In this document: positions 1 to 44,193 of the stretch, one piece after another
Layout of the letters: each line of letters opens with the position of its first letter
How positions within the stretch are numbered: the first letter of the stretch is position 1
Position numbers and translations under genes: made by a program
Virus record (IMG/VR): IMGVR_UViG_3300045988_058447
Span: 1-44,193 of that record
DNA: 44,193 nucleotides
Strand: one strand, 5' to 3'
Source: a virus
Notes under the pieces: generated by a model
Seen by the model: the letters and a program-made list of their open reading frames with translations, nothing else
The model's database searches: none
Told to the model about the DNA's origin: nothing

Positions 1-7649: not shown

Positions 7650-8655
7650 CGTTTGCCATCTTACGATCTGCTAAAATGTCGTCACAGATGTAATATTTTT
7701 CCGTGACTGCTGTGTTTGCATGCCCCAGTCTGTGCGATACATATAAAATATCCTTTGTTCGGAGATATTCCCTAGATGCAAACGTCTTACGATAGACATG
7801 CACTGTGGCAACATTCCGGCATCCGGCACGCTCTGCGATCTCTTTCGCGATTTCTTCGATTGTTGCCTTACACAGCAGTTTCCCGGTTTCCACATTCCGG
7901 CTATTGAGGAATATATATCCTTCTTTTCTGCCATTTACATACTGTTCCAAGGCTACCCGACAATCCGGTGTCATAAAGCAAGTACGCCATTTACTGCTCT
8001 TTTCTCCGTAAATCTGGATTTCCCCACGTTCAAAGTCCAGATTTTCAATCTTAAGGTTACAGATCTCTCCCACACGAGGACCGGCACTAAGCATCAGTTC
8101 CAGAAGTGCTTTTTCACGCAAAGTCTTTAAGACGTTCTTGCATTTAGACACTTCATAATCAGATAAGCGTTTCTTGCGCTTCTGCGGGATTTTGATCTTG
8201 TCAATATCCCAGTATATGTCCTTGTCGATATGGTGTTTCCGGTACGCCCACTTGACAAATGCGGATAAACATTTCTGAATATTTCCGGCGTATGACTTCG
8301 AGATCTTGTCCCGATACTGCCTTATGGCAATATAATCCATTACGTCCTGTCCGGTCATAACGGCATAATGAAGTCCAGTTTCATTAAAGAATTTCTTTAA
8401 TGTGTACAGGTACATTTCAATCGTTTTCTCTTTCCTGCCGACTGCGATCAGATCAACGTGATATCTGCCGAGAATCCATTCATTATCCCTTACGTCCGTG
8501 GTTGGCAGCGTTTCGTCCGGCACCAAATGAAAACCTTTCATGCGATACGCAAGTGCTGTTTTCAAGCGTTCCGTCCCTTCGGCATCCAGATAACCAGTCA
8601 TGTCATATATAAGATCATTCACAAATTCTCCCTTTGTCATATAACTACCCTCCAA
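7642..8655 (-). CDS. Tyrosine recombinase (XerC/D / phage integrase family), second copy in the genome
   Basis: 337 aa with GPRVGEICNLK (Arg I), HVYRKTF (H-x-x-R) and LGHANTAVTEKYY (His...Tyr nucleophile). Confidence 0.8.
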   Translation of the reverse strand: MEGSYMTKGEFVNDLIYDMTGYLDAEGTERLKTALAYRMKGFHLVPDETLPTTDVRDNEWILGRYHVDLIAVGRKEKTIEMYLYTLKKFFNETGLHYAVMTGQDVMDYIAIRQYRDKISKSYAGNIQKCLSAFVKWAYRKHHIDKDIYWDIDKIKIPQKRKKRLSDYEVSKCKNVLKTLREKALLELMLSAGPRVGEICNLKIENLDFERGEIQIYGEKSSKWRTCFMTPDCRVALEQYVNGRKEGYIFLNSRNVETGKLLCKATIEEIAKEIAERAGCRNVATVHVYRKTFASREYLRTKDILYVSHRLGHANTAVTEKYYICDDILADRKMANVA

Positions 8656-8663
8656 TTCTAGTC

Positions 8664-8756
8664 TTTACTACAGTACGTGCGAGTGCTATAATGACAATAG
8701 GTTGAGAGTCTTAGCACTCATGAGCCGGGCATTGCAGTGTCCGGCTCTTATTTTTT
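8664..8756 (+). ncRNA. Candidate plus-strand small transcription unit (promoter + about 60-nt RNA + terminator)
   Basis: TTTACT (8664..8669) - 17 nt - TGcTATAAT (-10 at 8687..8692). Terminator GAGCCGG-12 nt-CCGGCTC + TTATTTTTT at 8722..8756. No plus-strand CDS is present. Confidence 0.3.
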
Positions 8757-8826
8757 AAAGAAAAGTGGCTGCACGAACCGCACCGGCCAGTATAATCTTT
8801 TAACGGTTTCGGCATATTTAACCTTC

Positions 8827-8854
8827 TACGCAAACCGGAGCTGTCCGGTCTGTT
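8827..8854. repeat. 28-bp exact direct repeat, copy A (tacgcaaaccggagctgtccggtctgtt)
   Basis: Identical to 9238..9265. Contains the palindrome ACCGGA-GCTG-TCCGGT. Confidence 0.95.
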
Positions 8855-9210
8855 TAAAACAAACATATCTGCTGTTCATCGTAGTAATATTTCTTTCTTA
8901 CCGGTACATACCCACCGTAAAATATCCTCTTAACACGATCTCTCTGTTTCAGATTCGCCATATAGAAGTTGTCAACCTCTGGAGGTACTGAAAAATAATA
9001 TTCTTCCGGATATGGCAGATGCTTTTCTATACAGATTTCTGCGATTTTTCTCTGATAATATAGGATATGATTCCGCGTCAGATTCATGTTGCAGCCATCC
9101 GGCCAGAACGGATCATTACACCCGTTCTGATTGATATTTTTCCATTGTTCTATTTCTCTGCAAATGCACTGGCAGTACTCTTTCACTTTATCTTCTGCTG
9201 TCTGGATCAT
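8854..9210 (-). CDS. Cys-rich hypothetical protein (118 aa)
   Basis: The internal start MIQTAEDKVKEY is preceded by a GGAGGTGA RBS. The longer ORF-track form would overlap the MTase 3' end. Confidence 0.55.
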   Translation of the reverse strand: MIQTAEDKVKEYCQCICREIEQWKNINQNGCNDPFWPDGCNMNLTRNHILYYQRKIAEICIEKHLPYPEEYYFSVPPEVDNFYMANLKQRDRVKRIFYGGYVPVRKKYYYDEQQICLF

Positions 9211-9236
9211 GGCATCACCTCCACAAAATTTAAGGT

Positions 9237-10943
9237 TTACGCAAACCGGAGCTGTCCGGTCTGTTCCTGCGCAATCCTCATGTTTCCTGTGCGCTTTGCT
9301 ACACACAATTCTGGCAAGTTTGCTTTCACAAGCGCGGCGGGGATTGGTGGACATACCGCATTGCCACATCTGCGCACCTGTTCGCTTCTCGGATACTTTT
9401 TCCCTGTATAATCATGGTCGATTATGTAATCATTCGGAAATCCCTGGCATCCGTACAACTCTTTCGGTTCTAACATTCTCAGCCCGATATCTACGATCTG
9501 GTAATCCACACCCTCGATTGTCACAAGTCCGAATCTGTCTTTGGTCGTAACCGTATCAAGTGGCTGCTCTATATCCTGTCCTGTGGCATCTCCATAGTAT
9601 TTAATCAAAAACGCTCTGACTTCCCCGAAATGCCCCGGTGATGTAGTAATGGTATGTAATGGTTCTCTCATATCCTGCCCGGTGCCGCTCTTATAAAATT
9701 TACTTAAAAACGATGTAACCAATCCGTATCGGTTCGAACCATCCACAGTCATGATCGGATCTTTAATCGTCTGTCCCCTGACTTCTCCCTGTGCTGTCTC
9801 GGAATGGTACTGGATCAGTGTTGGGCTGATAAGGCATTGTTGATTACCTGTGGTAATCGTATGTATCGGATCTTTGCAGTTTCCGCCCGGGTGATTTGTC
9901 GTATTTGTTCCCATATATGGTGCAAGCGTTGGTTCAATCAGGCAATGCTCATTTTTGCTCACAATCGTTGTCAGCGGTTCTCTTACATCCTTACTCCGAT
10001 CCTTTGTGAACCCGGTCTGCCCGATCTGCACCATATACGGCTCTACAATCCCGTATCCATGCTTTCCGGTTATGGTCGGCATCGGTTCCCGGATATCGTT
10101 CGGTCTGCGCTCGCCGCCGTGATTACACTGGATGATAAATGGTTCTGGATTGTCGAGTACAAACTTTTTCAAACCTCTTGCAATCCGATCCATTGTTTTC
10201 TTTGCCAGTGGGCGAACCGCCCGGATACCGTACTTTTCTTTGATTTCCTCGGATGTGTCAAAAATGCTCGGACATGGCCGGCTGAAATCAATCTGTGTGT
10301 ATGCTCCTACGTATGGTTTTAACAGTCCGGCTTTTACCGCTTCGCTATCCGCAGGGGCGTGTGTTGGCTCTGGCCAGACAATCGGTTTACCATCACATCG
10401 TGCGATCATGAAGAATCGTTTGCGCATGGTCGGCGCTCCATAATCGGCGGCAATCAGCTCACGGAACTCCACTTTATAGCCAAGGTCCCGAAGTTGCTGT
10501 ACGAACCGCTCAAATGTCTTACCCTGTTTGCTTTTAATCGGATGATGCCGTCTGTTTAATGGTCCCCATGTTTTGAACTCTTCCACGTTCTCCAACATGA
10601 TCACCCGTGGTCTTACAAGTCCAGCCCATCGTAATGCTACCCATGCAAGACCACGGATATTCTTATCCTTTGGCTTTCCACCCTTGGCTTTGGAAAAATG
10701 CTTACAGTCCGGGGAAAACCAGGCAAGTCCGACCGGATGCCCATTGCATGCCTTGACCGGATCAACCGCCCACACGTTTTCACAGTAGTGCTTTGTATTC
10801 GGATGGTTTGCCTTGTGCATCTTAATAGCTTCTGGATCGTGATTGATCGCAATATCAACGCTGTATCCAGTTGCTAACTCTATACCGGTGGAAGCACCAC
10901 CGCCACCGGCGAAATTGTCAACGATCAGTTCTCCGTTAATCAT
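9237..10943 (-). CDS. DNA (cytosine-5)-methyltransferase with an expanded, six-fold repeated target-recognition region
   Basis: Motif I DNFAGGGG, motif IV FSPDCKHFS, motif VI ENV, motif VIII TMRKRFF, motif IX RMLEPKELYGCQGFP, motif X GNAVCPP. Confidence 0.9.
   Translation of the reverse strand: MINGELIVDNFAGGGGASTGIELATGYSVDIAINHDPEAIKMHKANHPNTKHYCENVWAVDPVKACNGHPVGLAWFSPDCKHFSKAKGGKPKDKNIRGLAWVALRWAGLVRPRVIMLENVEEFKTWGPLNRRHHPIKSKQGKTFERFVQQLRDLGYKVEFRELIAADYGAPTMRKRFFMIARCDGKPIVWPEPTHAPADSEAVKAGLLKPYVGAYTQIDFSRPCPSIFDTSEEIKEKYGIRAVRPLAKKTMDRIARGLKKFVLDNPEPFIIQCNHGGERRPNDIREPMPTITGKHGYGIVEPYMVQIGQTGFTKDRSKDVREPLTTIVSKNEHCLIEPTLAPYMGTNTTNHPGGNCKDPIHTITTGNQQCLISPTLIQYHSETAQGEVRGQTIKDPIMTVDGSNRYGLVTSFLSKFYKSGTGQDMREPLHTITTSPGHFGEVRAFLIKYYGDATGQDIEQPLDTVTTKDRFGLVTIEGVDYQIVDIGLRMLEPKELYGCQGFPNDYIIDHDYTGKKYPRSEQVRRCGNAVCPPIPAALVKANLPELCVAKRTGNMRIAQEQTGQLRFA
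9238..9265. repeat. 28-bp exact direct repeat, copy B (3' end of the C5-MTase gene)
   Basis: Identical to 8827..8854. Confidence 0.95.
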
Positions 10944-13462
10944 GGCATCACCTCCGGCATAAAATCAAACAATGTTGGCTCGTCCACCTCATTTTCCGCC
11001 GCCTGCAGATATCCAACACCATCCCGGAAGTAATCCGGATTCAATTCACATCCCTTACCGTTCCGGTGCATCTTAACCGCCATCATTGGAACTGTCATAA
11101 GACCACCAAACGGATCATAGACCGTATCACCCTCATTGCTATATCTGTTGATGATTCTCTCCACGATATCCAACTGTAACGGGCATACGTGCATCTGAGC
11201 GCGTCTGCGGCTCTGCGTGGTATTAAGGGTACGCATCCGGTTGATATCATCCCATACTTCCAGCTGATTCCATGATCCCGGTGCAACAACCATAAATGTT
11301 GCCGGGAGCTTCCCGTCCTTGTCCAGATCTTCCGCAAGTTTCACATGATCCTCATAGTTATATACATTGCCGCGGCTGTACTCTCTGTACACTGTCTGTA
11401 AGCTATCAACCGGGAAATCTTTGAGCTCTTCCTTGCTGATCAGTCGGTCTCCTGACGATCTCCAATAACCATGTGCATCAATCTGCCACTGTGCCCGGGT
11501 GTAATCCTCTTTGGATTTCTTGACCGGAACATCTGCGTATGCCGTAGATCTGTCGGTTGGCAGTTTACGGAAAAGTAAGATATATTCCGGACATCCTACA
11601 CCCATCTTTGAACCATCCTTGCACTGTTCCGTCCATCCGAGGCGGTATGTCTGGTTATTCTCACGAACCACATCAGTCACGACCGTAATCATGCCGAAAT
11701 ACTGAAAACCATGCTTCATGTAATGTGCAATACAGAGTGCATGAAACGGCTCTATTGTAGGCATACCGGTTCCGGTTGCATTGCCAAATAATACACGGTC
11801 CTTAACATGGATTGCAGCCACACGCCCCGGCTTCAGGACTCGGAGCAGTTCTGGTGTGAGAAAATCCATCTGCTCAAAAAATCGGTCCGTATTCTGGTTA
11901 TGCCCGAAATCGTTATAATTTGCACTGTATTCGTAATGGTTGCCGAATGGAATCGAGGTATGTATAAGATCAATGCTGTTCGTTTCCATTGCTCGGGTTT
12001 CCTCTACGCAATCCCCATATACCGCTTCATAATGGTTTCCTCTCACTGTTCTCTCTTCTCTGCTGCCTTCCACGCCCATCTTCCTTTCTAACCGCTGTGT
12101 CTTATTTTCCGAGTTAAGACCATACTTCTTTACAATCTCGATCATCTTTGCAACCATGTGATTGTGATTCTTCCATTTTTCAAGCAATGCTTCCCTAATC
12201 TGTCGCTCGTTCTCCATGTAGATAATGTCGATCACAACCGGTTCTTTCTGTAAAAAGCGGTAACACCGGTGTACCGCCTGAATAAAATCGTTGAACTCAT
12301 AATCAATTCCAAGGAATATCTCCCGGTGACAATATCTCTGAAAATTACATCCGGATCCAGATAATGATTTCTTCGTAGCGAACAACTTTGTCTGTCCATT
12401 CGAGAAATCAATTACCCTCTGCTCGCGCAGGTCATAATCCATCGATCCGTAGATATCCACCACTTCCGGCAACGCTTTCTTGATCGCATGCCGTTCATTC
12501 TCCAGATCGTGCCACAACAAGAAATGATCGTCCGGCGATTCTTCCACAATCCTTTTCATTTCTGTTACACGGCGGTCAATGCTTTCTCTTTTAACTGCCG
12601 CAGCTTCTTTCAATCCCTCGGCAGCTTCCTGAAATAACTGCATCTGGCCGTCACGATCTGCAGTATCGCCATAATGCACCGGCAATTCATGCCATCTTAC
12701 TTCAAGCGGCGGCAGATCATATCCCTCATCGGAATATACCGGATTGAGATCTGAAGGCTTCGTGATAAAAAGCGCCCAGCTTGACACCCACATCCAAAAT
12801 TCATCTTCCATATTTGGATATAATGTCAGATTGTTTGCTTTTGTGCTGTCTCTCTGGAAGAACCGCGTCAATGCCTGCCCGGTATCCATCACTTCCAGAT
12901 ATCCGGCATAATGGATCAGCTCTTTGTATTTGTTTGGTGATGGTGTAGCCGTGGCTACCAGCTTATACGGAACGTTCTTGAATTTATCCAAGAATGTCTG
13001 ATAAGTCTTGCTTCCGAAACTCCTTAAAACACTGGCTTCATCCAAGGATGTCGCTGTGAAGTAGTCTGGTCGGATATCTCCATCCCGGACACGCTCATAA
13101 TTTGTCAATACGATCTGGCTTATGCTCTGCTCCACTTCTTCCATTGTTCGGCAATACTCCGGCTTTTCATATCCAAGCACTTCCACCGCGTCATGTGTGA
13201 ACTCCTGCTTCACTCCAAGCGGTAACACGATCAACGCACGTCCGCCGCTATACTCTGCCGCCAAGTGGCAGAATTCAATTTCCTGCACGGTCTTTCCAAG
13301 TCCGAAACTTTCAAACAGTGCACGTCTGCCACCTTTCAGCGCCCACACCACAGCATCCCTCTGGTGCGGTTTCAATACCTTGTTGACTTTTTCCGGATCC
13401 ACAACAAATCCGCTTTCTGTTGCAAGTTCAATCTTTGTTTCTAAAAATTCTTTATATGTCAT
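10940..13462 (-). CDS. SNF2/DEAD-like helicase fused to an N6/N4 DNA methyltransferase
   Basis: Helicase motifs: GLGKT (aa 54-58), DEAS (141-144), TATPSPN (171-177), QAVHRCYR (395-402). MTase motifs: DLIHTSIPF (aa 498-506) and HVCPLQLDIVERII..GDTVYDPFGGLMT (aa 758-790). Confidence 0.85.
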   Translation of the reverse strand: MTYKEFLETKIELATESGFVVDPEKVNKVLKPHQRDAVVWALKGGRRALFESFGLGKTVQEIEFCHLAAEYSGGRALIVLPLGVKQEFTHDAVEVLGYEKPEYCRTMEEVEQSISQIVLTNYERVRDGDIRPDYFTATSLDEASVLRSFGSKTYQTFLDKFKNVPYKLVATATPSPNKYKELIHYAGYLEVMDTGQALTRFFQRDSTKANNLTLYPNMEDEFWMWVSSWALFITKPSDLNPVYSDEGYDLPPLEVRWHELPVHYGDTADRDGQMQLFQEAAEGLKEAAAVKRESIDRRVTEMKRIVEESPDDHFLLWHDLENERHAIKKALPEVVDIYGSMDYDLREQRVIDFSNGQTKLFATKKSLSGSGCNFQRYCHREIFLGIDYEFNDFIQAVHRCYRFLQKEPVVIDIIYMENERQIREALLEKWKNHNHMVAKMIEIVKKYGLNSENKTQRLERKMGVEGSREERTVRGNHYEAVYGDCVEETRAMETNSIDLIHTSIPFGNHYEYSANYNDFGHNQNTDRFFEQMDFLTPELLRVLKPGRVAAIHVKDRVLFGNATGTGMPTIEPFHALCIAHYMKHGFQYFGMITVVTDVVRENNQTYRLGWTEQCKDGSKMGVGCPEYILLFRKLPTDRSTAYADVPVKKSKEDYTRAQWQIDAHGYWRSSGDRLISKEELKDFPVDSLQTVYREYSRGNVYNYEDHVKLAEDLDKDGKLPATFMVVAPGSWNQLEVWDDINRMRTLNTTQSRRRAQMHVCPLQLDIVERIINRYSNEGDTVYDPFGGLMTVPMMAVKMHRNGKGCELNPDYFRDGVGYLQAAENEVDEPTLFDFMPEVMP

Positions 13463-13524
13463 TTTTCAAAAGGAACCCGATATATCGTTGCCCCGGCCGG
13501 AGGTTCGGCTCCTTTCTTAATGCT

Positions 13525-13605
13525 CTATTTTTTTAGATAATCATACAAAATGTTAACAATAAGCCCACATAAGATTTCGAAAATGATCTGATATACCTTA
13601 TCCAT
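13525..13605 (-). CDS. Candidate 26-aa hydrophobic micro-protein
   Basis: AAAAAGGAGG RBS 7 nt upstream of the ATG. Product is MDKVYQIIFEILCGLIVNILYDYLKK. Confidence 0.25.
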   Translation of the reverse strand: MDKVYQIIFEILCGLIVNILYDYLKK

Positions 13606-13681
13606 TTGCAGAACCTCCTTTTTCGTAATTGAGATCTCTGCATTTAATATGAAATAAGAAAATAACAAACAAATTAACTGC

Positions 13682-14896
13682 TTACAAAAAGTCTTCTAAA
13701 CTCATCTGCCCTTTGCAATTACCACCGATCGTTGTCGGATCCCATCCAACTCCAATGTAGTCCAGAACCTTCGCCCATCCGTAGTCGTTCCCGTCAGCAT
13801 CCTTGCACATATGGAACATCAGATAGTCCCACTCTTTCGGGTTGCTCTCATACAACAGATCAAACCGATGCGGTCGCTTCTCCATGTGGATTCCGAAGCC
13901 ACACATACTGCATCCGGTACGCTGTGCCTTTGTTGTATACAATGTACCGTCCGGCTTTCTCTCGATCGTACCGTAAATCTCCGGTATCAAAGATTCCGGC
14001 ATCTGAAAATCTTCTGTTATTATCCCATCCTTGATTCCAGCAGCACGATACTTCTCTTTTAATCCGTTCTTCCAGAGATCATCCATCTCCAAGGCAAGCG
14101 TAAGAATGTCCTGCCGGTGGAAGATTGCAAACGGCGCTGATCTGATCGTAGAAGCCCCGAAGTAATTGCATCCATTCATCCGCAGGCTCTTGGCACGTCT
14201 TCCACCCTCGGATGCCATCAGTCCCAAATATGGCACACTGTTATGCTCTTTTCCCCAGTCATCACAATTCTTTTCTTTAAGGTAATAGCAGCATTTCGCT
14301 GATACCAGAAAATCCGGCTTTTGAAAGTCGCATCCTTCGGTTTCATTTTCATACCCACCGAACAGCTTCAACCACCGCTGATTAAGCTGCATCTTCGAAT
14401 TCTTCTGCCAGCCACCATATTCCCCGGTCTCTCCCGTTATAATCGCGTGTCTGACTGTCTTATTCTTCTCGGTTGGATTCTGCAGCAACTCGATTTTCCC
14501 GGCGATTTCCTTAGATATGACCGGAAATCCAAATTCCTGTATAACCTTCGGTTTCGTCCATCTGGTCCCATCATCCCGCATGAGCGGCGGCACATTTATA
14601 ATTCCGATTGCTTTATGCACCCTCTGGATGCTTCGATCTTCCAAAGTCGATGCGGATACTCCCGGAACATCAATCCCGCAAACCTCATGGAGAAATATGT
14701 ATAAAATGATGCTATCCAGACCTCCGACTGATACATGGCAGTTCAAACCACGTTTATCACATTCTGATTTAAACTCTTCGGCTCTGATCTGCGCATACTT
14801 ACGCTTGAAAGCATAATCCTGCTTTTCTTTCTGCATGAACGAAGCGATCTTCTCATAAGCACCAAGTCTCTCCATTCTTTCTTTTACTGATTCCAT
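13682..14896 (-). CDS. PAPS-reductase / PP-loop ATP-pyrophosphatase family protein (DndC/IbrA/BrxP-like fold)
   Basis: 404 aa. PP-loop variant HVSVGGLDS, KCCYYLKE motif, C-terminal Cys cluster CSMCGFGIH. Confidence 0.65.
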   Translation of the reverse strand: MESVKERMERLGAYEKIASFMQKEKQDYAFKRKYAQIRAEEFKSECDKRGLNCHVSVGGLDSIILYIFLHEVCGIDVPGVSASTLEDRSIQRVHKAIGIINVPPLMRDDGTRWTKPKVIQEFGFPVISKEIAGKIELLQNPTEKNKTVRHAIITGETGEYGGWQKNSKMQLNQRWLKLFGGYENETEGCDFQKPDFLVSAKCCYYLKEKNCDDWGKEHNSVPYLGLMASEGGRRAKSLRMNGCNYFGASTIRSAPFAIFHRQDILTLALEMDDLWKNGLKEKYRAAGIKDGIITEDFQMPESLIPEIYGTIERKPDGTLYTTKAQRTGCSMCGFGIHMEKRPHRFDLLYESNPKEWDYLMFHMCKDADGNDYGWAKVLDYIGVGWDPTTIGGNCKGQMSLEDFL

Positions 14897-14955
14897 TTGT
14901 TTTTGGAGTAAAGAGCTCTTTTACGCTGGCCAGCAAACCTCTTACTCCTTTCGAC

Positions 14956-15060
14956 TTATTTTTTCTTTTTCCTTTTCTGCTTAAACTTAAAAACATCATT
15001 TTTCTGACGGCTTACCATGCTACGATAGCCGTTCATTTTACTGGCTCTGCTTTTACTCAT
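14956..15060 (-). CDS. Candidate 34-aa highly basic micro-protein
   Basis: The ATG is 3 nt after the ASCH stop, with an AAGGAG RBS. Product is MSKSRASKMNGYRSMVSRQKNDVFKFKQKRKKKK. Confidence 0.3.
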   Translation of the reverse strand: MSKSRASKMNGYRSMVSRQKNDVFKFKQKRKKKK

Positions 15061-15063
15061 ACC

Positions 15064-15738
15064 TCACACTCCTTTCGGTTTTTCACACCGCTCAAATTCG
15101 ATCACCCATACCCACGGGTTTGCATCCCAACTGTAACGATCAAGATCAGATTTCTTGATGGTTGAATCCCAAAGGTCATGAAACATACCTTTTACGAACT
15201 CGTCTCCGACGTATTTTAAATGTTCTTCTTCAATTCCTTCTTTCACACACCCTTTTCCGTCAATATCCTGCAACCGCTCCACCCTCACATCCGTAGCCCG
15301 GAGCCAGATACGTGCCGCTCCTTTCGGCATATGAATGGACGGACGGTATATCAGTTTTGATGATTCCTTAAATGTAGGCAAGTCTGCCAGCTTATCATCA
15401 GCCCTGTAAATATATGTTCCATCTTCATATCCTTCGCTCCATGTTTCTCTCACGTACAGTATATCGTCCGTGTGATATGGCGGATTCCATCGTTTGCTTA
15501 ATTCCTCATCTTTTATATTTTCCGGAAGCTTATATTCTTCGCCCCAAAATTCGTGTGCTCCCCTGTTTGGATATGTCCATTTTCCTATACAACCCTTGTG
15601 GCTTCCTGCGTATGTATAACATAATCTTGCTTTTGGTTGTGGCTTTACAACTCTCCTAGTACAACCTTTTCTTCCGTCCAGAATTGCTTGAACCATTTCT
15701 GTATTGAATAAAATCGGTTTAATTGCCATCTGCGCCAC
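15064..15738 (-). CDS. ASCH (PUA-like) domain protein
   Basis: N-terminal KPILFNTEMVQAILDGRKGCTRRV is the classic ASCH signature. Confidence 0.55.
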   Translation of the reverse strand: MAQMAIKPILFNTEMVQAILDGRKGCTRRVVKPQPKARLCYTYAGSHKGCIGKWTYPNRGAHEFWGEEYKLPENIKDEELSKRWNPPYHTDDILYVRETWSEGYEDGTYIYRADDKLADLPTFKESSKLIYRPSIHMPKGAARIWLRATDVRVERLQDIDGKGCVKEGIEEEHLKYVGDEFVKGMFHDLWDSTIKKSDLDRYSWDANPWVWVIEFERCEKPKGV

Positions 15739-16090
15739 CTACTCTTTCAAAATAGAACTTTATAGGTTCTCTGTTTTCCTGTACCATGCCATACCGCAAG
15801 GCTATATTGTATGTACACACATCTCTTTTCAGCCGGTCTGGTATTTTTTGCAGCTCTTTTCTAAAGTCTTCTAAGTCCATCGTTGACTTATACCGATTGC
15901 ACGAACCACAGGACGGCATAAGATTTTTGATATCATGCACGTCTATTTCTGTGTATTCATAATTTCTAAGGCAATGTAAATGGTCTACGTTGAAGCCTTT
16001 CTCCGGTATTTCACAGCCACAATAAGCGCAATGCCCATTGTATTTCGCATACACCTGTTTCCTTACGGATTTAGGAATCGGTTTTCGCAT
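15719..16090 (-). CDS. HNH endonuclease
   Basis: CAYCGCEI...VDHLHCL...N..PSCGSCNRYK. Confidence 0.75.
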   Translation of the reverse strand: MRKPIPKSVRKQVYAKYNGHCAYCGCEIPEKGFNVDHLHCLRNYEYTEIDVHDIKNLMPSCGSCNRYKSTMDLEDFRKELQKIPDRLKRDVCTYNIALRYGMVQENREPIKFYFERVGGADGN

Positions 16091-16316
16091 CTACTCCACC
16101 GCCTTTCACAATCTCGATCTTTACCCTCCTGTTCCATGTTTCCTTTGCTTTTCCCTGCGCGTCCATCTTGTTAGGAAATTCTTTAATTTTTACATACGGA
16201 CCAGCACATCCGCATTTACCGCATATAATCCTGTATCCTTCACTTCCCATTTTTCTTACACTCACTCTGCGGTCATGGCAGCCACAGAACGGGCACGGTT
16301 TAAGTTCTTTACTCAT
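16071..16316 (-). CDS. Lar-family restriction-alleviation-like zinc protein
   Basis: MSKELKPCPFCG...CGKCGCAG...AKETWNRR matches the recalled Lar family pattern. The start follows the YopX stop (TAGCATG). Confidence 0.5.
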   Translation of the reverse strand: MSKELKPCPFCGCHDRRVSVRKMGSEGYRIICGKCGCAGPYVKIKEFPNKMDAQGKAKETWNRRVKIEIVKGGGVDAKTDS

Positions 16317-16317
16317 G

Positions 16318-16719
16318 CTATTTCTCACTTTCTAACAACTCGGGATTGTCAAATTTGTTGCCGATAACACTACATTCACCCAAAACCTCATAGCTTTCAG
16401 CAGATAATCTGTTTGTCACTTGGAAAGACAATGTTTCTTCATCCCACACAACTTCACCGGCACAATCTGCTTCTGCATATCCGCTTTCTGTGCTATATGT
16501 GTCAAGATAAGCAATTACATCGTGTTCAAATATCAATTTCTCATCTCGATCTGTCCGTCCAGTGCACCGGCAGATGGTGGATGGAATACATTCGTAAAGT
16601 TTCCACTCCCCGCTTGTCTCACTAATTGCGACATGACCATCGGGTGAATCAATACGATTTCCGATAACCCATTCGCCGGTATCAGTCCTTTTGCCACGAC
16701 ATAAAAATCTATTTTCCAT
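16318..16719 (-). CDS. YopX family protein
   Basis: Starts MENRF..., has TGEWVIGN, and ends VIGNKFDNPELLE, which is typical of YopX. Confidence 0.65.
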   Translation of the reverse strand: MENRFLCRGKRTDTGEWVIGNRIDSPDGHVAISETSGEWKLYECIPSTICRCTGRTDRDEKLIFEHDVIAYLDTYSTESGYAEADCAGEVVWDEETLSFQVTNRLSAESYEVLGECSVIGNKFDNPELLESEK

Positions 16720-17104
16720 GACTTTCTCCTTTCTCCGGATATACAAGCTTCAAATCATATCCGCTTGTAATAAATTTCAACGTCAATTCGTGATTGACTG
16801 CGTTTCCGAGTTTATCGTAAATCCAGTACATATCCTCTTGCGTGAATTGTGTTCCGAGATATTCATTGTATCCAGAAAGAAGTGATTCCCTCCATTCTTT
16901 ATTTCTCTTCTCTTGGCGGTAAGGTTCTCCATTTGCAAGTGGTCTGGAACACCACTCTAAAAGTTTACAGATAATATCTTTCTGTGTATTACAGTCTTTT
17001 GCTGTAAAATATACATTCCCTTTGTCTGATAAAATAAGTTCTCCAAATTGAGTGATATAACTCTTCGGAAAGCATTTCATCACATTGAAAATTTCATTAA
17101 ACAT
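16709..17104 (-). CDS. Hypothetical protein
   Basis: 131-aa ORF in the operon, overlapping both neighbouring genes. Confidence 0.5.
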   Translation of the reverse strand: MFNEIFNVMKCFPKSYITQFGELILSDKGNVYFTAKDCNTQKDIICKLLEWCSRPLANGEPYRQEKRNKEWRESLLSGYNEYLGTQFTQEDMYWIYDKLGNAVNHELTLKFITSGYDLKLVYPEKGESHGK

Positions 17105-17519
17105 CCTTTTTCTCCATTTCTTTCAACTTGGCTTCGGCTTCCTCTTGTGATAAAAACCAGGTTTCCTTGTACATTTTTTCTGACAGGATTCGGTCTGTTG
17201 CATATTCTCGATCCTTATCACACTCCATGTACCATCCTTTTTCTGTAAAAGTAATCAAGGCTACTTTCTGATGATAAACTTTGTTGTTCTCCGGGTGCAG
17301 ACTTAAAATATTTAATCCACAATTGATTTTGCTAGGAATTATATATACATCTGAGCCAATTCCACACGGCAACCGCAGAAGTAATCCCTGCTCCTCGGCA
17401 TCCTCATAGTCTTTGAGTTTCCGATATACTGCGTCTATTTCTTCACAGTCTGGTTCGCAAGCCCTTTCCCATAATTCATCATCTATCCATGATGGATTGC
17501 TTTCTGTTAATCTCTCCAT
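17097..17519 (-). CDS. Hypothetical protein carrying the YEDAEEQGLLLRLPC motif
   Basis: Starts MERLTESNP directly after the upstream stop and RBS (GAGGAATAGCATG). Confidence 0.5.
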   Translation of the reverse strand: MERLTESNPSWIDDELWERACEPDCEEIDAVYRKLKDYEDAEEQGLLLRLPCGIGSDVYIIPSKINCGLNILSLHPENNKVYHQKVALITFTEKGWYMECDKDREYATDRILSEKMYKETWFLSQEEAEAKLKEMEKKDV

Positions 17520-17520
17520 G

Positions 17521-18117
17521 CTATTCCTCGCTTTCTCTGTACGGCTCTGGCAATGGCATCCAAGCGATAACATCCAGAATATTCATTCCATCCGTGAAAT
17601 TAATTCCATTCCAAAACGCTCTAAACGGATATACCTTATCCTGCTCACTACTTCCGTATTTTGTTGTTACCAAATATACTTCCAAACATTTTCCATCAAA
17701 CAATGGGTTTTCTTCCGGTTCTTCCGGAATCTGTTCACTACATGGAATCCACTTGTTATCCATTCTGTTCACTTCCTTGCATGGTAACTGTAAAGGCAAC
17801 CCATGCCGTTCAGCATCTTCGTATTCCCCAAGCTTGTTCAGAATGGCTTTAAGCCTATGTTCCGATGAAAATGTATTACAAAGAATGCTTAAATGCTCCT
17901 TAGAGACATACTTTCCATGCTTATCTTTTTTCGTAAGTCTTCTGTTTTCCAGTTCTCTATCACAGGCTTTAATCCTTCCTTTATTTTTCCCACCGTTTTG
18001 TTCCATTGTCTCGATTGCCTGCTTAATCTGATATGCCGTTGCCCGATTAAGTTCTGATGTAAAATTCAAATCCGTTGCTGGCAATGAACAAAGGTTGCTT
18101 ACTACATTTCCGCCCAT
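17521..18117 (-). CDS. DUF551-like protein (C-terminal WMPLPEPY)
   Basis: Starts MGGNVVSNL after GAGGAATAGTATG. The C-terminus WIPCSEQIPEE...VIAWMPLPEPY is the DUF551 hallmark. Confidence 0.55.
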   Translation of the reverse strand: MGGNVVSNLCSLPATDLNFTSELNRATAYQIKQAIETMEQNGGKNKGRIKACDRELENRRLTKKDKHGKYVSKEHLSILCNTFSSEHRLKAILNKLGEYEDAERHGLPLQLPCKEVNRMDNKWIPCSEQIPEEPEENPLFDGKCLEVYLVTTKYGSSEQDKVYPFRAFWNGINFTDGMNILDVIAWMPLPEPYRESEE

Positions 18118-18118
18118 A

Positions 18119-18427
18119 CTATTCCTCACTTTCTGCCAACTTTGCCATTTTCCAATCGAGTATATCTTTGACGACGTCAAGCACGCTCCATGATGTTGCT
18201 CCTCCTGACCACGCATACACCGTTTCATGCTCATATTTTGCAAAATATCTTTTTCTCCACGTTTCTTCTTCGCTATTTCTTACCAAAATCTGCGTATCGA
18301 CTGCTACCTTACTCCAATCAACAGATGGCTCAACATACTCACTATTCGCCCATTTCAGTATTTTTTCATTACAATCTGAATAACCGAAATCACAATCTTT
18401 GCAAAGAAGATTGTCACAAGAAGTCAT
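18119..18427 (-). CDS. Hypothetical protein
   Basis: 102-aa ORF. Confidence 0.45.
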   Translation of the reverse strand: MTSCDNLLCKDCDFGYSDCNEKILKWANSEYVEPSVDWSKVAVDTQILVRNSEEETWRKRYFAKYEHETVYAWSGGATSWSVLDVVKDILDWKMAKLAESEE

Positions 18428-18509
18428 TTTCCCGTTGCGAACTGCAATTTTATCTCCCTTACACGCAAGTTCTATAATCTCATTTCCATATTTTCTTTAT
18501 TCGTCATGT

Positions 18510-19100
18510 TTACACCGCCTCTCCTGTAACAATATCCCAATGCTCATCCTCAATAAACGTCTGCCGGATAATCGCATCTGACAGATAGTGTTCTTTGCTC
18601 TTCGGCTGTTTTCTCCAATAGGAATCAATGTAATACGCAACCCACTTCATAAATTCCTCGATCTTGGCATTCGAGAATCGATATGACTCTTTCAATGTCG
18701 GGATTGTCAGATACATCGTAGATGCAAGTGCGCTCTCGATGTTCCGGTCAGCACCAAGCACTGCACGCCCTTTCTGAATATCCGCCATGTACAACTTCTG
18801 CGACATTGGTATCGACTTCACCCAGCCGACCACATCAATTTTCCGTTTCCGGCAATACTCCATCATGCTTTCGTTCGTAACATCTTCGTTATCATCGTCC
18901 TGCCATGCAACACGCTTGCTTACCGTTTTGGTGTAATAGTTCGTGATCTGCTTAAATGTCAGATCAAATTTGTCATACAGTGCAAGGGCAAATATAAATC
19001 CCATATGGTTCGCAATATTATCCCCAAGGCGTGCCTTTGCAAGTTCCTTTTGGTATACGCTCATCGGTATCAGTTGCTCCCTTTGTGTTACTCCGTGCAT
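18510..19100 (-). CDS. Hypothetical protein
   Basis: Starts MHGVTQRE, overlapping the upstream stop (TAATG), with an AAAGGAGAAG RBS. Confidence 0.5.
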   Translation of the reverse strand: MHGVTQREQLIPMSVYQKELAKARLGDNIANHMGFIFALALYDKFDLTFKQITNYYTKTVSKRVAWQDDDNEDVTNESMMEYCRKRKIDVVGWVKSIPMSQKLYMADIQKGRAVLGADRNIESALASTMYLTIPTLKESYRFSNAKIEEFMKWVAYYIDSYWRKQPKSKEHYLSDAIIRQTFIEDEHWDIVTGEAV

Positions 19101-19357
19101 TACTTCTCCTTTCCAGCATTCCGCCCTTTTACACAGGTGTTCCAAAATCTGCAACTCGGATCACAGACTTTCGTCTTGTCCCCATAGCTGCAAATCCTGC
19201 CGCTGCCGTAGTAAGTAGGCTCTGTCTTAAATTTCTTGTATGCTTTCGGGTCTCGATGTTCCGGCTTGGAATCTTCGTATCCTTGGATCTGCCCGATCAG
19301 CTTTATATTTTCACGCTTCAGACGTTTGTCCTTATTGCTTTTATGTATTTCTCTCAC
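19100..19357 (-). CDS. Hypothetical basic Cys-containing protein
   Basis: 85-aa ORF with a GTG start. Confidence 0.4.
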   Translation of the reverse strand: MREIHKSNKDKRLKRENIKLIGQIQGYEDSKPEHRDPKAYKKFKTEPTYYGSGRICSYGDKTKVCDPSCRFWNTCVKGRNAGKEK

Positions 19358-19469
19358 CCCTTTTGGTAATGGGGCGATTGCCGCCCCGATATTGGCAAGT
19401 TAAGATCATGGCTTTTGTGATAACTATAATTCCGCACTTGCAATGGTTTCTTTTGCTTTCGCTGGTGTT

Positions 19470-20312
19470 TCAACCGTCCATCAGCTTCCGGATCATGTCC
19501 TCCTGATGCAGCTCTGCGATATGATCCCGCACGCTTTCTTCCGGGAATGCGATCTGGTAGGTTCGCTCCTTGATCCGGTTCGTGATGCGGTCATCATACT
19601 GCAGCGTTTCCAGAGATTCATTACTTGTGAAAATCGTCACTTTCCGGTTTATATAACGCTCATTGATGATCTGGTACAGCTTGTCATTGATCCAGTCTGC
19701 CGGCCGTTCCACTCCGAAATCATCAATGACCAGGATATCTGTGGTGCAGAGTGCATCCAGCAAACGGCTCTCACTGTATTCCGCGTCCCGCCGCCATGTA
19801 TTCTTGATTTCCTGCAGGATGGTCAGTGATACCGCAAATTTGACTGCGTAGCTTTTCATCAGCTCGTTTGCAATCCCTGCCGCAATCCTTGTTTTCCCAC
19901 TGCCCTTTGTCCGGGACCAGATAAACAGTCCCATCCCCTGCTCCCTCTGGTTCTCAAAATCCCCGAGGTACGCTTTTATGATCCGGCAGGCATCCGACAC
20001 TTTCTTCCTGCTGTCCCGCTCCCGGTACACATCCATCCGAAATGTTTTCAGTTCCATTCCCCTGAATGCTTCCGGGATATCCGCAAACCGCAGCCGCCGC
20101 AACATGACCGCACGCTCCCGGCACTTACACGGCACGGCTGTTTCAATACCGTCCTTTTCGGTCAGAATCCATTCGCTGCCCTTGCAGACTGGGCACACAT
20201 CAGAACCCTTCGAAACATCCGGAACATCCGCGTTCTTCAAGCAGTTCGTTGAGCGCTTTTTCACGCGCTCCAGTATTCCGTTGATCATGTTTTTCATCTG
20301 CTGGTCCATCAT
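19470..20312 (-). CDS. DnaC/IstB-like AAA+ helicase loader with an N-terminal zinc ribbon
   Basis: CPVCKGSEW...PCKCR, Walker A SRTKGSGKT, Walker B ILVIDDFG. Confidence 0.8.
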   Translation of the reverse strand: MMDQQMKNMINGILERVKKRSTNCLKNADVPDVSKGSDVCPVCKGSEWILTEKDGIETAVPCKCRERAVMLRRLRFADIPEAFRGMELKTFRMDVYRERDSRKKVSDACRIIKAYLGDFENQREQGMGLFIWSRTKGSGKTRIAAGIANELMKSYAVKFAVSLTILQEIKNTWRRDAEYSESRLLDALCTTDILVIDDFGVERPADWINDKLYQIINERYINRKVTIFTSNESLETLQYDDRITNRIKERTYQIAFPEESVRDHIAELHQEDMIRKLMDG

Positions 20313-20973
20313 CCACTCCTTCCAGGTATTGCATAAACAGGTTTTCTTTCAAAAAGTTCTCCGGGTTCTTGATGTACCGGGCTGGTGTCTTTTTCCGCTG
20401 GCAGGCAATAGCATAATTCTCTGCCGCTGCAATCAGGCCAGCTTCCGACACTCCGGCATCAACCGCATTGCAGTATTCCGTCTCTGCCAGATAACCAATG
20501 CAGGTTTTCGGATAGGCTGCGGCAAAATCTGCAAACCGTTCCACGGGGGATATAGGGGGTGTGTTTCTTTCCTTCTTCCCTTCTTTCTTTTCTTCTATTG
20601 TTGTCGTTTGAATGTCGTTAGAATGTCGGTTGCCTGTCGGTTGCCTGTCATTTTGCTTGTCGGTTGTCTGGTACAAATCGTACTTAACCACTGTAAATAC
20701 AGTAAATTTGTTTGTCGTTTTGCTTGTCACTTCGCCTGTCTTTTTCAGATGTGAAATTGCGGTGCGGATTTCGCGCTCCGTAAGCCCTGTTTCGCCCGAC
20801 AGCTTCCCGATGGATGAGACAAACGATCCACGTGGAACCGTTGTCCCTTTGAAATTTCCATCCTTCCAGTTGGCTTTCAGAAGCATATGGATAAACAGCC
20901 GGGTTGTATTGATATCTGTGTACCATTCCCATTCCAGTAGCCCGCGGCTCAGCTTTATGTAGTTGCCATCCAA
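20200..20973 (-). CDS. Replication initiator / replisome organizer (N-terminal wHTH, C-terminal DnaD/Phg_2220_C-like)
   Basis: YIKLSRGLLEWEWYTD...GSFVSSIGKLSGETGLTEREIRTAISHLKKTGEV, then FADFAAAYPK...ARYIKNPENFLKE. Confidence 0.7.
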   Translation of the reverse strand: MDGNYIKLSRGLLEWEWYTDINTTRLFIHMLLKANWKDGNFKGTTVPRGSFVSSIGKLSGETGLTEREIRTAISHLKKTGEVTSKTTNKFTVFTVVKYDLYQTTDKQNDRQPTGNRHSNDIQTTTIEEKKEGKKERNTPPISPVERFADFAAAYPKTCIGYLAETEYCNAVDAGVSEAGLIAAAENYAIACQRKKTPARYIKNPENFLKENLFMQYLEGVDDGPADEKHDQRNTGAREKALNELLEERGCSGCFEGF

Positions 20974-21023
20974 TCACTCCACCTCCCGAATCAGCACTTC
21001 TCGCCACCTTTCAAATGTCATTT

Positions 21024-21653
21024 TCATTCCGCCTTCACAACAATTCCATACACCTTATACATCTGCCGGAACCGGATCACTCCCATCTGGTGAGCAATCG
21101 TATGGTGCTCCCTGCACAGGCAGATCTTCTTATAACCCGAATCATCCACCTTCCGGCGGTTATTTCCCATACCGATTGCATCTTCATGATGGATTTCCCC
21201 ATCCTTGCCGCAGATGGCACACTTTTTATGCATTAGGCAGTAATACAGATACCGCCCGATATCATCCGTCCGGTCAATCGCATTGTCTGAAAGCGGGATT
21301 CCCCACTCTAAAGCAAATTCCAAGATCGTATTGATAAACTCCCGCGCCGTATCCATAGAGCAATTGGAAAGACTGAAATCAGGATCTCCTGTACGGATCA
21401 TGTGCTCGTCCTTCAAAATTCTTTTCATCTGCTCCGACGGATATCCTGTCCAGTCTGCAATATCACGGATGGTTGCGTATGCTTTTTTTCGCTGTTCCGC
21501 AGATATGTGCCGCCCGTCATCAAACCGGATCTCTGCATTCTTGATCTTCTTTCTCTGGAGCAGCCCCCCAAGTTTCATTCCCGGAACAGAAACAACAAGA
21601 TCTGTTCCATCGCTGTTTTCCCGGTACTGCTTCACATCTACCATCGTATACAT
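21024..21653 (-). CDS. Putative HNH-like nuclease of the recombination module (HNHc_6-like)
   Basis: CAICGKDGEIHHEDAIGMG...CLCREHHTIAH. Lies adjacent to the SSAP gene. Confidence 0.45.
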   Translation of the reverse strand: MYTMVDVKQYRENSDGTDLVVSVPGMKLGGLLQRKKIKNAEIRFDDGRHISAEQRKKAYATIRDIADWTGYPSEQMKRILKDEHMIRTGDPDFSLSNCSMDTAREFINTILEFALEWGIPLSDNAIDRTDDIGRYLYYCLMHKKCAICGKDGEIHHEDAIGMGNNRRKVDDSGYKKICLCREHHTIAHQMGVIRFRQMYKVYGIVVKAE

Positions 21654-22273
21654 CAGTCATCACCATACTTCGATTTCAGACTGTTCAGCATTGTACCAAC
21701 ATCTTCTGCTGATAAACTGTCCCAAGTCTTTCCGTTGCTCGTGATCCAGTATTCAAGATTCACCTTATGTTTGAGGCACAGGTCTTTCAGGATCTTAATA
21801 TTTGCCGGGCTCGGCTTCTCCTCATTCCTCGGAATGATGTTGTTAAACGGCTGCATTTCTTCTTTGAGCCACAGGTTAAATCCAAGCCCCGTATGAATTG
21901 CCACACACTTTACAAAGGACCGGCACATACTGTTCCATACCCTCTGCTGGCTCATGGAATTATCCTTGACCGGATTGGAGCCATTCATCACCGGTGACTG
22001 CATTTCATACTCATTTTCATCAATAACGACATGTATCCGTGTCTCATAGCATCGGTTTGTATTTCCTTTGCTATCTGTGAAATCTTTTGAAACCATACGC
22101 AAAGAACTTCCCGTTCCCTCATCCGGAATCGGCACCCAGTAAACTTTCTTTGCACCATTCTCATGCAGCAAATCAATACATTTTGCCCAATTGAGATACG
22201 TCATTCCATCCCGTTCCTGGCAATATGGAGTTACGTCAATTTTGCGCATTTCTTCCCACGATTTAAGTGCCAT
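21653..22273 (-). CDS. Rad52-like single-strand annealing protein (Sak/DUF1071-type)
   Basis: GMTYLNWAKCIDLLHENGAKKVYW...SQQRVWNSMCRSFVKCVAIHTGLGFNLW. Confidence 0.55.
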   Translation of the reverse strand: MALKSWEEMRKIDVTPYCQERDGMTYLNWAKCIDLLHENGAKKVYWVPIPDEGTGSSLRMVSKDFTDSKGNTNRCYETRIHVVIDENEYEMQSPVMNGSNPVKDNSMSQQRVWNSMCRSFVKCVAIHTGLGFNLWLKEEMQPFNNIIPRNEEKPSPANIKILKDLCLKHKVNLEYWITSNGKTWDSLSAEDVGTMLNSLKSKYGDD

Positions 22274-22430
22274 ACATCATATCCTCCAACTTCATTTCCA
22301 TCTGTCCATCCCTGCCACTTCTATATGCTGCAAGGATGTTTTTATTGTTCTCCTTTTTCTTTTCCAGGCAGTCACATGATTCACCCGGATCAAGATGTGC
22401 CCCACAATAGGGGCAGGGTCTGTAATACAT
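22263..22430 (-). CDS. Small zinc-ribbon protein
   Basis: Starts MYYRPCPYCGAHLDPGESCDC, coupled to the upstream stop (TGATG). Confidence 0.45.
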   Translation of the reverse strand: MYYRPCPYCGAHLDPGESCDCLEKKKENNKNILAAYRSGRDGQMEMKLEDMMYGT

Positions 22431-22615
22431 CACACCACCTTCCGGAAGCATGAAACCATACAATCTTCACAGTAGATTTCTCCGCCAACGTCATAACAAT
22501 AATCATCCTGAATATGATCACCGCAGCAGACACACACCGGCCGTTGTTCCAGCCATTTGTCCTGCTCATCCTCATGCATCCGGAAGAAATCATAATTATC
22601 CGGGATCGTTTCCAT
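22430..22615 (-). CDS. Small zinc-binding protein
   Basis: Starts METIPDNYDFF after a GGAAGGAG RBS. Contains CVCCGDH...CEDC. Confidence 0.45.
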   Translation of the reverse strand: METIPDNYDFFRMHEDEQDKWLEQRPVCVCCGDHIQDDYCYDVGGEIYCEDCMVSCFRKVV

Positions 22616-22865
22616 TGTCGGCTCCTTCCTGCAGCAGATCATAGATTGCCTTTGCTTCACCTTTTTGCAGCAGATCATAGATCCAGTCCGCTGTCTCATC
22701 ATCCTGCCCGTCTATCAGCACCGCATAGATCTGCTCCATCGGTTCGTCCATAAGTGGACACGCTGCCTCTGTGTAAATAAATGATCCTGCATTATTCAGA
22801 ATCTTTTCTGCATCCTTGCAGTGCAAATACGCACTTACAAGGGATTCAATCTGACTTAAATTCAT
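22596..22865 (-). CDS. Hypothetical acidic protein
   Basis: Probable start MNLSQIESL. The longer ORF-track form runs into a promoter-like AT-rich region. Confidence 0.4.
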   Translation of the reverse strand: MNLSQIESLVSAYLHCKDAEKILNNAGSFIYTEAACPLMDEPMEQIYAVLIDGQDDETADWIYDLLQKGEAKAIYDLLQEGADNGNDPG

Positions 22866-22874
22866 ATTTTCCAC

Positions 22875-23013
22875 TTGCACATTAAATATATTTTTTGTAA
22901 AATAATAGCATAGCATTTTTAATGCTTATTTTTCTTTTGTTTCCCGAGAGAGAAACACCCCCCCAATTAGATGGAATCATTGCTTTGGTCGGCTGATTCC
23001 ATCTTTTTTATTT
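22875..23013 (+). ncRNA. Candidate plus-strand small transcription unit (about 100 nt)
   Basis: TTGCAC (22875..22880) - 17 nt - TAAAAT (22898..22903). An 11-bp perfect hairpin AGATGGAATCA/TGATTCCATCT (22969..23004) is followed by TTTTTTATTT. Confidence 0.3.
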
Positions 23014-23112
23014 CCACATCCAACACTTCCTTGAAATCCCCATCATTTTTCTTTTCCTTTCGCGGGTACGTGAGATTCGAAGCTTCATTCGGATATTGCG
23101 GATACATACGCT

Positions 23113-23346
23113 TTATTTCACTGATGTGCATTTTTCTCCTTTCCTGACTTTCCGTAGCTGCTGTATACGACGCTCAGTTTCTTTCCGCTCTTTTTCCACT
23201 CTCTCGAGTGTGTATGCCACATGTGCGATCACCGCGCCAGCAATTACCATTCCTGCGGCAATTATCCAGCCAACTCCTTTCGAGCCCATCGCTGTTGCAC
23301 CAAGCGCCATAATTGCGACTCCGATCTTAAATACTCTTTCTTTCAT
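23113..23346 (-). CDS. Small membrane protein (2 TM segments) with a basic coiled C-terminus
   Basis: 77 aa: IGVAIMALGATAMG...WIIAAGMVIAGAVIAHV. Confidence 0.45.
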   Translation of the reverse strand: MKERVFKIGVAIMALGATAMGSKGVGWIIAAGMVIAGAVIAHVAYTLERVEKERKETERRIQQLRKVRKGEKCTSVK

Positions 23347-23353
23347 ATTTCTC

Positions 23354-23602
23354 CTATTCCGGAATTTCCTTAAACTCCACTGTGATCTTCAATCCAAGAT
23401 CATCTGCCAGCCGGAAAAAGTTCTCAACGTTCATTCTTTCTGGCTTTCTGATCCAGTTTTGGATTGTTTTCTCCGTAACTCCAAACTTCGGGGCAAGGTC
23501 TGCCGGATCTTTGCCTTGTTGTGCCTGTCCGCCCGCCATCATTCCGCGAACGTAGGCCATTTTCTTCTTTGTGGCGCTCTGCGCAAGATTCGTTTTCGGC
23601 AT
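23354..23602 (-). CDS. HTH DNA-binding protein
   Basis: 82 aa: LAPKFGVTEKTIQNWIRKPERMNVENFFRLADDLG. Confidence 0.55.
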   Translation of the reverse strand: MPKTNLAQSATKKKMAYVRGMMAGGQAQQGKDPADLAPKFGVTEKTIQNWIRKPERMNVENFFRLADDLGLKITVEFKEIPE

Positions 23603-23688
23603 TTTCTCGCTCTCCTTTCTACTGTTACCTTGAAATAATTTCTTTTGGATGTTACCCTTTATATGCCCGGCAAGAAACGGAGTAACAT

Positions 23689-23877
23689 ATGTTTGAAAAA
23701 GAAAAAACTAACTGTCCTCGAAATAAACGAGAAGTAATAATTACTCATTGCTATGAGAAGATAAACGATGTCAATGTTGATATCTCTCATAGTTGCCCAC
23801 TTCGTTCTCAAATCAGATGTGATGGAACAGAAGATGGGATAAATAAATGTCACTTAATTAGGAACTACAAAAGCTAA
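23689..23877 (+). CDS. Possible Cys/His-rich 62-aa protein on the opposite strand, inside an AT-rich islet
   Basis: GGAG lies 8 nt upstream of the ATG. An alternative minus-strand ORF (23659..23853) covers the same DNA, so the call is ambiguous. Confidence 0.25.
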   Translation: MFEKEKTNCPRNKREVIITHCYEKINDVNVDISHSCPLRSQIRCDGTEDGINKCHLIRNYKS

Positions 23878-23880
23878 AAA

Positions 23881-24069
23881 TTAAGTATCATGCCGGGCTT
23901 TTTCCAATTCCGCTACTTTCTCCTTCAATTTTTCGAGATCTTCTTTCATTCCTCTCTGCCGCAGATCCATCCAGTAAAGCCGATCATATGCATGCGCTTC
24001 CAGATCAATTTCATGCTTCAGCTTTCCGAGTTTTCCAAAAATGTACTGCTGTAATCTGTTCATACTCAC
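23881..24069 (-). CDS. Hypothetical coiled-coil protein
   Basis: 62-aa ORF. Confidence 0.4.
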   Translation of the reverse strand: MSMNRLQQYIFGKLGKLKHEIDLEAHAYDRLYWMDLRQRGMKEDLEKLKEKVAELEKARHDT

Positions 24070-24165
24070 TCTCCCTTCTGTTACTTTCTCTCCTATGTTC
24101 TTCGTGTTATAATCTCCTTACAGGACGTTGCCGCGTCCGAGTATTACGAAAGGAGATCTCACTAA

Positions 24166-24342
24166 ATGCAAAATTTTGATGCTTTTGTACAAGCTTTAGA
24201 TCAATCAGAGATCATTGCCCGTGGTGCAGAAAGTGTAGATGTAAATAGCAATCCAGTCACCAATGCGTCTGCACTTTCCACATCAATCAGCCTTGAAATT
24301 CTTCGCCAGTACCATGAATGGCTGATGAAACAGCTCTCATAA
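24166..24342 (+). CDS. Candidate 58-aa plus-strand protein, convergent with the neighbouring gene
   Basis: AAAGGAG RBS 9 nt upstream of the ATG, and an extended -10 (TGTTATAAT) about 60 nt upstream. Product is MQNFDAFVQALDQSEIIARG...EWLMKQLS. Confidence 0.35.
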   Translation: MQNFDAFVQALDQSEIIARGAESVDVNSNPVTNASALSTSISLEILRQYHEWLMKQLS

Positions 24343-24601
24343 CACCTTTTTCAACACTTTCTATACAGGGTTTCTGAAAGTACATGGCTCTTGCGGACAC
24401 CAGCTCTGCAAGAGCCTTTGTCTTCTCTGCGACCTCATGTTCACGTTCTTTATCAGATGAAATGACTTCACTGATATGAATTGCTAATGCTTCTATAAGC
24501 TTATCTACTGCCTCCACGTTCTCACTCTCCCTTCTGCGGTCCTTTTTATTGGACGCACAACGCTGTATCCTGCTCTTAGGTACGAATTGTTTTTCGCTCA
24601 T
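24287..24601 (-). CDS. Hypothetical early protein
   Basis: 104 aa from the ATG (MSEKQF...). Confidence 0.4.
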   Translation of the reverse strand: MSEKQFVPKSRIQRCASNKKDRRRESENVEAVDKLIEALAIHISEVISSDKEREHEVAEKTKALAELVSARAMYFQKPCIESVEKGVMRAVSSAIHGTGEEFQG

Positions 24602-24743
24602 CCTCAAACCTTGTCAAATCGTCCTCGGAAATTCTGTATTCTCTACCGAGCTTGATTGCATTGAGTTTCTTCTGGCGAATCCAGTCCCATACCGTAATGA
24701 CTTTTACCTTGTATCTCTCTGCAACTTCGTCACAAGTGTACAT
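24576..24743 (-). CDS. Excisionase-family (MerR-type) HTH protein in the Cro position
   Basis: Manually found 55-aa ORF: MYTCDEVAERYKVKVITVWDWIRQKKLNAIKLGREYRISEDDLTRFEDERKTIRT. AAAGGAGGG RBS. Divergent from the repressor gene. Confidence 0.6.
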   Translation of the reverse strand: MYTCDEVAERYKVKVITVWDWIRQKKLNAIKLGREYRISEDDLTRFEDERKTIRT

Positions 24744-24972
24744 TTTCGACAAAAATATCCCTCCTTTTTGTATGGATTTTATACTTGTGTATACCTCGGT
24801 TTAGTGATATATTAGGTTTGTCAAAACGAATTAAATCACTAAACCGAATTATCTCGTCTGGTCAACGAATCAGTTCGTATTACCGAGGTATGTCTATACT
24901 ATATCTCGTTATACCGAACTTGTCAATAGTTTTATTTCGTTTTCCCGAGATATTTTAGAAAGAGGGAAAATT
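24744..24972. promoter_or_regulatory. Lysis/lysogeny switch region with nested inverted repeats
   Basis: 13-bp inverted repeat TCGGTTTAGTGAT (24796..24808) / ATCACTAAACCGA (24835..24847). 10-bp inverted repeat ATACCTCGGT (24791..24800) / ACCGAGGTAT (24882..24891). Extra TACCGA half-sites at 24881 and 24912. TTGACA is on the minus strand at 24819..24824. Confidence 0.6.
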
Positions 24973-25395
24973 ATGTATGAAATATTTGAAAAGCTATGCA
25001 AGGAAAAAGGCATAACACCGTATCGTTTTTGCAAAGATACTGGAATTAATTCATCTACAATAAGTACATGGAAAAATAAAGGTTCTGAATGCTCTGCAAA
25101 AACGGCAAAGGCAATATGCGAATACTTCAATGTAACAATGGACTATCTAATGACAGGGGGAACACAAATAGATGATCCTTATGCCATTACTGCATCGGAT
25201 GAAAGAGATATTGCCAAAGACATGGAAAATATGCGCAACAAATTATTAGATGAATCTGCTGGTCCACTATCCTATGACGGAGAACCGATACCAAAAGATG
25301 ATGCCGAGTTGCTGCTCGGACAAATAGAATTGATGATGCGCAAATTGAAACCGATCAATAAAGAAAAATATAATCCTAACAAAAACAAAAAGTAG
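24973..25395 (+). CDS. XRE-family repressor (CI-like)
   Basis: KLCKEKGITPYRFCKDTGINSSTISTWKNKGSECSAKTAKAICEYFNVTMDYLM. Confidence 0.8.
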   Translation: MYEIFEKLCKEKGITPYRFCKDTGINSSTISTWKNKGSECSAKTAKAICEYFNVTMDYLMTGGTQIDDPYAITASDERDIAKDMENMRNKLLDESAGPLSYDGEPIPKDDAELLLGQIELMMRKLKPINKEKYNPNKNKK

Positions 25396-25406
25396 GTGTT
25401 ACATAA

Positions 25407-25844
25407 TTGAGAAAAGACATAAAACAGTTAGTCAATTATTATGTAAGAAAATTTAATACCAGAAATCCATATGATCTTGCAAAAAGCCTAAATGTAGAGG
25501 TTCAAATTGGAGAGCTTGGCAGTCGCGCTGGATGTTATATGTTCCTAAAAAACCATAAATGCGTATTTCTGAACGAAGATCTGGAAGAAAATGAAATGCG
25601 GCTCGTAATGGCTCATGAGCTTGCACACTCGATTATGCACAGGAAAGAGAATTGTTACTTTATAAGAAACAAAACTTTGCTGCTCACATCCAAGATGGAA
25701 ATTGAAGCAAATACATTTGCCGCTGAGCTACTTATACCGGACGAATTGATTTTAGAAAATCCAGGCATATCGGCAGATCAGATAGCAAGAATCGCTGGAT
25801 ATGATAAAAAAATCATGAATTTTAAAAATAAAATCTTGATTTAG
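25407..25844 (+). CDS. ImmA/IrrE-family metallopeptidase (anti-repressor protease)
   Basis: HEXXH motif MAHELAHSIMH, TTG start, immediately downstream of the repressor. Confidence 0.75.
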   Translation: MRKDIKQLVNYYVRKFNTRNPYDLAKSLNVEVQIGELGSRAGCYMFLKNHKCVFLNEDLEENEMRLVMAHELAHSIMHRKENCYFIRNKTLLLTSKMEIEANTFAAELLIPDELILENPGISADQIARIAGYDKKIMNFKNKILI

Positions 25845-25855
25845 GGAGAACAATT

Positions 25856-27040
25856 ATGTTTTTTGATAAAATCTTGAATTTTTTCAAAATAGAGAATCTA
25901 TACAAAGAATCTGATTTTAGAGACTCTCATTTTCAATCAAATAACATTAAGTGTGATAATACTGCTCATCAAACAGAAAATTATATTGGTCCTGCCTCAA
26001 CTCATGAGCATGTTATGGAAATACTGTCTTATTGGAGTCAACATCAATATCAAAAAGTTAATTATAATTACTATCGAGAAGCTTCTTCTTCTGAAAAACA
26101 AGAATATGCTCTGATAGATATATTATCCTGTTTTTCAAAAGGGGCTCGCAATTTACATAGCTTTTCGCAAAACAGGTTGCATGATCTCGGGATTATCAAT
26201 TTTGACTCCTATACTCAGTTCTTGATTTCAGAAAAATATATTATGCGGGCGGATATAATAAATACACTTATTGCAAAATATAATTCTCAAGAATTAAAAA
26301 CAATAGCCGAAAGTGTAGGAGTAAAAAAGACTGGTAATAAATCCGAATTGGCGCAACGAATTGCAAATGAGCTTTCTTCTTCTGAGGTAAATAGAATACT
26401 CAGTGAAAATCCATTATATATTCTTTCTGAAAAGGGGCATTCTTACCTTGCAGCAAATGAAGATTATGTGCCACTACATAAATATTTATATTTGATTTCA
26501 CTCGCAGAATTTAATGATAACAGAATACCTAATGGCGGACGATACCACCGGAACTTTTATGACACAATGTTTCAGATTTTAACAAATAGGAAGTTCTTTT
26601 TTGAACGCCATAGGGACTTCGAAGATGTTGGTTCAATATCTTTACAACTATACAATATGCTAATTGAAGAATCAAAGAAAACAACCAACAATGTTCCTGC
26701 CGATGTTATATCAACTAACTACGTTGAAAATTTGTATATACAAACGTGTTTTTGTTTTCACGCATATAGCTCGTTGGAGCATGGCGTTTTCCCCAGTTCT
26801 TACAACAGTTATATTGTTCCAAAGCCAAATAAAGATACCGAAAAATTAGCAAGCCAAGAACCTTATATAAATTATGAATTGTTATTTATCAATAAACCTC
26901 CAAGTTTCTTTACATATAGCGAATTCAAACAATACATCCACGAAATGTTATCTGGTCAAATGTTTGATGGGCAGAAATGGGATTTAAAAATTCAAAATAG
27001 AGTAAGGGAATTTGACAATATGATTAAAGGAGAATACTAA
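25856..27040 (+). CDS. SAP-domain protein of unknown function (lysogeny-module cargo)
   Basis: 394 aa. SAP-like motif ELKTIAESVGVKKTGNKSELAQRIANEL. The DNA is AT-rich by eye. Confidence 0.6.
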   Translation: MFFDKILNFFKIENLYKESDFRDSHFQSNNIKCDNTAHQTENYIGPASTHEHVMEILSYWSQHQYQKVNYNYYREASSSEKQEYALIDILSCFSKGARNLHSFSQNRLHDLGIINFDSYTQFLISEKYIMRADIINTLIAKYNSQELKTIAESVGVKKTGNKSELAQRIANELSSSEVNRILSENPLYILSEKGHSYLAANEDYVPLHKYLYLISLAEFNDNRIPNGGRYHRNFYDTMFQILTNRKFFFERHRDFEDVGSISLQLYNMLIEESKKTTNNVPADVISTNYVENLYIQTCFCFHAYSSLEHGVFPSSYNSYIVPKPNKDTEKLASQEPYINYELLFINKPPSFFTYSEFKQYIHEMLSGQMFDGQKWDLKIQNRVREFDNMIKGEY

Positions 27041-27041
27041 T

Positions 27042-27383
27042 ATGGCACTATTCAAATGTCCAGAATGTGGAGACTTAATTAGTACTGAAACTATTCACTG
27101 CCCCAAATGTGGATATGACGTGCATACATATATGGAAGAAAACGGGGATAAAATTCAGTGCAATCATTGTTGGAAATTAAATACTCCAGGATCAACGCGC
27201 TGCATATATTGTGGAAATAATCTACAATATTCAAATACAGTGCGTCAAGGACTTCCAAAAGATGAAATGAAACAGGAAAAAGTAGAGGAGCATGAAAGAA
27301 AGACTCTTCCACTGATTATAACCGTTGTTATAATTGTTTTATTATTGCTCTGCTTAGTACCAAAAGTTTTTGTAATTGTATAA
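27042..27383 (+). CDS. Double zinc-ribbon protein with a C-terminal membrane anchor
   Basis: CPECG...CPKCG, then CNHC...CIYCG, then LPLIITVVIIVLLLLCLVPKVFVIV. The start is 1 nt after the upstream stop. Confidence 0.6.
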   Translation: MALFKCPECGDLISTETIHCPKCGYDVHTYMEENGDKIQCNHCWKLNTPGSTRCIYCGNNLQYSNTVRQGLPKDEMKQEKVEEHERKTLPLIITVVIIVLLLLCLVPKVFVIV

Positions 27384-27448
27384 TAAAAACCGCCCCGGTG
27401 CTGAAACACCGAGACGGCAAACGTGCTCCGAAGATACACGCCGTGAAC
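27381..27448 (-). ncRNA. Candidate minus-strand sRNA (about 68 nt) between the cargo genes and int
   Basis: Promoter TTGATT (27478..27483) - 17 nt - TGaTACAAT (-10 at 27455..27460). The terminator CCGUCUCGGUG-UUUCAG-CACCGGGGCGG + UUUUUAUUAU pairs fully only in the minus sense (two G-U pairs). Confidence 0.45.
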
Positions 27449-27524
27449 AAGCATATTGTATCATTCGGAGCGCGATAAATCAACTACCGCGCTATTTTTG
27501 CGCCTATTTTTAGGAGGATACAAT

Positions 27525-28610
27525 ATGGCTAAAGCAAAAAAACTACCATCCGGCAAATGGAGAACACAGGTATACGACTACACAGAAGTTTTGCCAGACG
27601 GGAAAAAGAAAAAACATATGCGGTCTTTTACAGCCGATACAAAAAAAGAGTCTGAATACTTGGCATCACAGTTTGCCTTTACTAAAAAATCCACTCCAAC
27701 TACAGCTATGACGCTCATAGAAGGGATTGACAGGTACATAGAAACCTATTTAGAGGTATTATCTGCCACTACTATATCAGGATATAAAACCATCAAGGAT
27801 AACGCCTTTAAAACCGTTATGAATGTTCCGATCAGCAAAATAAACAGCGATATTATGCAACGTGCCATAAACGAAGAGTGTAAAAGAAAATCCGATTCCA
27901 GACGTTGCAAGGGAAAGCCTATCTCTTCCAAAACGGTAGTAAACGAATATGGTCTAATATCCACAGTGATAAAAAAATATTCCCCTGGAACCATATTGGA
28001 TGTAAAACTGCCAACCCCGGCAAAAGTTATACACGACATTTCATCACCGAATGTAATTTTCAACATGGTAAAAGGCACAGAGATTGAATTGCCAGTGTTG
28101 CTTGCAATGTGGTTAAGTTTCACACTGTCGGAAATAAAAGGATTAACCAAGTCCGGATCTATAAAAGGGGATTATATTTTTATAGATCAGGTTACCATTA
28201 CAGTTGATGGGAAAGAAATTGACAAAAAGATTGCAAAGAATGACGCTCGTAACAGAATGTTACTGATGCCGGAATACATTAAAGAACTGATTGACAAAGT
28301 GACTACTGACAGATTGGTTACTCTAAGCGCAAAGGCTGTAGCAAACCGGTTTACTTATATGCTTAAGAAGAATGGTCTACCTCATATGTCTTTCCACGAT
28401 TTGCGGCACGTGAACGCGTCAGTGATGGCAATGCTGAACGTTCCGGACAAATATGCAATGGAACGCGGCGGGTGGAAAACAGATAAGATCATGAAAGGAA
28501 CCTACATGCAGACGTATCGGGCAGAACGAATCGCCGTAGATCAAAAAATAGACGATTATTTCAATAACTTTATCGACAAAAGTTCACACGAAAGTTCACA
28601 CGAAAAATAA
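27525..28610 (+). CDS. int: Tyrosine integrase
   Basis: Starts MAKAKKLPSGKWRTQVYDY after an AGGAGG RBS. HDLRH...GGWKTDKIMKGTYMQTY. Last gene of the lysogeny module, next to attP. Confidence 0.85.
   Translation: MAKAKKLPSGKWRTQVYDYTEVLPDGKKKKHMRSFTADTKKESEYLASQFAFTKKSTPTTAMTLIEGIDRYIETYLEVLSATTISGYKTIKDNAFKTVMNVPISKINSDIMQRAINEECKRKSDSRRCKGKPISSKTVVNEYGLISTVIKKYSPGTILDVKLPTPAKVIHDISSPNVIFNMVKGTEIELPVLLAMWLSFTLSEIKGLTKSGSIKGDYIFIDQVTITVDGKEIDKKIAKNDARNRMLLMPEYIKELIDKVTTDRLVTLSAKAVANRFTYMLKKNGLPHMSFHDLRHVNASVMAMLNVPDKYAMERGGWKTDKIMKGTYMQTYRAERIAVDQKIDDYFNNFIDKSSHESSHEK
28578..28604. repeat. Arm-type repeat A: AAA + 2 x AGTTCACACGAA (inside the int 3' end)
   Basis: Exact 27-bp copy of 28782..28808. 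Confidence 0.9.
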
Positions 28611-28611
28611 A

Positions 28612-28637
28612 AAGGTGCTTATTTAAGCACCTTTTTT
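28612..28637. terminator. Bidirectional rho-independent terminator (ends int on the plus strand and the late/lysis operon on the minus strand)
   Basis: AAGGTGCTT-ATTT-AAGCACCTT flanked by an A-run on the left and a T-run on the right. Confidence 0.8.
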
Positions 28638-28639
28638 AG

Positions 28640-28665
28640 TGGACTAGACGGGAGTCGAACCCCTC
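28640..28665 (-). other. Putative attP core that mimics a tRNA 3' end
   Basis: Minus strand reads AGGGG-TTCGACT-CCCGT-CTAGTCC-A, which corresponds to a T-arm (one mismatch), a 3' acceptor strand and a discriminator. No upstream tRNA body is present. Confidence 0.5.
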
Positions 28666-28781
28666 ATGCATAAAATTCCGCAACCGTTGATATTACTGCA
28701 CTTTGCATTTTATCCAGCAAAATCAAGGCTTTCACATTTCACATATCGTTTCTTCTTTCACATGGACTCGCAAATTTCGGA

Positions 28782-28808
28782 AAAAGTTCACACGAAAGTT
28801 CACACGAA
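28782..28808. repeat. Arm-type repeat B: AAA + 2 x AGTTCACACGAA
   Basis: Exact 27-bp copy of 28578..28604, on the other side of the attP core. Confidence 0.9.
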
Positions 28809-28816
28809 TTGTACTC

Positions 28817-29359
28817 CTAATTCTTTCCCAAGATTCCGGAAACGATGGCAGCGGCCATCGTCTTGGCATCATACAGTTTCACATCGTCTTTATCATCCAC
28901 GAAGCAGCACTCAATCAGCATTGCCGGCGAATTTGTTCGGTGCAACACATACAGATCAGTCCGGATCTTTACTCCACGGTTTTTGAATCCAAGAGCCGCA
29001 ATGTCTTTAACGACACGTTCTGCCACCGGCTTCGCTGCGCTTTTCTCACTGTACACATACACTTCCGTTCCGGTCGTCTTACCATTGCCTTTCTTATCCC
29101 CGACTCCACAATTAAAATGAATCGAAATATCCAGATCCACCTTGTGCTTGTTGCACTTTGTTACGATCCGCTTCAGGACATCCGTCTGGCTTGTCCCATT
29201 GGTACAGGTGCAATCATACACCTTGTGTCCTTTCTTTCTAAGGAGCCGGATCACTTTTTTCTTGACCTTGCGTGCCTCTGTGGACTCCCTGATGAGTCCA
29301 ACAGCACCGCAGGCGATCTTTCCATCCGGGTTATGCCCGGCATGTACATTGATTTTCAT
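28817..29359 (-). CDS. Endolysin, N-acetylmuramoyl-L-alanine amidase (Amidase_3), with no obvious cell-wall-binding domain
   Basis: MKINVHAGHNPDG...DISIHFN...TGTEVYVYS...LHRTNSPAMLIECCFVDD. Confidence 0.8.
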   Translation of the reverse strand: MKINVHAGHNPDGKIACGAVGLIRESTEARKVKKKVIRLLRKKGHKVYDCTCTNGTSQTDVLKRIVTKCNKHKVDLDISIHFNCGVGDKKGNGKTTGTEVYVYSEKSAAKPVAERVVKDIAALGFKNRGVKIRTDLYVLHRTNSPAMLIECCFVDDKDDVKLYDAKTMAAAIVSGILGKN

Positions 29360-29365
29360 ATGTAA

Positions 29366-29593
29366 TTACTCCTCCTTCACTTCCGGGATTCCTGCTACGC
29401 TGGTGAGCAATGATACCACGCCGGATACAATTGCAGATGATACGACCAGCTTCCAATCCACAGACGATACCACAGCGGCAGTACCAATCACTGCAACGGC
29501 AGTCTGTGCCATCGTCTTAACGGCACGAATTCCGGCGGCTTTCATCCATTTTTCTGTGCTTACGCTTGGTTTTAATACACAATTCTTTAACAT
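29366..29593 (-). CDS. Holin (phi LC3 / Phage_holin_1-like)
   Basis: 75 aa: RAVKTMAQTAVAVIGTAAVV...VVSSAIVSGVVSLLTSVAGI. Two TM segments, directly upstream of the endolysin. Confidence 0.6.
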   Translation of the reverse strand: MLKNCVLKPSVSTEKWMKAAGIRAVKTMAQTAVAVIGTAAVVSSVDWKLVVSSAIVSGVVSLLTSVAGIPEVKEE

Positions 29594-29594
29594 A

Positions 29595-29888
29595 TTACTC
29601 TCCTTCCTGTGGCTCTGTTGGAAGAGCCATCAATGCGTTATACAGCTGTGTTCCTACTCCGTTCCCGTGTAAAGCATGGTACTGTTGGTATTCATCTTCC
29701 AGCGCCTGTTTTACATATACCGGGCAATATTTAAGATCGTCATGGTATTTATTATACAGACGGATCAGGTCGGCACGGAGCAACGCTCGAACTCCTTTTC
29801 TTGTGGCAATTACCTGTCGATACAGAAACGCCACAGCACCTATAAGGGCAGTTAATAGCTGCCAATTTTCGGATAAAAATTTAAGCAT
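29595..29888 (-). CDS. Membrane-anchored lysis-cassette protein (holin/antiholin-like)
   Basis: 97 aa with an N-terminal TM segment (WQLLTALIGAVAFLY). First gene after late promoter P4. Confidence 0.4.
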   Translation of the reverse strand: MLKFLSENWQLLTALIGAVAFLYRQVIATRKGVRALLRADLIRLYNKYHDDLKYCPVYVKQALEDEYQQYHALHGNGVGTQLYNALMALPTEPQEGE

Positions 29889-29916
29889 ATAGTTTCCCCT
29901 TTTATCTTATGCCATA

Positions 29917-29952
29917 AGTATACCGCCAGATCGTACATGGTTTGTACCAAAT
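29917..29952 (-). promoter_or_regulatory. Late-type promoter P4: ATTTGGTACAAAC - 17 nt - TATACT (lysis cassette)
   Basis: Minus strand reads ATTTGGTACAAACCATGTACGATCTGGCGGTATACT. Confidence 0.6.
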
Positions 29953-29972
29953 GGGGCACCCGAAGATGCCCC
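29953..29972 (-). terminator. UUCG-tetraloop hairpin after the XkdX-like gene (weak terminator or processing site)
   Basis: Minus strand reads GGGGCAUC-UUCG-GGUGCCCC followed by AUUU. One G-U pair makes it specific to the minus sense. Confidence 0.4.
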
Positions 29973-29978
29973 TATCTG

Positions 29979-30086
29979 CTACGCTTTTTCGATCTCTGAC
30001 CGCACCTGTTCGCGCCAACGCATCGGAACTTCATCAATCGTCATTTTCTTGTCTACCAGAATACGTCTCACGTAGAATTTAACCAT
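29979..30086 (-). CDS. XkdX-like small protein
   Basis: Manually found 35-aa ORF MVKFYVRRILVDKKMTIDEVPMRWREQVRSEIEKA. The start overlaps the upstream stop (TAATG). Position between fibre and lysis genes is typical. Confidence 0.5.
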   Translation of the reverse strand: MVKFYVRRILVDKKMTIDEVPMRWREQVRSEIEKA

Positions 30087-30487
30087 TATGCTTCACCTCC
30101 TGCTACCATATCTGCAAGTTCCTCGATTGCTCCAGCGTTGGACTCATGTCCCTGCTGCAATGTTACCTGTCCTGTTTCCAGTGCATCCAGACGTTTTTCG
30201 ATGTCGGTTTTTGTCCTAAGACGAATTGTAACCGTGTAGGTTCCATTCTCTTTTCCGTCTACGTCCGTATTCGGCGCATATGTAAATCCGTCCGATTTCA
30301 GATCGGTGTACTTTCCGGATGCTTCGCCGTTATGTTCAAATGTCACTTCCGAAAGGTTTTCTGTAGTAAATGCATCCGTGATGGTCTTGACGGCTTCGAA
30401 ATTCTCTGCCTTAATCTGGATGTTTCCAAGGCTTGCACCGTCTGCAATCTCAAATTCTGTTTTGTTGGCTAAAATAATTTTATCCAT
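30086..30487 (-). CDS. Tail-fibre-associated hypothetical protein
   Basis: 133-aa ORF downstream of the fibre gene. Confidence 0.45.
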   Translation of the reverse strand: MDKIILANKTEFEIADGASLGNIQIKAENFEAVKTITDAFTTENLSEVTFEHNGEASGKYTDLKSDGFTYAPNTDVDGKENGTYTVTIRLRTKTDIEKRLDALETGQVTLQQGHESNAGAIEELADMVAGGEA

Positions 30488-30646
30488 GTTTTTTTAATTC
30501 CTTTCTATAAAAATGGTTTATAAGTTACGTTCGAATATTTGTTCGATATATTTTCTTAAACGGCAGTTTAAATACAACAATAAAAAGAGCTAATACATTA
30601 GATGGAAACGAAGCATTAGGCACAACATGTTATGGGAAACCTTTCT

Positions 30647-31492
30647 TTAACCTAAGTGGATAACTAACGGCATGTATCTAATATCTGTAAGTATTTGGTT
30701 TGTACGCCCAGTGAATTTAATTGATAAATTCCAATTTTTTGGGCTACTTGTAAAGTTACTTCTAATGAGTGATCCTTGTATATCAATATTCTCTCCATTA
30801 AGTGTATTTACATCAACAATAACAATGCTATTAGCAGGTAACGATAATGAGACCGTAAGATTAGTAGCCGTTCCTGCAGGATACTTTATGTTTTTGACCC
30901 TATAGCCGCCATTGTCTATATCCCAATCGGTTTGTACACTTATTACATCGGAACCATTGTTGACTATACAAAACGGGTTTCCAGTAAATATGTTTTCGAT
31001 GCCAAATGATGGTATTTTCTTACTATTTAGACTGCCGGTTATTTCGGTGATTTTATCATCCAAAGCCTTTCCTTGCCGGGCATCCAACCCAAATCCCGCT
31101 TCTGTAGTGGTTAGGTTGTTGATTAAGTTTGCCGCCGGAAACGCTCCGTTGATCTTATCTTTTAAAGTGTCAGCCAACTTAATAACATTGTTGACCTGAT
31201 CCATTGTGAGTGTTGTTCCGTCAATGCTAACCTTAAGGGTTCCATCTTCCGCAACTGTAAGCCCATCTGCAGGCTTTACAGTTCCGGCATCCTCTTTCGT
31301 TGCAATCGCACCAGCACCACCCACAATCGACCTTGACCAATACTCTGTATTGTTCGTTGCTGTTCCTGCCGGCACATCCTTTTTCGCAAAATACAGTGTG
31401 TTGTTATAAGTAACTGCATCCAATCTCTTATATGTAGCATCTGCGCTCCAATCTCCCTTTGGCACGATTGCCACTCTTCCTGCTATAGCCAT
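30647..31492 (-). CDS. Tail fibre / receptor-binding protein
   Basis: N-terminal GDWSADATYKRLDAVTYNNTLYFAKKDVPAGT...EYW fibre-type motif. The C-terminal DNA is AT-richer. Confidence 0.6.
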   Translation of the reverse strand: MAIAGRVAIVPKGDWSADATYKRLDAVTYNNTLYFAKKDVPAGTATNNTEYWSRSIVGGAGAIATKEDAGTVKPADGLTVAEDGTLKVSIDGTTLTMDQVNNVIKLADTLKDKINGAFPAANLINNLTTTEAGFGLDARQGKALDDKITEITGSLNSKKIPSFGIENIFTGNPFCIVNNGSDVISVQTDWDIDNGGYRVKNIKYPAGTATNLTVSLSLPANSIVIVDVNTLNGENIDIQGSLIRSNFTSSPKNWNLSIKFTGRTNQILTDIRYMPLVIHLG

Positions 31493-32230
31493 TTAAGCCA
31501 CCTCCCAGTTTAAATTTCCGTCATCATCAACGGTAAATATGTCTGTCGTGTTATCCGTGTAGATCAACTCTCCATCCTCATTCACGTCGAATGTCGCAAG
31601 TTGAGCCTTTTTATCAAGGTTGTCGCTGTATTCCTTTGCCTTGTCAGCATACTCTTTGGATAGATTAGCTTGCGCCGTGGATTCCTTTTCTGATGCATCT
31701 GCTGCGGTTGCTGATGCCTGGGCTTTTGCAACTTCCACCTTAACATCTGATAAGAAGTTCGGCTGCAACTTATCTTCCGTAATAGAACCATTCTTTACGA
31801 TAGCTTTGACTTTGCCATCTGTAATCTCAAATGCGATTGTGTCAGATTCGAGAAATTCATACTCTGTAATCAGAGATGATAAGTCCACATTTTGCACCGT
31901 GCCATCATCAAGCGTTATAATCAACTGCTGTGTCTGTGGATCATACTTGAAGTTCACGGCCAGCTTTTCAAGTTTGGTGTCAATCGCAGCCTTTGATCCA
32001 TTCATCTTTACTATGGTCAGTGTTCCCTTGGACTCATCCCAAAGGATTTCTTTCACAAGTTCATTGGCTTTGGTAAGATCAACCTTGGATGCATCCATAG
32101 CAACCACACGATCATCCAGGTTGTCGATTGCCAAGTCCATTCTGTTAAGGTTAGATTCATTTACCGCTGTTTTCTCGCTGGGGAGATTCTCCCAGATGAT
32201 ACGACTATATATTTTCTGCATGACTCGCAC
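31493..32230 (-). CDS. Tail fibre / baseplate upper protein
   Basis: IWENLPSEKTAVNESNLNRMDLAIDNLDDRV N-terminal motif, common in Bacillota phage fibre proteins. Confidence 0.5.
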   Translation of the reverse strand: MRVMQKIYSRIIWENLPSEKTAVNESNLNRMDLAIDNLDDRVVAMDASKVDLTKANELVKEILWDESKGTLTIVKMNGSKAAIDTKLEKLAVNFKYDPQTQQLIITLDDGTVQNVDLSSLITEYEFLESDTIAFEITDGKVKAIVKNGSITEDKLQPNFLSDVKVEVAKAQASATAADASEKESTAQANLSKEYADKAKEYSDNLDKKAQLATFDVNEDGELIYTDNTTDIFTVDDDGNLNWEVA

Positions 32231-34457
32231 TCCCTTCTAATGCTGATAGTCTGCGTTCTAACTCTTCATTTTTCTGCTTCAAAAGTTCAATTTCTTTCTG
32301 CTGACTTTGAATCATCTGTATATGCATGGCATGGAGATTTTCCTTGTCGATTTTCCAAGTCTTTGAATCTCCGTGAATTGCTTTTTCATCCTCTTCGGCA
32401 TCTTCTTTTAGCACAAGTCCGCTATCGGACAATCCGGCATCCTGCAAAATCTTCTCTAAATCCTGCGCAATTAAACCAAACTGCAAGCCTTTGTGCTGCG
32501 TGATGTATCCGGATTTCCATGTGTATTCAACCGGACACATTGCCATATACACGCTTTTAATATCTCTTAAGGTTTGTATATTATTTTTCAATCTTTTGTC
32601 GGAGCTAGGAATAGAAATCAAAAGACCCTCGATATCCAAGGTACTTTCTCTTGAACCGAAATCAGACATTTTATTAAAGTGTCTTGGCGAATACTTGGTT
32701 GTAGACTCATCATGCAGTGTATATTTTACATCTGTAAAATACCCACTCGGCAATTCACTTTTGGTTACGTAGCTACTCAGCGAATCGTCAACATAACTTT
32801 CGGTTGCTATGGATTCCGAGTTTGAATCCGTTACAGTGTCTAGGTCAATGAGTATGTTTTGAAGCATGGGTCTGCCCCTTCCGTCAAGTCCCATAATCTC
32901 AATATCATCACCATATGCCGTTGATTTAAAATTCAGCGAATCCACAATTGTTGCTTTTCCATATTCATCAAGCTGAAAATTCGCGGAATCTATTGTCAGA
33001 GTATTTGACTTAAAGTTTACCTGTCCGGATTCAATATCTACACTCTCTGGACTCATGGCGAATTTGCTTCGGATTTCATCTTCCCCAACCTTTTTGCCTA
33101 CTTCCATCTGGATAGAATCAGCGGTTTCTTTAAACGAAGACTCCAATTCGCCCTCTGCCTCTGTAGCACGCTTTGCCTCTGTAGCAATAAGTTCATCCGT
33201 CTGTTCGAATCTCGTAGAGGTATTTTTTTCTAAATCCTCATACGTTGATTGGAGATGGTCGGCATTTTCCTCCAGGGTATGTGTTCGTCTTTTTAATGAC
33301 TCCACCATTTCTCGCGTGGTTGGGTTCTGCGCGGTATGTTTTTCTGTTCCTGTAGATACAATCGAGTCACGCTTGCTTTGCACACCGGTAAGGGTTCGCT
33401 GCAGAATATAAGACTCCACAATCTCCCTGCTCGTGTTAAACCGGATTGGATCTCCCAACTCTAAACACGGATTCCCCACGCACTCGCTGCTCTTTATCGG
33501 GGTGTAAGCTGCCTGTGCAATTACCGGCAGCAGATTATTCGCAATCTGCTTCATTTCTGCCCCGGTCTTATCCGATATTAAAAAATTACCGGAAATTGTA
33601 TAATTGTTGCCCGCCGTTCCCACAATAGCCCCGGCGGTAGAATCATCTGCCCTGATCTCCAACTGTGTTATTGCTTGGCTTTGAAACGCTTCATAATCAA
33701 ATGTAATATAATGCCCGGTCATACTTTCTGTGTTTGCATCCGATGGAAAGAGATCTTCCCGTGGGTACAGATCTTCTGCCGGATACAGTGCAGATATAAT
33801 CGCCTTTAAAATCACATACTCAAATCTACCGCCTCTCCCGATATTTCCGAATGCTCCATTGATCTCGCATATCGCTTCGATGATTGTCTTGCCGCTTATC
33901 GTAGCTTCTGCGGTCACGCTGGAATCCTCGGACTGTGTAGTTACCAGTGTTTTGTTTACGGTCATGGAATCGTTGACAAGGCTTGTCTCTTTCTGTTCGA
34001 TGCCGAGGTATGCAAAAAAACTGTCACGAAATGCTTTCAGGGTCATCGGAAAAGATAAGCCGTCATACCAACTTTTTACATCAGCATTGATTATGTCATA
34101 CATGGCATCATAGGCAACGATCTGCCGCTTGGTACGATCAGCGGTCGGGGTATCAGACTGTACCGTATATGTGCCATACACAAACGGATCATTCTCATTC
34201 CCTTCCAGAGTTTCCGTCACACGTAGCTTCATGCCTTTTGTGGCAATTGGTACCTCACGTCCGGTAAAAGAAATCTGATTCGGCAGGCAGGAACCGAATT
34301 TCAGTTCCGTACCGTCATTCAGAGTTTCAATAAGTGTGAATGTGTCCTGCTCTCTCATGGAGTTGTCAATCACATGTTTTGTTCCGATTACTTCTATATT
34401 AAGTTGCTTATCAATTGAGCTTGCATAATAAAGCTCCTTGTTTTTGCCACCTATCAT
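32205..34457 (-). CDS. Tail-associated lysin / tip protein (Tal-like) with a C-terminal Peptidase_S74 intramolecular chaperone domain
   Basis: 750 aa, downstream of a Dit-like gene. SSDKRLKNNIQTL...FGLIAQDLEKIL is the S74 ICD signature. Confidence 0.7.
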   Translation of the reverse strand: MIGGKNKELYYASSIDKQLNIEVIGTKHVIDNSMREQDTFTLIETLNDGTELKFGSCLPNQISFTGREVPIATKGMKLRVTETLEGNENDPFVYGTYTVQSDTPTADRTKRQIVAYDAMYDIINADVKSWYDGLSFPMTLKAFRDSFFAYLGIEQKETSLVNDSMTVNKTLVTTQSEDSSVTAEATISGKTIIEAICEINGAFGNIGRGGRFEYVILKAIISALYPAEDLYPREDLFPSDANTESMTGHYITFDYEAFQSQAITQLEIRADDSTAGAIVGTAGNNYTISGNFLISDKTGAEMKQIANNLLPVIAQAAYTPIKSSECVGNPCLELGDPIRFNTSREIVESYILQRTLTGVQSKRDSIVSTGTEKHTAQNPTTREMVESLKRRTHTLEENADHLQSTYEDLEKNTSTRFEQTDELIATEAKRATEAEGELESSFKETADSIQMEVGKKVGEDEIRSKFAMSPESVDIESGQVNFKSNTLTIDSANFQLDEYGKATIVDSLNFKSTAYGDDIEIMGLDGRGRPMLQNILIDLDTVTDSNSESIATESYVDDSLSSYVTKSELPSGYFTDVKYTLHDESTTKYSPRHFNKMSDFGSRESTLDIEGLLISIPSSDKRLKNNIQTLRDIKSVYMAMCPVEYTWKSGYITQHKGLQFGLIAQDLEKILQDAGLSDSGLVLKEDAEEDEKAIHGDSKTWKIDKENLHAMHIQMIQSQQKEIELLKQKNEELERRLSALEGSASHAENI

Positions 34458-34873
34458 AAAATCCCACCGCCATATCCGATAAAAGCAATTCGCCAGCCGT
34501 CATATTCAATCGTTTTTTCATCTGCATATGCTACTATCGGAGTAATATCCGGAACATAGCAATGCATAGTCACATACTTCATAATTTCCGGACACCATGC
34601 CGTCACAAGACATTTCTTTTCGCGCCGTTGCTCCACATATTGTTTATTTATGTTACTCATAAATGCATTAAACTTCTTTTCGTTCATGGCAGGAGTCTGC
34701 CACTCTGCCTTAAGGACCTGGTTCTTTAATGCTGTCCTGTGTAGTTCTCCGTTATCATCATTGTATGAATCCTTGTCCTGCCCCAGGAGAGGGGACTGAA
34801 ATGTGCTGGCCAGTATACAGTCAAATGGAACTGTGTAATTCCCGACTTTAATTAAATAACCGCCGTATCCCAT
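34454..34873 (-). CDS. Distal tail protein-like (short)
   Basis: 139 aa immediately after the tape measure gene. Call rests on position. Confidence 0.4.
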   Translation of the reverse strand: MGYGGYLIKVGNYTVPFDCILASTFQSPLLGQDKDSYNDDNGELHRTALKNQVLKAEWQTPAMNEKKFNAFMSNINKQYVEQRREKKCLVTAWCPEIMKYVTMHCYVPDITPIVAYADEKTIEYDGWRIAFIGYGGGIL

Positions 34874-34885
34874 TCAATCCACCTC

Positions 34886-37800
34886 CTAAAATAAAAATGC
34901 TGGGTTTCCGGTTGCCCGGTAGTATTCATTGGCTTTTTGCTGCGTCACACGGAAGATTCCATTCGGATCTCCTTCCACTTTAAACAGAACATTTACTTTT
35001 TGATTTCCGGATGCCATTACAGATCGTACCGCACGCGCAACTCCATCCGATACAGATGCCACAATCTGGTCATTGTTCATAACGGACGTATGTCCTGCAA
35101 TTGTTCCGACCAGCTCCGGCCCAGCTTCACGCGCGATAAAAAGCTGTCCTGCTGGTGCGTTCTCGGTTCCTACTGCATAATGTGCTATGTTATGCCACAT
35201 ACCACCGGTATAGATGCCGCCACCGGCTTTCTTGGCTGTTTTTTTCTTCGATGAAGAATTATCATTTCCAATTCCAAGCCAGTTCTTAAAGTTGCTCCAT
35301 CCGTCTTTTATTAACTGGATTCCAACTTTTACCGTGGTTCCCACAAAGCTGTTTATTGATTTCCAACCGCTCTTATATAATTTCACAGCTACTTTATCCA
35401 GCTTTCCTACATACTTATTTAAGGTAGTCCAGCCATCCTTTTTCAGTCCAAAGCCTTTTTTACCAATTTCTCCAACAAACTTAGATACTGTAGTCCAGCC
35501 TTTTTTTGCAAGAGAAAATGGTTTTTTGCCGATCTCTCCAACAAATTTTGATACTGTAGTCCAGCCTTTTTTTGCAAGAGAAAAAGCTTTCGCCCCTATT
35601 TCTCCGACAAATTTCTTTAATGTAGTCCAGCCTTTTTTTATCAAAGAAATTGCAACATTTACTACGGATTTTGCACCATTAAATCCCGTTTGGATTAACT
35701 TAATGGCTTCCTTTGCCAACTTTGAAAAGCTAAATGATTTTATCTTTTCTTTCCAACCATCAATTACACCAAGGAAAATATTTGCTCCGAGTGGTTTCAT
35801 TTTTTTCGCAGGAGAATGGATACCGAATGCATCTTTTATTCCATTAACAACCCAATTAAAGAAATCAACAAACGGTTCTGCAATGGCTGCAATAGCTCCG
35901 GCAAATCCATCCATAATGCCCTCAAAGATATAGCTTCCCATATCCATTATGTCTTTCCGGTTTCCATCAAATGCCGTTTCAAAATTCTTCTTCATTTCCG
36001 AGAAGAATCCGCCAGCTTCATCAAAATTAAACACATTTTCGAGAATATCGCTCATTTTAATGTGTTTTAATTTAAAGGAAATGTTATCAAATACAGCCGA
36101 AATCGGGATGGATAATTTCATTTCTTTTCCGTCCCACCCTTTAGATTTTCCGAACGGAGCCATAATCTTTTTGGGCAAATCTTTTATCCACTTAATAATC
36201 TTTGACGGAATATCATTTTCATCTAAAAACTTTAATACGGTAAAAGTAACTGTCATTACTCCTATAGCAAGAGCAGCATCTTTAAGTGTCAAATTTAAAC
36301 CATTGTCCTTGAAGTAATCGCTTACAGATTTCTTCAAGGATTTACCCATTGATTTTCCAAATTTATTTATAGCTGCAGCCCCAAGAATTGTGGCTATGCT
36401 TTTAGAACTTAACGAACTAAGGAATGTACTCAATCCGTTAAAAATGTCTTTCCAACTTAGTCCACTGAAAAATCCAATCACAAACTGCCAGAATCCATCA
36501 ACCCATCCGTTTATTGCTTCTGCACATTGCTTCCACTTGAATTCACGAAAGAATTCATTGAATCCATGAGCCATATTTTTCCCAAATGTCTTGAATTTAA
36601 ATTTATCAGTAAATCCTTTTGATGCAAAAATTGCTGTATTCAACGACTTTGCGATAACGTCTGCGGTTGCTGTAAATACACTATTTCCTTTTTTATCCTC
36701 TGAGAATAATCCATTTAGAAATTCTGCAAAATCTTTTCCGAAATTTTCAGCTTTCGTGTAAATTTTATCCCACGGAATTTTCCCTATGGTGTCTGTGATT
36801 TCCTGCCTTATAGTTTCTCCAAGGCCTTCCCAATCCCCGGATTTAATTGCTTCTCTGATTTTGTCCGCAAGATCAGCAATATTCTGGTCAATTGGTACCT
36901 CTTCATACAGATCGCCTACTCCACCACCGCCACCGGAGCCACCAGAACCACCGGAGCCGCCGGAGCCGGAATCTTTATTGGAATCTATTACATTCAGCTC
37001 GTTAAACGATTGTAGCTGCCCTTTTAATTTTTTCGCCGCCTTCGTAGCCTTATCTGCTTTCGAGGCGGCTGCATCAAGTCCGGCTGCATAATTCTTCGTT
37101 TGGGTAGTGGCTTTCGTCCAAGTCTTTTTCCCTGTCAGTGCTGATATAAACTGGTTTACCTTATTGATTGCGGCTGTAAGCATATTTATAAGGTAGGTAA
37201 GCGCTGGCCCGACTGCACTTATAATCGGAGCGGCTAATGCCCCGAATGCATTTTTGAGAGTTGCTACCGCACTAACAAGAGCCGACATTTTTGCATTCAC
37301 ATCACTGGAATACCTTGCCATATTCTGGGTGCCGTCTTTTACGGCAGAAATCATTGCATTCCAGCCTTGCGTTATCCAGTTAAATACAAACAAGGAAAGC
37401 GCAATTCCTCTAATTCTGGACGCGAAGGCACTTACAAAACCGCTTGCTTTTCTGGTTTTCCCTGAAAAATTGTCAAGCCAGCTCCCCGTGCTCTTTCCTG
37501 CGCTCTTAGCGCTGCCGGAAACCTTATTCTCTTTCGCAGCCAATTCTTCGTGTCGGCGTGCAAGAACTTGCATTTGTTCATTCGTATCTCGAAGCTGAGA
37601 GGACAACTTTTTATATTCGTCTGTAGCATGGATTGCATCTTTACTTATAAACGCTGTCCCATTTGCCTTCATTTTTTCCATCTCGGCAGTCATTTTATGG
37701 ACATTCTCTTCTGCTGCAGTTATTTTTTGCCTTAACTTGTCAAAAGCAAGTCCACTTGTAATTCCAATATCTTCCCATTCTTTAGAATTGCTAACCAGCG

Positions 37801-38017
37801 ACTGCAATTCATTATTTGCCTTTTCTAAATCGTTTTGCAAATTTCTATAAGCATCTGTTGGGGTGGTCTGCTTTTCCATTTCCCTCATTTTTTCGGTAAG
37901 ATCAGATGCTTTTCGTGCAGCTTTAGAAATCTGATTTTCCAGACGCAACAACTGACTGGATGCGTTTTTCGTATTTATTTGTGTGTCAAATCTTACGCTG
38001 CCATCATAATCTGCCAT
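34886..38017 (-). CDS. Tape measure protein
   Basis: 1043 aa, N-terminal coiled coil, hydrophobic core, Gly/Ser tract, GW-type 22-aa repeats. Position after the chaperone genes. Confidence 0.85.
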   Translation of the reverse strand: MADYDGSVRFDTQINTKNASSQLLRLENQISKAARKASDLTEKMREMEKQTTPTDAYRNLQNDLEKANNELQSLVSNSKEWEDIGITSGLAFDKLRQKITAAEENVHKMTAEMEKMKANGTAFISKDAIHATDEYKKLSSQLRDTNEQMQVLARRHEELAAKENKVSGSAKSAGKSTGSWLDNFSGKTRKASGFVSAFASRIRGIALSLFVFNWITQGWNAMISAVKDGTQNMARYSSDVNAKMSALVSAVATLKNAFGALAAPIISAVGPALTYLINMLTAAINKVNQFISALTGKKTWTKATTQTKNYAAGLDAAASKADKATKAAKKLKGQLQSFNELNVIDSNKDSGSGGSGGSGGSGGGGGVGDLYEEVPIDQNIADLADKIREAIKSGDWEGLGETIRQEITDTIGKIPWDKIYTKAENFGKDFAEFLNGLFSEDKKGNSVFTATADVIAKSLNTAIFASKGFTDKFKFKTFGKNMAHGFNEFFREFKWKQCAEAINGWVDGFWQFVIGFFSGLSWKDIFNGLSTFLSSLSSKSIATILGAAAINKFGKSMGKSLKKSVSDYFKDNGLNLTLKDAALAIGVMTVTFTVLKFLDENDIPSKIIKWIKDLPKKIMAPFGKSKGWDGKEMKLSIPISAVFDNISFKLKHIKMSDILENVFNFDEAGGFFSEMKKNFETAFDGNRKDIMDMGSYIFEGIMDGFAGAIAAIAEPFVDFFNWVVNGIKDAFGIHSPAKKMKPLGANIFLGVIDGWKEKIKSFSFSKLAKEAIKLIQTGFNGAKSVVNVAISLIKKGWTTLKKFVGEIGAKAFSLAKKGWTTVSKFVGEIGKKPFSLAKKGWTTVSKFVGEIGKKGFGLKKDGWTTLNKYVGKLDKVAVKLYKSGWKSINSFVGTTVKVGIQLIKDGWSNFKNWLGIGNDNSSSKKKTAKKAGGGIYTGGMWHNIAHYAVGTENAPAGQLFIAREAGPELVGTIAGHTSVMNNDQIVASVSDGVARAVRSVMASGNQKVNVLFKVEGDPNGIFRVTQQKANEYYRATGNPAFLF
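35395..35640. repeat. Tandem 66-nt (22-aa) coding repeats inside the tape measure gene
   Basis: ctccaacaaa recurs at 35461 and 35527, and ctccgacaaa at 35593. The protein reads KKGWTTLKKFVGEIGAKAFSLA / KKGWTTVSKFVGEIGKKPFSLA / KKGWTTVSKFVGEIGKKGFGL, followed by degenerate copies. Confidence 0.9.
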
Positions 38018-38025
38018 CCGCTCAC

Positions 38026-38643
38026 CTACTTTCTGCCGCGAATTTCTGCCATCATGCGATCATAATCGTCAATTTTGGCTTTTTCTTCTGCTGTGTACTC
38101 TCTCTTTTCTTCCGGCTGATCCAATGCATAGATCTTCTGTGCCTTGCGCAATGCCTTGCGATATTCTGCCGATGTATTGTTGTCGGGCTTCTCCTGCCGC
38201 TTCGATACCACCTGTAAAAAACTGGATAGCTTATACGGCATATTCCAAAGCAGACCGCAGAACATCCACCAGTGCATATCCGTGGTGGCAAGATCTATAC
38301 CGTAGATCTGCCGGAAGTCAGCATAAATGCGCCATTGGTCAACATCGTAGTCAACCACTCGTGCCTTGTCCATGTCCGGATCCGGGTTGTCATGGAACCA
38401 ACCGGAGAGAAACCACTCTACACATTCGCCAAGATCTTTCCCCTGTGGATGATCCCGAAGATGCTCTTCCCCGTTCTCATCTTCATCAGCAAACATGAGC
38501 CACACGAACATATCGCTTTTCTCATAATCCGTCAGTGCGCGATCATATTTCGCCTGCAGCATCTGGATGCCAATCGTAAAATCTGTATTCACTTTGTACC
38601 CGTGCCACTCTTCCGGCAGATCGTCGAGAAAAACATTATTCAT
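38026..38643 (-). CDS. Phage_Gp15-like tail assembly protein
   Basis: VDYDVDQWRIYADFRQIYGIDLATTDMHWWMFCGLLWNMP matches the recalled Gp15 pattern. Confidence 0.6.
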   Translation of the reverse strand: MNNVFLDDLPEEWHGYKVNTDFTIGIQMLQAKYDRALTDYEKSDMFVWLMFADEDENGEEHLRDHPQGKDLGECVEWFLSGWFHDNPDPDMDKARVVDYDVDQWRIYADFRQIYGIDLATTDMHWWMFCGLLWNMPYKLSSFLQVVSKRQEKPDNNTSAEYRKALRKAQKIYALDQPEEKREYTAEEKAKIDDYDRMMAEIRGRK

Positions 38644-39217
38644 TCTTCTTTGTGTCCTTATGTTCCTGAATTAACTGGTTTTTGCCCTTGTTGTGTCTGT
38701 TTCTCCGTGCTTTACGGTTCGGAGAATACTTCCTGTGGATTGCTTCTGTTCTCGTCTTAAATAATTCGTTCATCACCGGCATTACAGTGTTCACGAAATC
38801 TACCAGAGCATCTTCATCCGGCACGAAATTCTCATTCAGTTCATAGCACTCATGGAAAACATTTTTAATGGTATCTTTTCCAAACAGTGCATCAATTTCC
38901 CGAATCATTCCCTCCAGAATACCAATGTGCATGTCTGAAGCATCCACGATAATATTCGTTTTCACATCGTCCGGAAGATCATCAAACTCTTTATGTTCGT
39001 ATTCCTTGTACTTTTCTTTGTAGACTGCAATCTTATCCTCACCGGAATTAACTACATCCTCCAGATTATTTGCCAGCTCCACAAATCTCTTTACTGTGGC
39101 CGCATCCGCCGTATTGATTAAAAGTGTTGTGATATGGTTCCCATCCACGTCATTCACTTCGATTTTCTTGATTCCATTATCAAAAGAAATATTTCTAATA
39201 TCTGCCATCATTACCAT
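38636..39217 (-). CDS. Tail assembly chaperone (gp14-like)
   Basis: 193-aa acidic protein between the major tail and Gp15-like genes. Confidence 0.5.
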   Translation of the reverse strand: MVMMADIRNISFDNGIKKIEVNDVDGNHITTLLINTADAATVKRFVELANNLEDVVNSGEDKIAVYKEKYKEYEHKEFDDLPDDVKTNIIVDASDMHIGILEGMIREIDALFGKDTIKNVFHECYELNENFVPDEDALVDFVNTVMPVMNELFKTRTEAIHRKYSPNRKARRNRHNKGKNQLIQEHKDTKKNE

Positions 39218-39270
39218 CCTCTCTTAATCCGGGGCGCGAAAGAGAGGTACGTGCCCCGAATATGTTAATT

Positions 39271-39783
39271 TTAATTAACACCTATTTTTTTATCAGCATC
39301 CTTTTTCTTCCAAGTGAAAGAGCCATCCGTACCGATAGTGATTGTTCCAAGCTCCGGATCTCCATTTCCGTTGATCTGGATCGAAGTTGTATGTGCATCC
39401 CCTCCGGCGCCACCGGTACTGGACGGGCACACCGTCACAGGGAACCGCATACAATCACCTGTTCCGCCTGTAATATCCGTCTTGAAGAAACGGTAATAGT
39501 TTGTATTGCACTTCTCGCCAGTAGGCAGAGTTTTAAAAAGCGTGTCAATACATTTCTGCATCTCATCAGACAGATATTCACGGGATGGCGTCATGGAGAG
39601 CGCATATCCCTTTACCGTATTAGATGCATTTTTCATGTTTACATACTGTTTAGATTCTGTGTTGGGTCCCAGGTCTTCTGTGATCTCTGTGAATCCATCA
39701 CCCATCTCCACAATTTTCTCTGTGGGGCCTGTAAGTGTTCCGATATCCAATAAGGACACCATGTTGGTACGATCTAATGCCAT
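39271..39783 (-). CDS. Major tail protein
   Basis: 170 aa. Position, plus a strong hairpin downstream. Confidence 0.65.
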   Translation of the reverse strand: MALDRTNMVSLLDIGTLTGPTEKIVEMGDGFTEITEDLGPNTESKQYVNMKNASNTVKGYALSMTPSREYLSDEMQKCIDTLFKTLPTGEKCNTNYYRFFKTDITGGTGDCMRFPVTVCPSSTGGAGGDAHTTSIQINGNGDPELGTITIGTDGSFTWKKKDADKKIGVN

Positions 39784-39798
39784 GTATATTTCCTCCTG

Positions 39799-40257
39799 TT
39801 ATTTTTTGTAAAAATATATAAGTTGCATATTTACGCCGTATCCCATCTGTTTTTCATCCTGCATAATTGGCAAGACTACAGATGTGCGTGCGATTTCCTG
39901 TAATGTCATGTGTGGATCGGCAAATTCAATCCCGGTATCTTCCAGCCATTTGCTCAAATTCTCCAAAACCATTTGCGCATCAATGGATGTTTTGTTGCTT
40001 GTCGGGGAACTGCGGTATACAATCTGGAATGGCATCTGTGCGGTATAGCTGCCACTCACATATTTCTTTATGTACCGCGCACCGGACAGTGGGTAAATTC
40101 CGATGGAAGTATCAGTGTTGATACTGTTCCACTTCACGTTTTTGTTGCTGGCTTTAAAAGTTTTTGGAAAATCCGGATACTGCAAAATCAGATCCAGCAC
40201 CGCATTTTGTGCGCTTTCCGCGTCTTTTATGGTCAGTTTTTCTACTTCTCCCATCAC
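39799..40257 (-). CDS. Tail terminator / neck protein
   Basis: 152 aa, operon position. Confidence 0.45.
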   Translation of the reverse strand: MMGEVEKLTIKDAESAQNAVLDLILQYPDFPKTFKASNKNVKWNSINTDTSIGIYPLSGARYIKKYVSGSYTAQMPFQIVYRSSPTSNKTSIDAQMVLENLSKWLEDTGIEFADPHMTLQEIARTSVVLPIMQDEKQMGYGVNMQLIYFYKK

Positions 40258-40688
40258 ACACCCCCAATCTCAAAATGAGGCATTACATCCTCATACTTGT
40301 CTACCGTTGTTATCTTGTATACAGAATCCAGATTGTCATGCGCCCATTCGTAAGCACCGGAATCCGGGATCTCCAAATCCGTATGATCGCCTTTAATGAA
40401 AAAATCATCTGTCGGGTGGAATGTGATATAGTTCGGCTTTTCCTTACCTGAAAGAGCGTCCCACGCTTTCGGCTCCATGTACGGCTTTGGTATCTTCCCC
40501 AAATCAACATAGAGCTTTACTGCATCCGCGCTATCCATGCCGCTTTTGGTTACATTCGCGCCCTTGGTTTCCACAAGGTTCACATTCTCCAATAATGTCA
40601 GATAACACTTTTCTTCCTCGGTGTCCGGATCACAAAAGCAGTTAAACAGTGTCACCGTGTCGTTGTAAAACAATCCAAGCCCCATCAC
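40254..40688 (-). CDS. Head-tail joining (head closure) protein
   Basis: 144 aa, with 4-nt overlaps on both sides. Confidence 0.45.
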   Translation of the reverse strand: MMGLGLFYNDTVTLFNCFCDPDTEEEKCYLTLLENVNLVETKGANVTKSGMDSADAVKLYVDLGKIPKPYMEPKAWDALSGKEKPNYITFHPTDDFFIKGDHTDLEIPDSGAYEWAHDNLDSVYKITTVDKYEDVMPHFEIGGV

Positions 40689-41092
40689 TCCACCCCCGCA
40701 TAAAGCAATCCGGTGCCGGACAGATATTCACATGCCGTGTCATAACAAAGGCGGTTCTGTGCCGTCTTATCATTCAGTACCTTATCAACAAGTGTTTCGT
40801 TGCTCCCAAAGCTGATTGACTGCCCACCCGAAGACATGGACTTTACATTGCCCTCCTGTGGATCGTTCGCATGATTGGTTTTGAAATCGATCTTATAGAG
40901 CAGATCTGCCAGTGCACATGTGGCTTTCTGGATACGCTCATCAAACTCTGTTCGGGTATCATCATTGATATTTCCATAGGTCAACTGATCCAGCTTCATG
41001 GATGCACGGTCTTCCCACTTTGGGAAAAGGGATTCCACGATAGAATCCCCATAGTATTTTTCTTTATAGAAATCAAATGTGGTATATCCCAT
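40685..41092 (-). CDS. Head-tail adaptor protein
   Basis: 135 aa directly after the major capsid gene. Confidence 0.5.
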   Translation of the reverse strand: MGYTTFDFYKEKYYGDSIVESLFPKWEDRASMKLDQLTYGNINDDTRTEFDERIQKATCALADLLYKIDFKTNHANDPQEGNVKSMSSGGQSISFGSNETLVDKVLNDKTAQNRLCYDTACEYLSGTGLLYAGVE

Positions 41093-41109
41093 CAGAAATC
41101 CCCTTCCTG

Positions 41110-42162
41110 CTACCCTCTGGTAATGATTCTCATAATATTGATCGCCTTGATAGGATAAGTAGCATTCTTATCAGAAGAATTGTTGTGCGCAATCTCCCAG
41201 TTTGTTCCTGTTTCCAGTTCATCAGTTGTTGGAGATACGATGCTTGTATTCTTCCAAGAAATGCCGTATGGGGCGAATACTTTTCTCTGTCTTGTATACA
41301 GAGTTGTTTCTCCACCGTTTTTTGCCGGATCACGATCCATCTCGGATGGAACCTTTACACCACAGTTTGTAAACTCAATTGCCCCGTTTCCAAGAACATA
41401 GGTAGTATATTTTGTATATCCGTCTCCTTCGCCCGGAGAAGATTCTTTGACTTCCTCTGTCGGCATAGTATCGTCTACAAGCACGATTCTGCCGTTTAAG
41501 GTTGCCAGCGGAAGGTTTCTTTCGATTCCGTTTCCGTCTGTGTACTTCATATACTCTAAGAGATTAAGGTTCTCCAAAATAGTGGCGGTGCGGGAATGCA
41601 TAATAACAAGCGCAAAGTTTGCTTTCTTATCACCAAGCGCTGCCTGCATACCGGTGTTGAGTGTTGTGGCACCAAAAGTACCGTCCTCATTTGCGGAAAT
41701 GTCGTAGGTGTGCTTTGTTACAAAGTTCTTTCCCTCTCCGGTAGCCATAGAGAACACGCCTTTAAGGATGCTAAGAAGCGTATCCTGGTCTACATCATCC
41801 CAGAATTCTGCAACCTCTCCCGCTGCTGCAGAATAATCGTCACCGGAAATGTCGGAAACAAAGTCCTTTTCCGTCCATCCCTGCGCACGTCCAACAACGA
41901 TACGCCCCATAGAATAGTTTCCGCGCTCCTCTGCCGTAATGTTTGTCTTACCGTCATAGTTCACGGTCTTTCCAGACAGCCGCGCCTTAATCAGAGTTGT
42001 GATAAAGTTGCCGCCCTTCTGATCCGGCAGCATAGGAGCATACTCCCCGCGCTCCACAATAGCGCCACAATGAAGCAATTCATTCAGACGAAGGTTCGGT
42101 GTCTCGCGCACTGCAGCGTCGAATACTTCGCCATTAAAATTTACTAAGTCAAATAATGCCAT
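41110..42162 (-). CDS. Major capsid protein
   Basis: 350 aa, immediately after the scaffold gene. Confidence 0.75.
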   Translation of the reverse strand: MALFDLVNFNGEVFDAAVRETPNLRLNELLHCGAIVERGEYAPMLPDQKGGNFITTLIKARLSGKTVNYDGKTNITAEERGNYSMGRIVVGRAQGWTEKDFVSDISGDDYSAAAGEVAEFWDDVDQDTLLSILKGVFSMATGEGKNFVTKHTYDISANEDGTFGATTLNTGMQAALGDKKANFALVIMHSRTATILENLNLLEYMKYTDGNGIERNLPLATLNGRIVLVDDTMPTEEVKESSPGEGDGYTKYTTYVLGNGAIEFTNCGVKVPSEMDRDPAKNGGETTLYTRQRKVFAPYGISWKNTSIVSPTTDELETGTNWEIAHNNSSDKNATYPIKAINIMRIITRG

Positions 42163-42165
42163 TTA

Positions 42166-42813
42166 TTATTTCTCCTTTCCTCGTCTCAGATATGGTGTGA
42201 TATCCATATCTGGGTTCTGATTTTTCATTTTCATAAGTTCAGCCATAGACAGTTTTGCTCCGTCTGGCTGGTTGATGTTATTCCCGACAATCTGGCTACG
42301 CTTCTGCTGCGCCTGGAATGTTTTGTCGTCAATGAGGATATCCGGCTTGTAATTGCCCTTCTCATCCTTTACGATTGCATCGAACAGATCAGAAACGCTC
42401 TTTCCTCTCGCTTCATCCGAATTAAGGGTTTCAACAAGCTGTTTCTTGATTGCATCCGCTGTAATAGCATTAACAAAATGCTTATCTGCAAAGAAATCTG
42501 TCACAAGGCTGTCAAGTCTTGCAATCTCGTCCTTTTCCTTGCGTTCCTTGCGCTCAGTCTCGAGTGTTGCAGTCAAATCCGCAATTTTCTGATTCAGTGC
42601 ATCAGCATCTGGGGCGGCATCTTTCATGGCCTGCAGTTCCTTTTCAAGATTCTCCTGTTTGGTTTCAAGATCTTTCTTCTCATTTTCCAAGGTTGTAATC
42701 TTTTCATTTTTCTTCTGCACTTCCAGATCCGATACGAATTCCCCAGGAAACGCCTTTTCAATTTCTGGTGTAATCTCAACACCAAGAGCTTTCAGTTTGT
42801 CGATAATATTCAT
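42166..42813 (-). CDS. Scaffolding protein (Phage_GP20-like)
   Basis: 215-aa coiled coil, KLKALGVEITPEIEKAF..., many E/K heptads. Confidence 0.7.
   Translation of the reverse strand: MNIIDKLKALGVEITPEIEKAFPGEFVSDLEVQKKNEKITTLENEKKDLETKQENLEKELQAMKDAAPDADALNQKIADLTATLETERKERKEKDEIARLDSLVTDFFADKHFVNAITADAIKKQLVETLNSDEARGKSVSDLFDAIVKDEKGNYKPDILIDDKTFQAQQKRSQIVGNNINQPDGAKLSMAELMKMKNQNPDMDITPYLRRGKEK

Positions 42814-44193: not shown

Follow-up and report, generated by a model that had tools for sequence, protein, structure and literature searches.

Does a cluster of co-directional genes that places a PAPS-reductase-like protein beside two DNA methylases in a phage genome constitute a single composite modification system, or is it an assemblage of separate accessory genes? 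The question is raised by a nine-gene block in a phage of a gut bacterium, represented by IMG/VR record IMGVR_UViG_3300045988_058447 (44,193 nt; hereafter the window). A preliminary description had favored the former, proposing a self-protection system that may go beyond methylation. We instead propose, with a probability of about 0.7, that the block is a nin-region-like recombination hotspot of independently exchangeable self-methylation and anti-restriction cassettes rather than a composite system.

Organization of the block

All nine ORFs listed in the preliminary description were recovered as a co-directional series on the minus strand, and their coordinates proved right. In order of transcription, with family assignments predicted from profile matches, they are:

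16071..16328, minus strand: Lar-family zinc-ribbon restriction-alleviation protein (PF14354, TIGR03655, phrog_599)
15719..16090, minus strand: small HNH endonuclease, 123 aa (PF01844, phrog_2118)
15064..15738, minus strand: 224-aa protein, probably ASCH / PUA-like (phrog_874, a function-unknown PHROG)
14956..15060, minus strand: 34-aa basic small ORF, probably a real gene (Shine-Dalgarno and codon-position bias)
13682..14896, minus strand: 404-aa PP-loop protein of the PAPS-reductase superfamily, lambda NinC family (phrog_424)
13525..13605, minus strand: 26-aa hydrophobic small ORF, putative (Shine-Dalgarno)
10940..13462, minus strand: 840-aa fusion of an N-terminal SWI2/SNF2 ATPase with a C-terminal beta-class N6-adenine/N4-cytosine methyltransferase (PF00176, PF01555, phrog_16)
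9237..10943, minus strand: 568-aa C5-cytosine DNA methyltransferase with six tandem TRD-like repeats (PF00145, phrog_116)
8854..9210, minus strand: 118-aa Cys-rich protein, the last gene of the block (homologues in related loci)

The ORFs are tightly packed, with 20-nt overlaps between the Lar and HNH genes and between the HNH and 224-aa genes, and a 4-nt overlap of the SNF2::methylase stop with the C5-methylase start. The placement of the block between replication and late genes is borne out, as a Sak-like annealing protein and a DnaC-like loader are encoded upstream at 19.4-22.3 kb, and a fused TerS-TerL and the portal downstream at 1.3-4.9 kb. The lysogeny genes, including an integrase, form a module apart at 24973-28610. 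The G+C content is higher where the methylases are encoded (0.475-0.498 at 10-12 kb) than in the flanks (0.42-0.45), which fits acquired cassettes. The closest isolate is Roseburia phage Jekyll (LR596902), which shares the genome layout, the C5-methylase, the ASCH-like protein, Lar and YopX; its corresponding region holds the C5-methylase, ASCH and Lar genes, whereas the PAPS-like and SNF2::methylase genes are absent from it.

Predicted methylases and accessory proteins

The identities previously given to the Lar-like, HNH, SNF2::N6/N4-methylase and C5-methylase proteins are upheld by firm family matches, from which their predicted functions derive. The Lar-like protein, 85 aa long if translated from GTG and 81 aa if translated from the ATG at 16316, contains CPFC...CGKC motifs and is detected by PF14354 (6.6e-11, 42.7 bits against a cut-off of 28.6), TIGR03655 (2.9e-11, 43.5 bits against 39.6) and phrog_599 (3.7e-11); the HNH protein is detected by PF01844 (3.3e-05, 24.4 bits against 21.4) and phrog_2118 (1.5e-36). 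With two methylases and a Lar-family protein in the block, the DNA-modification and anti-restriction theme originally attributed to it appears reasonable.

The SNF2::methylase matches phrog_16 over nearly its entire length (4e-125, aa 10-835), with individual matches to PF00176 (aa 33-184, 25.1 bits against a cut-off of 24.9), more weakly to PF00271, and to PF01555 (aa 497-813, 2.8e-18), while its sequence matches in the PDB are beta-class methyltransferases, namely 2zie, MboIIA and an N4C methyltransferase. It displays the motifs GLGKT (54-58), DEAS (141-144), SIPF (503-506) and DPFGG (783-787), of which SIPF is an atypical motif IV, the usual form being (D/N/S)PP(Y/F); its methylation activity is here assumed. 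Methylase-SNF2 dyads are widespread in phages and plasmids and have been tied to counter-restriction (PMC5512222). As in the P1 DarB-type dyad described there, the window protein joins an SNF2-type ATPase to an amino-methyltransferase on a mobile element, with predicted translocation-coupled protective methylation against restriction, and its fusion architecture is that of a large phage family (phrog_16). It differs in the N-terminal position of the SNF2 domain, in its beta-class PF01555 methyltransferase with the SIPF motif, and in having 840 aa without extra polyvalent domains; packaging in the virion is a feature of DarB.

The C5-methylase is recognized by PF00145 in two stretches (5e-26) and by phrog_116 (6.3e-103), and its gene and that of the Jekyll cytosine methylase are ~81% identical in DNA sequence. 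The variable region of the window enzyme, ~300 aa in length, is made up of tandem TRD-like repeats, six in number as the preliminary description had noticed, which we located starting near aa 286, 322, 358, 395, 427 and 460; they share the core (D/E)P(L/I/M)xT(I/V)...G(L)(V/I) and are divergent (17-41% pairwise identity). Across 44 distinct homologues the copy number is four in 2, five in 23, six in 15 and seven in 4. Multispecific C5-cytosine methyltransferases were reportedly described by Trautner and colleagues in 1996 (EMBO J 15:1434, listed in PMC12707154) from the Bacillus phages SPR, phi3T, rho11s and SPbeta. The window enzyme resembles these in being phage-borne and orphan, in carrying, in the stretch from motif VIII to motif IX, several tandem TRD-like modules that each contain a T(I/V/L) core, and in the variation of module number among homologues (4-7 in its family), although its units are shorter (about 33-37 aa), more numerous and as divergent as noted. 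Alternatively, the six units could together form one large TRD.

The ASCH (PUA-like) label of the 224-aa protein is weakly supported. In its favor, the protein is 48% identical to a Jekyll protein annotated 'YqfB-like, ASCH domain', close homologues are called 'ASCH domain protein' in public sources, and the top five Foldseek matches of its model in the PDB are all ASCH proteins (E 0.12-0.6); but that AF2 model is of low confidence (pLDDT 47.6) and the Pfam search returned no match. It does match phrog_874 (1.6e-56), and its family profile aligns with E. coli YqfB over just 22 N-terminal columns, which include an ILxGRKxxTRR motif. The 34-aa ORF follows an AAGGAG Shine-Dalgarno 8 nt upstream, and its 7 distinct variants in related loci show substitutions at codon positions 1:2:3 in the ratio 16:14:56 and no internal stops; this third-position bias, together with the lack of stops, makes a real gene the probable reading. 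In loci without the PAPS-like gene, the 34-aa ORF is also found immediately ahead of the SNF2::methylase gene. The 26-aa ORF, with an AGGAGG Shine-Dalgarno 8 nt upstream and a frame that reaches 13668 if begun at TTG, is present in 6 related copies, all identical, and was recovered by protein search in 4 of 80 loci anchored on the PAPS-like gene. The 118-aa protein has 7 Cys and no match in Pfam, PHROG, NCBIfam, PADLOC or the PDB. Its homologues, in 27/80 PAPS-anchored and 20/80 SNF2::methylase-anchored loci, always lie at the downstream end of the block, whether the preceding cassette encodes the SNF2::methylase, the C5-methylase, a D12 methylase or the PAPS-like protein. None of the ASCH-like, HNH, Cys-rich and small-peptide genes is required by the other genes of the block.

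The PAPS-reductase-like protein belongs to the NinC family

The 404-aa protein has no direct match among Pfam, NCBIfam or PADLOC models; we nevertheless assign it to the PAPS-reductase family based on its match to phrog_424 (1.5e-18), the detection of PF01507 in 12 of 20 distant homologues, and the retention of a PP-loop (VGGLDS, aa 57-62). Lambda NinC (orf-290, 'PAPS reductase family protein') falls in the same PHROG, which it matches far more strongly (1.2e-89), and the family profile of the 404-aa protein retrieves NinC with an E of 1.6e-05 and a probability of 79%. The two differ in length (290 versus 404 aa), and the window protein has a family-specific conserved insert (GFPVxSKxxAxxIxxLQNPTxxNxxxRxxxxTG) as well as a set of conserved cysteines (CC 202-203, C243 and CxxC 329-332), with NinC having a single Cys at the position of the dyad. 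In assimilatory APS reductases, cysteines in the CC...CxxC arrangement seen here serve as cluster ligands, and the window protein probably carries an Fe-S cluster. A motif scan of it did not find the ECG(L/I)H reductase motif. Structure searches with its AF2 model (pLDDT 77.6) gave matches confined to PP-loop enzymes (E about 0.1) and viral 'PAPS reductase' models, the best-probability PDB match being a plant APS reductase (probability 0.94, E 0.15).

Distant members of the family match the BrxP, SspD and DndC models, and 8 of the 20 distant homologues match CysH and APS-reductase models. Such homologues occur alone in unrelated contexts, including the early region of a Mu-like phage, between portal and protease, among head genes, in P22-like and lambda nin regions, and on small rolling-circle elements, with no methylase neighbor. 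Similarly, the Enterocloster phages Saumur and Villandry encode PAPS-like proteins 69% and 55% identical to that of the window in other contexts, without the SNF2::methylase. We regard the PAPS-like protein as an enzyme of the NinC family that stands alone, rather than as part of a complex with the methylases.

Reassortment in related phages

We surveyed ~240 related loci from one phage group in human-gut metagenomes, with counts that are not phylogeny-corrected. The genes of the block are present or absent independently of each other in close relatives, and so reassort freely. Eighty loci anchored on a PAPS-like protein at least 88% identical contain the SNF2::methylase in 25 cases, the C5-methylase in 33, the Cys-rich ORF in 27, the 224-aa protein in 26, Lar in 10 and HNH in 9; conversely, the PAPS-like gene is missing from 38 of the 80 loci anchored on the SNF2::methylase, among which gene order varies. 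With DUF4417 as a neutral anchor, a methylase is present in 7/9 PAPS-bearing loci and the PAPS-like gene is missing from 20/27 methylase-bearing ones, an association that is not significant (odds ratio 4.7, p = 0.07). The full nine-gene set occurs in none of the ~240 loci, the nearest being L037, which lacks the C5-methylase, and L031, which lacks Lar, HNH and ASCH. In 56 of 71 informative loci, a methylase gene follows the PAPS-like gene at a distance of no more than 1.5 kb, and at least 15 have no partner methylase. The slot after the PAPS-like gene is filled by methylases of four or more unrelated families (SNF2::beta-class, C5, D12 and stand-alone N6_N4).

These observations bear on the proposal that the PAPS-like protein, the SNF2::methylase and the multi-TRD C5-methylase jointly install a mark beyond m5C, m6A or m4C, such as a phosphorothioate (PT) or a hypermodified base. 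It could draw on the tight co-directional packing, on the methylase gene that usually follows directly, on the resemblance of distant family members to BrxP, SspD and DndC, and on the Cys-Cys dyad, described as typical of DndC (PMC12839542). However, the partner methylase differs from locus to locus or is missing, many SNF2::methylase loci do without the PAPS-like gene, and distant homologues lack methylase neighbors altogether. Moreover, phosphorothioation requires, besides a PAPS-reductase-domain protein, a DndD/SspC/BrxC ATPase and a DNA-recognition partner (PMC12914056; PMC12707154), and no DndD/SspC/BrxC-type ATPase, DndE/SspB partner, nickase or linked cysteine desulfurase was found in the window. 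Dnd, Ssp and BREX type 4 share with the window a PP-loop protein of the PAPS-reductase superfamily, that of the window being phage-borne and stand-alone. As for the comparison with DndC, BrxP and IbrA with ParB-like partners drawn in the preliminary description, the window protein matches no DndC, SspD or BrxP model, and a Pfam search of the window found no ParB-like (IbrB-type) partner. Hence, we consider a composite system quite unlikely. The positional association with methylases is a residual lead to some functional link of the PAPS-like gene with DNA modification.

Alternative functions of the PAPS-like protein

Alternatively, the protein could act as a (P)APS reductase of the CysH type and raise sulfate assimilation in the infected host, an assumption made in most phage annotations: PHROG 424 and many GenBank records bear the PAPS-reductase name, and such genes are treated as auxiliary metabolic genes in the literature (PMC8879888; PMC12323421; PMC11318856). 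The CysH and APS-reductase matches of distant homologues, the cysteine arrangement and the plant APS reductase match are in line with this. Yet the window protein itself has no direct CysH, APS-reductase or PAPS_reduct match, lacks the C-terminal ECG(L/I)H catalytic cysteine motif, and retains an ATP-type PP-loop alongside its family-specific insert; its neighbors are DNA-metabolism rather than metabolic genes, and no other sulfate-assimilation genes accompany it. A true sulfate-assimilation role is therefore the less likely one, and we regard it as improbable. That it mimics host DndC/SspD/BrxP and plugs into the host PT ATPase, nickase and cysteine desulfurase to give phage DNA the host PT 'self' mark would accord with PT systems in about 7.7% of human-gut isolates (PMC12914056), with the likeness of family members to these enzymes and with a gene that travels alone and must depend on host factors, but this is very improbable, as that likeness is no greater than to CysH, PT enzymes co-evolve with ATPase and DNA-recognition partners (PMC12707154), making promiscuous docking unlikely, and lambda NinC belongs to the phage biology of E. 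coli K-12, in which no PT system has a part.

Our best guess, which is tentative, is that the protein is an ATP-pyrophosphatase that may adenylate DNA or tRNA, followed by transfer of sulfur or another nucleophile via the CC...CxxC Fe-S cluster and a host sulfur relay.

A proposed nin-like region of exchangeable cassettes

We propose that the phage is a temperate siphovirus related to Jekyll and that the block makes up the distal end of its early, replication-side operon, where, in collecting accessory genes, it may play the role that the nin region has in lambda. Both lie between the replication genes and the late-gene switch and consist of dispensable accessory genes, although no methylase or Lar adjoins NinC in lambda, where ninC is non-essential (PMC10695390). 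The parts are already known, namely NinC-type PAPS-reductase-like genes, methylase-SNF2 dyads, multi-TRD C5-methylases and Lar, and no single described system fits the gene set because the block is not one system; a block like this is unremarkable in phages of this kind and does not amount to a new multi-gene system. Most of its accessory genes would help phage DNA survive host restriction. Going by their families, the C5-methylase may methylate several target sequences via its stacked TRD-like modules, as do the Bacillus phage enzymes; the SNF2::methylase may couple ATP-driven translocation on dsDNA to processive adenine-N6 or cytosine-N4 methylation, as in the DarB-type dyad; and the Lar-like protein may alleviate type I restriction. 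Together, these three would pre-protect progeny DNA against the restriction-modification systems of the next host.

Genomic setting and composition of the block

The window corresponds to a temperate siphovirus genome of about 44 kb or a prophage, in which almost every gene within the first 24.6 kb lies on the minus strand and the GC skew of that part is strongly negative. Nine ORFs of this strand, close-packed and all in the same direction, run from 16328 to 8854 and constitute the block.

Genes of the block and its surroundings (coordinates, strand where stated, product, basis or position)
27456-28610, +, integrase of the lysogeny module
24973-28610, +, lysogeny module with repressor, ImmA-like peptidase and integrase; apart from the block
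21653-22273, Sak-like annealing protein; upstream of the block
19470-20312, DnaC-like helicase loader; upstream of the block
16071-16328, -, Lar-like protein, 85 aa; PF14354, TIGR03655
15719-16090, -, HNH nuclease, 123 aa; PF01844, phrog_2118
15064-15738, -, ASCH-like protein (tentative), 224 aa; homologue in the Roseburia phage Jekyll, weak fold matches
14956-15060, -, basic ORF, 34 aa; Shine-Dalgarno sequence and codon-position bias
13682-14896, -, PAPS-reductase-like protein, 404 aa; PHROG 424
13525-13605, -, hydrophobic ORF, 26 aa; predicted ORF
10940-13462, -, SNF2::methylase fusion, 840 aa; PF00176 and PF01555, phrog_16
9237-10943, -, C5-methylase, 568 aa; PF00145, phrog_116
8854-9210, -, Cys-rich protein, 118 aa; ORF without family match
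7642-8655, -, tyrosine recombinase, 337 aa; PF00589 at 9e-24 and an N-terminal SAM-like domain; downstream of the block
5971-6603, -, DUF4417 protein; PF14386 at 1.2e-59, phrog_940 ('nuclease'); downstream of the block
2964-4883, -, fused TerS-TerL terminase, 639 aa; TerS and TerL profiles; downstream of the block
1303-2772, portal; downstream of the block

The preliminary description had placed such a block between replication and late genes, and the layout and neighboring genes found here confirm both its existence and the account of its position and content: the replication genes, along with YopX and other small accessory genes, are upstream, and the terminase and portal genes are downstream.

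Several neighbors merit comment in their own right. The tyrosine recombinase at 7642-8655 (recorded together with 7383-7649, same strand) is the second in this phage and separates the block from the late genes. Its homologues occur in 5/80 related loci collected around the PAPS-reductase-like gene and in 15/80 collected around the SNF2 fusion, with either the Cys-rich ORF or a methylase always directly 5' of them; the enzyme may serve to resolve dimers, act as an inversion switch or belong to a separate mobile element. The 639-aa terminase ORF is read as a fused TerS-TerL protein, with aa 16-191 matching the small terminase (phrog_51, 7e-35) and aa 234-618 matching large-terminase profiles, and the related phage locus L004 codes for a like product of 632 aa. 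The DUF4417 gene adjoins the terminase gene on its upstream side, a place kept in many related phages. The plus-strand lysogeny module (24973-29672) has a low G+C content of 0.32-0.41 and codes for an HTH repressor, an ImmA/IrrE-like peptidase, a 394-aa SAP-domain protein, a zinc-ribbon protein and the integrase; the genes for the SAP-domain and zinc-ribbon proteins could be morons expressed from the prophage.

The methylases and the smaller proteins of the block

The C5-methylase (PF00145 at 5e-26; phrog_116) retains the catalytic motifs FAGGGG (aa 11), SPDCK (aa 77), RKRFF (aa 174), CQGFP (aa 499) and GNAV (aa 527). Its interval between motifs VIII and IX extends over approximately 300 aa and houses, as the preliminary description had noted, six tandem repeats resembling target-recognizing domains (TRDs), here delimited as units of 33-37 aa across aa 279-488 with the shared core (D/E)P(L/I/M)xT(I/V)...G(L)(V/I) and an overall identity between units of 17-41%. 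Across 44 distinct homologues from related phages the number of units is most often five (23 proteins) or six (15), with four units in 2 and seven in 4. The same architecture of tandem TRD units is reportedly found in the multispecific methylases of Bacillus phages (attributed to Trautner et al. 1996). By analogy with these we propose that the enzyme would methylate progeny DNA during lytic replication, probably at several motifs.

The SNF2 fusion combines a SWI2/SNF2 ATPase (PF00176, 25.1 bits against a cut-off of 24.9) with an N6/N4 DNA methylase (PF01555, 67.1 bits against a cut-off of 26.7), and phrog_16 spans the whole protein at 4e-125. The ATPase part displays a Walker A motif (GLGKT) and a DEAS box, and the methylase part motif I as DPFGG; its motif IV, SIPF at aa 503-506, departs from the canonical (D/N/S)PP(Y/F). 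As the nearest solved relatives are beta-class N6-adenine and N4-cytosine enzymes, the target base could be adenine or cytosine. Union of an SNF2 ATPase and a DNA amino-methylase in a single polypeptide is likewise seen in the methylase-SWI2/SNF2 helicase dyad that includes DarB (PMC5512222), and on this analogy the fusion would also methylate progeny DNA during lytic replication, probably processively. Another candidate precedent (PMC7736820) was set aside, since it deals with plasmid single-strand methyltransferases and not with SNF2 fusions.

The Lar-like protein scores above the curated cut-offs of PF14354 (42.7 vs 28.6 bits) and TIGR03655 (43.5 vs 39.6 bits) and would be expected to dampen type I restriction; the HNH nuclease has firm matches to PF01844 and phrog_2118. 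For the 224-aa protein, which the preliminary description had called ASCH, this label can be kept tentatively. It is 48% identical to a Jekyll protein labeled ASCH, a name also given in public sources, and the five best PDB matches of its structural model are ASCH proteins (E 0.12-0.6); however, the protein has no Pfam match, and the AF2 model is of low confidence (pLDDT 47.6, from a 28-sequence alignment with members 77-95% identical). Comparison of its family profile with E. coli YqfB aligned the N-terminal motif only (22 columns, E 0.004, probability 8.5%). The Cys-rich protein had no match in Pfam, PHROG or PDB.

The 34-aa ORF is probably a real gene, judging from its Shine-Dalgarno sequence and a third-position bias of substitutions (16:14:56). 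It is conserved at 72-100% amino acid identity and stands directly 5' of the SNF2::methylase gene also where the PAPS-reductase-like gene is missing (L093, L097, L105, L107, L111, L113 and other related loci); hence, whichever cassette comes next, this ORF acts as its conserved leader or boundary, and it may be a mark of a recombination junction or a small regulator.

Affinities of the PAPS-reductase-like protein

The 404-aa PAPS-reductase-like protein (hereinafter PAPS-like protein) matches nothing in Pfam even at E ≤ 10, nothing in PADLOC at E ≤ 0.1, and a direct sequence search of the PDB with it returned only noise. It does match phrog_424 (1.5e-18), a family it has in common with lambda NinC (1.2e-89). 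An exhaustive HMMER search recovered 1179 cluster representatives at E ≤ 0.001, and a profile made from 20 homologues aligned with lambda NinC over 174 columns (E 1.6e-05, probability 79%). PF01507 is matched by 12 of 20 full-length representatives (best 4.6e-29), through which the protein may be placed transitively in that superfamily. Their weaker matches are spread evenly over BrxP, SspD, DndC, QueC, CysH, APS reductase and CysD, a pattern of similarity at the superfamily level with no specific affiliation. The profile of 20 homologues gave only weak matches to PP-loop enzymes in the PDB, the best being CysD at 8e-4.

The PP-loop is present as VGGLDS (aa 57-62; SGGKDS in distant members), with G59, D61 and S62 invariant across the family alignment, as is a Cys-Cys dyad at 202-203; C243 is conserved. 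The family further shares a C-terminal RTGCxxCxFG motif and a motif of its own, GFPVxSKxxAxxIxxLQNPTxxNxxxRxxxxTG. In sulfonucleotide reductases the catalytic cysteine is borne by an ECG(L/I)H motif, and in viromes of the gut and of the environment PAPS-reductase-like genes are among those most often called "auxiliary metabolic". That the gene is such a CysH-like auxiliary metabolic gene appears improbable: the ECG(L/I)H motif was not found in the PAPS-like protein, which also has no NCBIfam match, and just 8 of the 20 distant relatives match TIGR00434 or TIGR02055, below the curated scale.

An AF2 model of the PAPS-like protein (pLDDT 77.6) was compared with the PDB using Foldseek, as the preliminary description had proposed. 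The outcome is consistent with the PP-loop fold class, but yielded no decisive match: the leading matches are all PP-loop enzymes, including NAD synthetase, APS/PAPS reductase, TtuA and GMP synthetase, at E 0.09-1 and TM 0.2-0.5, with nothing below E 0.09. Against viral models, uncharacterized proteins came first, followed by CysH/PAPS reductase models (E 0.02, probability 0.97). We propose that the protein is an ATP-pyrophosphatase with a probable Fe-S cluster, and in our reading it lies nearer to the sulfur- or amide-transferring branch (DndC, TtuA, QueC and similar enzymes) than to the reductases.

Certain longer metagenomic homologues (P0137, P0165, P0223) contain oddities, for instance a tail of tape-measure type or an additional PP-loop domain of DndC-like character; as they look chimeric or frameshifted, we rejected them as informative domain fusions. 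The 625-aa P0137 couples a NinC-like fragment, 73% identical across aa 85-247, with another PP-loop domain that is DndC-like in appearance and bears the motifs SGGKDS, RWCT and GCWCC. It is probably a chimera of assembly or gene-calling; if real, it would fuse both PAPS-reductase branches in one protein. Separately, in a clade of homologues 69% identical to the PAPS-like protein, the next gene downstream encodes a conserved protein of 299-332 aa (L168, L169:7226-8224, L170, L171, and L002:2050-3030 of phage Saumur) for which PDB 5vf4 ('uncharacterized protein') is a match at 1.5e-24 and whose GNFWEWV-type motif recalls FGE-sulfatase/EgtB-like enzymes. This pair adjoins a rolling-circle Rep gene, and the neighbor is possibly a clade-specific partner of the PAPS-like protein, with none in the window.

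Comparison with known modification and defense systems

For phosphorothioation (PT), a PAPS-reductase-domain protein must be combined with an ATPase of the DndD, SspC or BrxC type and with a partner for DNA recognition or nicking; isolates that carry the PAPS-domain gene but not the ATPase form no PT (PMC12914056, PMC12707154, PMC12839542). Neither an ATPase of these types (PADLOC, Pfam) nor a recognition or nickase partner was found among the block proteins or the products of the window's remaining large ORFs, namely the terminase, portal and tail proteins, the integrase and the proteins of the repressor module. The PAPS-like protein matched none of the DndC, SspD or BrxP models (PADLOC, E ≤ 0.1); the matches among its 20 relatives (BrxP 8, SspD 4, DndC 1-2) are best read as generic superfamily similarity. 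A Cys-Cys dyad has been described as a typical feature of DndC (PMC12839542); here it is a resemblance only. With no partner found among these proteins and no match to the diagnostic models, membership in Dnd, Ssp or BREX type 4 is unsupported; the same holds for an IbrAB-type pair, as no block protein has a Pfam match to a ParB-like partner or a DUF3440 domain.

Contextual linkage in related phages

We then compared three sets of IMG/VR loci, anchored respectively on the PAPS-like gene, the SNF2 fusion and the DUF4417 gene as a neutral neighbor. In the first (80 loci whose PAPS-like protein shows 88-98% identity) the other genes of the block are each present in a fraction of the loci: C5-methylase 33/80, Cys-rich ORF 27/80, 224-aa protein 26/80, SNF2 fusion 25/80, Lar 10/80 and HNH 9/80. 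In the second (80 loci whose SNF2 fusion shows at least 88% identity) 42/80 have the PAPS-like gene, at times downstream and not upstream of the methylases, and 39/80 the C5-methylase. The full nine-gene set recurs in no locus of the sets compared. L037 is missing only the C5-methylase; L031 has the PAPS-like protein, both methylases and the Cys-rich ORF, without Lar, HNH and ASCH; and Jekyll, the closest isolate, has the C5-methylase, ASCH-like, Lar and YopX genes in the same region, without the PAPS-like gene and the SNF2 fusion. More distant homologues of the PAPS-like gene are scattered further afield: in the nin regions of phages Tyrion and lambda; in a Mu-like phage's early region; between portal and protease genes in a Ruminococcus phage; within the head genes of a Clostridium perfringens phage; and, in Saumur and small rolling-circle elements, beside genes for a replication initiator and a hypothetical protein. 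The block is thus inherited as a mosaic, and such presence, absence and scatter are typical of cassettes that move independently and not of an operon for one machine.

In this phage group a DNA methylase gene lies just 3' of the PAPS-like gene in 56/71 informative loci, an adjacency on which a composite role of the PAPS-like protein with the methylases might be founded. However, the methylases in this slot belong to at least four unrelated families (SNF2::beta-class, C5, D12 or Dam-like, and stand-alone N6_N4), and a methylase occupies it in most relatives whether the PAPS-like gene is present or not, so that a shared recombination hotspot is the simplest reading. In the third set (56 loci anchored on DUF4417 for which 8 kb or more of upstream sequence is available), 9/56 have the PAPS-like gene and 27/56 a methylase; methylases are present in 7 and absent from 2 loci with the PAPS-like gene, and present in 20 and absent from 27 without it, an association that is not significant (Fisher odds ratio 4.7, p = 0.07, confounded by relatedness and uncorrected for it). 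We regard a composite role as improbable. Of the earlier proposal, the anti-restriction theme remains reasonable, but a composite system going beyond methylation is unsupported given the mosaic inheritance and the finding of no PT partners among the block proteins and the large ORFs.

Functional implications

The region is a fresh example of the known nin-like accessory hotspot with orphan methylases, of which the NinC-type PAPS-like enzyme is an old unsolved component; the literature searched offers no experimentally established role for NinC or for PAPS-reductase-like proteins of phages. We posit that each gene of the block would work by itself, as would the NinC-family enzyme with the help of host factors. 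For its chemistry, the option we favor, at a probability of about 35-40%, is ATP-dependent adenylation followed by transfer of sulfur or another nucleophile to nucleic acid. A bolder and rather doubtful extension, drawn from the DNA-modification neighborhood of the gene, is that NinC-family proteins are stand-alone, ATP- and Fe-S-dependent nucleic-acid modifiers sharing a swappable slot with orphan methylases, which might for example mark phage DNA with a sulfur-containing or another adenylate-activated group and would then represent an unrecognized class of anti-restriction DNA modification.

As a whole, the region is one more case of temperate gut phages stacking orphan methylases and restriction-alleviation genes, a kind already known, and it is of use for host-range prediction and phage engineering in Lachnospiraceae. 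The interest of the PAPS-like gene lies in the conjunction of an ATP-type PP-loop and Fe-S-type cysteines, without the reductase motif, next to a slot visited by four methylase families; the natural presence and absence variants (L037, L031 and Jekyll) provide comparison material already at hand. If the PAPS-like protein modifies nucleic acid, many "sulfur metabolism" labels in viromes would be wrong, and the forty-year-old puzzle of the role of lambda NinC would be answered.

Follow-up and report, generated by a model that had tools for sequence, protein, structure and literature searches.

A perfect direct repeat of 28 nt that brackets a single open reading frame beside a tyrosine recombinase gene raises the question of whether a gene cassette was captured here by site-specific recombination or whether the repeat came about in another way. 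The locus lies in a viral DNA of 44,193 nt (IMG/VR record IMGVR_UViG_3300045988_058447, positions 1 to 44,193), which was analyzed at full length and is called the window in the following. The minus strand is the coding strand of all genes around the repeat, and the features concerned are:

7642 to 8640, minus strand: Xer-like tyrosine recombinase (rec) with Phage_integrase and SAM_4 domains
8711 to 8815, minus strand: sm34, a Cys-rich open reading frame of 34 aa, directly after copy 1 of the 28-mer
8827 to 8854, minus strand: copy 1 of the 28-mer, a non-coding vestige of the MTase 3′ end, directly after the cas118 stop codon
8854 to 9210, minus strand: cas118, an open reading frame of 118 aa (ATG at 9210, stop codon at 8856-8854)
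9211 to 9237, minus strand: spacer of 27 nt with the ribosome-binding site GGAGGTG, reading TLNFVEVMP-stop in frame with the MTase stop codon
9238 to 9265, minus strand: copy 2 of the 28-mer, the last 26 coding nt and 2 nt of the TAA stop codon of the C5-MTase
9237 to 10943, minus strand: C5 cytosine DNA methyltransferase (MTase) of 568 aa, the reading frame running from 10943 to 9237
10939 to 10955, minus strand: 17-mer, GGAGGTGATGCCATGAT in sense direction, comprising the end of p840 and the MTase start codon, with an exact repeat before cas118
10940 to 13462, minus strand: p840, a SNF2-type helicase fused to an N6/N4 DNA methylase, preceding the C5-MTase or cas118 in relatives

By pattern search on the plus strand, the 28-mer TACGCAAACCGGAGCTGTCCGGTCTGTT was found in exactly two perfect copies in the window, at 8827-8854 and 9238-9265. 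No match occurred in 100 dinucleotide-preserving shuffles with three mismatches allowed. An earlier sequence-only reading had described a perfect 28-bp repeat that brackets one ribosome-binding site and one open reading frame, and this description holds: the 383 nt between the copies (8855-9237) consist of the 118-aa frame and the 27-nt spacer carrying GGAGGTG. Its overlaps were also correctly placed, on one side with the MTase end (26 coding nt and part of the stop codon) and on the other with the stop codon of the 118-aa frame, whose last base is the first of copy 1. The 6-4-6 palindrome is present as well; copy 2 encodes (E)QTGQLRFA-stop and holds the hairpin ACCGGA-CAGC-TCCGGT. The tyrosine recombinase, placed about 170 bp away by the same reading, starts at 8655 (TTG) or 8640 (ATG), which is 172-187 nt from the repeat. 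A small-RNA-like gene adjoins the recombinase gene, with a predicted transcript of roughly 60 nt at 8699-8755 on the plus strand. A second exact repeat of 17 nt, ATCATGGCATCACCTCC, is located at 9206-9222 and 10939-10955 and brackets the MTase gene as the 28-mer brackets cas118.

The region 7387-7426, at the 3′ end of an 88-aa open reading frame (p88), is 72% identical and was considered as a third copy or as the far end of a recombinase-bearing element. This candidate was rejected. All 39 distinct p88 tails encode GQ[LM][RK]MVW-stop or close variants, and since they share this peptide motif the similarity is one of peptides and not a DNA repeat.

The 28-mer is the 3′-terminal segment of a phage C5-MTase gene, comprising a conserved C-terminal peptide and the stop codon. 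EQTGQLRFA-stop is encoded by all 22 distinct MTase 3′ ends, among them those of two MTase types whose N-terminal parts share only about 41% identity, and similarity among these ends collapses right after the stop codon. In MTase homologues from 80 bacterial genomes GQL[RKCA]FA-stop persists while the nucleotides drift by 3-11 mismatches. As the peptide motif is kept during this drift, the primary constraint on the 28-mer is on the protein.

The protein encoded by cas118 is helical, with a disordered C-terminal tail ending in QQICLF-stop (family consensus Q-[MIL]-[SC]-L-F-stop), and the AlphaFold model is helical with a pLDDT of 69. Searches of Pfam, PHROG and NCBIfam gave no match, a structure search gave no PDB fold at E≤0.001, and all 450 clusters of homologues are without a name or annotated merely as hypothetical. 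The gene itself is a mosaic, with codons 1-18 matching loci of one type (represented by L198; loci among the relatives are given as L numbers) and codons 19-118 those of another (L167). Identity to L198 is 100% over the 28-mer, the spacer and codons 1-18; over codons 19-118 it is 71%, versus 95% to L167. Judged by its peptide, the spacer before cas118 is what is left of an N6-methylase-like gene at its 3′ end: TLNFVEVMP-stop compares with KLNFSEVLP-stop and with the p840 end FMPEVMP-stop, and the ATGA overlap of stop and start codon is retained. Judging from the relatives, a single slot after p840 is filled by either the C5-MTase or cas118. In the window both occupants stand in tandem, so that both flanks of the slot, 28-mer and 17-mer, are duplicated. 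A 27-nt remnant of the MTase tail often follows the cas118 stop codon; most cas118 genes are free of it.

Among relatives, the exact 28-mer occurs once in each of 33 viral contigs, with at least 8 upstream and at least 7 downstream flank types, and its 23-nt core once in each of 120 gut-metagenome stretches. Overall, the joint was found across more than 150 related phage, prophage and metagenome loci. Arrays were sought by exact-pattern scans of the 33 viral and 120 metagenome loci, none of which had two exact copies; approximate second copies occur only in L026, L044/45, L192, L273, L308 and L359, and no locus with more than two copies was found. The architectures comprise MTase-site, MTase-site-cas118, p840-cas118-site and MTase-site-cas118-site as well as p840 with the site behind it at the end of an MTase remnant 31-44 codons long (L059/L060/L062). 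The length of the vestige varies with the context from 27 to about 130 nt; that after an HNH gene in L026 is about 40 nt long and encodes RIEQEQTGQLRFA-stop.

Relatives with an empty site exist as well (L040/L043, also L014, L019 and L022), and the window has the sm34-rec module in common with them. In these, the window flanks overlap on a single 28-mer: positions 9700-9238 of the window match L040 4347-4809 with 96.5% and positions 8854-8400 match L040 4782-5234 with 91.7%, the two matches sharing one 28-mer. Owing to this overlap, a recombination event that joined the two repeats would remove the cassette without damage to the MTase. The clean deletion anticipated by the sequence-only reading is thus right in its geometry, and relatives that lack the cassette at this exact site are at hand. 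From 9300 down to 8827, L308 and the window share 97-100% identity, and their homology stops exactly at the end of the 28-mer; the homology of L273 to the window starts at the 28-mer. With L308-like phages, copy 1 bounds the homology on the right, and with L040-like phages on the left.

We consider it probable, at roughly 0.7, that the 28-mer is a short recombination joint of temperate Roseburia/Lachnospiraceae phages, that it reflects gene shuffling among them, and that the window genome is a recombinant. This reading builds on what is observed directly, namely the anatomy of the locus, its occurrence in relatives, the empty sites and the breakpoints of homology. The 28-mer would form a conserved island at a module boundary, with varied genes upstream and varied accessory modules downstream, and the block stays constant because it encodes a functional protein tail. 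Long ago, cas118 would have displaced a C5-MTase, of which the last 27 nt stayed behind the cas118 stop codon. The left part of the window genome may then have come from an L308-like phage (MTase-28mer-cas118-28mer) and the right part from an L040-like phage (MTase-28mer-sm34-rec), with the crossover inside the 28-nt identity. The order in the window is p840, the MTase with its 28-mer, the 27-nt vestige of the N6-methylase 3′ end, cas118 and the other 28-mer. The exchange is likely to have been a general or short-homology one, by Sak or the host RecA and not by a dedicated site-specific enzyme, and the cassette may occasionally be lost by recombination or slippage between the direct repeats. 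Two further genes of the window come into play here:

21024 to 21653: HNHc_6 nuclease gene, beside the Sak gene
21653 to 22273, minus strand: Sak-family single-strand annealing protein, Rad52-like (PF06378, E 2.1e-7)

Sak is a candidate catalyst of exchanges at short homologies, a role of Rad52-like phage recombinases having been described (PMC3945230). With 28 nt the joint is very short for efficient homologous exchange, which counts against this explanation, and a site-specific system would be expected to leave the same sharp boundaries of homology at the 28-mer ends.

In the modular theory of phage evolution, temperate phages recombine at 'linker' or 'boundary' sequences and by relaxed homologous recombination, in which Rad52-like annealing proteins take part (PMC3945230). 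Similar to such sequences, the 28-mer is a short conserved stretch at a gene boundary that joins many neighbours in related phages, the breakpoints fall at its ends, and 3′-end vestiges of genes are left at the joints; the phage also encodes a Sak-family annealing protein, able to use short or diverged homology. Unlike in the usual boundary sequences, the block has only 28 nt and is both the coding sequence of a C-terminal peptide and a hairpin. In addition, it is present twice here and so makes a deletable single-gene unit, which is a further difference. In the variety of neighbours, the breakpoints and the presence of an annealing protein, the locus appears to belong to this class. An insertion with duplication of its target, as put forward in the sequence-only reading, does not agree with the relatives, in which the two 28-mer copies are parts of two distinct and widespread modules, one being the MTase 3′ end and the other cas118 with the 27-nt vestige. 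A transposon with target-site duplication differs likewise: such duplications measure 2-14 bp, the repeat has a length of 28 bp, terminal inverted repeats were not reported within it, and the only open reading frame is without a transposase domain.

Exchange at short homology is compatible with an added layer, in which the hairpin acts in cis as a portable element of RNA or DNA and is retained at the end of any gene that fills the slot, one copy per gene. Examples would be an mRNA 3′ stabilizer, a processing site, a weak attenuator or a protein-binding palindrome. In RNA the palindrome extends to a 9-bp stem, CAGACCGGA/UCCGGUUUG, and the fold is stable and clearly better than that of shuffles (ΔG -15.8 and -23.2 kcal/mol, z -3.2 and -5.6). 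Between the most divergent pairs the non-coding copy after cas118 is 90% identical, whereas cas118 itself is 53% identical at third codon positions and 80% at the other two; the copy forms an island between a coding region of about 70% and unrelated downstream DNA. The five substitutions found in non-coding copies are loop changes, G·U-compatible transitions or lie outside the stem, and the same minimal 27 nt are retained after cas118 and after an unrelated 58-aa open reading frame in L359. Since the non-coding copy is conserved beyond neutral decay and its substitutions keep the hairpin, the 28-mer may have such an added role. Still, we regard it as doubtful. That all five substitutions leave the stem intact has an estimated chance of about 0.05, which is only marginal, and repeated exchange with MTase-coding copies could also maintain the conservation. 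The stem is broken by synonymous changes in more distant MTases that share the peptide (L098, L111, L150), and many cas118 loci are entirely without the 28-mer. The duplicated terminator envisaged earlier finds no support as a canonical Rho-independent one: the hairpin is followed by UUUGCGUA with no U-run, so that the terminator scan makes no call there and the site is absent from its terminator-like sites. A search of the whole window against Rfam returned nothing at the gathering score, with only chance-level matches in 8500-9400.

It is very unlikely that the 28-mer is a dedicated site of rec or of another phage function, in other words that it is a minimal phage 'integron' by which gut phages take up, exchange and lose single-gene cassettes at the methylase end. 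If true, the site of this integron would double as the coding sequence of a clamp-binding tail. We give hardly any credence to its more specific form, the capture of gene cassettes by the adjacent Xer-like recombinase, in which cas118 and one 28-mer would be a mobile integron- or dif-module-like cassette and the 28-mer its core site, possibly to be read as 11-6-11 (ACGCAAACCGG-AGCTGT-CCGGTCTGTT), with about 7 of 10 positions matching between the arms. The length of 28 bp and the imperfect inverted arms are in accordance with this idea, as are the rec gene at a distance of about 170-190 nt in the window and about a dozen relatives, the exact empty sites and the homology boundaries at the 28-mer ends. 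Recombinase and repeat are, however, uncorrelated among the relatives. L044/45, L192 and L026 have double copies and are not among the 25 viral contigs that carry a rec relative, the flank examined in L308 is free of rec, and most 28-mer loci are without it. Conversely, rec is intact in L250-254, in which the 28-mer is deleted, and in L259-266, in which it is absent. Furthermore, the 28-mer is MTase coding sequence with a peptide conserved far beyond this phage group, the vestiges differ in length between contexts, and no array above two copies was found. The recombinase-driven cassette mechanism of the sequence-only reading fails on these grounds, and rec is not considered part of the mechanism of the repeat.

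Comparison with known systems leads to the same picture. As in integron cassettes, a promoter-less single open reading frame precedes a short imperfect palindrome, direct repeats of this palindrome bracket the frame, a tyrosine recombinase gene is nearby and empty sites exist. An integron attC site is an imperfect inverted repeat, about 57-141 bp long, that has R''/L''-L'/R' boxes and, where the crossover takes place, a GTTRRRY core. In contrast, the element described here has 28 nt, lies inside a coding sequence and has no such core, neither of the junctions GTTTAAA and GTTCCTG fitting GTTRRRY; arrays and an attI/Pc arrangement are lacking, and rec is not IntI, the integrase subfamily with an extra domain. 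Against the integron integrase model TIGR02249 rec scores 63.1 bits (cut-off 265) and against NF011946 32.6 bits (cut-off 435). Xer/dif modules (IMEX, pdif, difSL-xerS) share the site length of 28 bp and a Xer-like recombinase with the locus, and as in difSL-xerS the recombinase gene adjoins the candidate site. A dif-like site measures 28-31 bp, with two arms of roughly 11 bp around a centre of 6-8 bp. The locus differs from these modules in that rec stays below every curated Xer cut-off and persists without the 28-mer, and vice versa. The best score is that against the XerA-type model NF040815 (157.8 bits, cut-off 220), and those against XerC (95), XerD (94) and XerS (67) are all far under their cut-offs. 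By these scores rec is Xer-like but no member of the XerC, XerD, XerS, XerH or XerA families. The 28-mer does not seem to resemble the usual dif consensus sequences, from which the dif of the host may differ.

There is next to no chance that the repeat is a homing scar, left when a nuclease cut near the MTase 3′ end and repair copied the neighbouring gene in while duplicating part of the target. A NUMOD4/HNH-type open reading frame does follow the MTase 28-mer directly in L026, before a second, longer vestige. However, cas118 is helical without a structural match and has no nuclease domain, the HNHc_6 gene of the window lies 12 kb away beside Sak, and the mosaic pattern is explained without cleavage. 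Equally negligible is a +1 frameshift at UUU-UAA/UGA, with tRNA-Phe re-pairing on U-UUU, that would add (K/E)QTGQLRFA-stop to cas118: intact vestiges are open in the +1 frame up to a stop at the same place, read exactly F-EQTGQLRFA-stop with a TGA stop and vary mainly at the Ala codon and in which stop codon is used, which makes the reading possible on paper, but it was rejected because in several lineages (L180/L273, L195, L189) the vestige is disrupted by a nonsense change, a 1-nt deletion or a truncation, most cas118 genes have no vestige, no stimulatory Shine-Dalgarno-like element is present and cas118 already has its own terminal QxSLF motif.

Apart from the repeat, the C-termini of the MTase, cas118 and p88 all resemble β-clamp-binding motifs, for which QL(S/D)LF at protein C-termini has been reported (PMC9690074). 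In the cas118 family Q114 is invariant and L117 and F118 are at least 90% conserved; its ends QMSLF, QLSLF, QISLF or QICLF, with exact QLSLF-stop included, fit the consensus. The MTase end QLRFA-stop fits in part and departs at the last two positions, while more distant MTase homologues end in GQLQLSI-stop, GQLEFSL-stop or EQLSFAM-stop. For all three tails, including that of p88 given above, the likeness is at the motif level only. That three phage proteins end in motifs similar to clamp-binding ones suggests that the MTase, cas118 and a putative late regulator could dock on the host sliding clamp. The MuC protein of phage Mu is a clamp-dependent late activator (bioRxiv 10.1101/2025.01.04.631326).

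A perfect direct repeat beside a recombinase gene is by itself no proof of a cassette system. The 28-mer repeat is probably a new example of a known phenomenon, the boundary sequences of phage mosaics. As such it would offer a clean, base-resolved example of single-gene shuffling in temperate gut phages, in which the 28-mer is the sole shared homology between otherwise unrelated modules and the putative parents, the empty site and the recombinant are all identifiable. The tails that resemble clamp-binding motifs may matter more than the repeat itself.

The window holds exactly two copies of the 28-bp direct repeat TACGCAAACCGGAGCTGTCCGGTCTGTT (28-mer), copy 1 at 8827-8854 and copy 2 at 9238-9265. 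Further matches with up to three mismatches were found neither in the window nor in 100 shuffles. All genes of the repeat region lie on the minus strand:

Genes of the repeat region, in sense order
13462 to 10940, minus strand: p840, SNF2-type helicase fused to an N6/N4 methylase (domain search)
10943 to 9237, minus strand: C5 cytosine methyltransferase, MTase (domain search)
9210 to 8854, minus strand: cas118, a 118-aa ORF
8815 to 8711, minus strand: sm34, a 34-aa ORF
8640 to 7642, minus strand: rec, tyrosine recombinase (domain search)
7649 to 7383, minus strand: p88, an 88-aa ORF
after p88, minus strand: LexA-type DNA-binding protein (domain search)

Copy 2 comprises the final 26 coding nt of the MTase and two nt of its stop codon, and copy 1 begins on the final base of the stop codon of cas118. 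Between them lie 383 nt, made up of cas118 and a 27-nt spacer with the RBS. The sequence-only reading had described this geometry accurately, in its coordinates as well as in the content of one RBS and one ORF; absent from it was a second exact direct repeat, the 17-mer GGAGGTGATGCCATGAT (sense), which likewise flanks the MTase gene on both sides.

Read in sense, from AA CAG ACC to TTT GCG TA, the 28-mer encodes (E)QTGQLRFA and a stop. This tail peptide is invariant in 22/22 distinct 3' ends of MTase genes on related viral contigs (two MTase types, ~41% identical over the first 370 residues) and its nucleotides are almost invariant; similarity to the window is far lower just upstream of the tail and gone directly past the stop codon. 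In a wider, unbiased set of 80 homologues from bacterial genomes (hosts Roseburia and other Lachnospiraceae and, at greater distance, Paenibacillus and Sporomusa) the motif is kept as GQL[RKCA]FA-stop, with the more distant forms GQLQLSI-stop, GQLEFSL-stop and EQLSFAM-stop, while the nucleotides drift by 3-11 mismatches. The hairpin predicted for the 28-mer RNA (9-bp stem, 4-nt loop; -15.8 and -23.2 kcal/mol in its two contexts, z-scores -3.2 and -5.6) is broken in some of them. Since the peptide is kept and the nucleotides drift, the main constraint on the 28-mer acts on the protein tail of the MTase.

Both flanks of the cassette gene cas118 are vestiges of gene ends. The 27 nt 3' of cas118 match the tail of the MTase, beginning with the second base and running through the stop. 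The 27-nt spacer 5' of cas118 reads TLNFVEVMP-stop and ends in an ATGA stop/start overlap; homologous sequence forms the 3' ends of genes preceding cas118 elsewhere (KLNFSEVLP-stop, DFPEVMP-stop) as well as that of p840 (FMPEVMP-stop). Among the related loci (L-numbers), MTase vestiges measure 31-44 codons in L059, L060 and L062, ~40 nt in L026, where RIEQEQTGQLRFA and a stop are encoded after an HNH-type gene and a 56-aa ORF, and 27 nt behind an unrelated 58-aa ORF in L359. With the 3' boundary fixed and the 5' boundary variable, the pattern is that of gene-end vestiges; a defined recombinase site would give a different one.

This stretch of L026 (sense 4784-5790) is a second type of insert enclosed by the repeat: the HNH-type gene, a NUMOD4/HNH-type 199-aa ORF, and the 56-aa ORF, which is Cys-rich, are flanked by the MTase 28-mer on one side and the longer vestige on the other, at a spacing of 977 nt.

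In the nearest annotated phage, Roseburia phage Jekyll, the MTase end carries 27/28 nt of the 28-mer, followed by a truncated cas118 start (MIQTAEDEEKQ-stop). The exact 28-mer was found in 33 IMG/VR contigs, where it joins at least 8 upstream to at least 7 downstream kinds of sequence, and its 23-nt core in 120 gut-metagenome stretches, always in single copy. Loci anchored on p88, cas118 and rec, a sample unbiased as to the repeat, represent all architectures:

Architectures among related loci
MTase-site, then various genes
MTase-site-sm34-rec-p88, the exact empty site: L040, L043, L014, L019, L022
MTase-site-cas118, second site absent: 24/80 cas118 loci
p840-cas118-site: 15/80 cas118 loci, including loci with the upstream gene not captured
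p840-cas118 without site
p840, then directly an MTase remnant (31-44 codons) and site: L059, L060, L062
tandem MTase-site-cas118-site: L044/45, L192, L273, L308

These arrangements show one slot after the N6-methylase gene, occupied alternatively, and sometimes jointly, by cas118 and the C5-MTase.

The empty-site locus L040 matches window 9700-9238 with 96.5% and window 8854-8400 with 91.7% identity, and the two matches overlap on one 28-mer, its only copy. The metagenome contig L308 has the same tandem as the window and is 97-100% identical to it from 9300 down to 8827, the homology ending exactly at the downstream end of copy 1. In the simplest history, the window would be the product of a crossover inside the 28-nt identity between an L308-like phage (MTase-28mer-cas118-28mer-other module) and an L040-like phage (MTase-28mer-sm34-rec). 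The cassette itself is composite: 28-mer, spacer and cas118 codons 1-18 are 100% identical to L198, whereas codons 19-118 show 95% identity to L167 (p840-cas118-site type) and only 71% to L198. In L273 the other MTase type is followed by this same spacer and 5' block of cas118, and homology starts at the 28-mer. At window 21024-22273, the gene of a Sak-family annealing protein (SSAP) immediately precedes one for an HNHc_6 nuclease; the pair is likely a phage recombination module.

Conservation of the non-coding copy 3' of cas118 exceeds what a neutral vestige should show. Among 14 distinct cas118-site sequences, the most divergent pairs share 53% of third codon positions, 80% of first and second positions and 90% of the 27-mer. 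This copy may have been renewed repeatedly by exchange with MTase-coding copies, which is supported by the occurrence of every downstream module type behind both MTase and cas118. A cis function of the hairpin, which would be compatible with the main explanation, appears rather unlikely. The substitutions observed in non-coding copies would alter the peptide of the MTase frame (L to F, R to W, T to A, A to V and one nonsense), yet all of them keep the hairpin (loop, G.U-compatible transition or outside the stem). Reading of the tail by +1 frameshift (UUU-UGA-G to F-EQTGQLRFA-stop) is formally open, but disfavoured by disruption of the vestige in several lineages.

That rec drives a cassette through the 28-mer is very improbable, because repeat and recombinase are uncoupled in both directions among relatives. 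The double-site contigs L044/45, L192 and L026 are not among the 25 viral contigs with a close rec relative. Conversely, rec is intact in L250-254, where the 28-mer was lost through a microhomology deletion, in L260-265 (order SSB-rec-cas118-x-MTase), where no copy of it lies within 2.5 kb, and likewise without 28-mer in L259 and L266. The protein (Phage_integrase and SAM_4 domains) is Xer-like, yet scores under every curated cut-off (XerA-type, 157.8 bits vs 220; integron integrase, 63 vs 265). The window also carries a conventional integrase (27456-28610) adjoining a CI-type repressor (24973-25395). Integron cassette and transposon with target duplication were rejected as identities of the repeat unit by membership tests, a dif module on the Xer scores of rec, and a canonical terminator by the missing U-run after the hairpin and a terminator scan of the window without a call at the 28-mer.

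L260-L265 represent a different element (e.g. L264 1955-5994) with ParB-like, SSB, rec, cas118 (end QLSLF-stop), 138-aa ORF and C5-MTase in order. Thus rec, cas118 and MTase travel together in a second arrangement, with no 28-mer within the stretch.

Divergent from rec, a small-RNA-like gene was observed on the plus strand (8664-8755), antisense to and overlapping the sm34 3' end. Its parts are a promoter (TTTACT-17-TGcTATAAT), a small hairpin at the 5' end and, as a strong intrinsic terminator, GAGCCGGGCATTGCAGTGTCCGGCTC followed by a T-run; the terminator stem covaries (compensatory changes in 4/13 predicted pairs). Every genomic context found for rec (L247-L267) includes this element, which has no Rfam match. 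sm34 (8711-8815; MPKPLKDYTGRCGSCSHFSLKNKSRTLQCPAHEC) is a small ORF with CxxC. Its protein is 100% conserved in the relatives with the empty site and truncated in other relatives; it matched no family. In L250-L254 and L039/L041/L042, a deletion relative to window 8740-8856, at a microhomology of a few nt (TAA/AG), takes out the 28-mer, most of sm34 and the T-run of the small-RNA terminator and fuses the cas118 stop codon directly to the sm34-internal hairpin.

QL(S/D)LF, the motif by which bacterial proteins bind the beta clamp, is described as C-terminal (PMC9690074). The MTase ends look like this motif, and clamp binding is a possible function of them. Similar ends occur in three neighbouring genes: MTase (9237-9265; GQLRFA-stop), cas118 (8857-8871; Q[MIL][SC]LF-stop on a disordered tail in the family, exact QLSLF-stop included) and p88 (7386-7406; GQ[LM][RK]MVW-stop in most of 39 distinct homologue tails). 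In this, p88, whose gene immediately precedes the packaging genes and which is a putative regulator, resembles MuC of phage Mu, a clamp-dependent late activator.

The 28-mer is a well-documented case of a phage mosaic boundary sequence, an already known kind. Particular to this case are that the block both encodes a conserved C-terminal motif and forms a hairpin, and that its duplication yields a deletable one-gene unit.

Follow-up and report, generated by a model that had tools for sequence, protein, structure and literature searches.

A SAP-domain protein gene and a double zinc-ribbon gene as apparently separate cargo in the lysogeny operon of a temperate phage

In temperate phages of the Firmicutes exclusion genes are found between the repressor and integrase genes, as illustrated by Sfi21 orf203, TP-J34 Ltp and lactococcal Sie2009, and the Sie proteins described so far are small and act at the cell surface as membrane proteins or lipoproteins. 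In the ImmR/ImmA modules of ICEBs1 and phage phi105 the genes for an HTH repressor and for an M78 ImmA-like protease come in a canonical order before int, and to our knowledge the modules as described are without a third gene. Other proteins are known by parts that recur below: the DNA-binding module of FAN1 recognises nicked or flapped DNA, Ku70 has a SAP domain within a protein that binds DNA ends, and Noc, MinE and SepF each have an N-terminal amphipathic membrane-targeting helix.

The locus described here has the same repressor and protease order before int, with two further genes in between: gene 1, coding for a SAP-domain protein, and gene 2, coding for a small double zinc-ribbon protein. 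The genomic position of the SAP gene is that of Sfi21 orf203, Ltp and Sie2009, and as with these its expression in the lysogen presumably goes along with that of the repressor. In relatives the slot next to the SAP gene is filled by lipoprotein genes of the Ltp kind. The gene 1 product has, however, no sequence similarity to these three proteins and differs from the Sie proteins in being 394 aa long, largely cytoplasmic by prediction and equipped with a SAP domain. The comparison with ImmR/ImmA is limited in that the SAP gene is evolutionarily uncoupled from ImmA and is also found 3' of S24-type repressors (L013, L057).

The lysogeny operon and its cargo

The window, by which we mean the whole 44,193 nt stretch of DNA analysed, contains two co-oriented ORFs between the ImmA/M78 and tyrosine integrase genes (Table 1), just as a sequence-only reading had placed them, and the ORF coordinates confirm that the ATG of gene 2 lies 1 nt beyond the TAA of gene 1. 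Gene 1 has the ribosome binding site GGGAGA 6 nt upstream of its start, that of gene 2 (AAGGAGA) is inside the 3' end of gene 1, and the integrase gene has TAGGAGG. Full-length versions of both proteins are conserved in other metagenomes, and genes 1 and 2 are therefore real genes and not chance ORFs. The earlier description of the two genes as visibly AT-rich stands insofar as both (31.5% and 34.2% GC, respectively) fall below the rest of the window (43.5%), but the lysogeny module as a whole is also AT-rich (35.5% GC).

Table 1. Coordinates of the lysogeny operon genes, their domains and the int leader
Feature	Coordinates	Strand	Basis
Cro/CI-type HTH repressor, 140 aa, first gene of lysogeny operon	24973-25395	+	Pfam HTH_26 41.9 bits, HTH_3 29.2 bits
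ImmA/IrrE-type M78 metallopeptidase, 145 aa, HELAH motif	25407-25844	+	Pfam Peptidase_M78 65.7 bits
SAP-family protein (gene 1), 394 aa	25856-27040	+	ORF, homologue clusters, AlphaFold (AF2) model
Gene 1, conserved N-terminal amphipathic peptide MFFDKILNFFKIENL, residues 1-15	25856-25900	+	Alignment of homologues; hydrophobic moment
Gene 1, SAP domain, residues 142-176	26279-26383	+	Pfam SAP_new25 and SAP; profile match to 2rno
Gene 1, SAP motif, residues 146-173	26291-26374		
Gene 1, all-helical C-terminal domain, residues ~200-394, helical-repeat-like	26453-27037	+	AF2 secondary structure, Foldseek
Double Zn-ribbon protein with C-terminal TM tail anchor (gene 2), 113 aa	27042-27383	+	Pfam Zn_ribbon_3 and DZR
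Gene 2, ribbon C6/C9...C20/C23	27057-27110		8/8 Cys of the two ribbons invariant (7 homologue clusters)
Gene 2, ribbon C40/C43...C54/C57	27159-27212		As above
Gene 2, hydrophobic tail/TM, residues 89-113	27306-27380		
Conserved structured non-coding leader, cargo slot to int	27384-27524	+	10-phage alignment, RNA folds
Leader hairpin 1	27389-27418		
Leader long hairpin	27422-27474		
Conserved box CAAGCATATTGTATCATT in long hairpin	27448-27465		
Terminator-like hairpin	27469-27493	+	
T-run following terminator-like hairpin	27495-27499		
Tyrosine integrase, 361 aa	27525-28610	+	Pfam Phage_integrase 26.8 bits (cut-off 27.1, just missed) and Phage_int_SAM_3

The flanking genes form an ImmR/ImmA module, with an HTH repressor gene followed by that of an M78 HExxH metallopeptidase upstream of int. 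Genes 1 and 2 are lysogeny-module cargo in being co-oriented with the repressor gene and lacking an intervening terminator: no plus-strand terminator-like site was found in the stretch from the repressor gene to gene 2, and the first such hairpin (27469-27499, including its T-run) is 3' of gene 2, just before int. Related phages carry Abi_2, RhuM, DUF3644/EC042_2821 and lipoprotein genes in the same place, which upholds the earlier assignment of the two genes to a cargo slot. They are best explained as cargo of a lysogeny operon (repressor, immA, SAP gene, cassette) in a temperate phage of a gut bacterium, the host being one of the Lachnospiraceae. We note that some prophages are integrated beside cotJ genes.

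The leader between the cargo slot and int is conserved in 10 aligned phages that have different cargo and different recombinases. Its long hairpin, which includes the conserved box, overlaps the terminator-like hairpin, and single-sequence folds of the leader RNA from four phages give z-scores of -4.7 to -6.7. There is no Rfam match for the leader, and RNAalifold found no consensus structure for the alignment, in which indels misalign the hairpins.

The SAP protein and its family

Membership of the SAP class was defined by a match to the PF02037 or PF18953 profile at or above the curated cut-off. In a Pfam scan of the gene 1 product SAP_new25 scores 26.3 bits, which equals its cut-off, and Pfam SAP scores 20.4 bits, under its cut-off of 23.9; the latter profile (PF02037) is matched by 42 of 44 distant relatives, with a best E-value of 9e-14. 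A profile built from 23 homologues matches the solved SAP domain 2rno in a PDB profile search (E 2.5e-5), and SAP domains alone were matched by the family profile in that database. Residues L147, K148, A151, K158, G160, K162 and R168 are invariant within the domain, and the AF2 model places its helices at residues 144-154 and 162-172. Outside of the SAP domain there is no Pfam, NCBIfam, PHROG or PADLOC match, in agreement with the earlier description of a SAP motif within otherwise unrecognisable sequence. With a pI of 6.0 the protein is acidic as a whole, the SAP segment alone being mildly basic, a composition unlike that of a strong general DNA binder and a point against the leading reading given below.

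The AF2 model of the whole protein (pLDDT 85.9, pTM 0.77) has FAN1 of human and Pseudomonas aeruginosa (9eo1, 4rea, 4ric, 5y7g) as its top PDB structural matches, with Foldseek E-values from 1e-3, probabilities up to 1.0 and 320-360 aligned columns; the other matches are to TPR or helical repeats. The apparent likeness lies in a SAP motif within a helical N-terminal part, with a helical-repeat (TPR-like) domain after it, and is one of architecture with a different domain orientation, as indicated by TM-scores of about 0.24 at about 10% identity. At the sequence level neither the Pfam scan (E<=1) nor the PDB profile search (E<=10) gave a FAN1 signal. The gene 1 product is not a FAN1 nuclease: the VRR-nuc nuclease domain and UBZ of FAN1 are absent, there is no VRR_NUC Pfam match, the modelled C-terminal half is all-helical, and this 394 aa phage lysogeny-module protein is without conserved catalytic residues.

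Gene 1 homologues form 33 clusters at 37-62% identity, and the family as a whole comprises 763 clusters at 50% identity (E<=1e-3), with a core equivalent to residues ~78-394 of the gene 1 product. Apart from the SAP motif, conservation across the wide family is limited to a few aromatic residues, and no set of acidic or lysine catalytic residues is conserved family-wide. An enzymatic role (nuclease or HEPN-like) was considered and rejected, since the catalytic-looking motifs SLAEFNDNR and RNFYDTMFQ are conserved in the close subfamily only and not in the wider family.

The family has repeated links to the membrane. Among 101 near-full-length representatives 17 have TM segments, TM hairpins among them, and some have a TM2 domain, either N-terminal, C-terminal or inserted; about 60 others begin with MGLFxxLKKK-like or MFFDKILDFFK-like peptides. 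By a crude rule for counting amphipathic peptides, about three quarters of family members thus have either a TM segment or a short peptide of this type at the N-terminus. Two cluster representatives (P0132 and P0159) have the SAP core fused C-terminally to a Zn ribbon and a TM segment. The repeated fusion of the core to membrane anchors makes it plausible that the SAP protein is membrane-associated, though not by way of the gene 2 product. The N-terminal peptide of gene 1 has a hydrophobic moment of 0.62, which ranks in the highest 4% of windows within this protein, and in the AF2 model a low-confidence helix at residues 2-9 leads into a disordered linker that extends to residue 46. It is a putative membrane-targeting or docking helix; because the peptide is kept in members that also bear TM segments (P0043, P0046), it could be a protein-docking motif and not an anchor.

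Searches of GenBank phages with the window proteins (megablast and tblastn) gave no match, and these phages were reached by distant family members only, namely Javan617, TMW 1.46 P2 and MT835638. Likewise phrog_10777, of unknown function, is matched only by distant relatives. No PADLOC-DB v2 family matches either window protein at E<=1, and the 44 distant relatives give only scattered single matches (E 5e-5 to 5e-3). We found no literature on this SAP family in prophages, lysogeny or phage defence. P0072 as a query against viral contigs returned no related loci, and the contigs with P0132, P0072 and P0135 are too short for their contexts to inform.

Position of the SAP gene and exchange of its neighbours

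Genome comparisons give about 15 distinct contexts in Lachnospiraceae phages in which the SAP gene lies directly behind the repressor/ImmA genes. It also follows these genes in Streptococcus phage Javan617, in Latilactobacillus phage TMW 1.46 P2, where a lipoprotein gene lies between ImmA and the SAP gene, and in MT835638 (L060), an unverified human-faecal phage sequence. Three types of switch are represented, these being full ImmA, mini-ImmA of 72-86 aa and S24 self-cleaving repressors. Co-evolution of the SAP gene with ImmA was rejected, as the identities of the two are uncoupled between loci (ImmA 86% and SAP 56% in L020, 35% and 57% in L001, and no ImmA match with 41% in L007). One family member is located outside of any phage switch, with a methyltransferase and a UvrD/RQC helicase as its neighbours.

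The gene 2 product has the two CxxC...CxxC ribbons and C-terminal TM segment that had been read from the sequence, as reflected in the invariant cysteines, matches to Zn_ribbon_3 (38 bits) and DZR (33 bits), and the hydrophobic tail, and it is probably a cytoplasmic double Zn ribbon that is tail-anchored in the membrane. It matches the Zn-ribbon and TM start of TcaA (NF053815) at E 2.4e-9, but this match covers only positions 3-68 of the 463 in the profile and scores 36.5 bits against a cut-off of 550, so that it is not a TcaA; the same part of phrog_9700 is matched as well. The TcaA class differs in that the gene 2 product has two ribbons and ends just past the TM helix, without the extracellular domain. 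Full-length members of the Firmicutes class with an N-terminal Zn ribbon, TM segment and extracellular domain do adjoin the SAP gene in other phages, and the best explanation is that the gene 2 product belongs broadly with the many Zn-ribbon/TM proteins in this slot. A surface or exclusion function is possible.

Four classes are seen for the gene before int in the approximately 15 SAP-gene contexts: the 113 aa gene, other Zn-ribbon/TM proteins (L005, L010, L015), a lipoprotein (L001, L021, L039, L057), or no neighbour at all (L007, L014, L020, L041, L046). The 113 aa gene is beside the SAP gene only in near-identical phages (at least 99%), the SAP gene occurs without it in more than 10 distinct contexts, and the closest relatives of gene 2 (58-73% identity) are in lysogeny modules that have no SAP gene (L022-L030), where they follow ImmA or a Zn-ribbon/DUF4352 gene. 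Gene 2 is missing from L020 by a clean indel, is replaced in L037 by a different gene of 313 aa, and has an in-frame 14 aa deletion in ribbon 1 in L019, with the SAP gene intact. Gene 2 is a swappable cassette, and the content of the slot is exchanged between related phages.

These exchanges bear on the proposal, made from sequence, that the two genes form a pair in which a nucleic-acid sensor acts with a membrane Zn-ribbon effector. In its favor are the 1 nt gap, suggesting translational closeness, and joint transfer: immA, the SAP gene and gene 2 form a single block that is 98.5% identical in phages whose immunity and integrase genes differ. The block takes in the C-terminal half of the repressor gene, from 25198 onwards, and the sequences diverge across the N-terminal half. 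The SAP core fusions to a C-terminal Zn ribbon and TM segment in P0132 and P0159 are a weaker point, and the Rosetta-stone argument drawn from them was rejected, both because the fused ribbons share mere generic CxxC similarity with gene 2 and because the slot is occupied by Zn-ribbon/TM genes even where the module has no SAP gene. Against the pair, each gene occurs without the other across prophages, there is no co-conservation across diverged genomes, and the tail-anchored ribbon protein lacks a recognisable effector domain. Absence of co-conservation had been named beforehand among the grounds for refuting the two-gene reading, which fails on this test; a PADLOC search proposed at the same time matches neither product to a defence model, and no homology of either gene to a known non-defence function was found. 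Genes 1 and 2 are best explained as two separate cargo genes and not as a linked pair.

Candidate roles of the SAP protein

Our leading reading, held tentatively and at somewhat under even chances, is that genes 1 and 2 are independent cargo and that the SAP protein serves in superinfection exclusion or defence. The protein would be made in the lysogen alongside the repressor, would sit at the membrane's inner face and would bind DNA non-enzymatically, its likeliest target being superinfecting phage DNA, either on entry or during replication. The proposal of such a DNA binder follows from the SAP/FAN1-like core without a nuclease, together with the TM segment or amphipathic peptide of most members; an anti-phage role is suggested by the position after the switch genes and by the slot that is shared with Abi_2, RhuM, DUF3644/EC042_2821 and lipoprotein genes. 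A broader version, which is possible but rather doubtful, is that the SAP protein founds an unrecognised and widespread class in Firmicutes prophages, either as a non-enzymatic, membrane-tethered DNA binder with a FAN1-like SAP/helical module but no nuclease, which would be expressed together with the repressor and intercept foreign phage DNA at the inner membrane surface of the cell, or as a DNA-structure sensor for the lysis-lysogeny switch.

A regulatory role would fit the fixed position beside the switch genes equally well. The SAP protein might be an accessory of the lysogeny switch, a third component with the repressor and anti-repressor that, for example, binds damaged or structured DNA and modulates ImmA or repressor cleavage, or the establishment or maintenance of lysogeny. 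The SAP gene is the first after the repressor/ImmA genes, with a spacing of 10-40 nt, in different Firmicutes families and at only 25-35% identity, other cargo being mostly 3' of it, and by analogy with FAN1 the architecture may be suited to nicked or flapped DNA. We nonetheless regard this role as unlikely, given that the gene accompanies three kinds of switch, that ImmA and SAP identities are uncoupled, that the repressor/ImmA-type modules of L022-L030 work without it, that the member beside the methyltransferase and helicase genes has no phage switch, and that a lipoprotein gene intervenes in TMW 1.46 P2.

Host-directed lysogenic conversion is improbable. An amphipathic N-terminal peptide, flexible linker and DNA-binding domain parallel the organization of Noc, and by this analogy the SAP protein might bridge DNA and membrane on the host nucleoid and so alter division, sporulation or competence; the Lachnospiraceae hosts are spore-forming and the prophages beside cotJ genes would fit such a role. 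The fold is, however, unrelated to that of Noc, with no ParB domain and no sequence relation to ParB/Noc, the membrane binding of the gene 1 product is putative, and the slot is otherwise filled by exclusion- or defence-type genes.

Quite improbable is a role on the phage's own DNA at the establishment of lysogeny, in which the SAP protein would bind the infecting genome (its ends or the int-proximal region) and aid circularisation or integration, as might be drawn from the Ku70 analogy and from the proximity and shared orientation of the SAP gene and int: the SAP gene is found with tyrosine and serine recombinases alike, differing integrases lie next to an identical SAP gene, and the conserved terminator-like leader separates it from int. 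The two genes as one anti-phage system, with a SAP sensor and a membrane-tethered Zn-ribbon effector, is very improbable in light of the exchanges described above.

The failure of the pair matters in itself, as adjacency and a 1 nt gap in a prophage cargo slot are insufficient to define a system where slot cassettes are exchanged independently. Exclusion and defence functions abound among genes that are expressed together with a prophage repressor, and hardly any such genes have been explored in phages of gut Lachnospiraceae. The family provides a well-defined genetic target, having hundreds of clusters at 50% identity, no characterised member, a confidently predicted fold and a position by the switch that is fixed in the sampled Lachnospiraceae, Streptococcus and Latilactobacillus phages. 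If the protein is a membrane-proximal DNA trap or a component of the switch, it would represent a new protein class in phage-phage competition or lysogeny control.

Layout of the lysogeny module

The window looks like the genome of a temperate phage. Its genes lie mostly on the minus strand; a plus-strand lysogeny block occupies approximately 24973-28610, and beyond it come lysis genes on the minus strand, one of them for an amidase (28817-29359). The sequence-only reading had described two co-oriented, AT-rich open reading frames between an ImmA-type gene and int, and ORF, Pfam and GC analyses find them exactly so, with the ATG of gene 2 placed 1 nt past the stop codon of gene 1. GC content is 31.5% in gene 1, 34.2% in gene 2 and 43.5% in the remainder of the window, and the lysogeny module as a whole is also AT-rich (35.5%).

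Features of the lysogeny module and of related loci (L0xx)
Feature	Locus	Position	Strand	Remark
Cro/CI-type HTH repressor	window	24973-25395	+	upstream of gene 1
ImmA/Peptidase_M78	window	25407-25844	+	65.7 bits
Gene 1, SAP-family, 394 aa	window	25856-27040	+	ORF with good RBS
Gene 2, double Zn ribbon and TM tail, 113 aa	window	27042-27383	+	ORF with good RBS
Leader	window	27384-27524	+	conserved, structured, non-coding; immediately 5' of int
Leader hairpin 1	window	27389-27418		T-run on minus strand only
Leader long hairpin	window	27422-27474		holds near-invariant box CAAGCAnATTGTATCATT
Leader terminator-like hairpin	window	27469-27493		27469-27499 with the T-run that follows; overlaps long hairpin
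Tyrosine integrase (int)	window	27525-28610	+	downstream of gene 2
Leader equivalent	L020	7262-7400
Leader equivalent	L001	7930-8070
Leader equivalent	L021	7495-7620
Mini-ImmA ORF	L010	5780-5998
Mini-ImmA ORF	L021	5384-5632
Mini-ImmA ORF	L039	4634-4888
Mini-ImmA ORF	L046	4632-4877
Abi_2/Virulence_RhuM/DUF3644-type gene	L022	5985-7043		in slot or post-int
Abi_2/Virulence_RhuM/DUF3644-type gene	L023	5754-6863		in slot or post-int
Abi_2/Virulence_RhuM/DUF3644-type gene	L057	8347-9324		in slot or post-int

No plus-strand terminator-like sites were found from the repressor gene to the end of gene 2, and this run, together with the terminator-like hairpin in the leader, fits a transcript of repressor, immA, SAP gene and cargo that is set apart from int. 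The leader is kept in 10 phages whose cargo genes differ and whose recombinases are of either the tyrosine or the serine type, and has RNA fold z-scores of -4.7 to -6.7; an Rfam search with it gave no match. The overlap of its two downstream hairpins resembles a terminator/antiterminator pair, and the leader may control int as a new cis-regulatory element. We also note a promoter-like site at 25345-25374 (TTGAAA, an 18 nt spacer and TATAAT; 11 of 12 matches, by consensus only) in the 3'-terminal part of the repressor gene and just 5' of immA, from which immA, the SAP gene and gene 2 could be transcribed without the repressor promoter.

Position of gene 1 relative to the switch genes

Homologues of gene 1 form 33 clusters at 37-62% identity, all metagenomic and mostly from the human gut, and matches in species-representative genomes are to Lachnospiraceae (Blautia, Eisenbergiella and one unclassified MAG). 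Comparison of about 15 distinct genomic contexts places the gene directly after the repressor gene(s) in every context that extends upstream, and this positional rule reaches well past the Lachnospiraceae. Streptococcus phage Javan617 has the order Cro/CI, ImmA-like (HELGH), 'SAP domain protein' and integrase; Latilactobacillus phage TMW 1.46 P2 has a cI-like repressor, ImmA-like gene, lipoprotein, family member, 375-aa ORF and integrase; and MT835638.1 (L060, an unverified human-faecal phage sequence) has repressor, ImmA, family member and integrase. In the L060 member (4501-5370, 289 aa) the N-terminal MSLFNLLFGKKK peptide and the core on either side are present, but the SAP motif is apparently missing. 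In L057-L059 an S24 self-cleaving repressor precedes the family member, a lipoprotein and DUF3644/EC042_2821. An exception is L052 (3702-11196, Blautia producta), where family member P0186 is not part of a phage switch: its gene comes after those for a serine recombinase and then a SAM methyltransferase, and before that for a 1126-aa UvrD/RQC helicase bearing a Zn ribbon. This arrangement is seen on at least five contigs and may represent another kind of mobile element or a defence island.

Gene 1 could be an accessory factor of the lysis-lysogeny switch, but we consider this unlikely. A functional partner of ImmA should co-evolve with it, yet identity to the window's ImmA and identity to its SAP protein vary independently between loci: 86% and 56% in L020, 35% and 57% in L001, and no detectable similarity and 41% in L007. 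Relatives of gene 1 follow mini-ImmA genes (72-86 aa, HExxH) and S24-type repressors too, and some repressor/ImmA-type modules carry no SAP gene. Gene 1 is thus a mobile accessory gene, always first after the switch genes and not an obligatory switch component, although it may play a modulatory part. The mini-ImmA ORFs, which replace full ImmA and keep the HExxH motif (e.g. YNHELFHITNGDF), may be minimal ImmA-like peptidases or remnants.

The gene 1 protein and its family

The SAP motif proposed for gene 1 (residues 146-173) is borderline when this sequence is scored alone, at 26.3 bits for SAP_new25 (equal to the cut-off) and 20.4 bits for SAP (cut-off 23.9). A profile from 23 sequences matches the solved SAP domain 2rno (E 2.5e-5), and PF02037 is matched in 42 of 44 distant relatives, so that by profile comparison the motif is real, and firm once relatives are included. 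An exhaustive profile search returned 763 clusters (50% identity) at E<=1e-3 and 211 at E<=1e-10, with a shared core corresponding to window residues 78-394 (profile-profile probability 100%, E 3e-49). Pfam detects only SAP in the family and no annotation past 'SAP domain' was found; half of the distant members match phrog_10777, of unknown function, a PADLOC check gave nothing significant, and we found no literature on such a SAP protein in lysogeny modules or defence. The family is uncharacterised, with an unusual architecture and striking positional conservation.

Across the wide family, near-invariance is limited to the SAP motif and a few aromatic positions; the subfamily motifs SLAEFNDNR and RNFYDTMFQ are not kept, and an enzymatic role is therefore unlikely. 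With a pI of 6.0 the protein as a whole is acidic, its SAP segment alone being mildly basic, which makes a strong general DNA binder less convincing. A sub-group of members (P0118, P0129, P0135, P0141 and P0185) have a beta-rich N-terminal domain of about 180 aa with the motif ...TTTT.KPG.G.GV..PVTKH.G.GI.RHKVKT...; Pfam gave no match to it in P0118, the sole member scanned.

An AlphaFold2 model from the 23-sequence alignment (pLDDT 85.9, pTM 0.77) is of low confidence at residues 2-46, predicted as a short helix (2-9) and a linker, and past residue 46 is predicted to be almost wholly helical with two short strands. The top seven Foldseek matches in the PDB include five to FAN1 and a sixth to Pseudomonas FAN1 (E from 1.1e-3, probability up to 1.0, 320-360 columns, with TM only about 0.24 and identity about 10%). 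Other matches are to MarR/PadR-type winged helices and to generic TPR/helical repeats. FAN1 has three parts, namely an N-terminal one that includes a SAP domain, a TPR domain and a VRR-nuc nuclease. The model resembles the first two but lacks the nuclease, and membership of the FAN1 family is rejected. In BFVD the model matches four phage 'SAP domain' proteins, all unnamed (best TM 0.74).

A membrane theme recurs in the family. TM segments are present in 17 of 101 near-full-length representatives, as N-terminal hairpins (P0065, P0066, P0079, P0126 and others), TM2 domains at the N-terminus (P0097, P0089), at the C-terminus (P0143) or inserted after the N-terminal peptide (P0030, in L007), or a C-terminal Zn ribbon plus TM segment (P0132 and P0159). 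About 60 more members open with a short hydrophobic and basic peptide (MGLFxxLKKK, MGFFNLFK or MRLFDFFKNAFKK); that of the window's subfamily is MFFDKILDFFKIENL, followed by a low-complexity linker. The helical hydrophobic moment of the peptide in gene 1 is 0.62, which places it among the top 4% of segments in that protein, and in half the family the peptide ranks in its protein's top 5%. MinE, SepF and Noc carry membrane-targeting helices, which these peptides appear to resemble; however, the peptide persists alongside TM segments in P0043 and P0046, and could instead be a docking motif. A host-directed, Noc-like conversion by gene 1 is quite improbable, and a helper role for the phage's own DNA when lysogeny is established is slightly less probable again.

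Gene 2 and the cassette slot

Gene 2 has the double ribbon and hydrophobic C-terminal tail ascribed to it; its two CxxC...CxxC ribbons have eight cysteines, none of which varies among its homologues. These homologues form only seven clusters (58-73% identity). In L027-L030 they directly follow ImmA, and in L022-L026 they stand between a 372-aa Zn-ribbon/DUF4352 gene and Abi_2 or RhuM; no SAP gene was found in the modules of L022-L030. Between gene 1 and the recombinase, the 113-aa gene occurs only in phages with a SAP gene at least 99% identical (the window, L016-L019 and L033-L036). Elsewhere the interval contains Zn-ribbon/TM proteins with no relation to it (in L005 one of 259 aa with DUF3862 repeats, in L010/L037 one of 313 aa, and in L015 two of 191 and 199 aa), lipoproteins (L001, L021/L048, L039) or nothing (L007, L014, L020, L041, L046). 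DNA alignment of L020 to the window ends at 27021, in the SAP gene, and restarts at 27380, gene 2 being missing by a clean indel; that of L037 ends at 27035 and restarts at 27384, its different 313-aa gene filling the gap. Gene 2 thus sits in a cassette slot between the end of the SAP gene and the conserved leader that precedes int.

We give least credence to the earlier proposal that genes 1 and 2 form a two-gene anti-phage system, for although a 98.5% identical block containing both (window 25198-27567, L034 4343-6710) moves as a unit in this lineage and P0132 and P0159 are fused to a Zn ribbon and TM segment, the pair is not co-conserved outside the at least 99% identical phages, an outcome that the proposal itself listed as counting against it, and in L019 (7187-7486), a phage otherwise about 99% identical, an in-frame 14-aa deletion joins the first CxxC of ribbon 1 to sequence past its second, giving a 99-aa product. 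The block spans the C-terminal half of the repressor, immA, the SAP gene, gene 2, the leader and the first 45 nt or so of int, whereas the repressor HTH half diverges in L034 and the integrase body differs (L016/L019/L034), which indicates modular recombination with breakpoints inside both genes.

Abi_2, Virulence_RhuM and DUF3644/EC042_2821 genes are present in the same slot or just beyond int of related modules, so that the slot stands out as a hotspot for defence or moron genes. A 343-aa minus-strand ORF near the L060 lysogeny module (7482-8513) is suspected to be Abi-like.

From position, architecture and fusions we tentatively infer, as the best of these explanations, two independent cargo genes. 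Gene 1 would be expressed in the lysogen as a probably membrane-proximal, non-enzymatic DNA binder, most likely serving superinfection exclusion or defence, and gene 2 would be a separate cassette encoding a tail-anchored Zn-ribbon protein. Lysogeny-module cargo of temperate Firmicutes phages is an already known kind; the two-gene system fails as a headline, and the gene 1 family is a solid, testable candidate.
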